Source: a virus
Virus record (IMG/VR): IMGVR_UViG_3300025876_000019
Location: 6,526-70,525 of that record
DNA length: 64,000 nucleotides
Direction: 5' to 3' (one strand)
Part shown: positions 1 to 64,000 of the stretch, in pieces
Layout of the letters: each line of letters opens with the position of its first letter
Position numbering within the stretch: position 1 is the stretch's first letter
Notes under the pieces: model-generated
What the model saw: the letters and a program-made list of their open reading frames with translations, nothing else
Database searches by the model: none
Told to the model about the DNA's origin: nothing
Made by a program: the position numbers and the translations under genes

Positions 1-138
1 TAATAAAAGATAAGAAAAGTTTACAGTTAAAACTTAACCGCGCAATTTGGTTCGCTAAAACATTCGGGACTGATTTATGCCCTTGTTTCAGAATAATCAA
101 AAAACGTGCCAATAAGTAACACATAAGAAAGGAAAACA

Positions 139-456
139 ATGAAAGACAAAAAACAATCACTAAGCATCGAAGACAGATATTGGGAAATTGATTTCTTTAC
201 CGATAAACTACGGGCGGCTGGCAAGCTTATGGCTGAGGAGTCAATCACTCAGGACTTCTGTAAAGATATGCAAGAGGAAGCTATTGCGGCTCTTAAAGCT
301 ATATATGAGAGGGCAGCAGCGCATCGCGACTACCTAAAGGAGATTAGGGACAGCGTAGATGCAGAGGAAGATCGGGAATTAACCCGTATTCAAGAGGAAG
401 CAGTCAAGCGGCTCAATAAGGGCATTAAGGAATTAACTAGCAAACTTAACAAATAA
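139..456 (+). CDS. phage A early hypothetical coiled-coil protein
   Basis: 105-aa ORF preceded by AGAAAGGAAAACA leader. Confidence 0.7.
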   Translation: MKDKKQSLSIEDRYWEIDFFTDKLRAAGKLMAEESITQDFCKDMQEEAIAALKAIYERAAAHRDYLKEIRDSVDAEEDRELTRIQEEAVKRLNKGIKELTSKLNK

Positions 457-468
457 GAAAGGATAACA

Positions 469-624
469 ATGGACACATACGAAACACTGATAGAAATGAA
501 TATAGCAACCGAAGAGGAAATTTCTCTTGTTACGTCAATCAATGGCAACAGCGAGGAAACCTATCTAGATATCCTGTTCGTACGGACAGGATGCCGGACA
601 CTTGAGCAATTAAACGCTGATTAA
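469..624 (+). CDS. phage A early hypothetical protein (51 aa, not in ORF track)
   Basis: ATG at 469 after AGAAAGGATAACA leader; MDTYEHLIEMNIATEEEISLVTSINGNSEETYLDILFVRTG. Confidence 0.7.
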   Translation: MDTYETLIEMNIATEEEISLVTSINGNSEETYLDILFVRTGCRTLEQLNAD

Positions 625-625
625 T

Positions 626-901
626 ATGCAAACAATACAACTAGAAGGCCTAGAGCTGCGACCTGATAAATACTTTGATGTAACAGTCGAAGCAGAGGCC
701 GTGACAACTCAGTGCGAGAGCAGCAGCGAGGTCGGGGAGTCCGTAGTTACAGAAGCCTGGGAGGAACGCGATCTTGACGAGTTCGAGATTGTCTCATTGG
801 TCTACTGGCCGAATGACGATACACCAGTCGATCTACCGACCATCGTACTTACTCACGATGACAGGGCAACCATCTACGAGGAGACCTTGCGTTACATCTA
901 G
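626..901 (+). CDS. acidic hypothetical protein
   Basis: 91-aa ORF abutting the previous stop. Confidence 0.65.
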   Translation: MQTIQLEGLELRPDKYFDVTVEAEAVTTQCESSSEVGESVVTEAWEERDLDEFEIVSLVYWPNDDTPVDLPTIVLTHDDRATIYEETLRYI

Positions 902-917
902 CCTACCTTATGGCCGT

Positions 918-990
918 CAGTCATATGACTGTCAGTCATTGACTGCCTTTTTTATATTAATTAATGATTGACTACCAAGGGCTGACTGTC
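918..990. repeat. cluster of CAGTCA/TGACTG palindromes around an AT-rich tract (operator or origin candidate)
   Basis: CAGTCATATGACTG 918-931, CAGTCATTGACTG 933-945, further TGACT half-sites near 969 and 983. Confidence 0.5.
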
Positions 991-1062
991 TTAAGGTACA
1001 CATCACATCAAAAAGTATGTCAAGCCTTGATATACCTAAACACCGATAACAACGTAATAAAA

Positions 1063-1206
1063 ATGAAAAATCATAAAGAAAAAACAAACCTCGATCATCT
1101 CGTCAAAGGCGGCGAGAAGATTTTTTACTCCGCCTGTGTAGTGCTGGCCTGCTGTCTAGGCGGCAGCCTTATGCTACTGGTCGCAACTCTCATTGCTAAA
1201 TTCTAA
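1063..1206 (+). CDS. small single-pass membrane protein
   Basis: MKNHKEK... with C-terminal hydrophobic helix; 1063 preferred over track start 964. Confidence 0.55.
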   Translation: MKNHKEKTNLDHLVKGGEKIFYSACVVLACCLGGSLMLLVATLIAKF

Positions 1207-1216
1207 AGACAATACA

Positions 1217-1483
1217 ATGGATACAGAAAAAACAGAACTAGAAACATTACGCCGCAGTTCCGATGACCTCCTGCACTTTATAGCGGAGGAGCAACTGCGT
1301 TTCATTTGGGTAGGTGCAATGATCCCGGAATCGAACCAGAGTACACTTGGACAGGACACTCTAATCATCATTGACCAAGAGAACATCGAGCTGTACGCTG
1401 GCCGTTACTTTGCGGAATCAGAGCAGCGCATCGACATTCTACGCGAAGGTGTGGAGTTCATTATGGATCAAGAGGAGCTGTAA
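1217..1483 (+). CDS. hypothetical protein
   Basis: MDTEKTELE..., stop overlaps next start. Confidence 0.6.
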   Translation: MDTEKTELETLRRSSDDLLHFIAEEQLRFIWVGAMIPESNQSTLGQDTLIIIDQENIELYAGRYFAESEQRIDILREGVEFIMDQEEL

Positions 1484-1671
1484 TGAGTAACGCAAGTCAA
1501 CTAGCAAACAAGTTCGCTGATCTTTACGAATCAGTAATGCGGAATCGCAAGCTAATGGAGGAGGGCCGCCAGGCGGTGGCTCACTTCCGGCAGCTAGGTC
1601 TAATTAAAGATGCACGGCGTACCAAAACGGGACGCGCATCGTACCCAACATACGGAAAGAAAAGAAAATGA
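1483..1671 (+). CDS. small basic hypothetical protein
   Basis: coupled to neighbours by TAATG and ATGA overlaps. Confidence 0.6.
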   Translation: MSNASQLANKFADLYESVMRNRKLMEEGRQAVAHFRQLGLIKDARRTKTGRASYPTYGKKRK

Positions 1672-2429
1672 GCCACTTCTATAATTGCAACGATGTCCTG
1701 AACCCTGAGTTCGAGGCCGATATAATGACACCCGCACAAGCGCGGAAAGTAGCGAAGGTTTATCCTTCTGTGACGACTGTACTAGGCATCGTAAAGGATG
1801 CGTTCCTCGACAGTATCTATAAGCCCCGTATGATGGCGCAACTAGCGAGGGCGTACCCTGACCTAGTTTGGCAGGAGTTAGAGCGTCTTACCTATGGCAC
1901 AAGGGAGCATCCAGCTACGGGTGAAACTATTGAGTCATCGGAGTTCGGTACGACAGTCCACAAAGTAATCGAGGACTTCATTAATCATAACTACCTCGCC
2001 GAGGGTAGCGCACCTGAGGACAGCGTCTGGAATGAGTGGGCGATGCCGTTTGTGGATTGGGTTCACGAGGAGGGCGTAAAGCCTGTATCCTGTGAGCATA
2101 TCATTGCAAGCAATCGTATTAAGATCGCTGGCAGCGTGGACTTCATTGGCTACGACAGTGACGACAAGCTGTTCCTAGCGGACTACAAGTGCCGAACCAA
2201 TACCAAGGGTAAGGCCAAGTGCTACGACAAGGACTGCCAGCAGCTAGGCATCGAAGCCTATATGCTAATGAAGGAGCGCAAGCTGGACTACCTGCCGGGC
2301 TGTATCTCCGTAATCATTGACTGCGACACCAAGAAGCACCATCACAAGGTCTGGAATGACAAGGAGCTTGACAAGGGTATTAAGGTAGCGAAGAAATGTG
2401 CTGAGCTGTACTGGCTCTTGAGAATGTAG
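1668..2429 (+). CDS. PD-(D/E)XK exonuclease (RecB/Cas4-like phage exonuclease)
   Basis: YPSVTTVLG, GTTVH, E..., AGSVD, ADYK, QL..Y motifs. Confidence 0.85.
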   Translation: MSHFYNCNDVLNPEFEADIMTPAQARKVAKVYPSVTTVLGIVKDAFLDSIYKPRMMAQLARAYPDLVWQELERLTYGTREHPATGETIESSEFGTTVHKVIEDFINHNYLAEGSAPEDSVWNEWAMPFVDWVHEEGVKPVSCEHIIASNRIKIAGSVDFIGYDSDDKLFLADYKCRTNTKGKAKCYDKDCQQLGIEAYMLMKERKLDYLPGCISVIIDCDTKKHHHKVWNDKELDKGIKVAKKCAELYWLLRM

Positions 2430-2471
2430 GACTAATAATAAATCATAAACAATAACTTAACCGAAATATAA

Positions 2472-3368
2472 ATGTGGATACTACCAATAAACAAATCAAT
2501 CACCTCAGCTTGTGCAGTGGATACGAAGGAATCGGACTTGGACTCAGAAGAGTTCTCCCAAATCTGCGAGAGATCGCTTACGTGGAGAGGGAAGGATTCC
2601 CTGTCGCGAACTTGGTTGCAAAGATGGAAGCGGGAGAGCTGGATGCAGCACCTGTGTACACGGACGTTAAAACCTTCCCTTACGGAAAGTTCCGTGGATG
2701 CGTGGACATCCTCTCTGGAGGCTTCCCGTGCCAACCCTTCAGTGCTGCTGGAAAGCGTGAAGGCGTTGAAGATCCGAGACACCTATTCCCATACATCGCA
2801 GCCGGAATCAGAGAGTGCCAACCTAGAATTGTTTTCCTCGAAAACGTCGAAGGAATTATCTCAGCCAAGACAGCCGACGGAGAATCAGTTCTCCAGTATG
2901 TCCTCCGAGAGTTGGAAGGAATGGGTTACCGAGCAACGGCGGGAGTATTCTCAGCGGCTGAAGTCGGCGCACCTCACCAGAGAAAGCGTGTCTTCATCCT
3001 GGCCCACCGCAACAACACGAGACTGGAAGGACAGCAATGCGACAGTACCTCCGAGCAGAGCGAACCCATCAAAGCAAACACTTGGGCAACGGGTGGCACA
3101 CGTTGGCCTTCTCGACCAAGCGAACCTCAGCACGACTGGGAAGAGCCAAGGGTCACAGCAGGGGCCGACACCAAGAGCCAACAAGGTACAGCCCAAGATC
3201 ACCGAGGAGAACAGGTCGCAACTTGCGACCAGAAAGAAGGCAAACTTAGAGGAAGAGATAGCGGGTCACTGCGGCAAGGCAGTGGGGCGACTCAATCCCG
3301 ATTGGGTGGAAAGTCTAATGGGGCTTCCAGTAGGGTGGACAGACTTAGGCTCTTGGGCAACGGAGTAG
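2472..3368 (+). CDS. C5 methyltransferase beta polypeptide in overlapping frame (TRD-like modules plus motif IX)
   Basis: 298-aa frame inside alpha; WPTATTRD and GPTP modules; RLNPDWVESLMGLPVGWT = motif IX missing from alpha. Confidence 0.8.
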   Translation: MWILPINKSITSACAVDTKESDLDSEEFSQICERSLTWRGKDSLSRTWLQRWKRESWMQHLCTRTLKPSLTESSVDAWTSSLEASRANPSVLLESVKALKIRDTYSHTSQPESESANLELFSSKTSKELSQPRQPTENQFSSMSSESWKEWVTEQRREYSQRLKSAHLTRESVSSSWPTATTRDWKDSNATVPPSRANPSKQTLGQRVAHVGLLDQANLSTTGKSQGSQQGPTPRANKVQPKITEENRSQLATRKKANLEEEIAGHCGKAVGRLNPDWVESLMGLPVGWTDLGSWATE

Positions 3369-3424
3369 TTCCTGCTACTGCGGCCAAGGCATTCGTGACC
3401 TTGATACAACGTCTTAATGACTGA
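2474..3424 (+). CDS. C5-cytosine DNA methyltransferase, alpha polypeptide (motifs I-VIII and X)
   Basis: LCSGYEG (I), GGFPCQPFS (IV), ENV (VI), HQRKRVF (VIII), LGNGVVP (X); GTG start. Confidence 0.9.
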   Translation: MDTTNKQINHLSLCSGYEGIGLGLRRVLPNLREIAYVEREGFPVANLVAKMEAGELDAAPVYTDVKTFPYGKFRGCVDILSGGFPCQPFSAAGKREGVEDPRHLFPYIAAGIRECQPRIVFLENVEGIISAKTADGESVLQYVLRELEGMGYRATAGVFSAAEVGAPHQRKRVFILAHRNNTRLEGQQCDSTSEQSEPIKANTWATGGTRWPSRPSEPQHDWEEPRVTAGADTKSQQGTAQDHRGEQVATCDQKEGKLRGRDSGSLRQGSGATQSRLGGKSNGASSRVDRLRLLGNGVVPATAAKAFVTLIQRLND

Positions 3425-3611
3425 ATACGAAATCAGAACACATCACGACGATATGCCAGAGGGCTACGTCGGCAGGACTTACAAGTGGGCGCACGATGAA
3501 CAAGGAGCAGTGCGCCTGCTTCTCAAGAAGATGCCGGACAAGACAGGAGTATGTGTATTCAAGCGAGGAGGCACAGGAAAAATACTATCAACAAAAGAAT
3601 TAACTAAATAA
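3417..3611 (+). CDS. hypothetical protein
   Basis: 64-aa ORF overlapping the methyltransferase stop. Confidence 0.6.
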   Translation: MTEYEIRTHHDDMPEGYVGRTYKWAHDEQGAVRLLLKKMPDKTGVCVFKRGGTGKILSTKELTK

Positions 3612-3616
3612 GAAGA

Positions 3617-3940
3617 ATGTACGAAACAACAGCAGAATCAAACAGCAGCTTTATGGAATGGGCAGCAGCCCGGATTGCCAAGGAGGTTGAGGACAATGAG
3701 AGGATTGAGGCGGCAGCAGGGACACGACACTTCATCCCTGGAAGTAACTGCAACCGAATCACTCATCGACTCAGCACTGAAGAGAAGGCCGAGGTTGTGA
3801 AAAAGATTGACTCAATGCGGGATAGTGGTATATCACTTGAGACAGCAGCGGACCAGTCCGGCATCCACAAGTCAACCTACGCACTATGGCGACGACAGTT
3901 CAAGCTACCTAATTATAAACTACCAACAACAGCCCAGTAG
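3617..3940 (+). CDS. helix-turn-helix protein
   Basis: SLETAADQSGIHKSTYALWRRQ HTH pattern. Confidence 0.7.
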   Translation: MYETTAESNSSFMEWAAARIAKEVEDNERIEAAAGTRHFIPGSNCNRITHRLSTEEKAEVVKKIDSMRDSGISLETAADQSGIHKSTYALWRRQFKLPNYKLPTTAQ

Positions 3941-3952
3941 GGCGTACACATT

Positions 3953-4114
3953 ATGACTGATAACCTAAACGAACCATCACTTTCTGACATCATTATGGAT
4001 GTAAGGGAGAACTTCATATATCTACGCAATGAGAACCTCCAGCTACAGGAGGAGAACAATCAACTCAAGCAGGCAATCGCGGCCCTCAAGGATGAGGCTA
4101 CTAATTCATTATGA
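3953..4114 (+). CDS. small coiled-coil protein (53 aa, not in ORF track)
   Basis: MTDNLNEPSLSDII...LRNENLQLQEENNQLKQAIAALK heptads. Confidence 0.6.
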   Translation: MTDNLNEPSLSDIIMDVRENFIYLRNENLQLQEENNQLKQAIAALKDEATNSL

Positions 4115-4115
4115 T

Positions 4116-4165
4116 GCGCTTAACCTAGCGGTTAAGTTATTACGCGCTTAACCTCGCGGTTAAGC
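4116..4165. repeat. two tandem palindromes, period 28
   Basis: GCGCTTAACC-TAGC-GGTTAAG and GCGCTTAACC-TCGC-GGTTAAGC between convergent genes. Confidence 0.85.
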
Positions 4166-4428
4166 TATGAGTAATTCTTCACAACCGCGACCACTACTAG
4201 ATTGCCCATACCAGCCTTGAACTTCTGCACCTTGCCATCGGTAAGCAGCAGCATACCATTCTCAGCTTTTGTTTCCTTATAAAAAATATGATCTCCGGCA
4301 TTTGCATAGATTGTTTTAGCCTTAGCAATTGAATGCGTTAACCCGCTATCGCAAAGTATCTTGATCGCTGGGTCAGCCGAAGTAATTAATGGGAGCAGGA
4401 AAAGTAAAAGGGCAAGTAGTATTCTCAT
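4165..4428 (-). CDS. small secreted protein (moron-like), homolog of 45378-45626
   Basis: signal peptide MRILLALLLFLLPLITSA; opposite strand to operon; TACTAT 6 nt upstream of ATG. Confidence 0.8.
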   Translation of the reverse strand: MRILLALLLFLLPLITSADPAIKILCDSGLTHSIAKAKTIYANAGDHIFYKETKAENGMLLLTDGKVQKFKAGMGNLVVVAVVKNYS

Positions 4429-4514
4429 TCACCCATAGTACCTCAACTCAAGGAAAAATTATATCGGGTGAATAGCGTATATTTTCATCTTTGATTACCT
4501 ACTAGTACCTAATT

Positions 4515-4961
4515 ATGACATACCTATCACAGAATCAAATCAAGGAGTTCCGGGAGGCCAACAAGCCAATCTCGTGTCCTATCCTGAACATCAAGACGCA
4601 GGACTGGGTGCTGGATCACGACCACCAGACCGGAATGGTACGAGGTGTAATCTCTCGCCAAGCCAACAGTCTTCTCGGAAAGGTTGAGAACTTTTTCCTC
4701 AAGATGTGCAAGGGTGAGAAGGAAGATTTGCCAAATACTTTGGATGCAATGGCTGCTTACTTGGATCAGGAGATGACCGATGTCCTTCATCCTGTAGGAC
4801 TTACACAACTTACAAGAAAGTTCGGAAATTCCTTGACAGCATCTGAACAAGTCACAGAGTTAAAAGACCTAGGAGCAAGTGAAGGTGATCTTGCTTCCTG
4901 TAAAAATCAAAAGCAGCGTAAAGAGCTGTTCCGTAAACTAACCAAAAGTAAATATGAGTAA
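4515..4961 (+). CDS. recombination endonuclease VII-like
   Basis: CPIL...LDHDHQTGMVRGVI...N.LLG motif. Confidence 0.85.
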   Translation: MTYLSQNQIKEFREANKPISCPILNIKTQDWVLDHDHQTGMVRGVISRQANSLLGKVENFFLKMCKGEKEDLPNTLDAMAAYLDQEMTDVLHPVGLTQLTRKFGNSLTASEQVTELKDLGASEGDLASCKNQKQRKELFRKLTKSKYE

Positions 4962-5427
4962 TACAAAAACCAAAGAAAGCACAATGAACATACAACAGAA
5001 ACTCCAGGGGATTCAGTCCTCTTTGAAAGCACCGAAGGGACAGACTAATAAGTTCGGTGGTTACCGCTACCGCTCCGCAGAGGACATCCTTACATCCGTC
5101 AAGCCATTGCTTGCTGAGTGGGCCTGCACCTTAGTCATCACCGATGAAATGGTAGAGGTCGGTGGCCGGGTCTACGTCAAGTCAACCGCAGTTATTGCAT
5201 CAACAGAGGAGAGCAGTAAATCGATTCACGTTAATGCCTACGCTCGTGAGGCTGAGACAAAGAAAGGTATGGACGATGCCCAGATTACTGGCAGTGCTTC
5301 ATCCTACGCCAGAAAATATGCACTAAATGGACTCTTTGCTATTGACGATACCAAAGATCCGGACGCTACTAATGACCACGGCAGCAAATTGCCTAAACCT
5401 ACAACCAAACAAACACAAGGATTCTAA
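4954..5427 (+). CDS. ERF-family single-strand annealing protein
   Basis: LKAPK..N.FG.Y.YRS.EDIL, QITGSASSYARKYALNGLF. Confidence 0.9.
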   Translation: MSNTKTKESTMNIQQKLQGIQSSLKAPKGQTNKFGGYRYRSAEDILTSVKPLLAEWACTLVITDEMVEVGGRVYVKSTAVIASTEESSKSIHVNAYAREAETKKGMDDAQITGSASSYARKYALNGLFAIDDTKDPDATNDHGSKLPKPTTKQTQGF

Positions 5428-5428
5428 T

Positions 5429-5680
5429 ATGGACTTACGAAACGAAATCATAGATGTCATCTCAAGCATTCAAATGCTGGACAACCATTACGAAACTATC
5501 ATCGGAGAGATGAAAGAAAATCTTGAAGCAGTACACCTGCACAATAAACTCTTGGATAAGCAGAATCAATTGCTTAATCAGAAGGTCGACGCACTTGCTA
5601 AACACTTGAGCGTCAAGCTAGAACAACCTGACACAACCATCCGTGCCGTAAAGCTGGATGAAGATGTCGCTCACAACTAA
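5429..5680 (+). CDS. coiled-coil hypothetical protein
   Basis: MDLRNEII... start just after ERF stop. Confidence 0.6.
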   Translation: MDLRNEIIDVISSIQMLDNHYETIIGEMKENLEAVHLHNKLLDKQNQLLNQKVDALAKHLSVKLEQPDTTIRAVKLDEDVAHN

Positions 5681-5703
5681 TAACCAATAACGAAAGTAAT
5701 ATT

Positions 5704-5961
5704 ATGTCACAATACGATAACACAAACTCCGGTACATTCTTCGTCAATGACCGCAAAGAAAAACCAAATCATCCTGACTACAGCGGGAAGATTAATGTCG
5801 AGGGTAAGGACTACTACCTCAAGGGCTGGAAGAAGACGGCCAAGAGCGGTACTAACTTCCTCTCCTTGGCACTGAACCCAGTAGAGGGCGGAGCAGCAGC
5901 CGGTGGTTCATCTGAGCCAAAAGCTGCAAGTGCGCCAACCAATGACAACACCCCATTCTAA
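5704..5961 (+). CDS. putative ssDNA-binding protein (DUF736-like)
   Basis: KPNHPDYSGKI..EG..Y...GWKK; acidic tail ending PF. Confidence 0.7.
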   Translation: MSQYDNTNSGTFFVNDRKEKPNHPDYSGKINVEGKDYYLKGWKKTAKSGTNFLSLALNPVEGGAAAGGSSEPKAASAPTNDNTPF

Positions 5962-5963
5962 GA

Positions 5964-6299
5964 ATGTCCTCATTCGATAAGATCTGGTGGGAAACATTCC
6001 GGCGTGACGAGGTCAGTTCCATTTTGGAACTAACCGCTCACAAATGCTCGGATTACACAGGAGGCGAAAGCTGCGATAACCCCTTCGCAAACTTTGACGG
6101 CTCCTCCGAGTTCGGTGTTCATCCCTTAACAGGTGTATGCATTCGGATGCAGGACAAATTCCAGAGAGCGAAGGCTTTCTGTAACGACGGTCAGCTAAAA
6201 GTAGTTACTAATGGCGACCAATCCAAGGACATATTCCGCGACCTAATTGGCTACTCGTTGATAGCCATAGGGATGCTCGAAAGAGCAGAGTCGGAGTAA
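5964..6299 (+). CDS. nucleotide-modification-associated domain 1 (DUF1599/Nmad1-like) protein
   Basis: K..DY...NPF.NF, RMQDK..R, D.FRDLIGY pattern. Confidence 0.75.
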   Translation: MSSFDKIWWETFRRDEVSSILELTAHKCSDYTGGESCDNPFANFDGSSEFGVHPLTGVCIRMQDKFQRAKAFCNDGQLKVVTNGDQSKDIFRDLIGYSLIAIGMLERAESE

Positions 6300-6306
6300 G
6301 TCCCTG

Positions 6307-6348
6307 TGCTAAGATGCTTGCCCCTTACAATTCGGTAGGGGGCAAGTA
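6307..6348 (+). promoter_or_regulatory. extended -10 promoter followed by 5' hairpin
   Basis: TGcTAAGAT then GCTTGCCCCT...GGGGGCAAGT stem. Confidence 0.45.
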
Positions 6349-6354
6349 ATTCTT

Positions 6355-6567
6355 ATGACTCAATATAATAAAATAGACCGCAACGAAATGACTAAAATAA
6401 AAGAAGCCGCCGAAGTATCTCTCTCCATCTATAACACAATTGATTGTTATCATATGCCAGAGTTAAATCGTGTAGCCCATAAGTCCCTTGGACAAGTCCT
6501 TCGTTCTCTGGTAGAATTACTTGATAATGAACGAAATAAACCTACTGACGACGAACCAGCCACATAG
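6355..6567 (+). CDS. hypothetical protein
   Basis: 70-aa ORF upstream of helicase; start uncertain. Confidence 0.5.
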   Translation: MTQYNKIDRNEMTKIKEAAEVSLSIYNTIDCYHMPELNRVAHKSLGQVLRSLVELLDNERNKPTDDEPAT

Positions 6568-7861
6568 TGTTGAGGCTGAAAGAAAATTAATAGCATCCTG
6601 CCTATTCCCAGGTGACGCATCCGTATATGATATGGTGCGTCCTTTACTGGAGGCCGAGGATTTTTACGTACTACGATTTAGATTACTGTTCCAAGCTATA
6701 GGTGACCTTGCTCAACTGAGTAAGCCCATTGACGAGGTGTCCATTGCAGAGCATCTGAAGTCCCTTAGAGGGCTTGACGATGTCGGTGGCATAGCAGGTA
6801 TCCTATCGGTAGCTGACGGCGTTTACAGCGAGCTTACGGCTAAGTTCTATGCTAACATCGTAGCAGAGAAGGCTAGGCTTCGTGAGATTATGCGGTCCTG
6901 CCGGATTGCTGTCGAGAATGTGGAGTCCGAGGCTCTTAGCTATGACGAGATTCGCAGCACCCTTGAGTCCGAGATTACTGCACGTCCTTTATTCAGCCAA
7001 GATAAAACCGGGATCGGTTCGTCTGCTGACGAGCTACTGGAGGACATCGCTAGGATGCAGTCAGGTGACTACGTACCCGACGTTGTTAAGACGCATACCA
7101 ATAACTTGGATAGTGAGCTTGGCAATCGGGGCATAGCCGCTGGTGAAGTAATGACTGTAGCTGCACCTACCTCCTGTGGTAAGTCAGCACTGGCCCTGTA
7201 TATTGTATCCCAGGCTGTAGCAAAGGATGGTCACGCCTGTGGAGTCTTCTCCTTGGAGATGCCACAGAAGCAGCTTACCAAGAGACTGACGCAGGTTATC
7301 TCAGGTGTTAACCTTCGCAGCGTGGAGGACAACATAGCCCAGCCAGAGCAGGTCAAGCGGGTTCACGAGACTATCTCTGACCTCAAGACAATGCCCGTGT
7401 ACACCTCGCACTCAGTCAAGAGTGCCGATGATCTATACAGCCAGACCCGACAGTTCGTTAACAAGCACGGCGTAAAGCTACTGGTCATTGATTACTTACA
7501 GCTTATACCATTCTCTTCCAAGATGGGTAAGGCCGAGGGCATCGCCAGTATCTCTCACAAAATTAAGCAGATGGCTATTGATCTCAATATCGCCATTATC
7601 CTACTAGCACAGGTCAACCGAGAGGGAGCCAAGAATGGCCGACTTAAATTGTATGACCTAAAGGATTCCGGGGACATCGAGAATGATGCCGACGTTGTTC
7701 TGCTTATGTATCCCTCAAACGGAGATGTTGAATCCTCTAAGGATAAAGATGCCCGTGGAGGTTTCACCCGTCTAACCTACGAGATAGCTAAGAACCGTGA
7801 AGGTGAGCGCGACATCGGAGGTACGTTTAAATTCTATCACTGCACAGGGAGGTTCGGATAA
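6521..7861 (+). CDS. dnaB: DnaB-like replicative helicase (phage A)
   Basis: PHSVEAE N-terminus, AAPTSCGKS Walker A, FSLEM, IDYLQL, AQVNRE, DLKDSGDIENDAD, IAKNREG. Confidence 0.95.
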   Translation: MIMNEINLLTTNQPHSVEAERKLIASCLFPGDASVYDMVRPLLEAEDFYVLRFRLLFQAIGDLAQLSKPIDEVSIAEHLKSLRGLDDVGGIAGILSVADGVYSELTAKFYANIVAEKARLREIMRSCRIAVENVESEALSYDEIRSTLESEITARPLFSQDKTGIGSSADELLEDIARMQSGDYVPDVVKTHTNNLDSELGNRGIAAGEVMTVAAPTSCGKSALALYIVSQAVAKDGHACGVFSLEMPQKQLTKRLTQVISGVNLRSVEDNIAQPEQVKRVHETISDLKTMPVYTSHSVKSADDLYSQTRQFVNKHGVKLLVIDYLQLIPFSSKMGKAEGIASISHKIKQMAIDLNIAIILLAQVNREGAKNGRLKLYDLKDSGDIENDADVVLLMYPSNGDVESSKDKDARGGFTRLTYEIAKNREGERDIGGTFKFYHCTGRFG

Positions 7862-8271
7862 TGACAGAAGAACAAGTAGCACAAAATATAATGTTGGCTT
7901 TTCCCAAGATGAATAAGCTGATTAAAGCCGAGGACCAGTTCAGTCCTTTTGATTACGAGAGCATTGATTACTTAGTTGAAATCAAGGTACGCCGAAAGGC
8001 ATATGATCCCTGGATTATTGAGCAGCTAAAGCTTGATACCAATATCGGTATCGCTGAATCAGTAAAGAAGGATTTCATCTATGTCAATGGATACCAACAT
8101 CTTCTGTATGTCTGGAATATCTCTAAGCTAATTCGGGATGACTATGACTTCGGGTTCGAGGATCGTGAGATGCCTTGGACTACGGACTTTGAAGCAGTAC
8201 AAATAATAACCAAGCGTACCGGTTACCTATACAATCGCAGCGCACAAACCATCAATACACAAGAACTATGA
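7861..8271 (+). CDS. small PD-(D/E)XK nuclease-fold protein
   Basis: FSPFD...LVEIKVR motif. Confidence 0.6.
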   Translation: MTEEQVAQNIMLAFPKMNKLIKAEDQFSPFDYESIDYLVEIKVRRKAYDPWIIEQLKLDTNIGIAESVKKDFIYVNGYQHLLYVWNISKLIRDDYDFGFEDREMPWTTDFEAVQIITKRTGYLYNRSAQTINTQEL

Positions 8272-8996
8272 TAGCTACAGAAACATCAAGGGATATAAGC
8301 GTAAATGGAATAAGGGTAACCTGTTACTCGGATGGCAGTATAGAGGTTCACGTTCCGCGCAGTAGAGGTCGTACTTTTGGATGCACGGACGGTAGAGGTT
8401 ACGTGCAGCATACCATTAACTCACATTCATTAAAGATTCACGATTTAATCGCAAGAGCCTTCCTTGGATCGAGACCCAACAACTATGACGTTGATCATAT
8501 CAATGGGGATAAATTAAACAATGCTCCGTACAACCTTCGGTACGTCACACGATCTCAGAATCTAAGGGGGTCACAAAAGATAAAAGGAAATTCCAAGTAC
8601 CGCGGAGTATACTGGCCATCTGGAAAGAAAAGATGCCGAGTTACAATTGATGTCGGTAGAGGCAAGAGCAGGAAGTTGTATGAACTGGGCTACTTTGATG
8701 ACGAGAAGGAGGCCGCTATTGCCCGTGATACCTTCTGCTACGAGGAGTTAAATTATCCACTAGAAGGGTTAAATTTTCCCGAGTTATTTGTTGACAAAGA
8801 GAAGGCTTCCATACAAGTTCAGAGGATGCAAGACAATGAAGAAAACATTGAAAGAATCCAGACCCAGATCGATATGATTCGGCAGGAATCCAGGCTTCTA
8901 TCCTACCGCATTGATCGTATGACCGAGCAGCGAAAGGAGCTACAGGATGAGAAGCGTAACCTAAAAGATTTACTTATCAATTATAAGAACCCATAG
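8268..8996 (+). CDS. HNH endonuclease with AP2-like domain, fused in frame to a C-terminal coiled coil
   Basis: H.LIA.AF...VDHINGDKLNN...NLRYVTRSQN; SKYRGV; LGYFDDEKEAAIARD; LNFP. Confidence 0.85.
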   Translation: MIATETSRDISVNGIRVTCYSDGSIEVHVPRSRGRTFGCTDGRGYVQHTINSHSLKIHDLIARAFLGSRPNNYDVDHINGDKLNNAPYNLRYVTRSQNLRGSQKIKGNSKYRGVYWPSGKKRCRVTIDVGRGKSRKLYELGYFDDEKEAAIARDTFCYEELNYPLEGLNFPELFVDKEKASIQVQRMQDNEENIERIQTQIDMIRQESRLLSYRIDRMTEQRKELQDEKRNLKDLLINYKNP

Positions 8997-9008
8997 TGTA
9001 TAATACTT

Positions 9009-9151
9009 ATCAGTGAGTTTGCTTCCTTTTCTCACTGAAATAACAAGGTAAGCTGTTGGAGTAATCCGCAGCGGGATCGGTTTATGTCCTATTTGACTCC
9101 TTGTTTCGTTACGGTAGCCCCGTCCTTTATGTGTGGAGGACGGGGCTTTTC
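9009..9151 (+). ncRNA. candidate structured small RNA of phage A
   Basis: TATAAT 8999-9004; hairpin 9010-9038; three-way junction with GTAA tetraloop; terminator AGCCCCGTCCT/AGGACGGGGCT-TTT. Confidence 0.6.
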
Positions 9152-9152
9152 G

Positions 9153-12100
9153 TTACCTGCTGAACGCATCCCTGAAGGATTGCATATCAAGCATTAACTG
9201 CTGTACTCCGTCGGTCAGAACCTTTCGATCAATCTGCTCCTGTATATATCTGGCAGCTTGTTCCCGCTCCATACCTTCAATGCGCTTCACGAAGTACTGA
9301 GCACGTGCGGCTTTTGTTAGTGATTTAACTTGACGATCTGCCGAAGTAATACCAGCGGCCTCGTCCTTAAAAAATCTTTCCACGCGGCGTACAACTGATT
9401 CATTCACGTCCTGATCAATTGACATATCCTGGAGGATTCGGCCAATCTCTGGACGACTCTGAGCGTCCTTGATTTTTTGCTTATAGTTACCAGCAATTCT
9501 ACTAGCTTTCGCGGATGAAGTATTATCCTGCTTCTGCACATTATCAAGGAGCTGTTGATCTCCTGTGCGCATCTCAAATGCCTTCGCATATGTTTCACCG
9601 TAGAATCTGCGTAGGATTGGAACCTCTGAACGGTTTATCTTCTCTCCGTTCCACATCTTAGCTGTAGTGTTGAGGAGCCTCTTAACCGTTGTACCCGGAC
9701 CGCCAGTATAGTTCTGGTACAAGTACAGCAATGTTTCCGGCGATACCTCTTGTCCCATATCCTCCAGTTGTTCAGCTAAGTTCATCGCTAACTCGCCACC
9801 CTGTGTACGTGCAGTCCAAGGGTGAATCTTTTCTACCGCTGACATATTCTCCTGCTCAAGCCAGTGAGGTCGGATGTCTCGACCCAGCCCATCTTTATTT
9901 CTAGCTATATCATATATAGGTCGAAGGACCGTGGGGATTGGAGATCCACCCATCGGATTGTATGAGTCAATGATGTTCTTCGACATATCAGCGGCAATAG
10001 TTTTAACATCAAGGTTATCCTCACCGCCGAACATAATTCGCTGACCGTAGTCAGCAGCAATCTTAAATGGAACCATTGAGTACCCGATTGGGATGGATGC
10101 GTAGTCCAGGCTTCCATCCTCATTCTTACCCCGAACAATAGTCATATGCTTATTGATCTTGAACTCAGGTATCTTCTCCCGCCAAGCTTCATCAATACTA
10201 CTATTCCACTTATCAAGAATAAGGGCAGTACTGGTTAGAGTTCCCATAACAGATGTAGCCACCAATGGGTTCTTCATACTGCGCAAGAAGTTCTTAGCAC
10301 CCTGGATCGCTGGGTTACTGAACAGGTACAACGCCCGTAGTGAGTCCCCCTGTGATCCCTGTAGGTTCGGGTCAAATGAACTATTCCTAGCAGCAAAAGC
10401 GGCTTGATCCATAGTCATACCACTAGCTCGACCATTGCGATAGGTCGCAAACCTAGTAGCATTCTCGAAGTATTCATTAACCCGATTGATCCAATTATTA
10501 AATTCTTTGGCCTTTGATTTGGTTGGTTGATTTAATTTCCCACTAAGCTTCGCAATACTTTCATTGATGTCCTGCATTGTGGATAATCCGAGTCCTCCTG
10601 TCCGACCACCTGCCTTGACGAACTCTTCGTACATTAAATCGAGTTCACCTTGCCTGGTTCCCGGCTGTGCCTTGTTCCCTATTAGATTTCTACGAATCGT
10701 ACGGATATCGTCATTCAATGCAGTAACAGGATTCAGTAGCTTAGCCGCTTTACCGAGTGACATATTAGCCATCCCATTCACAAAAGCTTCAGATCTGTCA
10801 CGAATCAAATTGGGTACAGCAAACTCAGGATTGAATCGAGTGTAAAGACCACCCATAAATCTGTTCATTACCATTGCCCCCTTGAGGATTCCGGCAACCT
10901 GCTGTTTGTTTGTCCCTTTGAGAGCCGCAGCCAACTTCGGGTCAGTAATCTCTATGTGTAGGGGTTTACCATTTTCAAATACGGTCAGTACGTTTTTCCC
11001 AGCATCTTTATATACTGGAACCTCCTTGCGTGGAACCTGCTTTCCCAGTGCTCGAAGCGCATTTGCTTCATCGGAGGTGTCCTTTACAAGCTTAGTTTCA
11101 GTTACCTGGGGCTTAGTGACCTTGGCTATATTTTTCGATGTTGCAGGGTTGTCCCTGATAAGTTTAACGAATGCTTGGTTAGCCTTGTTTACTTCGGCCC
11201 TCTGGGTAGCATTGATTAAGTTATCAAATACATTCTTATAAATATCATCCACCTCTAACTCAGAACCCTTGGCTCTTCGTATTCCGCTTGAGGTTGTTTC
11301 GTACCGTCCTGCACGACCACTTACACTGGACACAACATCTGCCAGCTCATCAGTCTCCATAATCCGATTCAGCGGAACATAGTCCGGGAACTTCTTGCGT
11401 AGAGAATCAGCGTCAACCTTACTAATTAATCCTCCACCCTCAAGGGTAGTAAGGATTCTTTTTGATAAGTCCCGACGCATCCCGATGGACTCGCCCAGTT
11501 GCTTATCTAGACCTTGGGATTCAAATCGGTCAATGATGTCCTTGAACTCTTGTGTGCTGCGTCCTGCTGCGCCATCACCTTTAAACTTGGAACGGTTCGC
11601 CTTATTGTACGCTATACCGTGTTTCGCGTACAGGTACTCATTGACTGATCGAGAGAGAACTTCCGCCTCCGTCCCAATCTCATTAGCTTTAGCCATCAGA
11701 AAGTTACCATCAAGCTCAACAAGCTTCTGAGCCTCTTCAGCTTTCTCCGCTATATGCTGGCTGGATAATCTCCGCTTCATATAGAAGTCACTGTCATCGG
11801 ACTTTACTTTTAGTGGAGCATCCTTCTGTTTGATTTGACCACCAGCTACTACATCCTGTAGGACACGAGCACGAATCATCTCATCACTGTAAGCATCACT
11901 GATGCCCAACTTTAGATCATTGAAGTTCTTCGGTAGCATCTCAGCGTACTCCTTACCCGTACGTTCAACTCCATCTACTAGAATCTTGGCATCGGGATCA
12001 CCGATCTTAAATGCTTCCGTAAGGCGGCGTGTCGGCATACCCCCAAACTTACTGTAAGCTTTGCTGAACGCTTCTCCAGTCATACCTAGGCCAGCACCTA

Positions 12101-12665
12101 GAGCAGCGCCCGTGAGTCCAGCAGCACCTAACTCTTCAATTGTAGGTAGTTCTCCCTCATCAATGATTCCTTCCCCCGCAATAGCCCCAGTAGATATAGC
12201 AGCACCAGCTGCGGCCTGACGGCCTACTGCACTCAATAGTGGCTTACCAGCTTTCCCTCCAGGTATGAGGTTTATCAATGCAGAGCTTACAATGTCTCCG
12301 TAGCTTAACTCACCGTCTGGATCGAGTATACGCTGACGAGCAATAGAACCAGCAGCACCAGCACCAAGTCCTCCAATAATATAACCAGCGGCAGTGCCAA
12401 CACCTGGGAGAATTGCTGTTCCTAGAGCAGCACCACCAAGTCGTCCAGCCTCAGATACGGCTATATCGGTAGCAAAGGCAGCACCATATTCAGCAACTGT
12501 GTTGCCTTCGTCTTCAGCCCCTTGCTCTACCTCCTCGGATGGTGCTCGAAATCCTATAGGCTCAAGATCGCTCTGTGGTGCGCGAAAACCTTTCGATTGA
12601 ACTTCATCTTGTGGTGCTCGGAAGCTAGATGGTTCGACCTCATCTTGTGGTGCTCGGAATGCCAT
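9153..12665 (-). CDS. large internal virion/ejected protein with LPD38-like C-terminus
   Basis: 1170 aa; four N-terminal FRAP(Q/S) repeats; YVPLNR, NP.F.V.NL.RD, ENATRFATY, LYLFSN..IQG. Confidence 0.7.
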   Translation of the reverse strand: MAFRAPQDEVEPSSFRAPQDEVQSKGFRAPQSDLEPIGFRAPSEEVEQGAEDEGNTVAEYGAAFATDIAVSEAGRLGGAALGTAILPGVGTAAGYIIGGLGAGAAGSIARQRILDPDGELSYGDIVSSALINLIPGGKAGKPLLSAVGRQAAAGAAISTGAIAGEGIIDEGELPTIEELGAAGLTGAALGAGLGMTGEAFSKAYSKFGGMPTRRLTEAFKIGDPDAKILVDGVERTGKEYAEMLPKNFNDLKLGISDAYSDEMIRARVLQDVVAGGQIKQKDAPLKVKSDDSDFYMKRRLSSQHIAEKAEEAQKLVELDGNFLMAKANEIGTEAEVLSRSVNEYLYAKHGIAYNKANRSKFKGDGAAGRSTQEFKDIIDRFESQGLDKQLGESIGMRRDLSKRILTTLEGGGLISKVDADSLRKKFPDYVPLNRIMETDELADVVSSVSGRAGRYETTSSGIRRAKGSELEVDDIYKNVFDNLINATQRAEVNKANQAFVKLIRDNPATSKNIAKVTKPQVTETKLVKDTSDEANALRALGKQVPRKEVPVYKDAGKNVLTVFENGKPLHIEITDPKLAAALKGTNKQQVAGILKGAMVMNRFMGGLYTRFNPEFAVPNLIRDRSEAFVNGMANMSLGKAAKLLNPVTALNDDIRTIRRNLIGNKAQPGTRQGELDLMYEEFVKAGGRTGGLGLSTMQDINESIAKLSGKLNQPTKSKAKEFNNWINRVNEYFENATRFATYRNGRASGMTMDQAAFAARNSSFDPNLQGSQGDSLRALYLFSNPAIQGAKNFLRSMKNPLVATSVMGTLTSTALILDKWNSSIDEAWREKIPEFKINKHMTIVRGKNEDGSLDYASIPIGYSMVPFKIAADYGQRIMFGGEDNLDVKTIAADMSKNIIDSYNPMGGSPIPTVLRPIYDIARNKDGLGRDIRPHWLEQENMSAVEKIHPWTARTQGGELAMNLAEQLEDMGQEVSPETLLYLYQNYTGGPGTTVKRLLNTTAKMWNGEKINRSEVPILRRFYGETYAKAFEMRTGDQQLLDNVQKQDNTSSAKASRIAGNYKQKIKDAQSRPEIGRILQDMSIDQDVNESVVRRVERFFKDEAAGITSADRQVKSLTKAARAQYFVKRIEGMEREQAARYIQEQIDRKVLTDGVQQLMLDMQSFRDAFSR

Positions 12666-12666
12666 A

Positions 12667-15045
12667 TTATTTCTTGGTAGCTATGTTGCCATCTTCGTCA
12701 GTATAACGAGTTCCTTTAGCTAGATTGTTATATTCCTCTTGGGTCTTAACCAGTACTGGCTCTCCTCCCGACTTTGAACCATCCCCGTAAATGATACTCA
12801 TAAGGTCACTTGAGTCCTCGCCTCCCTTGGCTTGCCATCCTAGATCCCGGAGGATGAATTTGTTACGATCCTCTGGCTTAATGCTTCCCGCTGCAATAGC
12901 TTCATCTACTTCAGCTGCGGACTCTTGATACTCGGATGGTTTCTCCTGTTGCATCTTATCGATTTCCAACCCCAGTTTGTATACACGCATCGCATCGTAT
13001 TGCTGCTTCTGTACATCAACTGGCTGTAGGCTTCTCTCTAAGCCAGCTACGCCGCCCATCTCTTGACCCTGAGTGCTTCCGCTCCACCGTGCTAGGCGGT
13101 TTATCTGTTTAGCCGTCCTGCGACCCTCTGGGGTCAACATAGCCTGGCGGACATCGGTTGGTACGTTCTGGGATGACTGAGTACGCTCTCCTGCGATACG
13201 TGTATCGCGCTCAGTAATACTCTCTCCCGGTTGTTGCATACGAGCAGCTAGTCGTCCTTCACGGGCAGCTGCCTCATCTTCATAACCCCTATAAGCGTCA
13301 GCACGATTTTCAAAGCCAGCAGGAATCATACGACCCTGTGGGTCAGTACGTAAACCATATACACCCTCGGTTCCATTAGGTGCATTCAGGTACTCATTGA
13401 GGGTCCGTCCACCTAAGCGAGCACGAGTCTCTTCGACGCTCATAGGTGCTGCACCACCGTAACCGTACTCTGGTCGATTAACTTGAGGAGCCTGCCCCTG
13501 CTGGGATTGTAAAAATGGTTCCCTAGAGAAACCTGTTTCTGGATCAAAGGTCGTACCCATACGTGCGGCTTCCGCTTCTCCCCGTGCAATTTGTTCGGGT
13601 GTCAAAGGTCCCCGTGATCGGTACTCCTCAAAGAAAGCTTGTGGGCTACCTGGTGCAGCTTGAGACTGTAAGGCTGCGATTTGTGCTGCTGGTGCTGGTA
13701 CAATTGGTGCTTCGGTTTGAAAAGAATCAGGGCTAGTCAGCGGCGTTTCATTTAGTTCGCTTAGTGCCGATAGACCTTCTCGAAATAAAGTTGGTTGCGT
13801 TGGAGTTGCGCCAAATGCTGTTTCTGCCTCAGCACCTCCCCCCTGTGGCGTATATGGTGCTGGCTGAGTAAACTGTTCCCCGAGCCTTCCAACAAGCCTG
13901 GACATAAATCCCTCCTCAGGAGCCACCGCACTTAAACTAGGAACTGTGCCGCCAGATGCAATTATATCAGCATTTGTCTGAGCGAGTCGTGCCTCAATTC
14001 TGGCTCTATCTTCTGGCGATAATCCAGCCTCACGTTCCATCGTATATTGGTTATCCTCTACGGGAGTACCACCCATTGAAGTGAATGGATTGTTTTCCAC
14101 TAGACCAGAATACGTCTCTGGGGCATTCTGTATTTCACCCGCAAAGTCCAATGGTGGCACGAAAGCATTTGCATCCGCTACCGCCTCGGCCTGTGCCGCT
14201 GCGGCGTATTGAGCTTCTTGTGCCTTCCGAGCGTTATCCGCATTTACTACGTCAGCGTAATTCATTCCAGTGGTCTCGGCTCCACCAGTGAACAATGAAA
14301 CTCCGTTCAGTACCCCAGTTCCATCAGGCATAAAGTCAACCTCGCGATTTGATGTGTCCAGTCCGCGGATTGATGTATCAGCAGTTCCAAGTCTAGCTGC
14401 TGCTGTTGCCGGATCCTCACCTGCAGCAACTGCGCTATTATATGCCCCAGTCAGTGTACTGTCACCTATGAGATTCGGCGTTACGGCTGCTGTGTAAGCT
14501 GAACCCTTTAATAGGTTACTCGCAATGCTACTCAAAGGATTAGCATTTAGTCCCCCAAGAACCTTATTGGGTGTTAGCGGTGTTGTACTTTTTATGTTTG
14601 GCCTATTAAAGACACCTGTCTTAACGCGACCTTTAACTTCTGGATTTACTCCTCCCGTTGGAAGGTTACTGCCAAGGACCGAACTCGGAGTTTGAAGCGG
14701 TAGCTTGGGTGTACCCGTCACCGCTGGGTTTACTCCTCCCTTCGGAAGGTTCTGCCCTATGATTGCTGGATTGAATGCTGCCCTCTGAGCAGCCAGATTA
14801 GCTGCGTCCTGTGCAGCTACCTTCTGAGCAAATGACGATAGTACTTGGGATGTCGCTGGTGCGCCACCAGTCTGAGAGGCGACAAAGCCACCACCTAGTC
14901 CTAGTCCACCCATCAGCATAGGATTGGTATCCATCCCAGTCTCCTGTTGACCCTGTTGACCAATGAGGTCATAGGGCTGCGTCATAGAGTTATTGGCGGC
15001 TGCTTCCTGTGCAAGGCGTAGGGCTTCTAGTTCTTCTGGGGTCAT
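12667..15045 (-). CDS. low-complexity internal virion protein
   Basis: 792 aa, A/G/Q/P-rich; leaderless TGcTATAAT promoter upstream. Confidence 0.65.
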   Translation of the reverse strand: MTPEELEALRLAQEAAANNSMTQPYDLIGQQGQQETGMDTNPMLMGGLGLGGGFVASQTGGAPATSQVLSSFAQKVAAQDAANLAAQRAAFNPAIIGQNLPKGGVNPAVTGTPKLPLQTPSSVLGSNLPTGGVNPEVKGRVKTGVFNRPNIKSTTPLTPNKVLGGLNANPLSSIASNLLKGSAYTAAVTPNLIGDSTLTGAYNSAVAAGEDPATAAARLGTADTSIRGLDTSNREVDFMPDGTGVLNGVSLFTGGAETTGMNYADVVNADNARKAQEAQYAAAAQAEAVADANAFVPPLDFAGEIQNAPETYSGLVENNPFTSMGGTPVEDNQYTMEREAGLSPEDRARIEARLAQTNADIIASGGTVPSLSAVAPEEGFMSRLVGRLGEQFTQPAPYTPQGGGAEAETAFGATPTQPTLFREGLSALSELNETPLTSPDSFQTEAPIVPAPAAQIAALQSQAAPGSPQAFFEEYRSRGPLTPEQIARGEAEAARMGTTFDPETGFSREPFLQSQQGQAPQVNRPEYGYGGAAPMSVEETRARLGGRTLNEYLNAPNGTEGVYGLRTDPQGRMIPAGFENRADAYRGYEDEAAAREGRLAARMQQPGESITERDTRIAGERTQSSQNVPTDVRQAMLTPEGRRTAKQINRLARWSGSTQGQEMGGVAGLERSLQPVDVQKQQYDAMRVYKLGLEIDKMQQEKPSEYQESAAEVDEAIAAGSIKPEDRNKFILRDLGWQAKGGEDSSDLMSIIYGDGSKSGGEPVLVKTQEEYNNLAKGTRYTDEDGNIATKK

Positions 15046-15113
15046 AGCGGTATTATAGCATAAGGGGTTAAGTTATTGGAAATTTCTTGTTTAAATGTAG
15101 TTAATGTGTCGAA

Positions 15114-15770
15114 TTAGTAAGTGTAGAGCGCTACATCAGTTATCGACGCTGAAACTCCAGTTGTCCCAAGGTCAAGGTATGCTGTTATAAATGGAATGCC
15201 TTGAAATGTTACGTTCGTTAATACGGGGGGCGTTCCAACGTATATGCTTGATATTTGCGTCCACGCATCTGAATCAGACGCGTTGGGGGCTGACCCAGCA
15301 AAAAGAATTGTCTCTACATAATTAGATGTATTGTTGGCGCTACAGGAAGCAATATAGCCGAAAGAGTATCCAAGGAAGTTTGACTCAATGGATGTATCGC
15401 CATTATACATTGCGATAATCCCTGACGAGCTTATAAAGATGCTTTGTGATGCAAAAGGGTAGTCTGGTGCGCCCGCATTGTTCTCTTCAAAATCAGAGTA
15501 ACTTCCCCCGCAGACGCGTTTTATTGGCGTATCGGTATCGGGTATGTTTATGTCGCTTACGGTAGCCGTTCCAGCGGTTCCTGTTGCTAGGGCCGCCCCA
15601 ACTATCCCATATAGATTCCAATAGAGATTCATTGCCTGATTGAGCGTCAAAGCGTTAATAACTGGAGGAGCCCAGGTTCCGCCTTCCGTTTCAGTCATAT
15701 CAACCTTAGTGATACACTCGGGAAACCCGTTGCCCGCACCCAGTGCCGTAAACCCTGTTGCTGTTGGCAT
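15114..15770 (-). CDS. putative virion/tail protein
   Basis: 218 aa beta-rich; last gene of coupled tail cluster. Confidence 0.55.
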   Translation of the reverse strand: MPTATGFTALGAGNGFPECITKVDMTETEGGTWAPPVINALTLNQAMNLYWNLYGIVGAALATGTAGTATVSDINIPDTDTPIKRVCGGSYSDFEENNAGAPDYPFASQSIFISSSGIIAMYNGDTSIESNFLGYSFGYIASCSANNTSNYVETILFAGSAPNASDSDAWTQISSIYVGTPPVLTNVTFQGIPFITAYLDLGTTGVSASITDVALYTY

Positions 15771-16099
15771 TATGTAACTTTCCCAGTTATTGAACCAGTG
15801 ATTTGCGCATTCCAGGGTTCACCGTTTACACAGATAATAGCATTAAATGACGGTAGAGCTGGAGCATTTATGCCAGCATCCGTATTCAGTTCCGCGTATA
15901 AAGTTTGCTGTTGCGGCTGTTCAGTTTGGGATAATATCCTTTTATTTAACTTGTCAGCACCAGTTCCGCCCTGTGTCCTGTCCTGCGCTCTTTGCGTATC
16001 TCTCTGTGTGGCATCATTTGTTGATTGAGCGCGATTGTCAGTGTTTAGCCTAGATGCTGCTTCTGCTGTATATTTTTGGGTTTGAGTTGGTTCGGCCAT
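15770..16099 (-). CDS. putative virion protein
   Basis: 109 aa, start/stop overlaps on both sides. Confidence 0.6.
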   Translation of the reverse strand: MAEPTQTQKYTAEAASRLNTDNRAQSTNDATQRDTQRAQDRTQGGTGADKLNKRILSQTEQPQQQTLYAELNTDAGINAPALPSFNAIICVNGEPWNAQITGSITGKVT

Positions 16100-19000
16100 T
16101 ATATTGTTTCCTCCGTTACAACTTGATAATAAGTAGTGCCATCCAATGCACTTAGAACTGCGTTGACCGTGCGAGATATTACGCCAACCTCAGAGTAACC
16201 AGTTGCTGCTGTAGCACCAGTACCCGTGCAGCTCGATGATGATGATGAAAACGCAGTTTGAACGCTAATAGCATTTGGTGCAGACAAATAGGGTTGCTCG
16301 CTAGATTGGTAAAAAACGCTCCCGCTAGAAGAAGATGATGTTAAATAGCTTCCAACATAGTTCTGAACGTTTGCGCTTGAAGCAAAGCTTTTTTGATAGC
16401 CTACCTGTGAAAGTGTGGTGTTTCCATCAACCGCTGTTGCAACGGACCCATCGCCAGATTGAAGTTTTGTTTGAACAGATGTTACCGAACAAGATATTGC
16501 CCCAAGGTCATAGGCTCGACTAGCCGAGGCAGGTGGTGTTGTTGTAATTTCTATAGTGACCTGAGTTTGTACTTGCTTTTGCCGACGTGGAGTTGAGTTA
16601 GTGATTGCAATTGTACCACTAACATCTCCCTCTGATACAGCTTGAGTTGTACACGCTACGGTCCCTGGAACCTCAACTGTAGCTACGTCAGCATAGACAG
16701 TTTTAACCCCTTCAATCGCACCATCAAGCGTGGTCCTGATGTATTCAATGTATCCGTCCCTGACAATGTCTTGACTGTCAATTAAGACACCATCTGGGAT
16801 AAGTTCTGCCCCAAGGGACCTGATGGTTCTTTGTGTGGTTCCTGGGATATTATTTGGCCCAGCACTTTGAGAGATAAAGATTTGACCTTCCCCTAAAGCT
16901 CCAGAATAATCATATACAGTATGACCATCAGATTTTCTTTCTGATCTGCTTATAATTGTTCCAACTGGAGTTGGGGGTGTACCTACGGAAACAATTCGGT
17001 TAATTTTTAATTTACCTTGATTTCGCTCTTCCGTGCTATTTGATATTTCACCATCGCCAGTGGCTCCAACATTTGTGAAGATAGTATAGCCGTCCTCCTC
17101 CCTAGAAGAGGACGATATGTTGTCGATTCCAGATGCTACGCCGAGTGCAGTTGTTGTAACTATTTGCAGAGTATCTTGATATTGCTTGTCGGTTTTTGCT
17201 GAAATTACTCCAGTACCATTAGCGAATACATTGCGAAACAAAGTGTAGCCGTCTTGTTCGCGGGTAGTTGCTTCAACTTCTACTCCAGCTCCTGTACCCG
17301 CAGAACCCAAGGATTCTACCGTTGTGATTGTGAGTTTCCCCTGATTTTTTGTTTCGACGGTGCGTGACACTTCACCTTGCCCTTCGGCAAAGGTATTGCG
17401 AAATAATGTGTAGCCGTCCTGCTCACGAGTGGTTGCTTCTATCTCAACACCTGTCCCAGTGCCAGCAGTCCCAAGTGCTTCTACCGTAGTAATGGTAAGT
17501 TTACCTTGATTGCGAGTCTCTACGGTACGTGAGACTTCACCGTTTCCCTCGGCAAATGTATTACGGAATAGGGTATAACCATCTTGCTCCCTTGTGGTTG
17601 CCTCAATCTCAACACCAGTCCCAGTGCCAGCACTGCCCAAAGATTCTATCGTAGTAACAGTTAGCTTACCCTGATTGCGTGTCTCGGTAGTACGAGATAC
17701 CTCACCTTGCCCGTCAGCGAATACATTGCGGAAAAGGGTGTATCCGTCTTGCTCCCTTGTAGTGGCTTCAATCTCTACTCCACCCGCACTGCCAGCACTT
17801 CCCAGTGCTTCCACTGTAGTGATAGTTAGTTTACCTTGGTTGCGTGTTTCGGTGCTACGAGAGACTTCTCCATTACCTTGAGCGAATGTATTGCGGAATA
17901 ATGTGTAGCCGTCTTGTTCGCGGGTAGTCGCTTCAATCTCTACACCTGTTCCTGTGCCAGCGGAACCCAAGGATTCAATAGTAGTTACCGTGAGCTTGCC
18001 TTGATTACGGTACTCAGTGCTACGTGAGACCTCACCTTGTCCATCTGCGAATACATTACGGAAAAGAGTATAGCCGTCCTGTTCACGAGTAGTAGCTTCA
18101 ATTCCTACACCTATTGCAGAACCAGCAGTCCCAAGTGCTTCAACCGTAGTTACTGTAAGTTTACCTTGATTACGGTTCTCTACGGTTCTAGATACCTCAC
18201 CTTGTCCATCAGCAAAGACATTGCGAAATAATGTGTATCCATCCTGTTCGCGTGTTGTTGCTTCAACCTCAACCCCCGCTCCTGTTCCAGCACTTCCCAA
18301 GGATTCAACAGTAGTAATGGTAAGTTTACCTTGGTTACGGTACTCAATAGTACGAGAGACTTCACCATCTCCTGTGGCAAATGTATTGCGAAACAACGTG
18401 TAACCATCTTGCTCACGGGTAGTTGCCTCTATTTCTACCCCCGTTCCTGTGCCAGCAGCACCTAGTGCCTCTACCGTAGTTACTGTTAAAGCTCCTTGGT
18501 TTCTGGTTTCTACGGTACGAGATACTTCACCATTACCATCGGCGAAAGTATTGCGGAATAATATGTAACCGTCCTCTTCTCTGGTAGTAGCTTCTATTTC
18601 TATGCCTGTTGCAATTCCTGGAAAACCAAGAGATGTAACAGTAGTAATGGTAAGTGCACCTTGATTTTTAGTCTGGGAACTCCTTTCAACTTCCCCGAAC
18701 CCAAGCGCAAACACGTACTGATTTGTTGGGATACCCTCTACGTCACTTTGCCGAATTGAAATCTGCACTCCACCAATAGTACTTGTAGGAGTTTCGCTGA
18801 ATGCTTCAACTGTTTCAACCTTGAGCTTACCATTGTTTCTTGTGTCAACGTTCCTAGATAGTACTGACGGCTTAAGGAAGGTGTAACGGTTTGTTTTTAT
18901 GCCCTCAAAGTCGGATACCTGCGTGTTGGCTAGTACATATCCATCGGGAGTAGCAGGGTCAGCACCAATGGTTTCAATGACCTTGGCTTTCTGCGAACCT

Positions 19001-19575
19001 ACATTGTCCAGTGTCTCTGACAGCGTACCCGCCTCAACATAGACTTCCTGTACTTGCCTAAAGCTATCAGTATCATCAATCCCATAGGACGCAAGGTAGC
19101 AGCGCACCGCTGTCTCAGAATCAATCTGATGGTCAATATATGAAGTGCCTACAGTCCCGACGTAATCAGTACCAGTCTCGGCAATGCTTGTACGTGTAAC
19201 ACGACGTAGGCCATTTAACTCGTAGTCAGTATTGTCATCCTTTACTTGAACAAAGGTAGACCCCGCAGTTTCATAAGTAAGGACTACTAGGTAGTCCCCT
19301 CCGTCACGCATTGATCGGTTGCCGGACTCAACCTTGGTAAGCCGCATATCGGCATACGCTTCTCCTGCACGTGGGGCGAGTCCATCAATGGACATCTCGG
19401 CGGACTGAAGGCTTCCGTAGTCCGGGAAGATACGATCCTTGTTTGCGCTGTACCAATCATTCCTGGTGTTTAGTGCGGTACAATTTACAGTAAGCCGGTA
19501 GCGGCCATTTTGTAATTGCTCAACCGATGGTTGACCTACTAACTTGAGTCGATTGGTGCGGTGCGAAATTGACAT
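16099..19575 (-). CDS. tail-associated protein with 55-aa tandem repeats
   Basis: 9 near-identical and several degenerate units GEVSRT.E.RNQGKLT.TT.E.LG.AG...GVE.EATTREQDGYTLFRN.FA.G. Confidence 0.8.
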   Translation of the reverse strand: MSISHRTNRLKLVGQPSVEQLQNGRYRLTVNCTALNTRNDWYSANKDRIFPDYGSLQSAEMSIDGLAPRAGEAYADMRLTKVESGNRSMRDGGDYLVVLTYETAGSTFVQVKDDNTDYELNGLRRVTRTSIAETGTDYVGTVGTSYIDHQIDSETAVRCYLASYGIDDTDSFRQVQEVYVEAGTLSETLDNVGSQKAKVIETIGADPATPDGYVLANTQVSDFEGIKTNRYTFLKPSVLSRNVDTRNNGKLKVETVEAFSETPTSTIGGVQISIRQSDVEGIPTNQYVFALGFGEVERSSQTKNQGALTITTVTSLGFPGIATGIEIEATTREEDGYILFRNTFADGNGEVSRTVETRNQGALTVTTVEALGAAGTGTGVEIEATTREQDGYTLFRNTFATGDGEVSRTIEYRNQGKLTITTVESLGSAGTGAGVEVEATTREQDGYTLFRNVFADGQGEVSRTVENRNQGKLTVTTVEALGTAGSAIGVGIEATTREQDGYTLFRNVFADGQGEVSRSTEYRNQGKLTVTTIESLGSAGTGTGVEIEATTREQDGYTLFRNTFAQGNGEVSRSTETRNQGKLTITTVEALGSAGSAGGVEIEATTREQDGYTLFRNVFADGQGEVSRTTETRNQGKLTVTTIESLGSAGTGTGVEIEATTREQDGYTLFRNTFAEGNGEVSRTVETRNQGKLTITTVEALGTAGTGTGVEIEATTREQDGYTLFRNTFAEGQGEVSRTVETKNQGKLTITTVESLGSAGTGAGVEVEATTREQDGYTLFRNVFANGTGVISAKTDKQYQDTLQIVTTTALGVASGIDNISSSSREEDGYTIFTNVGATGDGEISNSTEERNQGKLKINRIVSVGTPPTPVGTIISRSERKSDGHTVYDYSGALGEGQIFISQSAGPNNIPGTTQRTIRSLGAELIPDGVLIDSQDIVRDGYIEYIRTTLDGAIEGVKTVYADVATVEVPGTVACTTQAVSEGDVSGTIAITNSTPRRQKQVQTQVTIEITTTPPASASRAYDLGAISCSVTSVQTKLQSGDGSVATAVDGNTTLSQVGYQKSFASSANVQNYVGSYLTSSSSSGSVFYQSSEQPYLSAPNAISVQTAFSSSSSSCTGTGATAATGYSEVGVISRTVNAVLSALDGTTYYQVVTEETI
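17215..18700 (-). repeat. 165-bp tandem repeat array inside the 1158-aa gene
   Basis: TTGCGAAA at 17231 and 17396 gives period 165; synonymous sites diverged. Confidence 0.9.
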
Positions 19576-20186
19576 TAGCTATCTCCCTTAATAATTGCGA
19601 AATTTAGTACTACGGCTATATTACCCGTTGATTGATTGTGAGCATCGCCCACAGTAATCTGACAGGACCCAGCCTGTGTTATTGTAATTTGACTGTATAG
19701 TTTAGCATCTCCGTTACGTAAGCTAGTGATAATAACATCGTCCTCCTCAATGAAAGTATTATTCATTGTAAATGCCTGGATGTCATTATTTGAGAAGTCG
19801 TGGGTAAACATAGTAACCTTACCGCAGGGCTTATTCAAAGTTACACTTTCATTTACGCTAGTTGTTTGCACAACAGAACCTCCTGCTCCACTCGTGAATC
19901 CAATCTGATTGATGGATAGAGTATCAGTTGGCTGCATTATCAGTACCCAGTCAGTCCCAATTGGGTTAATCAGCATACAGTCATTCGGAGAAAGACTTAC
20001 GGAGGCGGAGCCATTGATGGTCTGTCCAGCCTTGGCTGACACAACAAGTATGTCCGGTCCGATGCTACGAATATATCTCGGCTCGGAGGATTCACACTTG
20101 GGTAGTTCATACGAAGTCACCCCACTAATAACATAGCAGGGTGTTCCGTTGTGGTAGTTTGTTGATATAGCCATTAGCAGTCCCAA
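19575..20186 (-). CDS. putative tail fibre/decoration protein
   Basis: GAGGSVVQTTS...VTLNKPCGKVTM...F.M.N..I...D, VLNFAIIKG fibre-type C-terminus. Confidence 0.6.
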   Translation of the reverse strand: MGLLMAISTNYHNGTPCYVISGVTSYELPKCESSEPRYIRSIGPDILVVSAKAGQTINGSASVSLSPNDCMLINPIGTDWVLIMQPTDTLSINQIGFTSGAGGSVVQTTSVNESVTLNKPCGKVTMFTHDFSNNDIQAFTMNNTFIEEDDVIITSLRNGDAKLYSQITITQAGSCQITVGDAHNQSTGNIAVVLNFAIIKGDS

Positions 20187-20419
20187 GCCTTACGGCTCCA
20201 ATAATTTGCTGAGAGTTTGTTTGTCTTACCCTTGATCCCACCACTACGAGCGCAGTAGCTTTTCTTGCGCTTTGGCTGATCCTTCTTGATGCTCATATTA
20301 GCATCCCCGAATCGTACGAGTTTCTCTGTCCCGCCTTGGCAGGCTTTCACGACGAACTTCTTCCCGCCTTGTACCTCACGGCGGGGTACGTTGCACTTCA
20401 TTTTGGATTTGTCCGGCAC
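20174..20419 (-). CDS. conserved small basic phage protein
   Basis: VRFGDANMSIKK...RKKSYCARS..IK...SANYWSRKAW. Confidence 0.7.
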   Translation of the reverse strand: MPDKSKMKCNVPRREVQGGKKFVVKACQGGTEKLVRFGDANMSIKKDQPKRKKSYCARSGGIKGKTNKLSANYWSRKAWDC

Positions 20420-20490
20420 TACTTGCCTTTCTTTCCACCACGTTCACCACAGGATCCTTTGCCAGCACTTTTTGTTTTTCGTCCGTACAT
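20419..20490 (-). CDS. 23-aa K/G-rich peptide (not in ORF track)
   Basis: MYGRKTKSAGKGSCGERGGKKGK; TAG overlaps GTG of next gene. Confidence 0.45.
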   Translation of the reverse strand: MYGRKTKSAGKGSCGERGGKKGK

Positions 20491-20508
20491 AATATTATTT
20501 GTTATTTG

Positions 20509-20904
20509 TTATTTGACTTGTGAGGAACCAAAGTAGAACCCTACGATGGCTAAAGCTGTTTGGCGGATCTCTGGTAGGATAACAAAACCCTGTACAGTGG
20601 TCCATTGCAGGCTCTTGAATAGCCCTAGAAAGCCTTTGGATTCTGATTGAATACTAACACCTATGTCCGTGAACGCAAAGACAAATGGGGCTATTACAAT
20701 GGCAAAGATAACTGCAGCTGTAATTGCCCGACGCATATAGACACCACCACGAGCTGCTGCCTTATCCGCTGACTCATCCGCTACGACCTGCTTTTGAATC
20801 ATACGCTCAAAGAGACGTGCTTGATTATCGGCCTGTGCCGCAATCATCTTCATTACGAATCCGCTTACGCCCCCGCCTAGCATTGCTATCAGTTCTGGTG
20901 TCAT
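20509..20904 (-). CDS. membrane protein, holin-like
   Basis: hydrophobic helices and C-terminal AIVGFYFGS motif. Confidence 0.6.
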   Translation of the reverse strand: MTPELIAMLGGGVSGFVMKMIAAQADNQARLFERMIQKQVVADESADKAAARGGVYMRRAITAAVIFAIVIAPFVFAFTDIGVSIQSESKGFLGLFKSLQWTTVQGFVILPEIRQTALAIVGFYFGSSQVK

Positions 20905-20905
20905 A

Positions 20906-21070
20906 TTAATCCTTGTCTATGAGTTCCTTGATTACCTTGACCGCCGATGCAGTCATATAAATTAATGTAGCAAAACCTACCGCCATACCCAATGGGTTAT
21001 TATAACCAAGTTCAAGGGTAGCTATAAAGCCCCCTGTGCCTATGGTAGATTTGTAAATAATGTCTTGCAT
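20906..21070 (-). CDS. 54-aa membrane protein (holin candidate), homolog of 55902-56066
   Basis: MQDIIYKSTIGTGGFIATLEL...TLIYMTASAVKVIKEL. Confidence 0.65.
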   Translation of the reverse strand: MQDIIYKSTIGTGGFIATLELGYNNPLGMAVGFATLIYMTASAVKVIKELIDKD

Positions 21071-22870
21071 CATACTTCAGGTTCTGGGTCAGGTGGTAGC
21101 AGTGCTAGGAATGTAGCTTTGTCTACGACTTCGCATTCATCCAGTTTTGCTTGGTCAAGCATCTCCCACAGTTCGTGGTAGATACCGCCTACACCGACCT
21201 CTGTGTAAATGTCACAGCAAGCACCGTAGCGTCCGTCAGTCAACAGCACTGGGCTGATATGATTGCTAGTAGTCAAGGTGTCTTGCTTTGCGATCATTGA
21301 GTCCCGCAGTTCTGCAGGAATCAGAAGATAGTTGTAGCTGTGTTCTTCAGCCGTAGGATTAGTGGCTAGGTATTCTGAGGGTGTCATAATTAAATTGCTG
21401 CGATTTCTGTGATTAGGGTGTCTTGCAGGCCTTCTAGGGTAGCAAGGTCAAGCGCAGGGCCGACGTGATAGGTTGCTAGGCGTGCGTTGCTTGATACAAT
21501 TGTTCCAATGGCAAAAATGCCAATTAGAACTGCATTTGGAGCTGTAGATGTAACAGCCGCTGAATAGTCAGTTGCATTACTGCGAACATCAATATCGGTG
21601 CTTGTGCTGCGAGCTGCACCATACAGTCCAGGTGTAGGAGTCGTGCCTAAAGCTGTTGAGCCGTGAAGCCATTGAGTAGCATTTGCACGTAACACTGCGG
21701 ACTGTGTACTATTGCCTAGTAAAAATCCACCCCCAGCTGTATGTGATTCTTTTATGTAAACGGAAATAGAAGCATCGTTTTGCGATATGGCAGTCCCAGC
21801 TACATTGGTAGCAAGATACTTTGTCGAACCATCACCTTTCAGTCCAGTCAACTGATCCAAATCACCTACAACAAAGTTATTATTTGTCAGCACTGGCATT
21901 CCGCTACGAAGGGGAACCGTAACGCCCTGAATACCTACACCAACAAAGGATGCAGAGGATTTCATATCGTCCCAGTAGGCTCCACCGAGCGTTACTAGAC
22001 TATCAATGTAGTTAGCTAGTGGCTGACGGTATGCGTAGTGCGTAGTGTCACCTGCGGCTACAAGGCGTGAGAAATAATTAGCTGCTTCTGCGGAGAATTG
22101 AGCTTCTGCAACTTCTGTGATTAGGGTGTCTTGCAGTGCTTCTAGGGTAGCAAGGTCAAGTGCAGGGCCTGCGTGGTAGGTTGCTAGGCGTGCGTCTGAA
22201 TAGGAACCTACACTTCCGCCTATAGCATTGTTTGCGGCGAATATGAGTAGATCTGCTTCGTCTTGAGCGCCCGACACTACAGCGGCAGTTAAATCGGTAG
22301 AATCACGACGATATGTAAAATTAGATGAATTATCACGTGCCGAGCCAAAGAATCCATCTGCGGAGTTTACCCCGCCTGCGCCCGCTCCACTGAAATTTCT
22401 CGCATCAATTCGTTGAGCAGAACTTCGATACTGAAAATGAAACGGGTTTCCGCCAGAGCCTGGCTTGATTCCGAGTAGTATTGATTGGTCTGCCGATGTC
22501 GCCGTGTCTAAATCCGTAACATAGAAACTGAGCGAGTTGTCGTTCTGAGCGTAGTCGGTCGTGTCAGTGTTAGTGCTTAGGTATTTGCCTGAGGCTGAGT
22601 TACCCTTCAAACCAGTCAGCTGGTCTAAGTCAAGATCAGTAAAGTTATTCTCCGTAAGAACGGGCATTCCGTCCCTAAGAGGAACTGTAATGCCTTGAAT
22701 ACCTACACCTACAAAGGATGCAGCGGATTCCATCGTGTCCCAGTATGCACCGCCCAGCGATACTAGACTATCAATGTAGTTAGCTAGTGGCTGCTTGTAA
22801 TCAACGTAGGTGGTGTCACCTGCAGTGTCCAAGCGGTCGAAGTAATTCTGTGCTTCTGCCGAGAATGCTT
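20920..22870. repeat. copy 1 of ~2-kb direct repeat (fibre-chaperone-membrane protein module)
   Basis: matches ~55916-57866 at offset 34,996; 21531-22594 appears identical to 56527-57590. Confidence 0.95.
21070..21387 (-). CDS. fibre-associated protein/chaperone, copy 1
   Basis: 105 aa, near-identical to 56066-56383; directly follows fibre gene. Confidence 0.7.
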   Translation of the reverse strand: MTPSEYLATNPTAEEHSYNYLLIPAELRDSMIAKQDTLTTSNHISPVLLTDGRYGACCDIYTEVGVGGIYHELWEMLDQAKLDECEVVDKATFLALLPPDPEPEV

Positions 22871-22946
22871 CGCCACCAGCGCCATTCGAAGGAATGGTTG
22901 CCCGCAATGAAAACAGGATAGAGGGCGTTATGGTGGCAGAGATCAT
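21390..22946 (-). CDS. receptor-binding/fibre protein with two tandem lectin-like domains, copy 1
   Basis: two ~245-aa units FSAEA.NYF...DLDQLTGLKG-[variable]-ARLATYH.GPALDLATLE. Confidence 0.7.
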   Translation of the reverse strand: MISATITPSILFSLRATIPSNGAGGEAFSAEAQNYFDRLDTAGDTTYVDYKQPLANYIDSLVSLGGAYWDTMESAASFVGVGIQGITVPLRDGMPVLTENNFTDLDLDQLTGLKGNSASGKYLSTNTDTTDYAQNDNSLSFYVTDLDTATSADQSILLGIKPGSGGNPFHFQYRSSAQRIDARNFSGAGAGGVNSADGFFGSARDNSSNFTYRRDSTDLTAAVVSGAQDEADLLIFAANNAIGGSVGSYSDARLATYHAGPALDLATLEALQDTLITEVAEAQFSAEAANYFSRLVAAGDTTHYAYRQPLANYIDSLVTLGGAYWDDMKSSASFVGVGIQGVTVPLRSGMPVLTNNNFVVGDLDQLTGLKGDGSTKYLATNVAGTAISQNDASISVYIKESHTAGGGFLLGNSTQSAVLRANATQWLHGSTALGTTPTPGLYGAARSTSTDIDVRSNATDYSAAVTSTAPNAVLIGIFAIGTIVSSNARLATYHVGPALDLATLEGLQDTLITEIAAI

Positions 22947-22948
22947 AC

Positions 22949-23224
22949 TTAGCGTTGGCGAATGTCAGAGATGGCGTAGTTGCAATTCCCTGTGCCTGCC
23001 ATAGTGAGACGCACGTATCCCGCTCCAGTCGTGTATAAGACGCCCTGTGCTGCTGTGAGTGCCGCTGGGACGTTGACCTCGCTGACCAATGGAAGCCACT
23101 TGTCAGAGCCATTTTCGCTCCACTCTACCGTGACTGAAGTGCCGAGGTCGCCCTCGACTGCTACGAACTTAGTGCCGTTTACAGTAGATACTGCTGGCGT
23201 TGAACCTGTTGTGAAATTTAACAT
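22949..23224 (-). CDS. small virion protein upstream of fibre (phage B)
   Basis: 91 aa beta-rich; TTGTAA-16-TAAGAT promoter upstream. Confidence 0.6.
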   Translation of the reverse strand: MLNFTTGSTPAVSTVNGTKFVAVEGDLGTSVTVEWSENGSDKWLPLVSEVNVPAALTAAQGVLYTTGAGYVRLTMAGTGNCNYAISDIRQR

Positions 23225-23282
23225 AATATATGGGGTTGGATTGAATCTTAGGCGAGAGTCGCCTGTTTACAAATTAATAGTT

Positions 23283-26200
23283 TTAGTCCTCAAAGATTGA
23301 CCATTTAGACCAGCCACCTGCACGGAGGAAGGGATGCTCAGTGTTGCCTTCGGAAATGTCCGTGATGGCGTCGTAGTAGTTATTAATGGTCTTAACTGGG
23401 ATACCTGCGGCTAATCCAGCACTTGAACTTAGCTCAAGCCAAGCACTCAGGTCATCACCATTCTTAACTGCCTTCTCGAAGTCCTGCTTAATTTCACCTA
23501 CTAGGTCAATGATTGGAGACCCCGAAGAGTCCCAGCTTTCACCAGTCCCAGCAGCTAAGTTAGCGAGAACCGTGATCAACTGACCAGCCAGTGGGATGGC
23601 GTTCAGGTTGCCTGCATAAAGCGCACGCCTCTGTTTTGCCCAGAACTGCTCCTTGATGTAGTCCTCGTCGTCTGTGAAGCCCACTAGGCCAGAGGCGACT
23701 GCTTGGAATATCTGTGGCAATAGGACGTGATAGATGACGATTGCCCTGAGTGCTTGATTGGCAGCCTTCTTGACGTCAGATTTGCGGCCAGCTTTCTTCT
23801 CGAAGACATTAGCCACTAGGTTGGCAATGCCAGTGTTGACGTTGCGCTGATACTGGAGCGGTGACGTAAGATACATGAACCAAGTCCGAGCTGCCCCCTT
23901 GCCCCTAAGGAATGCACCCTTGGCGTGTGTAGCGCTGGACTGCTGCGCACGCTCTGAAGCGAGACCGAATACCTCCTCAGCCTTGGCCTGCGCTTGATCG
24001 TTTGTCATGCCAGCAGCCTTAGCCTCGTTGTATGCGTGAACATATACTGGAGCGCCACCTGCGATGACCGCACCGATGTCTCCCCACTTGACGTTCATCA
24101 TTGCGTAATCATCCCAGCGTAGTCCCTTGAGCGTGTTGTCGCGCTGGTCGAGTTGCTGCTGGATGTCAGCGAACTGGGAGTTGCTCATACGGTTTTTCAC
24201 GTATTCACTGTTCCAGATCATTGGCATAAACTTACGGGCATTGCGCGTAAGGGATGCGGCTGCCTTTGCGTACGCTACTGGCCCGATCTCCTCGACGAAA
24301 GCTGGTGCGGATGTAAGCTGCTTGATGAGGATAGCAGGCTTAGCCATCAACTGAGCCTTGGTCACGTTTGAGCGTATTCTGTTCCAGTCCCTGTCGGTTT
24401 TGTTGGTGATCTTTGGGTCTCCTTCAATGATAGCCTCAACCTGATCTCTTAACGATTCGTAGAAGTCAGCACCATGCTTTTGTGTGATAGCGTTCCTCGC
24501 TCTGGCATTATTAAGGAAAGCGGCAGACAGGTTCTTGGCTAGCTCTGCGTGGCTGATGTAGTGGTTGACCTCCTTGGCGTGTGCCGAAAAGTCTGCGGAT
24601 GCGTCTCTAAATATAAGGTAGTCAGTAGAGTTTGTCCGTTCTTTCATGCTGCCAGACTTAACCGTTGGACGGCCCGATGCATTTGTTGAGAACATTTGCA
24701 TATCCTCCTGCCTTGAGCCGACAGAGTTGATGCGACGCGCACGCCCACCGTATCCGTCAATCATGTCCAGAGGAATACCCTCGACCTCCATGTGCTTGGC
24801 ATTCAACCTAATACCCATCTCTGCGTATCTTTCACGGAAGTAGTAAGCCTCGGAAACACCAATCTCACCGATAAACTCCTTGATTTGCTCGATGGTCGCC
24901 TCGTTGATCCCCATGTTGGAGAACGTAGAACGTAGGGAAGGATCGAGCCACTGCATGAATAGCGCAACACCTTGCTGCTTGCTGATCGTGCGCTTCTCCA
25001 TTCCGATTGCTTTGTCCTCAATCCACTCGATGTCCGTGTCGTGAAGCTCATGACTGTTCTCATACCAAGATGCCGCGACCTTGTCGTCTGTTCCGAGAAC
25101 CGTCTTGAAGTCTTCGTTGACACGCTCCACGTGTTCACGGTTGAGTGCCTTCTCGTTCTGGTCTGCTTGGTAGACTGCTGGCAGGAATAAATCCTCAAGG
25201 ATACCTCCCTTGACGCTGTCCATCTTGTTGAGCTGCTGTTGGAAACCTTCCATGCCACGGATGAGCCGTGAGCGTATGTAGTCAAAACCTCTCCTAAGCC
25301 TGCCACGCTGCTTTTCACGTGCCGCAATCTGGGACTTGCCCATTGCTTGCTCACCGCTCAAGACCTCTTCGCGAACCAAGTCACCGACCTGCTCGTTGCG
25401 CTGCCTGCGATCTTCCTTGAATTCGTCACGTGAAGTGCGACCGCCCTTGGCGATACTGCCAGCTATCTCTAGTGCAGCCTTGACGCGAGTAGGGTTTGAC
25501 TGGCGGTTGCCTACGTCACCAAAGATGTCTATGAGTTCGTCACGACGTTCGTCTGTAATGCCCTCTGGTGGGGTTGCCTCGCTGTTGTTGAGTAGTCGCT
25601 GTGCAAAGTTAAGCTCAGCACGTGCCTCCTCGCCTACTCGCTCTCTGAGCTTTCTGCGGTTTGGTGCATACTCAGTTGCGAACGGACGCAGTAGGCTGCG
25701 AAGTGTGCGGACGTTGCGTGTCCGATAGTGTCTGTCGATCTCAGCCTCTAGCTTGTTAGCCATCTGCTCAACCCAGCGCGCCTTTCCCTGTAGCGTCTTA
25801 CGCTCCACTAGGCGACCAAACCCACGCATACGGGCTCTGACCTCCATTGGGACTTCGGGGCTGTTGATGAGCCTCTCAAGTGCCTTCACGGACTCTGTGA
25901 CGTCCTCACGTTCAGCGGCCTGCTTGCGAATCTGTTTAACCTTCTGCTCAACCACGCGGATGATCTTCTCGTCGCCCGCCTGCTTGAGTGCCTCGATCTC
26001 GTCTGCATCTGTAGCAAGTTGCAACAGCTTCTGGAGCTTTTCTTTCTCCTCCTCAGTGTTGTCGAGCTGTGTCCTGCGTAGTTCACGTTGGTAGTCGATG
26101 AATGCTTGACGCTCTGATGTGCGGGACTGGCGCTCTTCAGCGGCTACTGTAGCCTCTGCATCTGCGTCCTGCTCGGAGAGTGGCTCTAGTGAGTAGTTAA

Positions 26201-29200
26201 TCCGCGGATCATTCGGGTCGAACGTGCCACGGTTATCAGTGGCTGACTTGATCTGGGTTGGATCGAAGGTGATGTAATTTCTCTCCCCATTATACAAATT
26301 AACAATAATGCCGTCATACCCTTGAGCTATCAATGAATCTCTATATTCAACAAAGTCACCTTCCGTTATCTCAGACAACTTCTTGCCGTGGAACTCTGAG
26401 GCTTTTTCGTTTAGTGACTCCGACGCATCAGATTCAAACTCCTTCCCCTTTAAGATAATAGGATTTTTAATAGATAGATAGACATCATAAATCCATCCAC
26501 GTGCACCAGCATACAAACTTGCTTGATCTTCAAAGGTTGTAAAAAATGCCCCAAGTTTTCCATTTTTTGCCCCAGTAGCGGTGCTACCTAGCCCAATGTC
26601 GAAAGTATCAAAGTCTTCACCAGTCCCATGATACACAACCAACGGCTCACCGTTCTCATCGACAACCTTAGAGTCACCGAACCACGACTTGAACGCTGGG
26701 GTGTCTGGGGCTTCTAGTGAGTAGGTGGGGTCTACGCTCTTAGTGTTCACCTTCATGCCGCCAATGGACACGCCAGATGTAGGGTATAGCTCAAGGAGTC
26801 TGCTCTTCTCTACATTCTCACCCTTAGCGTTTGGCCCGACATAGGTAGGGTTCTGGTTAACTACCTCGCCAGTAGTCGGATCTTCAAACACGGAAGACCA
26901 GTGCGGAGAATCCTTTAGAATATGCAGCTTAGTCTTTGATCCAGTAGCTGACTTAATTGCCATAGGATAGGACTCATGCTGTTTGCTCTTAACCGCCTCA
27001 ACTTCACCTGACATCTCAAGCACAGCGTAAACAAACCCACCTTGATTCTCCTTGGCTTGAAAAGGTTTCACCAATGGTTCCGATAGCATATCGGACAGGG
27101 CTTGCTTCATGTTTGCTGCTGAAATGGATAGCTTTCCTGTTTTCGATTTACCCTTGAAATACTCGTTGGCAGTCCCTTCGGTAAAAAATTGAGCCATCTG
27201 TTTTACCGCATCAATCCCTTCCTCGGCTGACTTCTTTTCCTCCTTGATAGCTTCACGTATCCGTAGATTCTCTGCCTTAACTTCCGCTACCAAGATGCGC
27301 TTTTCCGCTGGGGTAAGACCTTGCTTCCTCTCCTTTACCTCGGCTGGACTGGTCAGTGATTCGCGAAGTTCCTTGACCTTCTTGGCTGATTTTTCCTTTG
27401 CCGCAATAGCAGGGGCATTGATGATATCTGCCATGCGGGCGATCATCCCGAGGCTGAATGCTTTACGCGCCGCAAAGTTCGACTCCTCTGGGCTGAGTGC
27501 CGCTCTAATCTTTTTTAGGTTTTCAATAAAGGAGTCACCTTTCTTTAAATCAACACCAAGAGATTCTTCTTTAATTGTCACCTCGTCCGTAAGAGGATCT
27601 TTTACCTTCTTGGTTGTCTTTGCATTTGCCGCCTCAATGATTGCATTTTGCGTTTCAGACTTATTGATCTTGATCTCGCTATTGTTCGCTTTTGCCACGA
27701 AGAAATCCATGACAGCATTGGACATTGTAGTGCTTGAGAGTAGCTTCTCTACTGGCGCTGACGTGAGTGCCATGTAGATCGTCCCATCATTTTCTTCTAG
27801 GATCTTGTTCAGGGACTCAGCCATGCCGATTGCAGCATTCTCAGTCGATGCCCAGAAGTATCCACCCTCATGGAACTTAATCGGGTAAAACACTCCACCC
27901 TTGCCCTCGACTAATACCTCGTCGCCATGCTTCAATTGACCAGAGAAAGCCCCGTCTGGCTGGTGTAGGAAGATGATCTTACCCTCGAAGTCCTCTAGTG
28001 TCTTGTCAGTAGTGATGTATCCATCCTTGATCAGTTGCTTCCATTTGTCGGAGTCCTTGTCGTAGCTGTAAGTGTAGCCGAGTGCTGGGTCTTTATGCTC
28101 CAGTTGGAACGTCTCCACACGGTCAATGTTCTCCTGCTCGCTAATACCAGCGTTGGTCTGCGTGTTTGGAGTTCCTACTGGCTTACCCACAAGACCTTGA
28201 CGGTCAAGCATTTCCAAGAAACCTGCTGGCAACTGGCCGCTAGCCTCTAAGTCCTGTAGCTCCTTAGCCCTGCTGAGGATCTGTTTAAACTTGCTGATGA
28301 TGTCGTCTAAGAACTTCAAGAACGACTCTGGGAGTGAAAGGTTGTTGCGCTGTCCGTAGATGCGTGCCTTGACCTGTTCGGCCACCCACTCCTTGACATC
28401 CTCGTCGGTTTCACCACGTAGGTCAGGTGTGCCAGTAAGCTCTTCGACGGCCTTACGCCATGCACGAACCTGCTCAACCGTAATAGTTCCGTTAGCAATG
28501 TCTCTGTCGTATTCAGCGTGAGCAAACTCCTCGACCACTGTAAACGGATTGGCTCCCTTGAAAAGTTTAATGAGTGACTGAATAGGGCTACCGCCTGTCT
28601 TGGTGGACTTCTGTGAACCCCTCTGAACCACATCCTCAAGTCGAGTGTTGGGCATACCCTGTGCCGTCATCAGCTCTTTGGACTTTGCTTCAATCTCCTT
28701 CTTGGTAAACCCAGCGTCCTTCCATCCTTGGATGATAGCCTTACCGCCAGCAGCGAGTTCTGGCATGTTCTCAACCGTAGTGTTTACGGACAGTGGGCTG
28801 AGAATGTTGATAAGGTCAATGACTTGGTCTTGCTCTTCAAGCTCCCTGTCTGCCTTGTCTAGGCGTGCCTGCTCTATTCTCTGCTTCTCTGCCTCAACGC
28901 CACGTGTGAAGGGCGTCATAATCTTGCCCTTGACGATCTCTTCGACGCGCTTTGCTTCGAGTGCTTGGATCTCCTTGTCCAACTTCTCGTACTGCTTCAT
29001 GTCTTCTGGAGTGCTGTCCTCAGCCCCTTCTAGTGCAACAAGCTCTTCCTTCTTGGCGCTGATCTCCTTGTCGATGGGTGTCTCTACTAGTGGCTCAATT
29101 GGGTCTGCGACCTCCGCCGCTTCCTTGCCACGTGCTTCGGCTTCCTCTGGCGTTAAACCAGCCTCTACGGCTCCACGTGACGCTTCTACCGTAACTGCCT

Positions 29201-30707
29201 CTACAAGCTGCTCAGCGGCCTTACGGTCGCCTTGGCGGGCCTTCTGGGCTAGTTCCTGTAGTGGCACGCCCTCTTCAGTTGTCTGGTCGCCGTAAAGCTC
29301 TTCGGTGTAAGCGTTAAATTCTGCCTCTGGGACAACGTTCTGTGCCAGCGCCATGTCTATTGCGCTCATGCCCTCGACTGGGTTCATGAACTTGCTTAGA
29401 GCTTTAGATGCGTCCGTAGTGGCAGAGATACCGCCACGAAAACCACCACCAAGGAACCCGCCAACTGCAAACTCCATCATTCGCTTGTTGAATTGCTCCT
29501 CTGTCCACAGCTCGCGTTCAGAATCATAAAAATGTGCAGCAAGCGCCTCCTTCAATTGCCCTTGAGCCGCTTCCGTTCCACCCTCGGTCAAGAAGCCTTT
29601 GGTAAATTCTTTGCCAAACTTCATTAGCCCAAATGACTTCACTAGGTCAGTGGTGCTTACCGCCTTATTTAGCTTAAATAGCTTCTTAAAGGTTCCCATT
29701 ACGCCAGCCTTTTCAAGAGCAGTTCCTCCAAGTACGTAAAGGCCCTTCATGTCTTCAAATCTAGCCATCTCTAGCATCGTGAAGTCCTCGTATTTCTTGC
29801 CGAATGTCTTCTCGGCATCTTTACGTGCCTCCTGCTCCATTTGTCCAGCCATCACTGCCATGCCAGCTGCTGGTGAAACTGCACCAATCGCAGCCTGTCC
29901 AATCAATTGACCACCTCCCTCCGCTAGTTGTCCAGTGAATGTCTCGCGAGTCTCAGGTAAAACCCCGAAAGAATCAGGAGAGACCTCCGCTACATCCGCA
30001 GCAAACTCAGAAACCATCCCAAGGACATCGCGACCAGCCTTCTCTGGCTCAGGCTCTTCAATCCCAATTACATTGCTTGTGAACTCCTTGAACCTGTCAA
30101 TTTCAGACTTCGCCATGCTAGTGAATCCAGCAATGCCACTCCATAGTGAACCACCAGCACCAGATCCAAGCGCCCTTACCCGTTGCCCGACGAACGAAGA
30201 CTCTTCTGGCTCTAATCTATCAAGACCCTCAGCTATTACCTTGCGGTCTTTAGCGATGCGTGTCTGTGAGCTTTCGTGGGTCTTTGTGTCGCCATCTCGG
30301 ATAGACTTGGCGTCTGCCACTGGATCACCTGAGAGTCCGTATGCCTTAGTCTTGTTTTCAAAGTCCTTGTAGATGCCGCGCTTGTTTTCGTCATACTTGC
30401 TGTTGAGGAAGTTAGCCACGAACACACGTGCGTTGCTAGGGTCGCTAATGTCTACGTCACTGAGTACGTGCCTAGAATTAAGGATCTTATTGACCTCTTT
30501 AGGTCGAGCTTGAATCGTAAGGGGAGTTCCCTCTTGCTGCCAGCCGCCTTCTGGCTTTGCCATTGGTGTCTGCCAGTCCTGTGGCTCCTCTGGTGCGCTC
30601 TCGATAGCTGGAACAATCTGTCCACGTGCATTAGGAAAGACCTTGTTCTGGTCTTCAGTTCTAGTGAGGTCTTGTGGAGAGAAGGCGTTTGAATTATCGG
30701 TTGGCAT
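23283..30707 (-). CDS. giant polyvalent internal virion protein with ADP-ribosyltransferase-like domain
   Basis: 2474 aa; TPAFKSWFGDSKVVDENGEPLVVYHGT...GYDGII...FDPTQIKSATDNRGTFDP; EEFAH zincin-like segment. Confidence 0.8.
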   Translation of the reverse strand: MPTDNSNAFSPQDLTRTEDQNKVFPNARGQIVPAIESAPEEPQDWQTPMAKPEGGWQQEGTPLTIQARPKEVNKILNSRHVLSDVDISDPSNARVFVANFLNSKYDENKRGIYKDFENKTKAYGLSGDPVADAKSIRDGDTKTHESSQTRIAKDRKVIAEGLDRLEPEESSFVGQRVRALGSGAGGSLWSGIAGFTSMAKSEIDRFKEFTSNVIGIEEPEPEKAGRDVLGMVSEFAADVAEVSPDSFGVLPETRETFTGQLAEGGGQLIGQAAIGAVSPAAGMAVMAGQMEQEARKDAEKTFGKKYEDFTMLEMARFEDMKGLYVLGGTALEKAGVMGTFKKLFKLNKAVSTTDLVKSFGLMKFGKEFTKGFLTEGGTEAAQGQLKEALAAHFYDSERELWTEEQFNKRMMEFAVGGFLGGGFRGGISATTDASKALSKFMNPVEGMSAIDMALAQNVVPEAEFNAYTEELYGDQTTEEGVPLQELAQKARQGDRKAAEQLVEAVTVEASRGAVEAGLTPEEAEARGKEAAEVADPIEPLVETPIDKEISAKKEELVALEGAEDSTPEDMKQYEKLDKEIQALEAKRVEEIVKGKIMTPFTRGVEAEKQRIEQARLDKADRELEEQDQVIDLINILSPLSVNTTVENMPELAAGGKAIIQGWKDAGFTKKEIEAKSKELMTAQGMPNTRLEDVVQRGSQKSTKTGGSPIQSLIKLFKGANPFTVVEEFAHAEYDRDIANGTITVEQVRAWRKAVEELTGTPDLRGETDEDVKEWVAEQVKARIYGQRNNLSLPESFLKFLDDIISKFKQILSRAKELQDLEASGQLPAGFLEMLDRQGLVGKPVGTPNTQTNAGISEQENIDRVETFQLEHKDPALGYTYSYDKDSDKWKQLIKDGYITTDKTLEDFEGKIIFLHQPDGAFSGQLKHGDEVLVEGKGGVFYPIKFHEGGYFWASTENAAIGMAESLNKILEENDGTIYMALTSAPVEKLLSSTTMSNAVMDFFVAKANNSEIKINKSETQNAIIEAANAKTTKKVKDPLTDEVTIKEESLGVDLKKGDSFIENLKKIRAALSPEESNFAARKAFSLGMIARMADIINAPAIAAKEKSAKKVKELRESLTSPAEVKERKQGLTPAEKRILVAEVKAENLRIREAIKEEKKSAEEGIDAVKQMAQFFTEGTANEYFKGKSKTGKLSISAANMKQALSDMLSEPLVKPFQAKENQGGFVYAVLEMSGEVEAVKSKQHESYPMAIKSATGSKTKLHILKDSPHWSSVFEDPTTGEVVNQNPTYVGPNAKGENVEKSRLLELYPTSGVSIGGMKVNTKSVDPTYSLEAPDTPAFKSWFGDSKVVDENGEPLVVYHGTGEDFDTFDIGLGSTATGAKNGKLGAFFTTFEDQASLYAGARGWIYDVYLSIKNPIILKGKEFESDASESLNEKASEFHGKKLSEITEGDFVEYRDSLIAQGYDGIIVNLYNGERNYITFDPTQIKSATDNRGTFDPNDPRINYSLEPLSEQDADAEATVAAEERQSRTSERQAFIDYQRELRRTQLDNTEEEKEKLQKLLQLATDADEIEALKQAGDEKIIRVVEQKVKQIRKQAAEREDVTESVKALERLINSPEVPMEVRARMRGFGRLVERKTLQGKARWVEQMANKLEAEIDRHYRTRNVRTLRSLLRPFATEYAPNRRKLRERVGEEARAELNFAQRLLNNSEATPPEGITDERRDELIDIFGDVGNRQSNPTRVKAALEIAGSIAKGGRTSRDEFKEDRRQRNEQVGDLVREEVLSGEQAMGKSQIAAREKQRGRLRRGFDYIRSRLIRGMEGFQQQLNKMDSVKGGILEDLFLPAVYQADQNEKALNREHVERVNEDFKTVLGTDDKVAASWYENSHELHDTDIEWIEDKAIGMEKRTISKQQGVALFMQWLDPSLRSTFSNMGINEATIEQIKEFIGEIGVSEAYYFRERYAEMGIRLNAKHMEVEGIPLDMIDGYGGRARRINSVGSRQEDMQMFSTNASGRPTVKSGSMKERTNSTDYLIFRDASADFSAHAKEVNHYISHAELAKNLSAAFLNNARARNAITQKHGADFYESLRDQVEAIIEGDPKITNKTDRDWNRIRSNVTKAQLMAKPAILIKQLTSAPAFVEEIGPVAYAKAAASLTRNARKFMPMIWNSEYVKNRMSNSQFADIQQQLDQRDNTLKGLRWDDYAMMNVKWGDIGAVIAGGAPVYVHAYNEAKAAGMTNDQAQAKAEEVFGLASERAQQSSATHAKGAFLRGKGAARTWFMYLTSPLQYQRNVNTGIANLVANVFEKKAGRKSDVKKAANQALRAIVIYHVLLPQIFQAVASGLVGFTDDEDYIKEQFWAKQRRALYAGNLNAIPLAGQLITVLANLAAGTGESWDSSGSPIIDLVGEIKQDFEKAVKNGDDLSAWLELSSSAGLAAGIPVKTINNYYDAITDISEGNTEHPFLRAGGWSKWSIFED

Positions 30708-32373
30708 TTTTTAAGATTATCGCTTCGTTTGTTTCGTCCTTAATCGGTTGCGTAAGCTTCTCAATTTTCTCCTGAATGTCAACAGGTGAGGGATTCGGAT
30801 TAATCGAACTCCACTGCTTTAAGTCTTGCTCGATCTCCGCGTAGTATGGTGCTGCGTCGATGTATTCGTTGACCATTAACTTCTGCTCTTGGAAAGCGTC
30901 ATTTACTGAGCGATACATGCTCTTTACCGAGTCTGGCATTGGTATGTCCTTCTCAAAACCACTGGGTCGCCAAGTGTCGGTAATCCCCATGATGGCGGTC
31001 TCGCCCTCAAGGGACGATTGAAATGCGTTCATGGCGTTTCTCTTCGCCTCGCGGCCTAGTGCTGGAGACCAGTCGCCGTCCTTTACGCGCTTGTTGGCTT
31101 CATCTAAAAAGTCCGTAAACATCTCCTGTGACATACTGCCCTCTAGCTGGGCATTTGTAACCTCCCTGTTAAAGTTACCCACAGAAGCAACCCCACCAGA
31201 GGATGTGGCTTTTGACGCTGCCTTCCAAAGATTGCCGTCCTCTTTAACCTGCTTTGCCGAGTCGTACAGTGAGACCGTCTCGGTCAACTGCTTCGTAAGC
31301 TTAGAACCGCCGACCATGGATAGTCCGTCTTTGGAGTCATCGTTAGTCGCATCTGATACGGCCACTGGGTCGTACATACCTTTCTTCGCGTCTGCAATAA
31401 GGCTCTTCTGTGTTGACTGTTGAGCCTTGAGGATCTTGTCCGTCCCAGACTTGCTTTGGGACTTTAGCACGGTCTTTTGATTTGCGGTAAGATACTTGTT
31501 TGCTGTGATTTGCTCGTTAAATTCCTTCCAGCCAGCCTCGGTGTCAGTGTTCTGCCCGATAAGCTTGAGCGAATTAAATGACCCGTTTGCTAGGGTTTTC
31601 TTCTTTTGAACTGTTCTTTCATCCTTGGTGTATAGGCTGCTAAGGCTGTCAATAACTTCTTCTGCTCCAGCAAAGTTTCCTTCACCAGCCATAACCTCTG
31701 CCCTCAGAACCTTGTTGGCGTCCTGCATCTCAAATGCTTTGATTTCGATGGATGCCTTGTTAGCGGCTGTGGTAGCCTCGTCCTGCGCTCCAGCAGCAAA
31801 TAGTGCGTCCTGATCCCGCTTAAGGTTGCTAAGTGCAGCAGCGTCCTCTGGGTTTGCCTTTAATTGAGCAGCATACACTCCCGACGACATATTAATGTTG
31901 CTGACGTTGACCGCTTGATCGTACACCACACCCTGCCTAGCTGAGTAGGTTGCACCGTCATTCGCAAATGCGTCTGTAGCTAGCTGCATATCACGCGCAA
32001 CTGTCCGATGGTTTTGGTTGCGGATGTTTTTACCCGACCAGCCAGTCCACTCTGAGTTATATCGGTCGTTGATTTTCTTAACCTCTCCAGCCCTGTCGAT
32101 GCCTTTACCTACTGGGATATTGGCTATCTCACCGTCACGCTTTGCTTTAAGCTGGTCGAGCATAGCCCCGCCTGCGATCATGTCAGAGTCATACTGCTTC
32201 TGGATGTGGCCTTGATATATCTCGTTGGCAGTCCCAACAACCTTGCCGACCGTAGCCGTCATCTGCTGGTCTGCTTGGGCCATGATGGCATCTGCCTGTA
32301 GCGTGCGGTCGTTTACCTTCCGAACCCGTGGTGCTGCTACGGGATTGACTGCGAAATTGTGGGGTATTTTCAT
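30694..32373 (-). CDS. internal virion protein (gp15-like position)
   Basis: helical ~560 aa; MKIPHNF start follows the upstream stop. Confidence 0.65.
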   Translation of the reverse strand: MKIPHNFAVNPVAAPRVRKVNDRTLQADAIMAQADQQMTATVGKVVGTANEIYQGHIQKQYDSDMIAGGAMLDQLKAKRDGEIANIPVGKGIDRAGEVKKINDRYNSEWTGWSGKNIRNQNHRTVARDMQLATDAFANDGATYSARQGVVYDQAVNVSNINMSSGVYAAQLKANPEDAAALSNLKRDQDALFAAGAQDEATTAANKASIEIKAFEMQDANKVLRAEVMAGEGNFAGAEEVIDSLSSLYTKDERTVQKKKTLANGSFNSLKLIGQNTDTEAGWKEFNEQITANKYLTANQKTVLKSQSKSGTDKILKAQQSTQKSLIADAKKGMYDPVAVSDATNDDSKDGLSMVGGSKLTKQLTETVSLYDSAKQVKEDGNLWKAASKATSSGGVASVGNFNREVTNAQLEGSMSQEMFTDFLDEANKRVKDGDWSPALGREAKRNAMNAFQSSLEGETAIMGITDTWRPSGFEKDIPMPDSVKSMYRSVNDAFQEQKLMVNEYIDAAPYYAEIEQDLKQWSSINPNPSPVDIQEKIEKLTQPIKDETNEAIILKNANR

Positions 32374-32374
32374 G

Positions 32375-33112
32375 TTAGCGAAGTTTGAAGAGGCTTGGGC
32401 CGAATGCACTTGTGGGCTTATATGTTTTAGCAGTGTTGCCTAATATCGATGTCGGTGTCATCATGCCGAAACTGGCAGTCTGCCCGAATGATGCTGCTGA
32501 ACTTGTAGCGCCGAACCCAGCAAGTGAGCTGTTGGCAGCCATACCGACGCTAGAGCTTGCTCCTGTCACTGAACCAGCGGTTGAAGCTGTGTTGAAGGCT
32601 GTACTGCCAGTTGTAGCAGCACCCGATGACAACCCAGCAACACCAGTGCCAGCATTCGCCGCCGTTTGAACGAGTTGCATAATAGCCTTTTGCTTTGCTG
32701 CATACTTAGTGGACTTGGCTAAATAGATCGATGACTTGTAGTCCTCGCTGGCTTTCCATCTGTCCTGCGCTCTTTGGTTGCCGCCCGCCACGTGGATGTT
32801 CTGGACGTTGGCTTCCTGCACCACACGCTGCTTGACTAGCACGTCAGCCGCAGAACCCTCCATAAGAACACCGCTGCCAGCGTAGGCTGCCTCCTGCATT
32901 GCACGTAGGCGGCGGTTCTCCTTGCGCTCTGCTGTGGCTACACGCCCCTCTGCCTGAGCGTCTAGCTCCATCTGGCGTGCCGCTGCGTCACGGTCAACCT
33001 TAGCTTGATCCTCGATTCCCTTGGCGGTTGCCTTGCCCTGTTCGTTTGTTTGATGAGCGCCATACACCCCTACTGCTGCCGTTACGGCTATTGCTGTTAC
33101 CATGAAACTCAT
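32375..33112 (-). CDS. internal virion protein (T7 gp14-like)
   Basis: hydrophobic N-terminus, Q.AAYAGSGV..EGSA.DV motif. Confidence 0.7.
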   Translation of the reverse strand: MSFMVTAIAVTAAVGVYGAHQTNEQGKATAKGIEDQAKVDRDAAARQMELDAQAEGRVATAERKENRRLRAMQEAAYAGSGVLMEGSAADVLVKQRVVQEANVQNIHVAGGNQRAQDRWKASEDYKSSIYLAKSTKYAAKQKAIMQLVQTAANAGTGVAGLSSGAATTGSTAFNTASTAGSVTGASSSVGMAANSSLAGFGATSSAASFGQTASFGMMTPTSILGNTAKTYKPTSAFGPSLFKLR

Positions 33113-33522
33113 GTTAATATTTTCTCCTTTTGTGATTCTGTGATTGCGACATCCTTGATGACGTATCGACTCTCAAGAGTTTCGATGTCGGTCTCGTTGT
33201 CAGTGTTTGAGTGGACGGTTTGCCAAATGCAGTCCTCTAGGACGTTCACGATCTTCTGTGACCCTGCCCCTGAGACGAACGTGCATGGCGCTGTAAGCTC
33301 CTCTACGACGTCCCCGATCATTACGCGACACTTACCCTTCAGTATCACGTTGAAGTGCTCTGTGAGGTGTTTATGTCCAATTACGACGGTGTCTGCTGGC
33401 ATGAATATTTCGCGGATATAGATGTCAGGCGCGAAGTTGTGAGTGACGGGGCATTCTACCTGCGGATGCTCCATGAACTCCTTTGTTATACCTTCGATGT
33501 ATGGGATGTCTAGTGTCTGCAT
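33109..33522 (-). CDS. cupin-fold phage protein
   Basis: H.FAP.IYIREI.MPA...V.GH.H..EH.N.IL.G...AP..F.S..G..K...W.TVH.N. Confidence 0.75.
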   Translation of the reverse strand: MQTLDIPYIEGITKEFMEHPQVECPVTHNFAPDIYIREIFMPADTVVIGHKHLTEHFNVILKGKCRVMIGDVVEELTAPCTFVSGAGSQKIVNVLEDCIWQTVHSNTDNETDIETLESRYVIKDVAITESQKEKILT

Positions 33523-36401
33523 TATCCTTGTGAAATTCCTAGTCGATAACCTAAGCCCGTAAGTGTGAAATGTCTATGCCCATCAATTGTGATGTTGACG
33601 TCCAGACCCTGCTCGTAATCGCCACCAGTAGTAAGTTCAAACAGCCCGCTTTCACGTTGACCTGCGACCCACTTGACTCCGTCGGTGAACGGTGATGGCT
33701 TGCCGTTGATCTTAACTGTGCAAGTTCCAGAGTCTAGTAGATACATACCCAGCTCCGTCAAACGCTTCACCATGCCACTAGGGGCCACCTCAGAGATGTC
33801 CGTAGGGTTCACGCGACACTCGATACGTCTGCCGATGCAAACGTCTCCCGTGAGCTGTGAGGGGATCGTAAGCACGCCACCTGCGATGGTGTAGTCAACG
33901 TCCCTGACCAGCTCTGCGTCGTCCAAAATCACGACCAACTTGCCGTCGTCGTCTTGCTCGATTGTTTGGCCGAGGTCGAAGTTGGCGTCAGTCCATGTGG
34001 TCTGGTTGTCTAAGAACACTGTGCCAGCGTCAACTTCACCGAACTTCTCTAGGAAGTAGCTGCCATTACGCTCTACGACGCCAGCGATGATGTCGCCAGT
34101 GTCAGAGTAGTTTGCGGCAGCCGAAATAATGTTGCCCTCAGTCTTGACCGTAGCCCATGCTCGAACCTCTTGCATTCCCTCGTAAGTGAGAACCGCCCCT
34201 GTGCCGTTATTCAGCAAGCAGAAGAGCGAGTTAAACGGATGGCGACGGAAGCTCATCTCCTTAATGCCACTGTCGGTAATGTGAGACGCAAACAGGCTCA
34301 TCTCAATGGACTGCTGCCCGTCAGATGCAAAGTCATACTTAGATGCACGAACCCGCTCACCCTGACCCATCACGAACCAGATCATGTCTGCAAGCTGAAT
34401 GGCTTGTGTCTCATTGGAGCCGTAGTTGGTGTGGCTGGACACGCTGATGTTTGTAACTGAGGTAACAGCGTTGTCGTCCCGCGAACCCATCGTGTTTTCA
34501 GCGTTGTCTGTAAGGACGTTTAACTGACGCGAACTTTTTAGGCTCCGAATCGTGTCAAATGAATCAGACGCAATAGTAAAAGTGTATGGGGAGGTCTCCA
34601 GAGATCCCTCAAAGAAGTTGTCCCACTCGTTTACCTTCGAGGCGTAGACCGTGTTTGGCTTAACCTGACAACCGCCAAGCGCCAGCCGCTCGTCGTGGAT
34701 TGTTAGCGAGAACGGATACCCGCTGGTGTCACTGAAAGCGCCCAATGCCCAACTACCCTCGGATCGTGGGGATGCAATTGGTGTCAATGGCTGTGCCGTT
34801 ACATTATTGGCGTCTATAAATCCAATGATTTTAAAGACCTCATACGCAGTTCCCTCGGTGGAAAGCGTCCATAGGCACTTTTTTTTGTCGCCAGTTGTAG
34901 CAACGGTATAATCAATCAACTTAACCCTCACTAAACTATTTGGGTCGCTAATTTCCCTGTCTATACTTCCATTTGAAGTGCCATCTACTGAGATAATTTC
35001 ACCGATAGTCTCCCAACTTACACCAGTGTTCTTTGATTCTTGCAACTGAAGCCTTCCACTCCAACTTCCACCCTCTGTTTTCAGTGTCACCGATGAAGTT
35101 GCTACGATTGATGCTGCCGTTTCATTGGCTACATATTCACCTGAAGTTCCATCTTTATTATCAACCTTCATCCTCACCTGCCTATTGACGTCGGTAGGCT
35201 GGAAAATGCCAGAGTCTGATTTGATATTAACCTCACTTGAGTATCTATCCAAGATTTCCCAGTAAGCGGTGTTGTTGATTAGGATTCCAGAAGAAGCAGG
35301 AACCGCTTGCTGGCACGCATAGAAATTTCCGTAATCTTCAATTTTCCAGAACTGGCCGTTGGTGCTTGTTACAGTGGGTAAAGTGCCGCCAGCATCTACT
35401 TGAATATAAATGTCCGACCAAAAGAAATTAACATTATATTCCGTTGCGGATGAATACTCACCCTGTATTTCACCAGTATTTGCCTGTTCGCCAGTTGCGT
35501 AGTATTTGCAACCTACGCCACCTGACAAAATCATTCCTTTAGTGAAAAACTTATCACCTTTTGACAATCCATGACCATTCACACCCTGTCTAAGATAATA
35601 AACATTACTTGGGAGCGATCCGCTTATGTAGGCTCTGTCGAAATAAGGATACCCATACGTGCTTGTGTATGGCTTTGACGGCCCTTCATCAAACACAGAT
35701 TCACCAACTTCATACGCAGCTTCGCTGTCCCACAGTGGAGCGGAAGTCGTGAGCTTATCCTGTAAGTTGATGTTTGGGTCTAAAAACGGCCCTCCGTTTA
35801 TCTCCCACTCCTCAATTTTCCAGCGGTTGCCGCCCTCCTCTTTATCGAAGAACCTGTTGATTGTCTGCACAGGATACTTGCCGCCGCACGTCAGGTAGAC
35901 GAAGTCGTTGACGTTAATAAAGTGCATCTCATGCAAGTCAACAGGGTCGTAGATAGTGGTGGCCATTGCCACAATGCCCTGCGTTGAAAGCGTTGAAGGC
36001 CCAGCTATGGTCGTTCCGTCAAGCGTTAAAGGCAATGCACTGAAAGGGGCTGTGTTACCGTCAAAGATAACTTGAGTGCCTAGCTCGTCGAAGATGATAA
36101 GATCCGCAGTAGTTGGGTCTGTTGACTCTGAGCCACTGCCGTCTGTAAAAATAATGTGAAAAACCTCGGTGAGCGAGAACTTAAAAGGGATGTATCGGAC
36201 AGGACACCCGTAGAGTTCGTGGTCAATCTTTGATAGAACCTCAAACGGAGGACGACGTGTCACCGCACCGTATGGCGTCGGGATCATGTTGGTCAGGTGC
36301 TTGCAGCCCTTTACATATGCAGCTAAGTCGTCCCGATAGTGAAGCTCTGGCGATAACTCACCAGCGTTAAAGGACTTGCGAATGAGTTGAGTTTTAGCCA
36401 T
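33522..36401 (-). CDS. tail nozzle (tail tubular protein B)
   Basis: SFNAGELSP.L..R.DL..Y..G, G...RRP, GYP.....H..RL..GG. Confidence 0.9.
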   Translation of the reverse strand: MAKTQLIRKSFNAGELSPELHYRDDLAAYVKGCKHLTNMIPTPYGAVTRRPPFEVLSKIDHELYGCPVRYIPFKFSLTEVFHIIFTDGSGSESTDPTTADLIIFDELGTQVIFDGNTAPFSALPLTLDGTTIAGPSTLSTQGIVAMATTIYDPVDLHEMHFINVNDFVYLTCGGKYPVQTINRFFDKEEGGNRWKIEEWEINGGPFLDPNINLQDKLTTSAPLWDSEAAYEVGESVFDEGPSKPYTSTYGYPYFDRAYISGSLPSNVYYLRQGVNGHGLSKGDKFFTKGMILSGGVGCKYYATGEQANTGEIQGEYSSATEYNVNFFWSDIYIQVDAGGTLPTVTSTNGQFWKIEDYGNFYACQQAVPASSGILINNTAYWEILDRYSSEVNIKSDSGIFQPTDVNRQVRMKVDNKDGTSGEYVANETAASIVATSSVTLKTEGGSWSGRLQLQESKNTGVSWETIGEIISVDGTSNGSIDREISDPNSLVRVKLIDYTVATTGDKKKCLWTLSTEGTAYEVFKIIGFIDANNVTAQPLTPIASPRSEGSWALGAFSDTSGYPFSLTIHDERLALGGCQVKPNTVYASKVNEWDNFFEGSLETSPYTFTIASDSFDTIRSLKSSRQLNVLTDNAENTMGSRDDNAVTSVTNISVSSHTNYGSNETQAIQLADMIWFVMGQGERVRASKYDFASDGQQSIEMSLFASHITDSGIKEMSFRRHPFNSLFCLLNNGTGAVLTYEGMQEVRAWATVKTEGNIISAAANYSDTGDIIAGVVERNGSYFLEKFGEVDAGTVFLDNQTTWTDANFDLGQTIEQDDDGKLVVILDDAELVRDVDYTIAGGVLTIPSQLTGDVCIGRRIECRVNPTDISEVAPSGMVKRLTELGMYLLDSGTCTVKINGKPSPFTDGVKWVAGQRESGLFELTTGGDYEQGLDVNITIDGHRHFTLTGLGYRLGISQG

Positions 36402-37018
36402 TATCCAATGCGTGCGCGTAAGTTACTAAAGCCAGATGGCAAATGGCGGTTGTAGTTCCGAGCGTATTTGCTCTGAAGCTCGCGTGCCTTAGGTAGTGTA
36501 AGTTGTAGTAGGTCTCCACGTAACTGATCTAGAAGCATCTGATTGTCAGTGACTAAGAAGCATGATCGCATTGCAATGCAGAGCGCAACGCACTCCTCAA
36601 GCTCAGATGACCACTTAGTCGGGTCGTCTTCACGTCGGACAAAAAACAGCTCAACTGGCTCGGTTGTGTCAAATGTTACCTTAAGTTCTTGACCTTCAAC
36701 GTCATAACGCATTTGCTGTTGAGCGCCTAGCCACGTAGTTGGCTGACCTAAGTCTACCTTAGCCCCCATTGGCCGCAGACAGTCGTCTGGAATCGTGTAT
36801 GCATAATCATCTCCAACAACCTTGGTCAAGGCACGTGTCGTCAAAAGCTCTTTCCAGAGGTAGTCACGCTGCATCTTGTCGATAGATAACAGCATAAACC
36901 GCTTTGCTTTGTCGGCTGCGGTGGAGTTCGTGGTGTTATAATCCGTAACTGGGTCAACTCCGAGCATACCCAGAGCGATGTTGAGGATGTCGAGTAAAGT
37001 TGTTGAGCGTCCTTGCAT
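36401..37018 (-). CDS. head-tail adaptor (tail tubular protein A)
   Basis: I.NIAL..LG, Y.W, YAY.IPDDCLR, Y.VEG..L. Confidence 0.85.
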   Translation of the reverse strand: MQGRSTTLLDILNIALGMLGVDPVTDYNTTNSTAADKAKRFMLLSIDKMQRDYLWKELLTTRALTKVVGDDYAYTIPDDCLRPMGAKVDLGQPTTWLGAQQQMRYDVEGQELKVTFDTTEPVELFFVRREDDPTKWSSELEECVALCIAMRSCFLVTDNQMLLDQLRGDLLQLTLPKARELQSKYARNYNRHLPSGFSNLRARIG

Positions 37019-37057
37019 TTAACGAATGTGTTGACTTTATGCCCCTTTGGCAATAGC

Positions 37058-37091
37058 GCAAAAAAAGCACCACCCGCGAGGATGGTGCTTA
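37058..37091 (-). terminator. intrinsic terminator after capsid gene B
   Basis: AAGCACCA/TGGTGCTT stem with T-run on minus strand. Confidence 0.7.
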
Positions 37092-37106
37092 GTTTAAGGA
37101 ATAAGA

Positions 37107-38021
37107 CTAGGCAACTTTGATAGTGCCGTGAACCACACCGAAGTCATCGTTACGGACAGCATTCACGTCTTGCGAAGTGTAGAGCTGTGTAGCGAAACGC
37201 TGTGTAGGCAAGATGTCTAGCTCAGCTGTGCGAGGAGCCCAAGTGTTGCAAGTGATTGCACGTTGGCAGAACGCAAAGAACTGACCAACAGGTACTTGAG
37301 GAACCACCAAAATGGTGAAGCTTTCAGCCTTCTCGACAACACCGTCAGCGAGAGCGCCCAAACGTCCGATAAAGTCGGAATTTTGGAAGTAATCACGGTT
37401 GTTGTTTTTCATCGCAGCAGCGGTGAGAGGGTTAACGCAGAGGTATTTCTCGTCGTTAACATACTCGTCGCGGAACGTAGCATCGATGTTAGCCAAGTCA
37501 TCAGGGGAGATGTAACCAACATTACCTGTTGTGTACTCCTGAGACGCTGGCATTGCAACGGCTGCTTTGTCACCAACTTCGTTTAGTTCACGAAGAACTG
37601 TAGGAGCGAGTGCTGCTTGGATCGCAAGGAGGTCTTCCTGCTTGTAGATCGCGGAGGCGAGGCTCATCATAGTCGGGGACTTGATGTCGATAGCACGCAG
37701 AAGATCATCCTTTTTAGGGATGTTATCAGCAGCTTCGATAGTCTTGCACGACACGTAGGAACCTTGCTTAGTAGAGCCAGTGTAAGGAGTCTGGATGCTG
37801 TACCACTCCGCGAAGTCGGGAGTAGTTACATCACGACGTGATGGAAGGGACTGAGTGGCTGTGACTGTTGCATCATTGGCTTTAAGGCCGTCGATACGAA
37901 CAGAGTCGCCGTGTTTAGTCTCTTGCGAGAACATTTTCATTAGAACGGGCGCTGTTGGTAGCCCGATGAGTTCAGCTACATTGTCGCTGAATGCCTGACG
38001 ATAGATTTGTGGATCTGCCAT
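37107..38021 (-). CDS. major capsid protein (phage B)
   Basis: 304 aa upstream of adaptor, followed by terminator; Q+Y.S....AVR C-terminus. Confidence 0.8.
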   Translation of the reverse strand: MADPQIYRQAFSDNVAELIGLPTAPVLMKMFSQETKHGDSVRIDGLKANDATVTATQSLPSRRDVTTPDFAEWYSIQTPYTGSTKQGSYVSCKTIEAADNIPKKDDLLRAIDIKSPTMMSLASAIYKQEDLLAIQAALAPTVLRELNEVGDKAAVAMPASQEYTTGNVGYISPDDLANIDATFRDEYVNDEKYLCVNPLTAAAMKNNNRDYFQNSDFIGRLGALADGVVEKAESFTILVVPQVPVGQFFAFCQRAITCNTWAPRTAELDILPTQRFATQLYTSQDVNAVRNDDFGVVHGTIKVA

Positions 38022-38187
38022 AATATTTTATTTCCTGAATTAAGTTGGATTGTGGGTTTCTTTCGCACAGTTATCCTTAATCAGAAAGGGCAGATGCTAC
38101 AGGCAACTTAGGGCAGTAAAGTTCTCCCAAGTCGCGTTGTTGCAGCTATTTATACATACCACTATCGGGTACGCAAATCATACTTTT

Positions 38188-38859
38188 TTACAGGTTCATA
38201 GGCTCAAATATTGCTGTTTTGCCATTTAGAACTACTCCGCACCCCAATATGGGTTTATTGCTGTATACCTTGCCGTATGCCATCGCTGGATGATCGTGCT
38301 GGACTAAACAGCCTACTTGCATACCGAACACGATGCTCTGCTGGTTAGCGTGATACACTACCCCAGCTTGGCTGTGAAGGTGTCCTTGAACGACAGAGCA
38401 GAACTCAGCCTGTGCGTTCTTGTGTGCCGCCATCAGGCCACCCTTACCAGAGTCTCCGTGGCGGTATTGTACGCCATCTACAAAGATCTTAGCGTAGCGT
38501 GCGTGGACGTTCCATCCGCTTAGCTGCCAGAGATCTTTAAATCCGTAAATACACTCATCGGGTAGCCCAATAATGCGAGCCTTACGCGCTGGTAGGGCAT
38601 CATGGTTGCCGATTAGAAACTCTACCTTTGGAAATGCCTTGTGGACTTGCCTGACTTGCTTGGAAGCTTGCTTGAACTCCTCTGCCGCCGATGGCATTGA
38701 TGGGTCTTTTTCGTGGAAGCTTATTGCGTTCCAGTCAATGAGGTCACCAACAGCAACGACTTTGGTGCATTTATACTTCTTCTCAATCCGCTTTAGAAAC
38801 AAAATGGCTTTCGGGTGCATACATGGAGCGTGTAGGTCGGGTATTACTAATACGTTCAT
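38188..38859 (-). CDS. calcineurin-like metallophosphoesterase
   Basis: DLH, GDLID, GNHD, HG, GHLH motifs. Confidence 0.9.
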   Translation of the reverse strand: MNVLVIPDLHAPCMHPKAILFLKRIEKKYKCTKVVAVGDLIDWNAISFHEKDPSMPSAAEEFKQASKQVRQVHKAFPKVEFLIGNHDALPARKARIIGLPDECIYGFKDLWQLSGWNVHARYAKIFVDGVQYRHGDSGKGGLMAAHKNAQAEFCSVVQGHLHSQAGVVYHANQQSIVFGMQVGCLVQHDHPAMAYGKVYSNKPILGCGVVLNGKTAIFEPMNL

Positions 38860-38943
38860 AGTGTTTTCCTATTTGGTTTCGGTTGAACGCTCAAAGGCGT
38901 TATGGTAAATATGCAGGTGCAAAAAAGTATTGCAAGCATTTAC

Positions 38944-39064
38944 TTGACAAGGTCACGAAGTTAATGTCTATTAAGTGAATCAACGAAGTACACCGTAGGG
39001 GTGCAAATTACTTTCAGCAGTATTTAAAGATCGAGTTACCGCCCCTACGGACTCGATCTTTTTT
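38944..39064 (+). promoter_or_regulatory. promoter and attenuator-like leader
   Basis: TTGACA 38944; terminator 39026-39064 whose loop pairs with 38993-39003. Confidence 0.6.
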
Positions 39065-39345
39065 GTGTCAGTTTAGAGGAGCAAGCGATGAGTCCCATTG
39101 GCCCAAGTCTTCACCACCCATTGGTTGGGAGTAGAATGACGTGTTTACCGCTACTCCCGTAAAGGTCTTAGCTTCGGCTAGTGATATGGGGAGATAGGTC
39201 ATACAGAGATTACCAAGCCTACGATTCTCCCCACTGTGTTTGTGTCCACTTCAGGTTTCTTGAGGACAGTGCAGGTCGCCTTTCAGTGGGTGACCTGTAT
39301 CTGCATCACAGCTTTGGTTCTTGATTGAGGACTGTGCAATTGCAT
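39065..39345 (+). ncRNA. candidate multi-hairpin structured RNA
   Basis: six stems including a C(UUCG)G tetraloop; G-U pairs favour + strand; no long ORF. Confidence 0.45.
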
Positions 39346-39421
39346 TCAACTTTATCCTTGCAACACCGACCATTACCGTGAAAATTATCAATCAACTTGC
39401 ACATATTCACGATATTAAGAC

Positions 39422-39562
39422 ATGATCATTAAAAAACGAGGCAAAGGCACTGCAATTAACGAGGTTCGCAACAAACGCACCCCAGACGACACCCGATACG
39501 CAGACAACTACGACAGCATTTTCCGCAAACCTGCGGCCAAACCAACCAAGAAATCCAAATAA
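39422..39562 (+). CDS. 46-aa basic protein (not in ORF track)
   Basis: GKG....R......Y..NYD.IF.K pattern seen in small phage proteins. Confidence 0.6.
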   Translation: MIIKKRGKGTAINEVRNKRTPDDTRYADNYDSIFRKPAAKPTKKSK

Positions 39563-39574
39563 CCACACACAACT

Positions 39575-40243
39575 ATGATCGACAACAAATACACCTGCTA
39601 CGAGCTATTCAATGAACTCTACAGAGAGGATAGCGAACGTGCCTGCCACAACGCATACTCCGATGAGGGTCAAGGCGACAAAGCACTTTACGGGAGCATT
39701 GAAGACGCCCTAAAAGGAGCTTTTAATTGGCATGATTCACCAGAAGGTTCGATATTCTGGGAAGAGGTATACGCCGCACTTAGCTTTGGCACTTACGATC
39801 AGCTACGCGCAGATCAGAAGGCTGGCGAATTCTGGTGGCATGACGACGAGACTATGACAGATGAGGGTCTAAACATCCTCAAGGAATGGGCTGGTGAAGC
39901 TAGTGGAGAGCCTGAGCCAAAAACAGGGCTACTGCCAGCAGATGCTGCTGAGCGAAAAACTTACCCTATCTACTCTGGATTCATCAATAATTTCCCCAAC
40001 GCCATTGCTGCCGTGTCTCACTTGAGCTACAAGGGCAGTAAACAGCATCACCCTGACAAACCTGTCCACTGGGACATGAGCAAGTCTGGTGACGAACTAG
40101 ATGCCCTTATGCGTCACATGATCGACGGTGACTGGGAACAGGTTGCTTGGCGGGCGATGGCCAACCTAGAGCGTAAACTGACAGGAAACTGCCAGTATGT
40201 TGCCGACGGGATACATGACAATCAAGGACACTTCATCCTGTAA
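39575..40243 (+). CDS. protein with C-terminal dATP/dGTP diphosphohydrolase-like (DUF5664-type) domain
   Basis: ERK..P.YSG....FP.AIAAVS..S..G..QH.P.....W...KS.D..DAL.RH, VAWRA.A.L. Confidence 0.7.
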   Translation: MIDNKYTCYELFNELYREDSERACHNAYSDEGQGDKALYGSIEDALKGAFNWHDSPEGSIFWEEVYAALSFGTYDQLRADQKAGEFWWHDDETMTDEGLNILKEWAGEASGEPEPKTGLLPADAAERKTYPIYSGFINNFPNAIAAVSHLSYKGSKQHHPDKPVHWDMSKSGDELDALMRHMIDGDWEQVAWRAMANLERKLTGNCQYVADGIHDNQGHFIL

Positions 40244-40278
40244 AGACCTGCCGCAATCTGCGACCAGTTTACACAAAG

Positions 40279-40312
40279 AAGCCCCACCCGTTAATTCGAG
40301 TGGGGCTTTTTG
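40279..40312. terminator. bidirectional terminator
   Basis: AAGCCCCAC/GTGGGGCTT stem between convergent genes. Confidence 0.75.
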
Positions 40313-40320
40313 TTTAAATG

Positions 40321-41163
40321 CTACTGGGACAGCTTAATCTGACGCTTCTGTAGTGCGCTGCGATCAGGGTGGTTGTATGGCAGGCTACGAAGCTGTGACA
40401 TGACAGTCTTAAGCTCATCCTTGCGGTTGTAGCCAGAGTCTGGGTTTTTAACGATACCGTCCTCAGATGTGGATAGGGAAACCTTGTAAAGCATATCTAG
40501 GATAGGCTTGTGATTGATAAGGCCAGTTTCCAGCAGGGCGTCTTTTACACCAAACTTGTCAGCCACATTTGCAACAGCCTTTAGGTTGCGATCATAATCA
40601 GTACCCCACTCTTGCTTGAGTGCGATCTCACTCTCATTCCGAACATTAGTCATGTTGGTTTGAAGCTGTTCGTGTACTAGATTCATCTCCTGCGTGTATA
40701 GCCCCATTACGGTCTCATACTGCGACTGAGATAGCCCAGCCTCGTGCATTGCTGCATTGCGCTCTGTTAGGCGCTCTGTGTCCAACTCTAAGCCCTCTGG
40801 CAAGCCGTCAAACGTGTAGTCACCTGCCGTTTCTGGGCGACCTGATGCATTGTAGAACTCTGCAAGCTCCTCAGGGGAACTATCAGCCGTTGGAGCCTTA
40901 AGGCCGCCTACTTCGGCAGAACCCATGCGGGACTGTAAATTGAGATAGCTCATGGTCAGCCCATCAACGTCCTTGATCTTGCTTTTGACGCCTTCAAAGC
41001 CCTTGTGGCTAGTTACATCCTCGGATAGACCCTCATACCATGATGACGGAACCTCTGGTGAATTTACTGTTGCAGTGTCCATGAGGTTTTCACTTCCACT
41101 GGATGCCTCTGGGGAGGCTGTTTCTGTTTCTACTGCGGTATCTGTTGAGATATTATCGCTCAT
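40321..41163 (-). CDS. capsid scaffolding protein (phage B)
   Basis: acidic; SY..L...G, GRPE...DY, AGLS..Q, L..EWG.DY..N. Confidence 0.85.
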   Translation of the reverse strand: MSDNISTDTAVETETASPEASSGSENLMDTATVNSPEVPSSWYEGLSEDVTSHKGFEGVKSKIKDVDGLTMSYLNLQSRMGSAEVGGLKAPTADSSPEELAEFYNASGRPETAGDYTFDGLPEGLELDTERLTERNAAMHEAGLSQSQYETVMGLYTQEMNLVHEQLQTNMTNVRNESEIALKQEWGTDYDRNLKAVANVADKFGVKDALLETGLINHKPILDMLYKVSLSTSEDGIVKNPDSGYNRKDELKTVMSQLRSLPYNHPDRSALQKRQIKLSQ

Positions 41164-41181
41164 ATTTGACTGTTGGGTTTG

Positions 41182-41412
41182 TTATTTAGACTCCTTAGAT
41201 AGAGCCTGTAAATGATTATGCACATCACTTGCAAATGACTGCCGCCCTTGGTTGAAGGCGTTCTGGGTAGGCTCAGCAGAGAACACTGTCTTGCCGTAGC
41301 CACACTCAACATCCATTGCCTCTAAGAAGGCGTTGAAGTGAGTGTTGCCACGCAAAGCAAACAGTGAGTCCCGCAGAAGTGGTTTCTTCCTTAGCTGGGT
41401 GGTCTTGTTCAT
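41182..41412 (-). CDS. conserved small protein between portal and scaffold
   Basis: AFNQGRQS motif and position. Confidence 0.7.
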   Translation of the reverse strand: MNKTTQLRKKPLLRDSLFALRGNTHFNAFLEAMDVECGYGKTVFSAEPTQNAFNQGRQSFASDVHNHLQALSKESK

Positions 41413-43097
41413 TGCTGAGCTTGCTCCATCTCCATTGCTACTGGTGAACCTTCCTCAGGCTTTTTGGTCGGGTCAATCGGCGCTACAGCCTCCTGATCGA
41501 TCATTTGCTGCTGCTGTGCTTGCTGCTGCTGGGCTACCTGTGCGGCCATTGCATCCATCTCATCGCGCTCATAGTCAGTGACGATATGCTCGTAGTTAAT
41601 GTTGTGGGTTTCTGCGAACTCTACAGCCATGTCCTCAACTTTAACGATGCGAGCCAGCTCAGGGTTCTCACGTGCCACTGTAAGCAACATGACGATGCTC
41701 TGGATGGCCTGCATGGTCTTCTGCTGATCCATGAGGCTGAGTCTAGTGTCTAGCTGTGAAATGTAACTAACCTCAAAGTTGCCGCCCGCCACAGTCTCGT
41801 CAGGAGCTTCAATCACTCCAGCCTCGATCAGTAGGTCAAGCACTCGGTGGATCATTGGCGACCAGAACTCCGACCGTAGACGTGAGATCATCGGGCCGAT
41901 ACTGGCGAACTGCTCTGCCTGTAGTGCGTCGATCTCTGTAGCTGTCTTGTCCGTGTTGCTCTGCATCACTGCTAGGAACACATTTGTGAAGAACTGGCGA
42001 CGGATCTCGTCACTCAAGCGCTGAATGTCAGCCTGATCAGCCTCAGGGTTGTGAGTCCCACGTAGCTGTGTGATTTCGCCTGCGGTGTGGATGACGCTGT
42101 TGGGGGCAATCTCATCGATGTCCAGTGTCTCGTCGTCCTTGACCACCGTAGGAGGCCGTGAAGCCATCTGTAGTGAGTCCTGCATCTGTGCCTCGGCTGT
42201 GTTCAACCCACGGATAGTAGGAAGCGCCATCTCGCAGCAACCTAGACCGTAGGGTGAGCCGTCATGACGCTTAATGAAACGTGCTGTCGGGTAAGGGAAC
42301 GAACGGTAGCCGCCAACCTTGACGATACGCTTGTCCTTTACGCACACATACTCGCTACGGAATCGCATTGATTCAGCATCAGCACGCCTGTAGTCATAGT
42401 CAGGGTTCTCCGACACGCATAGAATGTAGTCAAACTTCTGTCCTGACTTGGAAATGTCACCGTATGCCTTGAGGCCGTCGGTAGATAGCGCATCCTCACC
42501 GAACATAGCTACCACATCATCAGCAGTGAGCTGTAGGAGGCGCTTGAAGCCCTTCACCTGCCCTTGGTGGTTCTCGGTGATGTATACGTTCGCCGTGATT
42601 GGTATCGACGAAAATACAAGCTCTGAGGTGTCCTTATCGAACTCTACCCCGCAGATGCCTGTGCCAAAGTTACTCCAGATGCGAGTGAACTCACCGTACA
42701 CTTGCCCGAAGTTGGAGTTCTGCATATACTCCGTGATCTTGTTCGTAGCAGTCTGTAACCACTCCTTCATGGCGTCTCGATCATCGTCAGATGCAGCACG
42801 TAGCGCAAAGTTACGGTCAGAGTTACTGTAGCTGTGTGAATACAGGTTGGAGCCAAGCAGGATGGCCTCAGACGTGGCAACAGAGGATACAGGACGCTGA
42901 TCCTGACCCTCTGCTTGCCTGTCGTCCGTGTTACTGCCGTTCATCGACGGAAGGACTAGACGCTCGATATCTCGAAACGTCGTGTCCACATTGGCTCGTG
43001 CGCTCTTTGCTGCACCGTATGCTGCTATGATCTTTACTGCACGATCATCCTGAGTTCCCTCAGATGCCGCATAAGGTGTTGGTTTGCGCTTTGCCAT
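41409..43097 (-). CDS. portal (head-tail connector), phage B
   Basis: SNF, FGTG, FPY...RF......YG, TATEI, GP...RL..E. Confidence 0.92.
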   Translation of the reverse strand: MAKRKPTPYAASEGTQDDRAVKIIAAYGAAKSARANVDTTFRDIERLVLPSMNGSNTDDRQAEGQDQRPVSSVATSEAILLGSNLYSHSYSNSDRNFALRAASDDDRDAMKEWLQTATNKITEYMQNSNFGQVYGEFTRIWSNFGTGICGVEFDKDTSELVFSSIPITANVYITENHQGQVKGFKRLLQLTADDVVAMFGEDALSTDGLKAYGDISKSGQKFDYILCVSENPDYDYRRADAESMRFRSEYVCVKDKRIVKVGGYRSFPYPTARFIKRHDGSPYGLGCCEMALPTIRGLNTAEAQMQDSLQMASRPPTVVKDDETLDIDEIAPNSVIHTAGEITQLRGTHNPEADQADIQRLSDEIRRQFFTNVFLAVMQSNTDKTATEIDALQAEQFASIGPMISRLRSEFWSPMIHRVLDLLIEAGVIEAPDETVAGGNFEVSYISQLDTRLSLMDQQKTMQAIQSIVMLLTVARENPELARIVKVEDMAVEFAETHNINYEHIVTDYERDEMDAMAAQVAQQQQAQQQQMIDQEAVAPIDPTKKPEEGSPVAMEMEQAQQ

Positions 43098-43098
43098 G

Positions 43099-43272
43099 TT
43101 ATCCGAGGATTGTTGAACGGTTTGAGGTTACTGATTGTGTGCGGCCCTTCTGTGCTGCCATACGACGACGCTCTGCGTCACCCGCTGATTGTGCCTCTGG
43201 ATCTTCCTCGACAACTACTGGAGCTGGCTCGGGTGGCTTAACTGGTTTTGGTGCTTTTGGTTTACTGCCCAT
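43099..43272 (-). CDS. 57-aa Pro-rich virion protein (not in ORF track)
   Basis: MGSKPKAPKPVKPPEP...GRTQSV...TILG upstream of portal. Confidence 0.65.
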   Translation of the reverse strand: MGSKPKAPKPVKPPEPAPVVVEEDPEAQSAGDAERRRMAAQKGRTQSVTSNRSTILG

Positions 43273-43687
43273 GATATGTAATTTTGTAGGTTGAAGCAGA
43301 CTCCCTCGTGAAGCCTAACTTGTTGATAAGCTTGGCGATGTGAGAACCTTCGTCAACCTCACAGAATAGCTCTGTAATGCCGTAGACGTTCGCAGCTATA
43401 CTCTGTGCCTTAGGAAGTGTCCAGAGGACGTCCTTGATAGCATAGCGTCCTCCTGTAGTGCCCATATGAAGGAATGCACCATCCTCATCTGTCATAATGG
43501 CAAAGAAGCCACGATACTCGTCATCCATGAACACAATGTAGCACAACCCGAACCTCAATAGATACTCAGCACGTGCCTCCTCAGGCAGCCACGGGTGACA
43601 GTCGCCATGCACCCTCTCGACTAGCTCCAAAGCCATGTCCACGGTAGCCTCGTCACTCACGTGGAATATCTCGTATGCTCCACTCAT
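43262..43687 (-). CDS. GNAT-like fold protein
   Basis: position between TerL and portal; KLGF motif. Confidence 0.5.
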   Translation of the reverse strand: MSGAYEIFHVSDEATVDMALELVERVHGDCHPWLPEEARAEYLLRFGLCYIVFMDDEYRGFFAIMTDEDGAFLHMGTTGGRYAIKDVLWTLPKAQSIAANVYGITELFCEVDEGSHIAKLINKLGFTRESASTYKITYHGQ

Positions 43688-44955
43688 CAGTATCTAGGCA
43701 TTGCACCACCTGCTACCTTCACACGTCTAGTCTTGAGCATATGTGATGTACCGACAGCTGGCATCTGTGACTTTGCCCAATATCTGACCGCATCGATGCC
43801 GTGGTTCCACTTGTCGATAGGTGTGTTCGTGATCATGCCCTGTGGGTTCACCTTCCATGTGTAGCTGGCAAACTCCTTGATGAGCTGGCGTGAATTGCAG
43901 TGTATCTTGATCTTGAAGCGCCTGAGTAGCTGTATGCCCTCAGCTATGGAGTCCTTGCCCTTCGTGCAGTTGATAGCATTGAATCCATATGTACGCAACG
44001 CCTTGGTAGTCTGAGGGTACGCACAGTCCACGTAGATCGGATGATCCTTAGGTATCTCCTCGCTCTGCATCATCTCAACCAGCGACCCGTCACTGCTCTC
44101 TGCATTGGGAAGGTCTGTGATGCCTGTAGCCCACACTCGCTGACGCAAATACAGCGTGTTCTGTGCAAATCTACACTCAATCAGCGTGGTAGGATCAACG
44201 AATCCAACGTCACAACCGAAGCCACGACGCTCGCAGGCATCCAGTGACGGCCACTCATCGGTCTCTGTCCAGTTGGTGAAGATCAGCCCCTTGAGGATAG
44301 CTGGCTTACCCATGCCGTAGATCTGCCACATGGCGTCATCCGCTGTTCCCTTCTCGATGTTCTCCTTGGTGGGCTCATACCCTAGGATAGTCTTACGCTC
44401 ACCAGCAGGCAGCAGAGGGTTGTCGCGGAACGTAGAGTCGTGGTATGCGTAGTCAGGGTTGCTGCGGAACTTGTAGATGAAGTGATCGTAGCTCGGGTTG
44501 AAGTCGGCAATGACGAATGACGTACGCATTGCAATCTGGTTAAATGACTCGTAGTTCACCTCTGTGACCTCATTCATGTAGCTGATGTCATCCCGCTTAC
44601 CTTTACGGTTCTCTGCCTTGTCGCAGCCGTTGAAGGCTATTATAGAGCCATTACGGAACACATAGCGCAGGTCACTGGCATTCCAGCACTTGTCCTCCCA
44701 GATGCCCATCATGCCCTCATTCTCTGACATGATACGCTTGAAGTCAGCCACTAGGGTCTCCTTGACCGAGCTACGGAACTGTCGGTAGCATGAGATCCGC
44801 TGTGCTGGGGTCTTGCTAGCGTGCTGTGCGAGCCACTGGATAACGCTGAAGGTCTTAGACGACCCTGCTGAACCCTGTAGGATGCATCCGTCCTTGCCAT
44901 CGTCGTGGGCCTGCTGGATGCGTACGAAGTTTACGGTTACTGAGATTTCACCCAT
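43687..44955 (-). CDS. terL: terminase large subunit (PBSX-type)
   Basis: GSAGSSKT, NE, DFNP, STFRDNP, G.DVGF.DP, NH.IDA.RY. Confidence 0.95.
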   Translation of the reverse strand: MGEISVTVNFVRIQQAHDDGKDGCILQGSAGSSKTFSVIQWLAQHASKTPAQRISCYRQFRSSVKETLVADFKRIMSENEGMMGIWEDKCWNASDLRYVFRNGSIIAFNGCDKAENRKGKRDDISYMNEVTEVNYESFNQIAMRTSFVIADFNPSYDHFIYKFRSNPDYAYHDSTFRDNPLLPAGERKTILGYEPTKENIEKGTADDAMWQIYGMGKPAILKGLIFTNWTETDEWPSLDACERRGFGCDVGFVDPTTLIECRFAQNTLYLRQRVWATGITDLPNAESSDGSLVEMMQSEEIPKDHPIYVDCAYPQTTKALRTYGFNAINCTKGKDSIAEGIQLLRRFKIKIHCNSRQLIKEFASYTWKVNPQGMITNTPIDKWNHGIDAVRYWAKSQMPAVGTSHMLKTRRVKVAGGAMPRY

Positions 44956-45247
44956 GATTAGATCCCACGAAGGTTACGGTGATGTTATTGTCCACCTGTC
45001 CACGAAGATCAGCTTCGACCTGAACTGGCAGCAGCTTGACCACTGCATTGGTAAATGTCCGAGGATCCTCCTCCTTAAGCTTGATAAAGAACTCCTCAGC
45101 ACCGTCACCAGCGTTCAGAGCCCCTTCAATGGCCGACCTTACCTGCGTGGTAAGTTTGTTGCGTGTTCCTTTGGGACGTCCTAAGCCACCATTAGGGGCT
45201 GTTCTAGCGGGTTTTGCCGCTTCTACTACTTCTAGTTCTTCGCTCAT
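44948..45247 (-). CDS. terS: terminase small subunit
   Basis: GRPKG.RNK.T motif directly upstream of TerL. Confidence 0.8.
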   Translation of the reverse strand: MSEELEVVEAAKPARTAPNGGLGRPKGTRNKLTTQVRSAIEGALNAGDGAEEFFIKLKEEDPRTFTNAVVKLLPVQVEADLRGQVDNNITVTFVGSNHG

Positions 45248-45377
45248 GCCCCAAATTTCACCTAGTTATGGGAAAATTGCAAGCCAACGCAATCATCAGC
45301 GACTACGTGATTTACGCATACAAACATACGTTGATCACTCGATAGTAAAGACCCGTAAGATATTGTATAATAGTGAC

Positions 45378-45626
45378 TTGCGACACTTACTACTACTACT
45401 TTTACCTTTAGCATCATTTGGCAACCCTGCTGTTGACGTATTGTCACAGGTTTACGACTACGCAAACGCGAAGGCCACCACCGTATATGCTGCCAGTGGT
45501 GACCATATATTCTACCGTAACGTCAAAGCGTCGAAGGGTATGCTGCTGTTGACAGAGGATGGCGTTGTGCCATTCGCTGAGGGTTTAGGCAACCGAGTTG
45601 TGGTTGCTGTGGTGAAGCCTGTCTAG
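45378..45626 (+). CDS. small secreted protein (moron-like), homolog of 4165-4428
   Basis: TTG start 6 nt after TATAAT (45366-45371); signal peptide; AKA.T.YA..GDHIFY...KA..GMLLLT..G.V..F..G.GN.VVVAVVK. Confidence 0.8.
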   Translation: MRHLLLLLLPLASFGNPAVDVLSQVYDYANAKATTVYAASGDHIFYRNVKASKGMLLLTEDGVVPFAEGLGNRVVVAVVKPV

Positions 45627-45658
45627 TACGGCTTTCGAATGTTGTAAGCCGTCCTTTA

Positions 45659-45722
45659 CTTTTCACAAAAACTACCCTTATTTGTGACATCTTTTCACAA
45701 AAACTACCCTTTATTTGTGACA
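45659..45722. repeat. two tandem palindromes, period 32
   Basis: CTTTTCACAAAAACTACCCT(T)TATTTGTGACA x2 between convergent genes. Confidence 0.85.
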
Positions 45723-45733
45723 AGATTGGGTGT

Positions 45734-45979
45734 CTACTCAACCTCTCCTTTGTTGATGTAGTCACGACCCTCAAGCTGTGCATTGCGAGCAATAAGCTCA
45801 TCACACCGCAGTTTGCAGTCTGCAATCTCTTTCTTAATTACCTTGAGGAGTGTCTCCTGAGCTTCGCAAGCCCGTGTAAGGCTGTTGATCCCGTTCTGCA
45901 AGACCTTGCGCTCGGATGGCTGAAAGATCGGACGTCGGGTTGTGTTGTGGAATGCTGGTTCTGTTTCTGTATTTGTCAT
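45734..45979 (-). CDS. small coiled-coil protein
   Basis: 81 aa with heptad pattern. Confidence 0.6.
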   Translation of the reverse strand: MTNTETEPAFHNTTRRPIFQPSERKVLQNGINSLTRACEAQETLLKVIKKEIADCKLRCDELIARNAQLEGRDYINKGEVE

Positions 45980-45993
45980 TATTGTTATTGTGT

Positions 45994-47037
45994 TTAGGTT
46001 AATCCTTCTGAGAGAATGTTAAATGCCACAGCTGCACATTGCGGTACTTGCCCGTTGCCAATGGCTTTAAGTCTGTCCACCCGATTGGCCACCCCATGAG
46101 CCACTCGACCCACGGCGGGTTCAGTTGCGATGACTTTTTCTTCTGTTCCTTTGTTGTTGGGCTTATGTATTTCACGTGGCTCGCTAGGCTCGGAGAGTTT
46201 CTCTTCTCCCAATTCGATTCCGCGAACATTGCCCCCATCATGCAGGTCGGTGTAGGATATTTCTGCTGGGTCGGTGTGCCACCAAGCTTGCCTGAGTCCT
46301 TCACCGCTTGATTGATTGAGTATTGAGCCGTGTGACCACTCTTCCTCAGAGGAGTCCAATTGGGTTGTGTTCCCCTGTTGCCCATGTTGGCATCTGGTGT
46401 GGGCCATTTCATTCTTCCTGTCTCTAAATTTATCATCCCCTCGGCTAAGGCCACCTGTGTTGTCAGGTGAGTGGACTTCGTTACATCCCTCCCGCTCGTC
46501 TTTGCCGACATCCCGCATTGCCCCGCTTTCGGTGTAGGCCAAGACCCACATTCGGTCTCGCTTGTGCGGCGCACCGACAGCCCCAGCTCCGAGCACTCCC
46601 CATCGAGCATTATACCCCAGCGAGGCCAAGTCTTCGAGGACAACTCCAAGTCCCCTAGTGCGAAGCAGTGGTGAGTTTTCGGCAAAGACAAATCGAGGCC
46701 GCATTTCGCCAATGAGTCGCGCATATTCCTTCCATAGTCCCGAACGTTCGCCGGTAATTCCTGCTCCTTTACCTGCCGCAGAGATGTCTTGGCAGGGGAA
46801 TCCTCCGCAAAGAATGTCAACTGATCCGCGCCACGGATTTCCATCGAGGGTTGCCACGTCGTCCCAGATGGGGAAGCTTGGCAAGTGTCCGTCTGCTTGT
46901 CTGGCGAGCAGGACATTGCGTGGGTAGGGTTCGATTTCGCAAGCTCCGATTGGATTGTGTCCAAGTAAGAGGTCACCGAGAATGCCGCCTCCTGCTCCCG
47001 CGAAGAGGTGGAATGTGTTGAGTTTTGTGTGTGCCAT
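45994..47037 (-). CDS. C5-cytosine DNA methyltransferase, alpha polypeptide (phage B)
   Basis: LFAGAGGG, GGFPCQDIS, ENS, HKRDRMW, IGNGQVP. Confidence 0.92.
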   Translation of the reverse strand: MAHTKLNTFHLFAGAGGGILGDLLLGHNPIGACEIEPYPRNVLLARQADGHLPSFPIWDDVATLDGNPWRGSVDILCGGFPCQDISAAGKGAGITGERSGLWKEYARLIGEMRPRFVFAENSPLLRTRGLGVVLEDLASLGYNARWGVLGAGAVGAPHKRDRMWVLAYTESGAMRDVGKDEREGCNEVHSPDNTGGLSRGDDKFRDRKNEMAHTRCQHGQQGNTTQLDSSEEEWSHGSILNQSSGEGLRQAWWHTDPAEISYTDLHDGGNVRGIELGEEKLSEPSEPREIHKPNNKGTEEKVIATEPAVGRVAHGVANRVDRLKAIGNGQVPQCAAVAFNILSEGLT

Positions 47038-47042
47038 GTCAT
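45999..47042 (-). CDS. C5 methyltransferase beta polypeptide in overlapping frame (phage B)
   Basis: 347-aa frame; WPTP, WPTP, YPTP modules; LNPPWVEWLMGWPIGWT = motif IX. Confidence 0.82.
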   Translation of the reverse strand: MTWHTQNSTHSTSSREQEAAFSVTSYLDTIQSELAKSNPTHAMSCSPDKQTDTCQASPSGTTWQPSMEIRGADQLTFFAEDSPAKTSLRQVKEQELPANVRDYGRNMRDSLAKCGLDLSLPKTHHCFALGDLELSSKTWPRWGIMLDGECSELGLSVRRTSETECGSWPTPKAGQCGMSAKTSGRDVTKSTHLTTQVALAEGMINLETGRMKWPTPDANMGNRGTQPNWTPLRKSGHTAQYSINQAVKDSGKLGGTPTQQKYPTPTCMMGAMFAESNWEKRNSPSLASHVKYISPTTKEQKKKSSQLNPPWVEWLMGWPIGWTDLKPLATGKYRNVQLWHLTFSQKD

Positions 47043-47157
47043 TGTGTTAGGTTAAGTTAGTGAGATTATGTGGGTAATGTGATACCCTTGCACCGCAAAG
47101 CCCCTCAGCGACTTGTGAGGGCAACTGAGGGGCAGATTTGGGGACAATGGTTGGCGC

Positions 47158-47487
47158 TTAGAAGGGGATCTCTTCGAGTGCTGGGTCGTCAACTACTGGG
47201 GCGGTAGCTGTAGCTGGGGTTGTCACTGTGAGCTTCCACATCTGGAGGTTCGTGTAATACTTCCCGTTATACTCACGGCCACGTAGGTTAACTTCTACGC
47301 TAACCACGTCACCCACGTTGAGTGCTGCTACCTTGGCACAGTCATCCTTGACAGCATCAATGCAGAGATCCTGCGGATATTTGTCGCCCACTTGGACGAC
47401 GAACGACTGTTTAGTAAAGCCAGAACCGAAGGTCTGCTCTTCTTGGATTACTGTTACTAGGCCTGTGATGTTTACTGATTCTGACAT
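47158..47487 (-). CDS. DUF3127-like OB-fold (SSB-like) protein
   Basis: SGFTKQ.FVV...KYPQ, NLRGREYNGKYYTNL..WK, acidic EEIPF tail. Confidence 0.8.
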   Translation of the reverse strand: MSESVNITGLVTVIQEEQTFGSGFTKQSFVVQVGDKYPQDLCIDAVKDDCAKVAALNVGDVVSVEVNLRGREYNGKYYTNLQMWKLTVTTPATATAPVVDDPALEEIPF

Positions 47488-47539
47488 ATTTACTGTGTGT
47501 TGGTGTTGTTGTTTAGGCGTTGTGCCTGAGAGTTATTTG

Positions 47540-47941
47540 TTACTTGCTCATTTTTGCTTTAAGCCAGTTATTAACGTCTGCCAGTCTAAATTTAACGTGG
47601 CAGCCGATGCGTACAAATGGCAGGTTTGATTTTTTAGCAATCGCACGAGCGTAGTATTCAGACAATCCGAGATAATCGCCTAGCTCACGGGCGTTCATTA
47701 TCATGGGCGGGTTATTACGAACATCTCGGTTTTGTTTATCTACCAGACGAGGTGTAAGCATACGTTCCTCGATAGTTAAACCGAGTGCCGTGGCTTTGGC
47801 TACTAGTCGCTTTGTTAATTTCCTTTCAGCAATTATCACGACATCGCCAGTAGTGGGGTCGATTAGTGAATTAATAAGCTTACGTGTTAGTAGTCCCGAG
47901 TTTTTAAATTTAGGTGCGTTTTGATTTATTGGTGTGGCCAT
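47540..47941 (-). CDS. excisionase-type HTH protein with RNAP-insert-like N-terminus
   Basis: MNARELGDYLGLS...LP.VRIG..VKFR..DV..WL; N-terminal IDPTTGDVVIIAERKLTKRL. Confidence 0.7.
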   Translation of the reverse strand: MATPINQNAPKFKNSGLLTRKLINSLIDPTTGDVVIIAERKLTKRLVAKATALGLTIEERMLTPRLVDKQNRDVRNNPPMIMNARELGDYLGLSEYYARAIAKKSNLPFVRIGCHVKFRLADVNNWLKAKMSK

Positions 47942-47952
47942 GGTGTGTTTGG

Positions 47953-48372
47953 TTACTTGTAGAAAATGTGGCGTCCGATCTTGGTGGTGACGGTCATGCT
48001 GCTTGCCCAGTATGGGTTGCAGTAGTCTGCGTGATAGTGGTCTGATTCGTTAGTGTAGTTGGTGATCCTGCGACTGTTTACAATGGCGAGTGCTTGTCCG
48101 TAACGCGAGTGTTTTTTTGCCTTGGCGACAAGTTTATCAAGCTTGCCTGAGTTCCAACAGCTGAACTGCTTGCGTTGCAGGCATACTTCACTGCGTGTGA
48201 GGTTGCGCTTGTATGCGCGGTTGCAGATAACCTCATAGACGGCCTCCATGCTGCCTTCAGCGTATTCGCCTCCAGCCTCAAGGATAAGTGTAGAGGCGAT
48301 GACCTCCTCGTCCGTGTAGGCGCTTACAGAGCAGGCGGCGAGAATGAGCGTGAGTAGTGTGAGTGTTTTCAT
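47953..48372 (-). CDS. SleB/Hydrolase_2 cell-wall hydrolase with signal peptide
   Basis: EA.GE...M.AV..VI.NR, QFSCWN, HYHA.Y..P.W, IG.H.FY; start MKTLTLL at 48372. Confidence 0.88.
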   Translation of the reverse strand: MKTLTLLTLILAACSVSAYTDEEVIASTLILEAGGEYAEGSMEAVYEVICNRAYKRNLTRSEVCLQRKQFSCWNSGKLDKLVAKAKKHSRYGQALAIVNSRRITNYTNESDHYHADYCNPYWASSMTVTTKIGRHIFYK

Positions 48373-48376
48373 AGTG

Positions 48377-48610
48377 TTATTTTCCGTTAAGGATGAAAAA
48401 GGACGCAGATTTGCGGATGATCTTGATGGCTTCAGTAGGGGATATACGGTAGCACTGAAGCATATCGTCAACCTCAATGCAGAGGGCAGCTAGAGTGAAG
48501 AAGTCGAGGTAGTCCTCGGACTTAACGTGCGTGATGTTGACGCATGGACGGTCTTGACCAGTTGGCTCCTCGAAGGAGATTTTGAATAGTTCGGTTTTGA
48601 ATGAGTTCAT
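48377..48610 (-). CDS. early hypothetical protein
   Basis: first gene after duplicated early promoter. Confidence 0.6.
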   Translation of the reverse strand: MNSFKTELFKISFEEPTGQDRPCVNITHVKSEDYLDFFTLAALCIEVDDMLQCYRISPTEAIKIIRKSASFFILNGK

Positions 48611-48720
48611 AGTGTGTGTGTTTTTCGTGTGTTTTGTTCGTTGCGTTTGTCGCTTCGATATAACCTACAATGTTCATGAACCTATATAGGTCAACCCCTA
48701 AATCAAATTAAATGAAAATA
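48611..48720 (-). promoter_or_regulatory. early promoter/leader copy 1
   Basis: TTCATTTAATT..TTGACCTATATA..TATCGAAGCGA..CGCAACGAA..GAAAAACACACAC..TATG, matches 51233-51340. Confidence 0.75.
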
Positions 48721-48722
48721 AT

Positions 48723-49124
48723 TTAATTGTCCTGCACAACCCTGATTTCCACCCTCGGATTATCCCTGTCTAACGTGCCTCCAGAGTAGTGGGAGCTTAG
48801 GATTACGTCATCGTTGTCATCGGGGATGCAGCCGAACTCAACCATCGCATCTGCTGCAAACTTCTCATGTTGCGACAAAACATTAGTGCGGTCCGAACGT
48901 CTGTTGCTGGCCTTGAAGTATACCAGCTTCAGCTTGATCGGGTGGGTGAAAATGAGACCCTCCAACTGCTCACGAAGAGCCTCCTTATACACCTGTTTGA
49001 TCTTGTTGCTGACGATGAAATGCCAGTTCCGCTCGTTGTTCTTGTTGATGATATACTTGCGGTCGGCCATCGTCTTGCGTGGTAGCATGACAGATAAAGG
49101 ACACGTTATCACGACATCCGACAT
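48723..49124 (-). CDS. RusA-like Holliday junction resolvase
   Basis: R.D..N....K...DA....G...DDN, PRVEI. Confidence 0.85.
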   Translation of the reverse strand: MSDVVITCPLSVMLPRKTMADRKYIINKNNERNWHFIVSNKIKQVYKEALREQLEGLIFTHPIKLKLVYFKASNRRSDRTNVLSQHEKFAADAMVEFGCIPDDNDDVILSSHYSGGTLDRDNPRVEIRVVQDN

Positions 49125-49417
49125 TATCGCCCCTCCTCCTTCATGCGCTTAAGGGACTTCAGGTATTGTCCAACAGTTACGTGCTGCTCATGGCAGGCTA
49201 CAGCACGTGTGCATTTGTCCTGCTCCATTCGGGCCGTAATGAGGCGTGTGACGTCATCAGAGATAGGTAGCAGGCTGGCAGGGTCAACGTATGGCACAAA
49301 CTCAGGGAGGGCTTCCATGTAGGCTTCCTCTTCCTCCTCGGTGCGTGGCCGGCAAGTGATGCCCTTTGAGTTAACGAATTGTGCTAGGTGGCGGTCTGGG
49401 ACTCTCATTTTAATCAT
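49124..49417 (-). CDS. hypothetical protein
   Basis: 97 aa, coupled overlaps. Confidence 0.55.
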   Translation of the reverse strand: MIKMRVPDRHLAQFVNSKGITCRPRTEEEEEAYMEALPEFVPYVDPASLLPISDDVTRLITARMEQDKCTRAVACHEQHVTVGQYLKSLKRMKEEGR

Positions 49418-49599
49418 AATCTTATCGGTTCTTTGGTTAACGTCATCGGTGCTTTCGACCGTATGATGACTAAATTGTCTGCCTTGATGCTACCCTTCGC
49501 AAAGAACGCTAGAGCCTTCTCGGGGGTGTCAGCGTGCTTAATGACCCTACAGGCACTTGGCATGATAGGTGTCGTGTATTCAAATTCCCAAGCAGGCAT
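49414..49599 (-). CDS. hypothetical protein, leaderless
   Basis: TTGACC-16-CATTAT-6nt-ATG upstream. Confidence 0.55.
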   Translation of the reverse strand: MPAWEFEYTTPIMPSACRVIKHADTPEKALAFFAKGSIKADNLVIIRSKAPMTLTKEPIRL

Positions 49600-49644
49600 A
49601 GCTAAATAATGGGTAACCAGAATGGTCGGTCAAGCGTTAATGCG

Positions 49645-49677
49645 CAAAAAAACGCCACCCGATTAAAGGTGGCGCTT
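49645..49677 (-). terminator. intrinsic terminator after ERF gene
   Basis: CGCCACC/GGTGGCG stem with T7 run on minus strand. Confidence 0.7.
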
Positions 49678-49690
49678 AGTGCTGGTAAGT

Positions 49691-50248
49691 CTAGCTAAGC
49701 TCGGTCTTTAGCTCGTCCTTCTTTTCGATCACGTCAGCGTTCTGCTTAATGTCGATGGGGAATGAGTTCCACACGGCCACCAGATCCTTCTGGCTCTCGG
49801 CTGAGGATAGCAGGGCAATGGCTCCCTTAGGCTTCAGGAAGGACACAACGGGCTTAGGAGCTTGTGAGGCTGCGTTACCGTCGTCGTCCTCACTAGGGAT
49901 GCCTGCGATGCTCTGGATGCCGTAGCGACGAGCGTAGGTGATCGCTGATGCCATGCCCTGCGGGTCGAGCTTAGAGCATTTGAGCATGAAGCTGCCAGAG
50001 ATCCATTCGCCACTTTCGTGCATGACGATTGTCTCGACACCTGCGCGGTCGTCCTCAGTGATCGGGAATTGCATAAAACTGAGACCGTTGGACTCGAATG
50101 GTTCTTTGATACAGGCGATAACTTCCTCAAGGTTGGCGTATTTCGACTTGAAGAACGGATTGGCCGCAGACTTCTTAGCGCCCGACATTACTGCCTGTGC
50201 TTTGTTGAGTGCGATTGCGAGATTCTTGATTGATTCGGATTTTTTCAT
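49691..50248 (-). CDS. ERF-family single-strand annealing protein (phage B)
   Basis: NPFFKSKYA.L, H.SGEWI, DPQG..SAITYARRY, EDDDGN. Confidence 0.92.
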   Translation of the reverse strand: MKKSESIKNLAIALNKAQAVMSGAKKSAANPFFKSKYANLEEVIACIKEPFESNGLSFMQFPITEDDRAGVETIVMHESGEWISGSFMLKCSKLDPQGMASAITYARRYGIQSIAGIPSEDDDGNAASQAPKPVVSFLKPKGAIALLSSAESQKDLVAVWNSFPIDIKQNADVIEKKDELKTELS

Positions 50249-50252
50249 GATG

Positions 50253-50438
50253 TTATTTCAGTTTGGTTGATTTGAGTTGATCTATTTTGGTTTCTTTGAG
50301 TAGGCCAATGGCAAGGTCGAGGATTTTGCCCTCGGAGACGCCAGTGTGCTCGTTAAGTTGTGAGACGAAGTCCTTAGAGTCAGGTGACACCATTGCGTAA
50401 AGTGGGACGCGACGTTTTAGCTGATCGAAGTGTTTCAT
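50253..50438 (-). CDS. small DNA-binding protein candidate (ribbon-helix-helix-like)
   Basis: beta-helix-G.S...I.D.AI pattern. Confidence 0.5.
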   Translation of the reverse strand: MKHFDQLKRRVPLYAMVSPDSKDFVSQLNEHTGVSEGKILDLAIGLLKETKIDQLKSTKLK

Positions 50439-50439
50439 G

Positions 50440-50730
50440 TTAAAAGTCCTCCCCTCTTACTTCAAGCTCAAGCTGATCTATGTCTTCGACGATGCGGCTC
50501 ATGATCTCACGGATAGTGGCAGCAGGGTCTTGAGGTGCAAGTATGCTGTCGGTGTCGTAGACCACGTTGTAATGTACTGCAGTCTCTACGTTAAAGCCGA
50601 ACGGGTAGAAGATAATTTCCACGGAGCCATTGGCCGAGAAGAAATTAACGCTGCAATCATGCCCACGCTCTTTTGCTGTGAATGCGACCTCTAGGGCCTC
50701 GGATATTGCGGTTTTTACGGATGTTTTCAT
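50440..50730 (-). CDS. early hypothetical protein
   Basis: 96 aa with ACACA-rich leader. Confidence 0.6.
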   Translation of the reverse strand: MKTSVKTAISEALEVAFTAKERGHDCSVNFFSANGSVEIIFYPFGFNVETAVHYNVVYDTDSILAPQDPAATIREIMSRIVEDIDQLELEVRGEDF

Positions 50731-50748
50731 TGTATTGTGTGTTGGTGG

Positions 50749-50943
50749 TTATTTATTAATGTTTCGCATTTTCATTATCGCTGAAAGCGCATTTCTCCTA
50801 ACTGTATCCTTCCTCAATTTACTATTTCGTCGGTGTTGCAACATCGACCTATAATCAGCATCCTTATGAGGGTTGCTCATGGATTCAATGATTGAACACT
50901 TCTCCTCAAAGCTTAACTCTTTGAATTTCTTCTTATGTTTCAT
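50749..50943 (-). CDS. basic early hypothetical protein
   Basis: 64 aa with ACACA-rich leader. Confidence 0.5.
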   Translation of the reverse strand: MKHKKKFKELSFEEKCSIIESMSNPHKDADYRSMLQHRRNSKLRKDTVRRNALSAIMKMRNINK

Positions 50944-50962
50944 TGTATATGTGTGCCAGTGG

Positions 50963-51232
50963 TTATCGTTGTGAGCGGAATGACTCGTATCGCATTTGAT
51001 CGATCATCTCATCGCGCTCTTCTTGAGCGTATTCGTCGGCGAGGAAGCGGTGTGCAACAGCAGCCTCGGACTCAACCTTATTGTAGATGGCAAATTCCTC
51101 GTCAGAGGTGTCATCGTTAAGCTCCTCATTGATTGCTTCGAGGGCTTCCATAAGGTCGCTGAGTTCGTGACGGTCGGATGCATCTTTGATGTCCGAGCGG
51201 AGTTTGGTGAGTAGGTTGATGAAGTTTTTCAT
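50963..51232 (-). CDS. acidic first early protein
   Basis: 89 aa, D/E-rich; first gene after early promoter copy 2. Confidence 0.65.
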   Translation of the reverse strand: MKNFINLLTKLRSDIKDASDRHELSDLMEALEAINEELNDDTSDEEFAIYNKVESEAAVAHRFLADEYAQEERDEMIDQMRYESFRSQR

Positions 51233-51340
51233 AGTGTGTGTTTTTCGGTTGTTATTCGTTGCGGTAATCGCTTCGATACAACTAAACTTAGGGATAAAGT
51301 TATATAGGTCAATAGCTAAATTGAATTAAATGAAAAAAAA
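51233..51340 (-). promoter_or_regulatory. early promoter/leader copy 2
   Basis: TTGACC-16-TAAGTT; shares blocks with 48611-48720. Confidence 0.75.
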
Positions 51341-51377
51341 CTTATTGACCGAAGTGAGATGGCGGTCATTCTTTTGG

Positions 51378-51446
51378 ACATCGGCAGTGTGTGTCGGTTC
51401 GGTTATCATAGTGGAAGCGTCATCCTTTCGAGGGTGGCGCTTTTTC
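51378..51446 (+). ncRNA. ~70-nt anti-leader small RNA (phage B)
   Basis: TTGACC 51345-16-CATTCT 51367; body GTGTGTGTCGGTTCGGTTATCATAGTG; UUCG-capped terminator 51415-51445. Confidence 0.7.
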
Positions 51447-51460
51447 ATTTGCAAATGCGC

Positions 51461-51600
51461 TTGACAGTCTAATTTAGCCAGTGTTTATTGGTGTCCTAAT
51501 CCGCTTTAAGCCGCTGAGATTTACAGACCTTTTCGTTCGTCTAATTAACGAACATTCTATGTGAGGCCGTTTCAGAGCTTAAACTGGAACGGCCTTTTTA
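51461..51600 (+). promoter_or_regulatory. replication-operon promoter with attenuator-like leader
   Basis: TTGACA 51461; terminator 51564-51599 whose loop GCTTAAA pairs with TTTAAGC 51505-51511. Confidence 0.6.
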
Positions 51601-51614
51601 GGCACACATAGATT

Positions 51615-52127
51615 ATGAGACCAAAATTAAAGAACGAATACATTATCCTCGGCACTATTGCAGTCGTCGACATCTCTACACCCAAGCACCCGAAGGCATC
51701 GATGAAGATTGATCTGGATACGTGGCTCGACCTACTCGACCAAGGTATGGGTCGTGTAAGTAATAACGCGGTTTACGCTCAAGCTAGACTTAAAGGGAAA
51801 CGCAACTTTATCCATAAGTTCATCACCCCAAACTTCAATCTTACGGTTGACCACATCAACGGAGACCCACTTGACAACCGTATGTCGAACCTACGCGACG
51901 TCACTCAGACCGAAAACAATCGCAACCAAAGGTTAAGCAAGTCCAATAAGTCTGGATACTCTGGAATAATGGAGCGAAAGGGCGTCAAGGGTTCAACTTG
52001 GCAGGTGCGAATAGGCGCAAATGGAATGAAGCATATCGGAACATTCAAAAACCTAACAAAGGCCGTAGCCGCCCGTAAGGCTGCGATGGTCAAGTATGGC
52101 TATCACCCCCTGCACGGAGCTAAATAA
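51615..52127 (+). CDS. HNH endonuclease with AP2-like domain
   Basis: VDHINGDPLDNRMSNLR.VT..EN..N, N.SG..G, W.VRI, IGTF....AVAARK. Confidence 0.88.
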   Translation: MRPKLKNEYIILGTIAVVDISTPKHPKASMKIDLDTWLDLLDQGMGRVSNNAVYAQARLKGKRNFIHKFITPNFNLTVDHINGDPLDNRMSNLRDVTQTENNRNQRLSKSNKSGYSGIMERKGVKGSTWQVRIGANGMKHIGTFKNLTKAVAARKAAMVKYGYHPLHGAK

Positions 52128-52128
52128 T

Positions 52129-52845
52129 ATGAGCATTCACATATCATCACCCTGCTGGAAGATCGAATGCCCTACGGCTGGTCAGAAGCTCATTCTACTC
52201 AAGCTTGCGGATAACGCGAATGACGCTGGAGTCTGCTGGCCTTCACTAAGTACGATTGCTAAGGATTGCGGATGCTCAACTAGGACAGTGTCCAGAGCTA
52301 TCGTATACTTCGAGTCGATCAACCTGCTTAGCCATGACCGTCGGTTAAATAGCTCGAACACCTATCAGTTCAATATAGACACCCTGTCTATACTCAGCTC
52401 AGACACTATAGACACCATGTCTACACCTATAGACACCATGTCCATACCTATAGACACCATGTCTAATGCTATAGACACCAGTGTCTCACTAACCGTCATT
52501 GAACCGTCATATAATCATCATATAATCAAAGAGAGGTCTCTTCCCGTTAAGTCTGAAGATCAACTTCGCATCGAGAAGCTATTCGGTAAGCGTGTCACTA
52601 CTCCTATGGACAAGGCTGAGCTATCCGCTTGGGCATCCGCCAAGGGTATCGTAGCTGACATGACCGACCGTGAGTGGACCGAGCTAGAAGACTTCTATGC
52701 TGCACCGCAAGACAAGACCTACGCCCGCAAGACCCTCGCAACTCTTTTGAATAATTTGAGCGGAGAGCTTGACAAGGCATCAAACTGGAGTCACCAACAC
52801 ATCACAGCACAACGAAAAATCTCTAAACCCACGGTCTGGAGCTAA
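52129..52845 (+). CDS. winged-HTH replication initiator (lambda O-like organisation)
   Basis: KLILL.LAD.AND.G.CWPS..TIA...G.S.RTV; internal iterons; directly upstream of helicase. Confidence 0.8.
   Translation: MSIHISSPCWKIECPTAGQKLILLKLADNANDAGVCWPSLSTIAKDCGCSTRTVSRAIVYFESINLLSHDRRLNSSNTYQFNIDTLSILSSDTIDTMSTPIDTMSIPIDTMSNAIDTSVSLTVIEPSYNHHIIKERSLPVKSEDQLRIEKLFGKRVTTPMDKAELSAWASAKGIVADMTDREWTELEDFYAAPQDKTYARKTLATLLNNLSGELDKASNWSHQHITAQRKISKPTVWS
52372..52487 (+). repeat. 21-bp iterons, probable origin of phage B
   Basis: CTATAGACACCATGTC at 52406, 52427, 52448, variant at 52469 and one near 52374; each holds a TAGACA/TGTCTA-type palindrome. Confidence 0.85.
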
Positions 52846-52868
52846 TTAAACACCGAACCAACACACAC

Positions 52869-54200
52869 ATGAATAACACCACCAATAACCACCCTCACAG
52901 CCTCCAGTCCGAGAACACAATCCTTGGGCAGATGCTACAGCACGACGCAGCCTCGATCATTGGCGAAGGAATTACCAAGGACTGGTTCTACTCGGCCGAC
53001 AATCAGCTCATCTTTGAGTCCATCCGCTCGGTATTTGATGCTGGTCAAGATATCGAAGAGCTATCTGTCTTGCCAGTCCTTCAGGCTAACATGGCCGAGG
53101 CTCGCATGAATGTGGACACAGCGATGTCGATGCTTATGGCGTTGCCAATGGTCTACACGGCCACATGGGTATCGGCCCTGCGCAACGTAAAGAACCTGTT
53201 CCTTCAGCGTAAGATGATTCACGCCACACGCAGTATGCTTGAGAACCTCCAGAAGCCACTGGCGTCCTCTGAGGACATCAAATTGGCCATCTCTGAGCCG
53301 ATGAACGAGATATCCACACTCACGCTTGCGGACGACGACAAGACAGCCAAGGAGGAGATCGTGGACTTCATTGACCAGAAGATGAAGGAGCTGTCTGGTG
53401 AGGAAAACCGTATACCTGAGGAGTTTCGCGTTCACACTGGCATGAAGCACCTAGAGGAGACTCTCGGCTACATCGACCGTCGCCGCAAGGATAACAACAT
53501 CATCATCGCAGCACCATCCTCGCGCGGTAAGTCAGCGTTAAAACGTCAGATCATTGTCCACAACCTGTTCAAGCACAAGGACTGGGTCATCGCTGCGTTC
53601 CTGCTTGAGTCATCTAAGGAGGACTTCTGGCACAACACAGCCTGCTCCTACGCTAAGATCAACACACGCCAGCCCCTCAACACGGTTGACGGTAGGAAGC
53701 AGACCCTGTACCTCAAGTGCCTGAATATGCTCAAGGAAGAGACCGACAAACGCCTATTCCTGTTTGACTCGCCTGAGTCTCTTGAAGGTGTGCAGACACG
53801 CTGCCGTGAGATCGCTGCGAAGTGTGGCAAGATCGACATCCTGTGCGTTGACTACATTCAGATTATGGACTCATCGGGTAAGACTAAGGGCAACCGTGAG
53901 ACTGAGGTGGCCGCCATGTCAGGTGGCATCCAGCGCCTACAGAAGAGCCTCAAGTGTGTTGCGTTCAGCGGCACTCAGCTCAATCAGGATGGCCAAGCTA
54001 GAGAGTCACGGGCGATCTTCAATGACGCTACGATCTTCTGGAGGCTTGAGCGGCCAGAGCGTGGAAAGAGCGGACAAGTACAAGAGGACGGCCAGTCAGT
54101 ATACTTTCAGACTGTGCAACAAGTTAAGTGCCGCAACGGTATCCTAGCCACAGCTCAGATTAACTTCGAGGTTACGCATCAGACGATGACGGACGCTTAG
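52869..54200 (+). CDS. dnaB: DnaB-like helicase (phage B)
   Basis: PHSLQSE, AAPSSRGKS, VDYIQI, QLN, RESRAI..DA, K.RNG. Confidence 0.88.
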   Translation: MNNTTNNHPHSLQSENTILGQMLQHDAASIIGEGITKDWFYSADNQLIFESIRSVFDAGQDIEELSVLPVLQANMAEARMNVDTAMSMLMALPMVYTATWVSALRNVKNLFLQRKMIHATRSMLENLQKPLASSEDIKLAISEPMNEISTLTLADDDKTAKEEIVDFIDQKMKELSGEENRIPEEFRVHTGMKHLEETLGYIDRRRKDNNIIIAAPSSRGKSALKRQIIVHNLFKHKDWVIAAFLLESSKEDFWHNTACSYAKINTRQPLNTVDGRKQTLYLKCLNMLKEETDKRLFLFDSPESLEGVQTRCREIAAKCGKIDILCVDYIQIMDSSGKTKGNRETEVAAMSGGIQRLQKSLKCVAFSGTQLNQDGQARESRAIFNDATIFWRLERPERGKSGQVQEDGQSVYFQTVQQVKCRNGILATAQINFEVTHQTMTDA

Positions 54201-54582
54201 TCCATTTTGGCCCGAACCATCTGACCGCGAAGTGCATTTTCCACGCCTTAAATTTACCTACGCCACAGACAAGCATTGCTTGCTTAAAGATGTCGGCTGC
54301 CTCTGTAGAGTCATAAACGCACTTACCTTTGTGTCCTTGGACGCACAGGAGGTCGTGTACGACCGCAGCTGGTAGGTATTTACCGAATGGCGGGAACCTT
54401 GACCAGAATGCTTTAGGGACACTGGCCCCGTCACTCTCAAATCCTGCTGGAACTGCAATTTCGTCACCGCTATCGGTGTAGAAGACGAGCGCCTCATTTA
54501 GAGTTACTGTGCGGATATAATCTCCTCCCTCTAGCTTGTGAGAAATAGAGGCGTCCAGTTCGTTGAAGAAATGTGCGCTCAA
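54172..54582 (-). CDS. DUF1353-like protein
   Basis: VPAGF.SDGASVP, AAVVHD.L, AD.IF, AVR.FG. Confidence 0.85.
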   Translation of the reverse strand: MSAHFFNELDASISHKLEGGDYIRTVTLNEALVFYTDSGDEIAVPAGFESDGASVPKAFWSRFPPFGKYLPAAVVHDLLCVQGHKGKCVYDSTEAADIFKQAMLVCGVGKFKAWKMHFAVRWFGPKWTKRPSSSDA

Positions 54583-54752
54583 GGGACTAATGGAACATCA
54601 AATGAGGCGTCTGTCGAGACTGCCTTTTCTATGACGTTGTTTGCCCCCTGTGGAGAGTAAAGAAAAACATCACCTCTATATGCGCACCCTGACAGGAACA
54701 GAGTTGTTGCAACAACTAGGAAGAAAATGAGCTGGGCTTTTGTTCTGGTCAT
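54579..54752 (-). CDS. small lipoprotein
   Basis: MTRTK..hydrophobic..LSGC lipobox; downstream start preferred. Confidence 0.6.
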   Translation of the reverse strand: MTRTKAQLIFFLVVATTLFLSGCAYRGDVFLYSPQGANNVIEKAVSTDASFDVPLVP

Positions 54753-54756
54753 TGAT

Positions 54757-55017
54757 TTACCCAATGATGTTAGGTTGGCGCTTAGATGGTTTGCTCTTGG
54801 CGTAGGAGCTAGAAACCTTTCGGTTGTCAACTGGGGACAGTGCCTTGGGGCGAGCCTTATAGCGTTTCTTGGCCTCTGAAGGGGTCTTAACGGGCTTTGA
54901 GGGTTCTACAGGGGTGTCCATACCCTTTTTCTCCACGGAAGCCTTCACGGGCTTCTTAGCTGCCTTCTTCTTAGCGACTTTCTTCACCGCTTTCTTGGTT
55001 GTTTTACTGTAAGCCAT
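54757..55017 (-). CDS. Lys/Ala-rich histone-H1-like protein
   Basis: KKAVKKVAKKKAAKK. Confidence 0.6.
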   Translation of the reverse strand: MAYSKTTKKAVKKVAKKKAAKKPVKASVEKKGMDTPVEPSKPVKTPSEAKKRYKARPKALSPVDNRKVSSSYAKSKPSKRQPNIIG

Positions 55018-55020
55018 GAT

Positions 55021-55899
55021 TTAATCGGAAAGTGATTCAACATACATCGAAGCGGTGTCGATTGTAATATTTGTAGCTGAGTCAGTTGACACCCAGATTT
55101 CTATAAAACCAACACCTGTGGCGCTATAGATGGCTTGGATTGGAATAGTTATCGGCTTTGATATCCCAAGTCCATTGATCGAAAACGGATGACCAACAGG
55201 AGACCCGCCGTAGTAAATTTGGAAACTTGCAATAACATTTGAAGCAAACTGCATGCTCAATTCTGCTGATATTTTTATGCGATCAAAAGCATCGCCAGAA
55301 GCATAAATCACATCTACCCTGTTGTTAGCTTCGTCGGCGGTTATGCGGCCAGCAGTGCTGATAACATTAGTGTCCCAAGTAGTCAGTTTCTGAGGGCTAG
55401 TGGATGACGCAAAGACTGTTTGTGTAAGTGTCGATATAGAAGCATACGCAGACGTATTTCTTTCAGTAATAATGTAGTTTACCCCGTCACTGTAAAAGGT
55501 AATGGATTCGTGGACAATCCCTAGTACAATGTCATTGGAGACGGAATCAATCAATTCAGCCGATGTGATTGTCAGCACATTGACCCCGTTGGCCACGCGC
55601 TTTACTGTGAAAAATTGCTTGGCGACACTAGCCGCTAAAGGTAGTGATACCGTAACGTTCCCCGCTGGCAAATCAACCGCAGTTACTCGCGCCGAGATAG
55701 GGCCATCTGCTGAGATTTCAGCATAGGACTCTTGAGTTGTAACGTATTCCTCAACCACATCGAGCCGAACATCAGCAGAAGCACCGTTGGAATTGACCAC
55801 CGCCTTAATCTCGTTAAGGTCTGCTGAACCTACAAGTCCTTCAACCGTTGTGCCGCCGTTTTCAACTTTGTTTGTGTAAGTAATTTCTGAATGTGCCAT
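55021..55899 (-). CDS. second fibre/virion protein (phage B)
   Basis: ADLNEIKAVVN, V.LP.A....F.VKR, IDS, SDG..Y.I fibre-type segments. Confidence 0.6.
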   Translation of the reverse strand: MAHSEITYTNKVENGGTTVEGLVGSADLNEIKAVVNSNGASADVRLDVVEEYVTTQESYAEISADGPISARVTAVDLPAGNVTVSLPLAASVAKQFFTVKRVANGVNVLTITSAELIDSVSNDIVLGIVHESITFYSDGVNYIITERNTSAYASISTLTQTVFASSTSPQKLTTWDTNVISTAGRITADEANNRVDVIYASGDAFDRIKISAELSMQFASNVIASFQIYYGGSPVGHPFSINGLGISKPITIPIQAIYSATGVGFIEIWVSTDSATNITIDTASMYVESLSD

Positions 55900-55901
55900 A
55901 A

Positions 55902-56066
55902 TTATTTATTGTTAAGTTCCTTAATTACCTTGATTGCGGATGCAGTCATATAGACTAGAGTAGCAAGACCCACAACTAGTCCTAGAATTTCGTTAATGCT
56001 ATTCAATTCGATAGTAGCGACAAAGCCCCCTGTGCCAATAGTTGACTTGTAAATAATGTCGTGCAT
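55902..56066 (-). CDS. 54-aa membrane protein (holin candidate), homolog of 20906-21070
   Basis: MHDIIYKSTIGTGGFVATIEL...TLVYMTASAIKVIKEL. Confidence 0.65.
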   Translation of the reverse strand: MHDIIYKSTIGTGGFVATIELNSINEILGLVVGLATLVYMTASAIKVIKELNNK

Positions 56067-57866
56067 TATGCTTCCTCTTCTGGTTCAGGTGGTAGCAGTG
56101 CTAGGAATGCAGCTTTGTCTACGACTTCGCATTCTTCCAGTTTAGCTTGGTCAAGCATCTCCCATAGTTCGTGGTAGATACCGCCTGCGCCGACCTCTGT
56201 GTAAAGGTCACAGCAAGCACCATAGCGTCCGTCAATCAACAGCACTGGGCTGATATGATTGCTAGTAGTCAAGGTGTCCTGCTTTGCGATCATTGAGTCC
56301 CGCAGTTCTGCTGGAATCAGCAGATAGTTGTAGCTGTGTTCGTCAGCCGTAGGATTAGTTAGTAGGTATTCTGATGAGGTCATAATTAAATTGCTGCGAT
56401 TTCTGTGATTAGGGTTTCTTGCAGACCTTCTAAGGTAGCAAGGTCAAGCGCAAAGCCTGCGTGGTAGGTTGCTAGGCGTGGGTTGCTTGATGCAATTGTT
56501 CCAAGGGCAAAAATGCCAATTAGACCTGCATTTGGAGCTGTAGATGTAACAGCCGCTGAATAGTCAGTTGCATTACTGCGAACATCAATATCGGTGCTTG
56601 TGCTGCGAGCTGCACCATACAGTCCAGGTGTAGGAGTCGTGCCTAAAGCTGTTGAGCCGTGAAGCCATTGAGTAGCATTTGCACGTAACACTGCGGACTG
56701 TGTACTATTGCCTAGTAAAAATCCACCCCCAGCTGTATGTGATTCTTTTATGTAAACGGAAATAGAAGCATCGTTTTGCGATATGGCAGTCCCAGCTACA
56801 TTGGTAGCAAGATACTTTGTCGAACCATCACCTTTCAGTCCAGTCAACTGATCCAAATCACCTACAACAAAGTTATTATTTGTCAGCACTGGCATTCCGC
56901 TACGAAGGGGAACCGTAACGCCCTGAATACCTACACCAACAAAGGATGCAGAGGATTTCATATCGTCCCAGTAGGCTCCACCGAGCGTTACTAGACTATC
57001 AATGTAGTTAGCTAGTGGCTGACGGTATGCGTAGTGCGTAGTGTCACCTGCGGCTACAAGGCGTGAGAAATAATTAGCTGCTTCTGCGGAGAATTGAGCT
57101 TCTGCAACTTCTGTGATTAGGGTGTCTTGCAGTGCTTCTAGGGTAGCAAGGTCAAGTGCAGGGCCTGCGTGGTAGGTTGCTAGGCGTGCGTCTGAATAGG
57201 AACCTACACTTCCGCCTATAGCATTGTTTGCGGCGAATATGAGTAGATCTGCTTCGTCTTGAGCGCCCGACACTACAGCGGCAGTTAAATCGGTAGAATC
57301 ACGACGATATGTAAAATTAGATGAATTATCACGTGCCGAGCCAAAGAATCCATCTGCGGAGTTTACCCCGCCTGCGCCCGCTCCACTGAAATTTCTCGCA
57401 TCAATTCGTTGAGCAGAACTTCGATACTGAAAATGAAACGGGTTTCCGCCAGAGCCTGGCTTGATTCCGAGTAGTATTGATTGGTCTGCCGATGTCGCCG
57501 TGTCTAAATCCGTAACATAGAAACTGAGCGAGTTGTCGTTCTGAGCGTAGTCGGTCGTGTCAGTGTTAGTGCTTAGGTATTTGCCTGAGGTTGAGTTACC
57601 CTTCAAACCAGTCAGCTGGTCTAAGTCAAGATCAATAAAGTTATTCTCCGTAAGAACGGGCATTCCGTCCCTAAGAGGAACTGTAATGCCTTGAATACCT
57701 ACACCTACAAAGGATGCAGCGGATTCCATCGTGTCCCAGTATGCACCACCCAGTGCCACTAGACTATCAATGTAGTTAGCTAGTGGCTGCTTGTAATCAA
57801 CGTAGGTGGTGTCACCTGCTGCGTCCAGGCGGCTAAAGTAGTTTGTTGCCTCTGGCGAGAACGGTG
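55916..57866. repeat. copy 2 of ~2-kb direct repeat
   Basis: matches copy 1 at offset 34,996. Confidence 0.95.
56066..56383 (-). CDS. fibre-associated protein/chaperone, copy 2
   Basis: near-identical to 21070-21387. Confidence 0.7.
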   Translation of the reverse strand: MTSSEYLLTNPTADEHSYNYLLIPAELRDSMIAKQDTLTTSNHISPVLLIDGRYGACCDLYTEVGAGGIYHELWEMLDQAKLEECEVVDKAAFLALLPPEPEEEA

Positions 57867-57921
57867 CTGGCTCTTTAGGCAATATCCATTTGCCTAAGCT
57901 ATTATTTAGGCTCAGGTGCAT
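56386..57921 (-). CDS. receptor-binding/fibre protein, copy 2
   Basis: near-identical to 21390-22946 except the N-terminal ~20 aa. Confidence 0.7.
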   Translation of the reverse strand: MHLSLNNSLGKWILPKEPAPFSPEATNYFSRLDAAGDTTYVDYKQPLANYIDSLVALGGAYWDTMESAASFVGVGIQGITVPLRDGMPVLTENNFIDLDLDQLTGLKGNSTSGKYLSTNTDTTDYAQNDNSLSFYVTDLDTATSADQSILLGIKPGSGGNPFHFQYRSSAQRIDARNFSGAGAGGVNSADGFFGSARDNSSNFTYRRDSTDLTAAVVSGAQDEADLLIFAANNAIGGSVGSYSDARLATYHAGPALDLATLEALQDTLITEVAEAQFSAEAANYFSRLVAAGDTTHYAYRQPLANYIDSLVTLGGAYWDDMKSSASFVGVGIQGVTVPLRSGMPVLTNNNFVVGDLDQLTGLKGDGSTKYLATNVAGTAISQNDASISVYIKESHTAGGGFLLGNSTQSAVLRANATQWLHGSTALGTTPTPGLYGAARSTSTDIDVRSNATDYSAAVTSTAPNAGLIGIFALGTIASSNPRLATYHAGFALDLATLEGLQETLITEIAAI

Positions 57922-57922
57922 A

Positions 57923-58180
57923 CTAGTATTTGTGCGCTGCTACAAGACCAGTTGTTACTGTTACTTCACTGAATGCTCCATAAAGGATTGTTCCAGCAGC
58001 AAAGGTTGGTCCAACTAGCTTAGCTGTACCGTCAATGCTGGATGCAGTCAAAGCACCGAACACAGTGTCATTTAAGATTTGTAACGCTCCATAGCGTTTA
58101 CCTGTTACTGCATTCGCAGCTTCAAGGATTTCTGATCCAGCCGAGGAAAATTCCAGTGCGTTGTTTTTTGAGTTAGCCAT
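57923..58180 (-). CDS. small virion protein (phage A)
   Basis: 85 aa; leaderless TGaTACAAT-6nt-ATG. Confidence 0.65.
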   Translation of the reverse strand: MANSKNNALEFSSAGSEILEAANAVTGKRYGALQILNDTVFGALTASSIDGTAKLVGPTFAAGTILYGAFSEVTVTTGLVAAHKY

Positions 58181-58204
58181 AATATTATTGTATCACAGGG
58201 GTTG

Positions 58205-59116
58205 CTATCGTGCTTGACGATTTACGTAAGTTGAAAACTTTTTGTTGATTGTATTGTTGTTAGAGCGAAGGTCGATTTTTTCCAGCTCAAGGGCTAGGAA
58301 TGTTTGCGCAGCTTGCTCCTCTGCCAGTGCTTCCTCTTGCTTGTTCTGAACCCGGAGGAAGTCAGCATAAACAGCGTGACTAATAAAGTTAAAGAACTCC
58401 GCTGGTACTTCTAAGGTAGAAGTATAGTAGTCCGCAGTAATTGTGTAAGGGGTGAACTCCTTCTTGTAGGTTACCCAGGCAGTGCTATCCGTAGTTGATT
58501 CTACGTTTAGGATGTGCGCACCTTCAAATGTAACATAGAACTCGTACTCACGTGCTGATCGGTTCAGTAGTGGTTGAGTGTTGTGAATGCGTACGAACTC
58601 CCCAATGTTATTTAAATTATAAATGAACATATTGGCGGTTGTTCCTACCGCTTGTCCTGCCCATCCAGTGGATGGAACAGGATCACCAGGGTTTGCACTT
58701 GCGCTATACTGTAGGGTAGATGCATCGTTGAAAAGATTCCAATCAGAACCATCAAAGATAATGTCGTAATCTATTGACCCAGAAGTGCCACTCTCATACT
58801 TGGAGTATCTAGGGTAGCCACCACTATCTCCATTGCGTTTAAATAATCCATTAATTTCTGGTTGACCAGTAGGGGTTCCGGCATTGGTTACATATATATC
58901 CCCACCTGCGGTTGAGACTATCTGGTTAAGTCCAATGGGTCGTGGCTCACCTACAGTAATATATCGAGGCCAGCTTGGGCTTGCATTAAAGATCTCGGAG
59001 AATCGTCGATTAATAAAATGACTAAGTTGATCCTGCTCGCCAGTGGATAGTTCTCCACCAGTTCCAATAAGTGCAGATGCAAGTTTGAATAATTCTCCGT
59101 AGGTTCTGGTCTGCAT
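58205..59116 (-). CDS. head-tail adaptor-like protein with inserted domain (phage A)
   Basis: FINRR...WPRY N-part, VP.EFF....HA.YADFLR C-part, ~100-aa G/S/T-rich insert. Confidence 0.55.
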   Translation of the reverse strand: MQTRTYGELFKLASALIGTGGELSTGEQDQLSHFINRRFSEIFNASPSWPRYITVGEPRPIGLNQIVSTAGGDIYVTNAGTPTGQPEINGLFKRNGDSGGYPRYSKYESGTSGSIDYDIIFDGSDWNLFNDASTLQYSASANPGDPVPSTGWAGQAVGTTANMFIYNLNNIGEFVRIHNTQPLLNRSAREYEFYVTFEGAHILNVESTTDSTAWVTYKKEFTPYTITADYYTSTLEVPAEFFNFISHAVYADFLRVQNKQEEALAEEQAAQTFLALELEKIDLRSNNNTINKKFSTYVNRQAR

Positions 59117-59424
59117 TATATTTTGTTAGGGCTAAGTTCTGGAAACTTCTTATTGTAGTACTTTAAAAATTCTTTAGAATGCACAGTCTCTTGACCGTAC
59201 TTCTTTACCAGTCGAAAAAACTCTCGTGCTGGCATTGTGGCAACTGGCCGTCCCAAGGTGGGATGAATAGTTCCTTTCAGTTGATGCGCCTCCTTGGCTG
59301 CTTGTTGGTAGCGGTCCTTCTCGGTCGCTCGTTCCAAATGGAGACTCTCTTGAATCTCCTGCATTAGGGCGCGATCAATCTCCTCATCGGAGTAAGTCTT
59401 TGAATCTGGGGTAATGATGTTCAT
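59116..59424 (-). CDS. conserved virion-cluster protein
   Basis: HPTLG.PVA.MPA.EFFR...F.KY....P.L. Confidence 0.6.
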   Translation of the reverse strand: MNIITPDSKTYSDEEIDRALMQEIQESLHLERATEKDRYQQAAKEAHQLKGTIHPTLGRPVATMPAREFFRLVKKYGQETVHSKEFLKYYNKKFPELSPNKI

Positions 59425-59480
59425 AAAAATTAAAAAGGGGGCGAGCAGTAAACCCGCCCCCTGAATTAATATATTACAAT

Positions 59481-59819
59481 TTAAACTTCGGGAGCAACCT
59501 CGAAACCAGTTGCATCTAGTTTGAACTGAATGTTGTAGGTTCTAGTGAATCCACCAGTTTGAGTGTCCTCCGACGTGCTTCGATTGATTGTCATTTTAGA
59601 CGCTCTGTCCGTTTGAGGTATAGCGTTGTAATTAGAATAAAGACCTTCAATTGTTCCGTACATTAATTTGCGAAAGTCGCCAGTAGCGGCATCTGCTTCT
59701 GCACTTGATACATCTGGTAGTAGTCCGCCAGTACCAATCGTCATTGTGATGTCGGTTCCAGTTGCAGTGTATCCGCTAGTTAGAACTTCACCTGGTGTAT
59801 CGTAATCTGAGTAAGCCAT
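59481..59819 (-). CDS. capsid-associated/decoration protein candidate
   Basis: 112 aa between two terminator hairpins after the capsid gene. Confidence 0.5.
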   Translation of the reverse strand: MAYSDYDTPGEVLTSGYTATGTDITMTIGTGGLLPDVSSAEADAATGDFRKLMYGTIEGLYSNYNAIPQTDRASKMTINRSTSEDTQTGGFTRTYNIQFKLDATGFEVAPEV

Positions 59820-59839
59820 AATTTAATTATTGTTAGTTG

Positions 59840-59881
59840 ATAAAAAACGGGAGAGTCCGGTATCGGACCAGACCCTCCCGG
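59840..59881 (-). terminator. terminator after capsid gene A
   Basis: CGGGAG...CTCCCG stem with T-run on minus strand. Confidence 0.65.
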
Positions 59882-59887
59882 AATTAT

Positions 59888-60886
59888 TTAGCTTGCGCTG
59901 ATGATCTTACCGTGAGCACCAGGGTGGTAAACACCGAGGGTCAAAGCGCAATCAACGAAGCCACGGTCGCCGCCACCAAGATTTGGAAGACGAGTGCTGC
60001 CCATAGGGATCAGTTCGTGAACACCGTAGTATTCAGGATTCACCAAGTAACCAGCCATTCCAGCAGTGCCGGCTTGTACTGGCATACAGTCAGGGTTAGC
60101 ATTGACAACAGAGACGATACCGTGATCGCTTTGATAGAGATCAACGGAAAGCTTGATAGTGCCGCTTTCGCCGTTGTAGTTAACTGCACGAACTGAGTCA
60201 CCCGATACGCCACCGATGCGAGCGAAGTCGCTGATGTCTTGACGGAGTGCTGTATCAGCAACCAACATAAGGTTGTTGGATGTACCAGTAACCTTGAAGA
60301 TCGAAGAGATAAGAGAGTTCAATTCGCTTTCTGCGAAATTGCCATCAGTTACGTCAGCGATGCTTGCAGCTGGAGTTTGGAATGTAGCAGGTACGTTACC
60401 CGAACCAGCAGCATTTTGAATCCAGTCACCAAGACCACCAAGGCGATTAACTACACCAGCACCGTCTTCGGTTGTCTGAGTGTTAGCTGAAGCAAGACTT
60501 GCTTCGATGTCGCGCTTGAGTTCACGAATTGCTTTAGCTTCTGCTTGAGCAATCTTAGCTGGGCCAACGGAATCGACTGCTTCTTGCAGATCGGAAACCA
60601 TATAGTCCCGGCGGAACTTTTGAACGCGATTGCCAAGGCGAGCGCGGCCAGCGAATTGGTCAGTGAATGCTGTAACGTCAGCACCTTCAGCGATACCAGC
60701 AGTGCTGGGAGCCGAGAGAGAGTCAACAGTCCACTCAACCTTAGTTGCGGATGCGCCCTTTTTGTTAGCAGAAGAAAGAATAGGTGTTTCTTCTGGTGCG
60801 AGAATTGTCAAGACATCAGTGAGGTCTTCACGATTGGAAACACCGGAACCGGTATTTGTAGTATCGAATGTATTTGAGAATGCCAT
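59888..60886 (-). CDS. major capsid protein (DUF5309/SU10-like), phage A
   Basis: NREDL.D...I.PEETP, EW..D.L, EG.D, N..QKF, ELKRD.E. Confidence 0.9.
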   Translation of the reverse strand: MAFSNTFDTTNTGSGVSNREDLTDVLTILAPEETPILSSANKKGASATKVEWTVDSLSAPSTAGIAEGADVTAFTDQFAGRARLGNRVQKFRRDYMVSDLQEAVDSVGPAKIAQAEAKAIRELKRDIEASLASANTQTTEDGAGVVNRLGGLGDWIQNAAGSGNVPATFQTPAASIADVTDGNFAESELNSLISSIFKVTGTSNNLMLVADTALRQDISDFARIGGVSGDSVRAVNYNGESGTIKLSVDLYQSDHGIVSVVNANPDCMPVQAGTAGMAGYLVNPEYYGVHELIPMGSTRLPNLGGGDRGFVDCALTLGVYHPGAHGKIISAS

Positions 60887-60924
60887 AATTAGTTATGTAT
60901 TTGTATAGTTAGTTAATGAATAGG

Positions 60925-62031
60925 TTAGTGGCGTGATGCCATTTTGTGTTTTCTGAGATTAGCGAAATCGTTTGCGCTACCCGTTGCTTTAAACCTGGCT
61001 TCTAATTCTTTTAGGGCCTTGGCGGTTCTTCCCATTCCCTTTTCGGGTTTGGATGCAGATGGACTGGCTGATTTGGGAGGATTTAATACTGCTGATGTCT
61101 TACGCTCAGTAACGGGCTTACGTCCGTAAATACTGTTAGTAGCGTGAGCGAACCAATAATCCAATTGTGCTGCTACTTCAGGTGCTTCCCGCTTAACAAC
61201 CTTTTTGAGTTGCTTAAAACGTTCATCACCTACGGTGGCTTCAAATTGTTTTCGTAAGTCGTTGTCCTCACCTTCCAACCAAGTCAGTTCTTTTCTGGCA
61301 CGTTCTGAGAAAGAATCAGCAAGCTGTTCTCCTTCGATCTGTGCCTGAACCTTGTTGAGTTGATCAGGGAGGAAAGTTTTCTGTGCTTTACGGGCTTTTA
61401 ATAAAGCCTGTCGCACGTCCTTCTTTGTCCACTCCTTACCTTCGATTTCGGTTACGATGTCATCAGCGGAATAGCCATCACTCTCAAACAGAATATCCTC
61501 AGCCCACTCAACAACTTGATCGACTTCCCCTGCTTTAGCCTGTAACTTCTCGACAGAATCGAGGTTACCGTAGGGGTTATTTTCAACCTTCTTTGTTTCT
61601 AATGGGTTTGGCTTTTCCTTGAGTTTAGCTTCTAAACTAGCAAGACGTTCTTCGGCAGCTTTGCGCTTAGCAGTCAATTCACCGAATCGAGCTACAGCAC
61701 GGCTACCTAGCTTGTCAGCTAGTTCCCGCAAATCCTCCTCGGACATATCGTCCAAGTCCAACTGTGAAAGAACATTGTCGGATCCCTCGGTCTCCTCAGT
61801 AGCTTCCTCGGACTCAACTGATTCTTCAGCTTCCTCCTCAGTTACTTCTTCAGTTTCCTGCTCCTCGGTTCCTTCGACCTCTTCCTCCTGTGGCTCTTCA
61901 GCCTCAGGGTTCAGTTGCCCAATTCTCCGCATTGCGAAATCCTCAACGGATAAGTTATTATTTGCCACTGAACTTTGGTCTGCCTCAGCGTTAGCAGTTT
62001 CGATTTCGTCTGTCATATTATTACCACTCAT
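60925..62031 (-). CDS. scaffolding protein (phage A)
   Basis: Glu-rich N-half, R..ELTAKRK.AEE coiled coil, upstream of capsid gene. Confidence 0.85.
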   Translation of the reverse strand: MSGNNMTDEIETANAEADQSSVANNNLSVEDFAMRRIGQLNPEAEEPQEEEVEGTEEQETEEVTEEEAEESVESEEATEETEGSDNVLSQLDLDDMSEEDLRELADKLGSRAVARFGELTAKRKAAEERLASLEAKLKEKPNPLETKKVENNPYGNLDSVEKLQAKAGEVDQVVEWAEDILFESDGYSADDIVTEIEGKEWTKKDVRQALLKARKAQKTFLPDQLNKVQAQIEGEQLADSFSERARKELTWLEGEDNDLRKQFEATVGDERFKQLKKVVKREAPEVAAQLDYWFAHATNSIYGRKPVTERKTSAVLNPPKSASPSASKPEKGMGRTAKALKELEARFKATGSANDFANLRKHKMASRH

Positions 62032-62072
62032 TAACGCCGAGCGAGGGCGATGTTGGCATTATAACATACGTA

Positions 62073-62291
62073 TTACATTCGATCCGAATGCTTTAATCGC
62101 AGCTTATCCCATCCTGACATTTGAAGTATTTGATCATAGGTAATGATTCGACCAGAAATCTGCTGGATAGTTTCACTGGATGCTTCGTGCATTTCGCTAA
62201 TGGTCTCCTCCCGGAGTTCGTGAACCATTTTGATAAACCGAGCAAAGGATTCATAGCTGTGCAAGCTATTGATGTCATCTTGTATATTCAT
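62073..62291 (-). CDS. small conserved head-cluster protein
   Basis: 72 aa, GRI..YD.IL. Confidence 0.6.
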   Translation of the reverse strand: MNIQDDINSLHSYESFARFIKMVHELREETISEMHEASSETIQQISGRIITYDQILQMSGWDKLRLKHSDRM

Positions 62292-62292
62292 A

Positions 62293-62802
62293 TTATTGAG
62301 CAGGGGTAAATGCTAGTGAATACATTCGGCTGGCTTCTCTACGTCGATCAGTATGAGCTTTTGTTTTTTTGGGGCGTAAGAAGATATTCTGGAATCCATC
62401 GGAAATCTCTATGGGGTCAGTGGACCTAGCAAATAATTCCCTTAGATTTTTCGCGTTCCCATAACCAAGGTGCTCTCGCTCGTCCCCGTAAATACTGTCG
62501 TATACATAACCAACCTGAGAATCGACATCATCTTCAAGCCCCTTTTTCTTTAAATACTTTTTATAGTTGGGCTTGTGAAAATCAAATTGAAACAAACCCT
62601 CGGCTGGTCCTTTATTCTGCTTTTGTTTGTAATCAAACGTGTTCCCAGTTTCAACGTGAATATTTCCTAAGATACCAGCAAGCATTGGTGCACTATATCC
62701 AAATTTTTCCTGGATCTTACCAGCTACGTTTCTTACACGTGAGTCCAGCTCAATTTGTTTTGCTCGCCTTTGGGCTTGTTGAGATGTCGTAATATTGTCC
62801 AT
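62293..62802 (-). CDS. phage tail lysozyme-type (Phage_lysozyme2) muramidase
   Basis: AGILGNI..ET...FD, GLFQF, Q..Y, F...F.RP, R. Confidence 0.8.
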   Translation of the reverse strand: MDNITTSQQAQRRAKQIELDSRVRNVAGKIQEKFGYSAPMLAGILGNIHVETGNTFDYKQKQNKGPAEGLFQFDFHKPNYKKYLKKKGLEDDVDSQVGYVYDSIYGDEREHLGYGNAKNLRELFARSTDPIEISDGFQNIFLRPKKTKAHTDRRREASRMYSLAFTPAQ

Positions 62803-64000
62803 TATAAGTTTTGAGTATCAATTTCACCCATCTGTGCAGGTGCTGTACCGACTCGACCAATCTGAGCATTCTGTGCTTGCTGCATCTGAAAGGTGTACTG
62901 ACCTACGTACTTCTGTAGTCGAGCACCAAACGCTTGGTCCGTCTGAGCACGTTGTGCTACATCTGGCTGCTGAGTGTATTGCTGGATTACTTGCAATGCA
63001 ATCTGTGCTCCCGCTGGACGTGCTGGCATCTCGATACCCGCAAAGATCTTAGCTAGGTCGTCAGTGACCTGCTTGACCACTTCCTCCTGCGCTGTCTCTA
63101 CTGGCTGTAGGATGGCATCAGCCATTACTGGATCAATGCTGTTAGCAATGACATCAAGTAAGGAATCTACATTCAATCGGTTGTTGGAGTTCAATTGATT
63201 GAGTGCTACGAATTGCTGAGTCTTGGCCTCGACGGTCTTCGGGTCAGTATTCTGCACGTCGAAGTTAATCATAATGTCAAAGTTTTCATCGGCACTTCCC
63301 TTGTCAAAGTTCTGCGGATCAGGGATACCGGTAACACGGAAGAAGATTTCATCGGGTCCAAAGCGTTGGAAGCACTTGAATGCCATACGAAGAACCTCTG
63401 CTGTGTGGCTAAGGAACTTATCAACAAGGAACTGTTGGCGAATTTGGCTAATTGCTCCCTCATCGTCAAGTCCTACTAGGCGGTCAGCGAGGTCAAGCAA
63501 TGTTGACTCCATTTCGATTGATCCAGTAGGAGGCGGAGGTGTAGGAGCAAAGTCCAAGTCACCCTTACGACGATAAGGAATCATACGACCTGGACCCCAA
63601 TCAGTAGGTGCTTGACCAACTGGGTGCAGGATAGGGGGAAGAGTAGATAGGCTGTTACGATCAGTCCGCGAATCACGCTCAATCTTTACTTGGTTCTGTA
63701 GACCGCGTAGCAAAGAAGGAACAGTTGCTGTGTCATATAGTCGCTTGCTATCTTCTGATAGCTTTGTGACTACTACAGGATAATCCTCGTAGCCATTAAG
63801 CAGCTCATACTTAGCATAGCCAGGTGTCACTTCATCCCCACTGAACTCACGATGGAATACTGTGCAGTAAATTCCCTCAGCACCGTCCTCTTGGTCAATA
63901 AGTCTTTGGTATCCATAGCAGATCTCAATAAGCTCATTGGCTTGATAAGCACTATCAGTAAGGCTGATACTGCGACGGCCTTCTTGCTCGCGCTCAACAG
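62802..64000 (-). CDS. portal protein of phage A (5' end beyond window edge)
   Basis: frame open to window end; Q-rich C-terminus; position before scaffold and capsid. Confidence 0.75.
   Translation of the reverse strand, partial: VEREQEGRRSISLTDSAYQANELIEICYGYQRLIDQEDGAEGIYCTVFHREFSGDEVTPGYAKYELLNGYEDYPVVVTKLSEDSKRLYDTATVPSLLRGLQNQVKIERDSRTDRNSLSTLPPILHPVGQAPTDWGPGRMIPYRRKGDLDFAPTPPPPTGSIEMESTLLDLADRLVGLDDEGAISQIRQQFLVDKFLSHTAEVLRMAFKCFQRFGPDEIFFRVTGIPDPQNFDKGSADENFDIMINFDVQNTDPKTVEAKTQQFVALNQLNSNNRLNVDSLLDVIANSIDPVMADAILQPVETAQEEVVKQVTDDLAKIFAGIEMPARPAGAQIALQVIQQYTQQPDVAQRAQTDQAFGARLQKYVGQYTFQMQQAQNAQIGRVGTAPAQMGEIDTQNL

Follow-up and report, generated by a model that had tools for sequence, protein, structure and literature searches.

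A small RNA (sRNA) gene of ~66 nt, very probably genuine and independently transcribed, lies on the + strand from 51380 to ~51446 of the DNA analysed here (the window, 64,000 nucleotides, corresponding to bases 6526-70525 of one 70,525-bp virus record), its transcription in vivo being predicted from a conserved promoter, fold and terminator. The exposed part of this RNA matches, in reverse complement, a CA-rich signal found ahead of the start codons of early genes in this uncultured marine phage, and the matches to the starts of several genes of the phage itself are genuine and not random. Overall, the sRNA gene is real and conserved and its seed mirrors a start signal specific to the early module, while control of a regulon of the phage's own genes is a plausible prediction.

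Genomic setting

The virus record was printed with a completeness estimate of 100. The sRNA unit occupies part of a 382-bp gap (51233-51614) between two divergent gene blocks, with its promoter P1 back-to-back with a leftward early promoter and its terminator T1 just before the rightward (replication) promoter, which confirms the placement at a divergent early/replication control region given in the original prediction. The features of the locus are as follows.

ATG 51232, - strand: start of the leftward block, which includes four small proteins without family match
Leftward block, further genes: ERF recombinase, RusA, cell-wall hydrolase, HTH protein, SSB and C5 methylase, then terminase and portal
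51345-51372, + strand: predicted sRNA promoter P1, with -35 TTGACC (51345-51350), a 16-nt spacer and -10 CATTCT (51367-51372)
51380-51398, + strand: predicted sRNA 5' hairpin, AUCGGCA (51380-51386) pairing with UGUCGGU (51392-51398) around the loop GUGUG (51387-51391)
51399-51412, + strand: predicted single-stranded linker UCGGUUAUCAUAGU, with the GUGUG loop the likely pairing region
51413-51446, + strand: predicted intrinsic terminator T1, in which 51413-51426 and 51431-51444 form a 14-bp hairpin with the loop UUCG, and with a U tract at 51441-51445
51615, 52096 and 52869: rightward block of HNH endonuclease (51615), O-like initiator (52096) and DnaB helicase (52869)

The helicase gene at 52869 matches the Pfam families DnaB_C and DnaB, and four direct repeats (iterons) were read in the O-like initiator gene. 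Throughout the whole 70.5-kb record no match was obtained to PF00589 (tyrosine integrase), PF00239 (serine recombinase/resolvase) or PF01381 (HTH_3 repressor), in agreement with the earlier statement that the phage has no recognisable repressor or integrase. A search of 4.5 kb around the sRNA site against cultured-phage DNA returned just two short unrelated matches, and the portal and helicase proteins reached at most ~27% identity to those of cultured phages, among which there is no close relative. The seed pattern was sought in 185,579 species genomes and found in no prophage; the single match, within a coding region of a metagenome-assembled genome, scored a weak 17.9 bits with the covariance model and was read as chance.

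Promoter, structure and conservation of the sRNA gene

The P1 promoter follows an A-rich tract (51330-51341), and its -10 hexamer is weak, agreeing with the consensus at only 3/6 positions, although A2 and T6 are retained; the transcript is predicted to start at ~51380, an A lying 7 nt 3' of the -10. The -35 TTGACC is identical in 15/15 relatives covering it and the -10 in 16/17, and the spacer measures 16 nt in all relatives even though 10/16 of its bases differ in L014/L012, and hexamers and spacing kept over a diverged spacer are what marks a promoter. Other early promoters of the phage share this layout (TTGACC, 16 nt, xAxxxT, 7 nt and a transcript starting AUCG), and P1 is accordingly predicted to be the gene's own promoter, of the sigma-70-type early kind. 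Downstream, T1 ends 5-25 nt ahead of the rightward -35 in all relatives. A simple consensus promoter/terminator scan gave a site count no higher than that of shuffled sequence, and P1, T1 and T2 were all absent from its list. The claim that the RNA has its own promoter and terminator nevertheless stands, since each of these sequence features is found where it was placed and is conserved in relatives.

Relatives were collected by helicase-anchored searches, which yielded 4 viral and 48 metagenome loci (L001-L052), giving 53 sources together with the window. The sRNA unit was recovered in 17/53 sources as 12 distinct sequences scoring 68-98 bits (BLAST and the covariance model R1), many of these 17 loci being near-identical populations and hence not independent. 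Model R1 found no homologue in the other 36/53 sources, which include sister clades at 64-85% helicase identity and might not include the right place; five weak R1 matches (E 0.34-0.62) were judged to be noise. A search of viral contigs with a 16-mer pattern gave 4 matches, one being the L001 contig and the other three being set aside as chance because they lie in unrelated contexts; the seed pattern, sought in viral contigs, led back to the L001 contig alone. Rfam run over the window produced no family reaching its gathering score (the GcvB family is RF00022), and over 51230-51650 at E<=1 the terminator alone gave a match, below threshold, to Atu_C9.

The 67-nt RNA folds at -26 kcal/mol (z = -4.9; 0/200 shuffles fold as well), and the same three-part shape is obtained in 12/12 distinct variants with z = -4.1 to -5.3 and 0/200 shuffles each. 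The hairpin beginning at nucleotide 1 folds in all 12 of these variants; in six of them its 3' arm has lost 1 nt and its 5' arm has lost 1 nt to fit, and in L016 a G-to-A change converts a U-G pair into a U-A pair. The loop and linker are unpaired in 12/12 folds, with 7 seed bases (51392-51398) held in the hairpin stem, and AGTGTGTGTC, TTCGGTTAT and ATAGT are invariant in 12/12 variants, whereas variation is seen in the promoter spacer and in the 7 nt that follow the -10. A conserved GU-rich, unstructured seed of the kind that marks the GcvB family is also found, AGUGUGUGUC and UUCGGUUAU being invariant. In the terminator helix (helix 2), 99.2% of cells are paired and 4/11 pairs change on both sides. 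For the whole structure, 93.8% of alignment cells are paired against 42-56% in slid controls, and 5 pairs change on both sides, with 0/500 shuffles reaching that number or the pairing level, in an alignment that was fitted to the model and somewhat favours the structure. Two terminator U-G pairs are kept in 12/12 variants and would read C-A on the minus strand; these invariant U-G pairs, with a U tract on the + strand only, indicate that the structure is read on the + strand. The gene is built like a base-pairing sRNA that acts in trans, with an invariant exposed loop and linker, a U-tailed terminator and a promoter of its own.

Coding potential was followed in the relatives through alignments read by eye. 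A 44-codon + strand ORF (51330-51464) is broken by a 1-nt indel, the minus-strand mini-ORFs keep neither frame nor length, and between L014 and L016 all 5/5 codon differences are non-synonymous. With no ORF conserved on either strand, the conserved promoter and hairpins point to a real small-RNA gene. Together with the conserved promoter, structure and U tract on the + strand, this rules out, as a full account, the case named at the outset as damaging to the prediction, in which the segment would be no more than the leader of a minus-strand gene that has decayed. The seed may still have originated as a leader copy, to judge from the minus strand, which reads like a leader.

Five metatranscriptome runs hold part of a 2.5-kb stretch around the gene, and four were compared, as assembled contigs only. 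In one of the four, a contig of 206 nt spans 51240-51445, with its end in the U tract, and a second contig from the same sample (51392-51899) crosses T1 into the HNH gene; the remainder of the 2.5-kb stretch is mostly without contig cover, and the uncovered parts carry no information. A 36-nt match in run X5 was discarded as part of another organism's contig. The RNA-library contigs show that the sequence is present, and the contig end at 51445 gives at most a weak hint of the 3' end, strand, ends and level not being readable from contigs.

A CA-rich leader signal of the early genes

Many early genes of the phage have no Shine-Dalgarno (SD) sequence and carry (A)TAACC or AACCGAA followed by ACACACA, 0-7 nt before the ATG. 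The motif ACACAC/CACACA occurs at -22 to -1 in 8/18 genes at 45.7-54.2 kb versus 1/79 elsewhere (Fisher 2.5e-6), which upholds the idea that the CA leader is particular to the early module. The TAACC and AACCGAA elements are enriched ahead of starts genome-wide, beyond the early module. Among relatives, the CA leader motif precedes 46/196 called genes in sRNA-bearing loci versus 5/308 in related sRNA-less loci, a comparison that amounts essentially to one phylogenetic contrast. ATAACC...ACACAC leaders are also present in more distant loci without a detected sRNA (L041, L032), from which it follows that the motif has a function of its own that does not require the sRNA. The CA-rich leader is most plausibly an SD-independent translation enhancer, and ACA motifs are proven enhancers in Salmonella (PMC3879156). 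One such leader belongs to the leftward promoter.

51229-51312, - strand: predicted leftward promoter-leader cassette PL, with -35 TTGACC (51312-51307) and -10 TAAGTT (51290-51285)

The predicted start of the PL transcript is ~51277, and its leader ends in AACCGAAAAACACACACT before ATG 51232. A paralogue of the cassette lies at 48606-48732 (74% identity over 127 nt), and in 12 related loci a PL-type cassette forms the rightward promoter, directly after the sRNA terminator.

Complementarity of the sRNA to start regions

The sRNA core is the reverse complement of the SD-less leader motif ATAACC...ACACACA...ATG. The original prediction had named two seeds, 51387-51403 and 51406-51413, and the first of them was borne out: it pairs 16/17 with 52852-52868, abutting the helicase ATG, and when the 17-mer was searched within 3 mismatches the helicase leader was the only other site in the window (0.10 expected; 0/100 shuffles give at least 2). 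The second seed fared less well. Its complement CACTATGA has 5 copies in the window, four of them, as predicted, exactly on the start codons of 38859, 48372, 48610 and 51232 and the fifth being the sRNA copy, but the count by itself is not significant (2.2 expected; 9/100 shuffles reach 5).

Across all start regions (-35 to +15), a perfect 8-nt complement of the 36-nt core is found in 11/97, as against 2.66 +/- 1.77 in dinucleotide shuffles (0/500 reach the real value), and 7-mer complements are found in 18 versus 9.8 +/- 3.6 (11/500 shuffles). The 8-mer rate of 11.3% in start regions compares with 0.92% (26/2813) in tiled 50-nt windows of the genome (Fisher 1.3e-8). A plain duplex energy of -26 kcal/mol or lower is reached by 4 start regions versus 1.1 +/- 0.96, with 1/60 mononucleotide shuffles reaching 4. 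When the cost of opening sRNA and target structure is included, 5 start regions have a cofold energy of -16 kcal/mol or lower versus 5.5 +/- 4.0 for dinucleotide shuffles, and the best value of the real core, -23.2 kcal/mol, is reached by 4/40 dinucleotide shuffles, which lack the 5' hairpin and so make a harsh control. By this test, pairing with these CA-rich leaders is a property of any GU-rich RNA, and specificity is low. The comparison of start regions with shuffled controls that had been proposed as a check is thus divided, 8-mer complements exceeding the shuffles and structure-aware energies not doing so.

Predicted targets and seed-leader covariation

Besides the PL leader, two start regions stand out as predicted targets.

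52848-52871, + strand: DnaB-helicase start region, ACCGAACCAACACACAC followed by ATG 52869, the best and most conserved predicted target
50731-50755, - strand: ATAACCACCAACACACAATACA-ATG, an ATAACC...ACACACA-type leader and predicted target, ahead of the gene with start 50730

The PL leader, the second predicted target, could form 7 bp, an internal loop and 8-9 bp with the sRNA, or alternatively 8 bp over the AUG. A leader of the ATAACC...ACACACA type also precedes ATG 50943, whose start region holds rank 1 in both energy rankings, and the top-ranked real partners, the starts of genes 50943, 52869, 47037 and 51232, all belong to the early module.

Pairing potential with the helicase leader is kept in 17/17 loci at -22 to -30 kcal/mol (duplexfold). 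The seed is almost invariant while its flanks vary, and the covariation rests on one indel and one substitution, both of which also fit the 5' hairpin, with energy differences of a few kcal/mol. For the two main seed types, cognate pairs of seed and helicase leader reach -28.8 and -28.4 kcal/mol versus -24.2 and -27.2 kcal/mol for crossed pairs; in L016, the G-to-A change in the seed coincides with a T in the rightward and helicase leaders, the energies differing little. The leftward start reads CACTATGA, CATTATGA or CACCATGA depending on the relative, whereas ATAGT in the sRNA is constant, which means that the second seed is not maintained. The covariation of seed and leader expected among relatives is consequently weak, cognate pairs doing better than crossed ones but the second seed not being tracked. 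Complementarity is enriched at starts (11/97), but action as the multi-target regulon originally envisaged is not supported by the energy test, which equals the shuffles, by the second seed, which is not kept, or by this weak covariation. The roles suggested at the outset in early shut-off, a carrier state or superinfection immunity, and the suggested sparing of leaderless late genes, are conjectural. Action of the sRNA on the phage's own start regions, through predicted pairing and repression, is given slightly less than an even chance, and the existence of three or more real targets is somewhat unlikely.

Proposed mechanism

The RNA would consist of a short 5' hairpin presenting GUGUG, an invariant single strand UCGGUUAU...AUAGU and a terminator hairpin with a U tail, so that loop and single strand together would be the reverse complement of a ribosome-loading signal, free of SD sequence and private to this phage clade. 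In the manner of GcvB, the GU-rich RNA would pair in trans with CA-rich start regions, and the pairing would cover the 30S loading site, lowering translation and probably mRNA stability also; occlusion of 30S loading is the natural reading of an exposed part that complements the early/replication start signal. The DnaB helicase would be the strongest target, and behind it would come the genes that open the leftward operon and, in relatives, those that open the rightward one. Because it would be transcribed from an early-type promoter, the sRNA should accumulate with its targets, building up alongside them into a delayed negative feedback on early and replication genes. GcvB-like pairing in trans at the phage's own CA-rich starts, with reduced translation as its outcome, is held tentatively, at a little under even probability for the chain from transcription in vivo through pairing and repression to biological role.

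Timing or feedback within the lytic cycle is favoured over lysogenic immunity, because the record holds no integrase, resolvase or HTH_3 repressor and the seed pattern led to no prophage, which does not prove lysogeny absent; for want of those genes a role in lysogenic immunity is unsupported. The most far-reaching version, in which a virulent marine phage clade uses one 66-nt RNA to read its private SD-free CA-rich start signal and shut the whole early programme down, is unlikely on present evidence. Were it true, such a shut-off RNA would be an equivalent, in RNA alone, of the T4 protein RegA and an analogue of GcvB carried by a phage, and it could also weaken superinfection by a relative relying on that start signal.

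Alternative explanations

The sRNA could be real and directed mainly at host mRNAs, as a GcvB-type mimic silencing CA-rich host starts, for example those of transporters, with the complementarity to its own leaders a side effect of common CA-rich enhancer usage. A GU-rich, partly unstructured core would suit this role, as would the energy test, in which GU-rich shuffles pair about equally with CA-rich leaders, so that host CA-rich sites would be hit too; GcvB-type seeds control dozens of host mRNAs (PMC3879156), and host targets are known for the phage sRNAs PreS and VpdS (PMC12197685). It is improbable, however, given that the seed matches the helicase leader of the phage itself over an extended stretch, 16/17 (expectation 0.10), that 8-mer complements are 12-fold enriched at starts within the phage genome and that Rfam gives no GcvB match. 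That same helicase match would instead suit a single-purpose controller of replication, pairing only with the helicase start and perhaps that of the first rightward gene, and setting the level of O-like initiator and DnaB like the antisense RNAs of plasmid copy control, with all other matches dismissed as CA-motif noise. The helicase leader is indeed the sole extended match and a top-scoring partner in 17/17 loci, cognate pairs beat crossed ones, and the sRNA gene lies near dnaB and the iteron-bearing gene of the O-like initiator. We nevertheless assign this reading a low probability, since the RNA is encoded in trans, 1.4 kb upstream, and does not arise as a countertranscript of the replication leader, 8-mer complements at 11 start regions are far above shuffles, and the starts of 50943 and 51232 equal the helicase leader in score.

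It is also conceivable, at small probability, that the transcription unit matters and not the RNA, a duplicated and inverted piece of a promoter-leader cassette whose promoter and strong terminator insulate or tune the early promoters through polymerase occupancy or a block of read-through into the rightward operon, with no role in trans. P1 shares its architecture with the other early promoters and its transcript starts with the AUCG of the leaders, the seed resembles a chimera of two leader types, which makes an origin by duplication plausible, T1 stops shortly before the rightward -35 in all relatives, and the energy test reveals no target specificity. An insulator, on the other hand, would need neither the 24 invariant unpaired positions of loop and linker, kept while spacer, start-proximal bases and terminator loop drift, nor a hairpin preserved by a compensated indel, and it would leave unexplained why 8-mer complements concentrate at start codons genome-wide. 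Finally, there might be no RNA gene at all, only a DNA-level site (operator) or a leader copy from a lost minus-strand gene, as the leader-like reading of the minus strand at 51413-51379 would suggest (CACTATGA, ATAACCGAACCGACACACAC and an ATG 13 nt later, in the orientation of the leftward genes). This is very improbable: no minus-strand ORF is conserved in frame or length, no promoter to the right would transcribe the minus strand here, both hairpins use U-G pairs that would be C-A on the minus strand, the U tract exists on the + strand only, the + strand promoter hexamers are kept over a diverged spacer, and the motif stands beside start codons inside operons, which suits an RNA-level signal better than an operator.

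Comparison with known systems

T4 RegA is a protein that acts as translational repressor of many early mRNAs. The proposed sRNA resembles it in that one phage factor would recognise a loosely shared start-region sequence of many early messages and shut down their translation; unlike RegA, which is a protein, the factor proposed here is an RNA that would recognise its targets by base pairing.

Most knowledge of phage regulatory RNAs comes from a small number of temperate model phages. The c4 RNA of P1 acts in trans to repress Ant synthesis (PMC8546580), and the CI RNA of P4 is cut from the untranslated leader of the operon it controls, with transcription termination at the flanking seqA/seqC sites (PMC4825925). 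Like P1/P7 c4 and P4 CI, the sRNA described here is a short phage RNA with short complementary repeats on the phage's own transcripts, c4 holding back an antirepressor and CI the replication genes (PMC8546580, PMC4825925). Unlike P4 CI (PMC4825925), it is served by a conserved promoter and terminator of its own, and no + strand feature upstream could supply a precursor; its predicted targets also differ from those of c4 and CI, being start regions on both strands. Temperate or plasmid-prophage residence with immunity, which goes with c4 and CI, has no counterpart in the record, where PF00589, PF00239 and PF01381 have no match. Similarly, P22 sar, lambda OOP and aQ each have a promoter and terminator of their own and act as small RNAs that pair with phage genes and repress them, but they overlap the target gene on the opposite strand (PMC12197685), whereas the sRNA here is trans-encoded: no conserved gene or leader lies opposite 51380-51446, and the leftward transcript begins ~100 nt further left. 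A 2025 review of phage RNAs treats cis-antisense, processed immunity-type and host-directed sRNAs (PMC12197685), and a limited literature search that included the consulted part of this review found no phage RNA aimed at a start signal common to the phage's own early genes.

The closest precedent is bacterial, and the original statement that no equivalent has been described was wrong in this respect, since GcvB, a multi-target Hfq sRNA of enterobacteria, uses a GU-rich seed against CA-rich translation enhancers in dozens of mRNAs and represses their translation. Of the traits linked to Hfq, the sRNA described here shows the U tail of the terminator. The conserved unstructured GU-rich region R1 of GcvB pairs with CA-rich elements in or near the ribosome-binding sites of >40 mRNAs, and these target elements are themselves translation enhancers (PMC3879156). 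The two RNAs are alike in having a GU-rich pairing region matched to CA-rich (ACA) leaders, a promoter of their own divergent from the neighbouring gene and an intrinsic terminator (PMC3879156). They differ in length (~200 nt for GcvB versus ~66 nt), show no homology of sequence or structure by Rfam, and are unlike in that the sRNA comes from a phage and is predicted to target early and replication genes of that phage, whose leaders lack SD sequences, in that part of its seed is placed in a hairpin loop and in that its regulation is a prediction. If the proposed mechanism is true, uncultured marine phages time gene expression by a base-pairing RNA, their CA-rich SD-less leaders constitute a module-specific translation code, and the GcvB principle of a GU seed set against a CA enhancer arose independently in a virus.

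Leaders and promoters of the early module

Within the early module, many genes lack a Shine-Dalgarno (SD) sequence and instead carry a CA-rich leader of the general form ATAACC / AACCGAA ... ACACACA ... ATG, which was counted wherever ACACAC or CACACA fell within positions -22 to -1 and was found at 8 of 18 early-module genes versus 1 of 79 others. Clear SD sequences are present at a few neighbours within the same operons as the CA-leader genes (49124 and 50438), and across the genome an enrichment of 5-10 fold upstream of starts is seen for TAACC and AACCGAA. The leader area and the promoter features associated with this part of the window are as follows:

45.7-54.2 kb, also 39550-39577: area of CA-rich leaders
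51229-51350 and 48606-48732: two copies of a promoter-plus-leader cassette
49606-49633 (-): promoter-like TTGACC-16-CATTAT

In order, the cassette contains TTGACCTATATA..., a -10, ATCGAAGCGA..CGCAACGAA.. and ACACACACT-ATG. Its two copies share 74% identity over 127 nt, and relatives carry it in both orientations; it could serve as a recombination joint for the shuffling of early genes. TTGACC-16-CATTAT is immediately preceded by a terminator-like hairpin and its 3' end lies 6 nt upstream of the ATG at 49599, an arrangement that makes it a promoter candidate for an mRNA with no leader.

Elements of the replication block

Directly 3' of the sRNA, the predicted small RNA gene between the divergent early promoters, lies a second small unit on the + strand (51461-51614), which is composed of the following elements:

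51461-51466 and 51484-51489 (+): promoter-like hexamers TTGACA and TTTATT, separated by 17 nt
downstream of TTTATT (+): structured leader of ~110 nt
51565-51594 (+): strong terminator-like hairpin closing the leader, with a T run at 51595-51599

The fold of this leader has a z of -4.1, and 15 nt separate the hairpin and T run from the ATG of the HNH endonuclease gene. In a two-sequence comparison of the window with the related locus L001, both arms of the hairpin were changed with pairing kept. The unit was found in 5 loci, and a promoter-leader cassette of the leftward early type (PL) occupies the same place in 12 others. The unit may control the replication operon, either as an attenuator or as a further small RNA. 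Further downstream, within the gene for the O-like initiator, ~4 direct repeats of ~16 nt each, resembling CTATAGACACCATGTC, can be read at 52390-52470 and are probably iterons of a replication origin.

Redundancy and overlapping frames

Several protein types occur twice in the record:

6527-7861 and 52869-54200: DnaB-like helicases
37107-38021 and 59888-60886: proteins matching major-head families
8268-8996 and 51615-52127: HNH endonucleases

A 1.95-kb segment is also present twice at 95% identity (20922-22865 and 55915-57861), spanning two ORFs (518 and 511 aa) and the genes upstream of each, and the large ORF at 17208-18674 contains internal repeats with offsets in multiples of ~165 nt. The junction 3' of the second helicase recurs in the independent contigs L001 and L003, so that a mis-assembly is not obvious here; the record may still be composite, or its genome may be unusually redundant.

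The stretch 45994-47042 (-) is open over 347 codons in each of two overlapping frames with a 5-nt offset. One of them encodes a C5 cytosine methylase (Pfam match, residues 7-235), and no Pfam family matches the other. This double open frame may stem from frameshifts, from indels in the assembly or from overprinting. The frame without a Pfam match contains VEWLMGWPIGW, a stretch characteristic of the C-terminal region in C5 methylases of phages.
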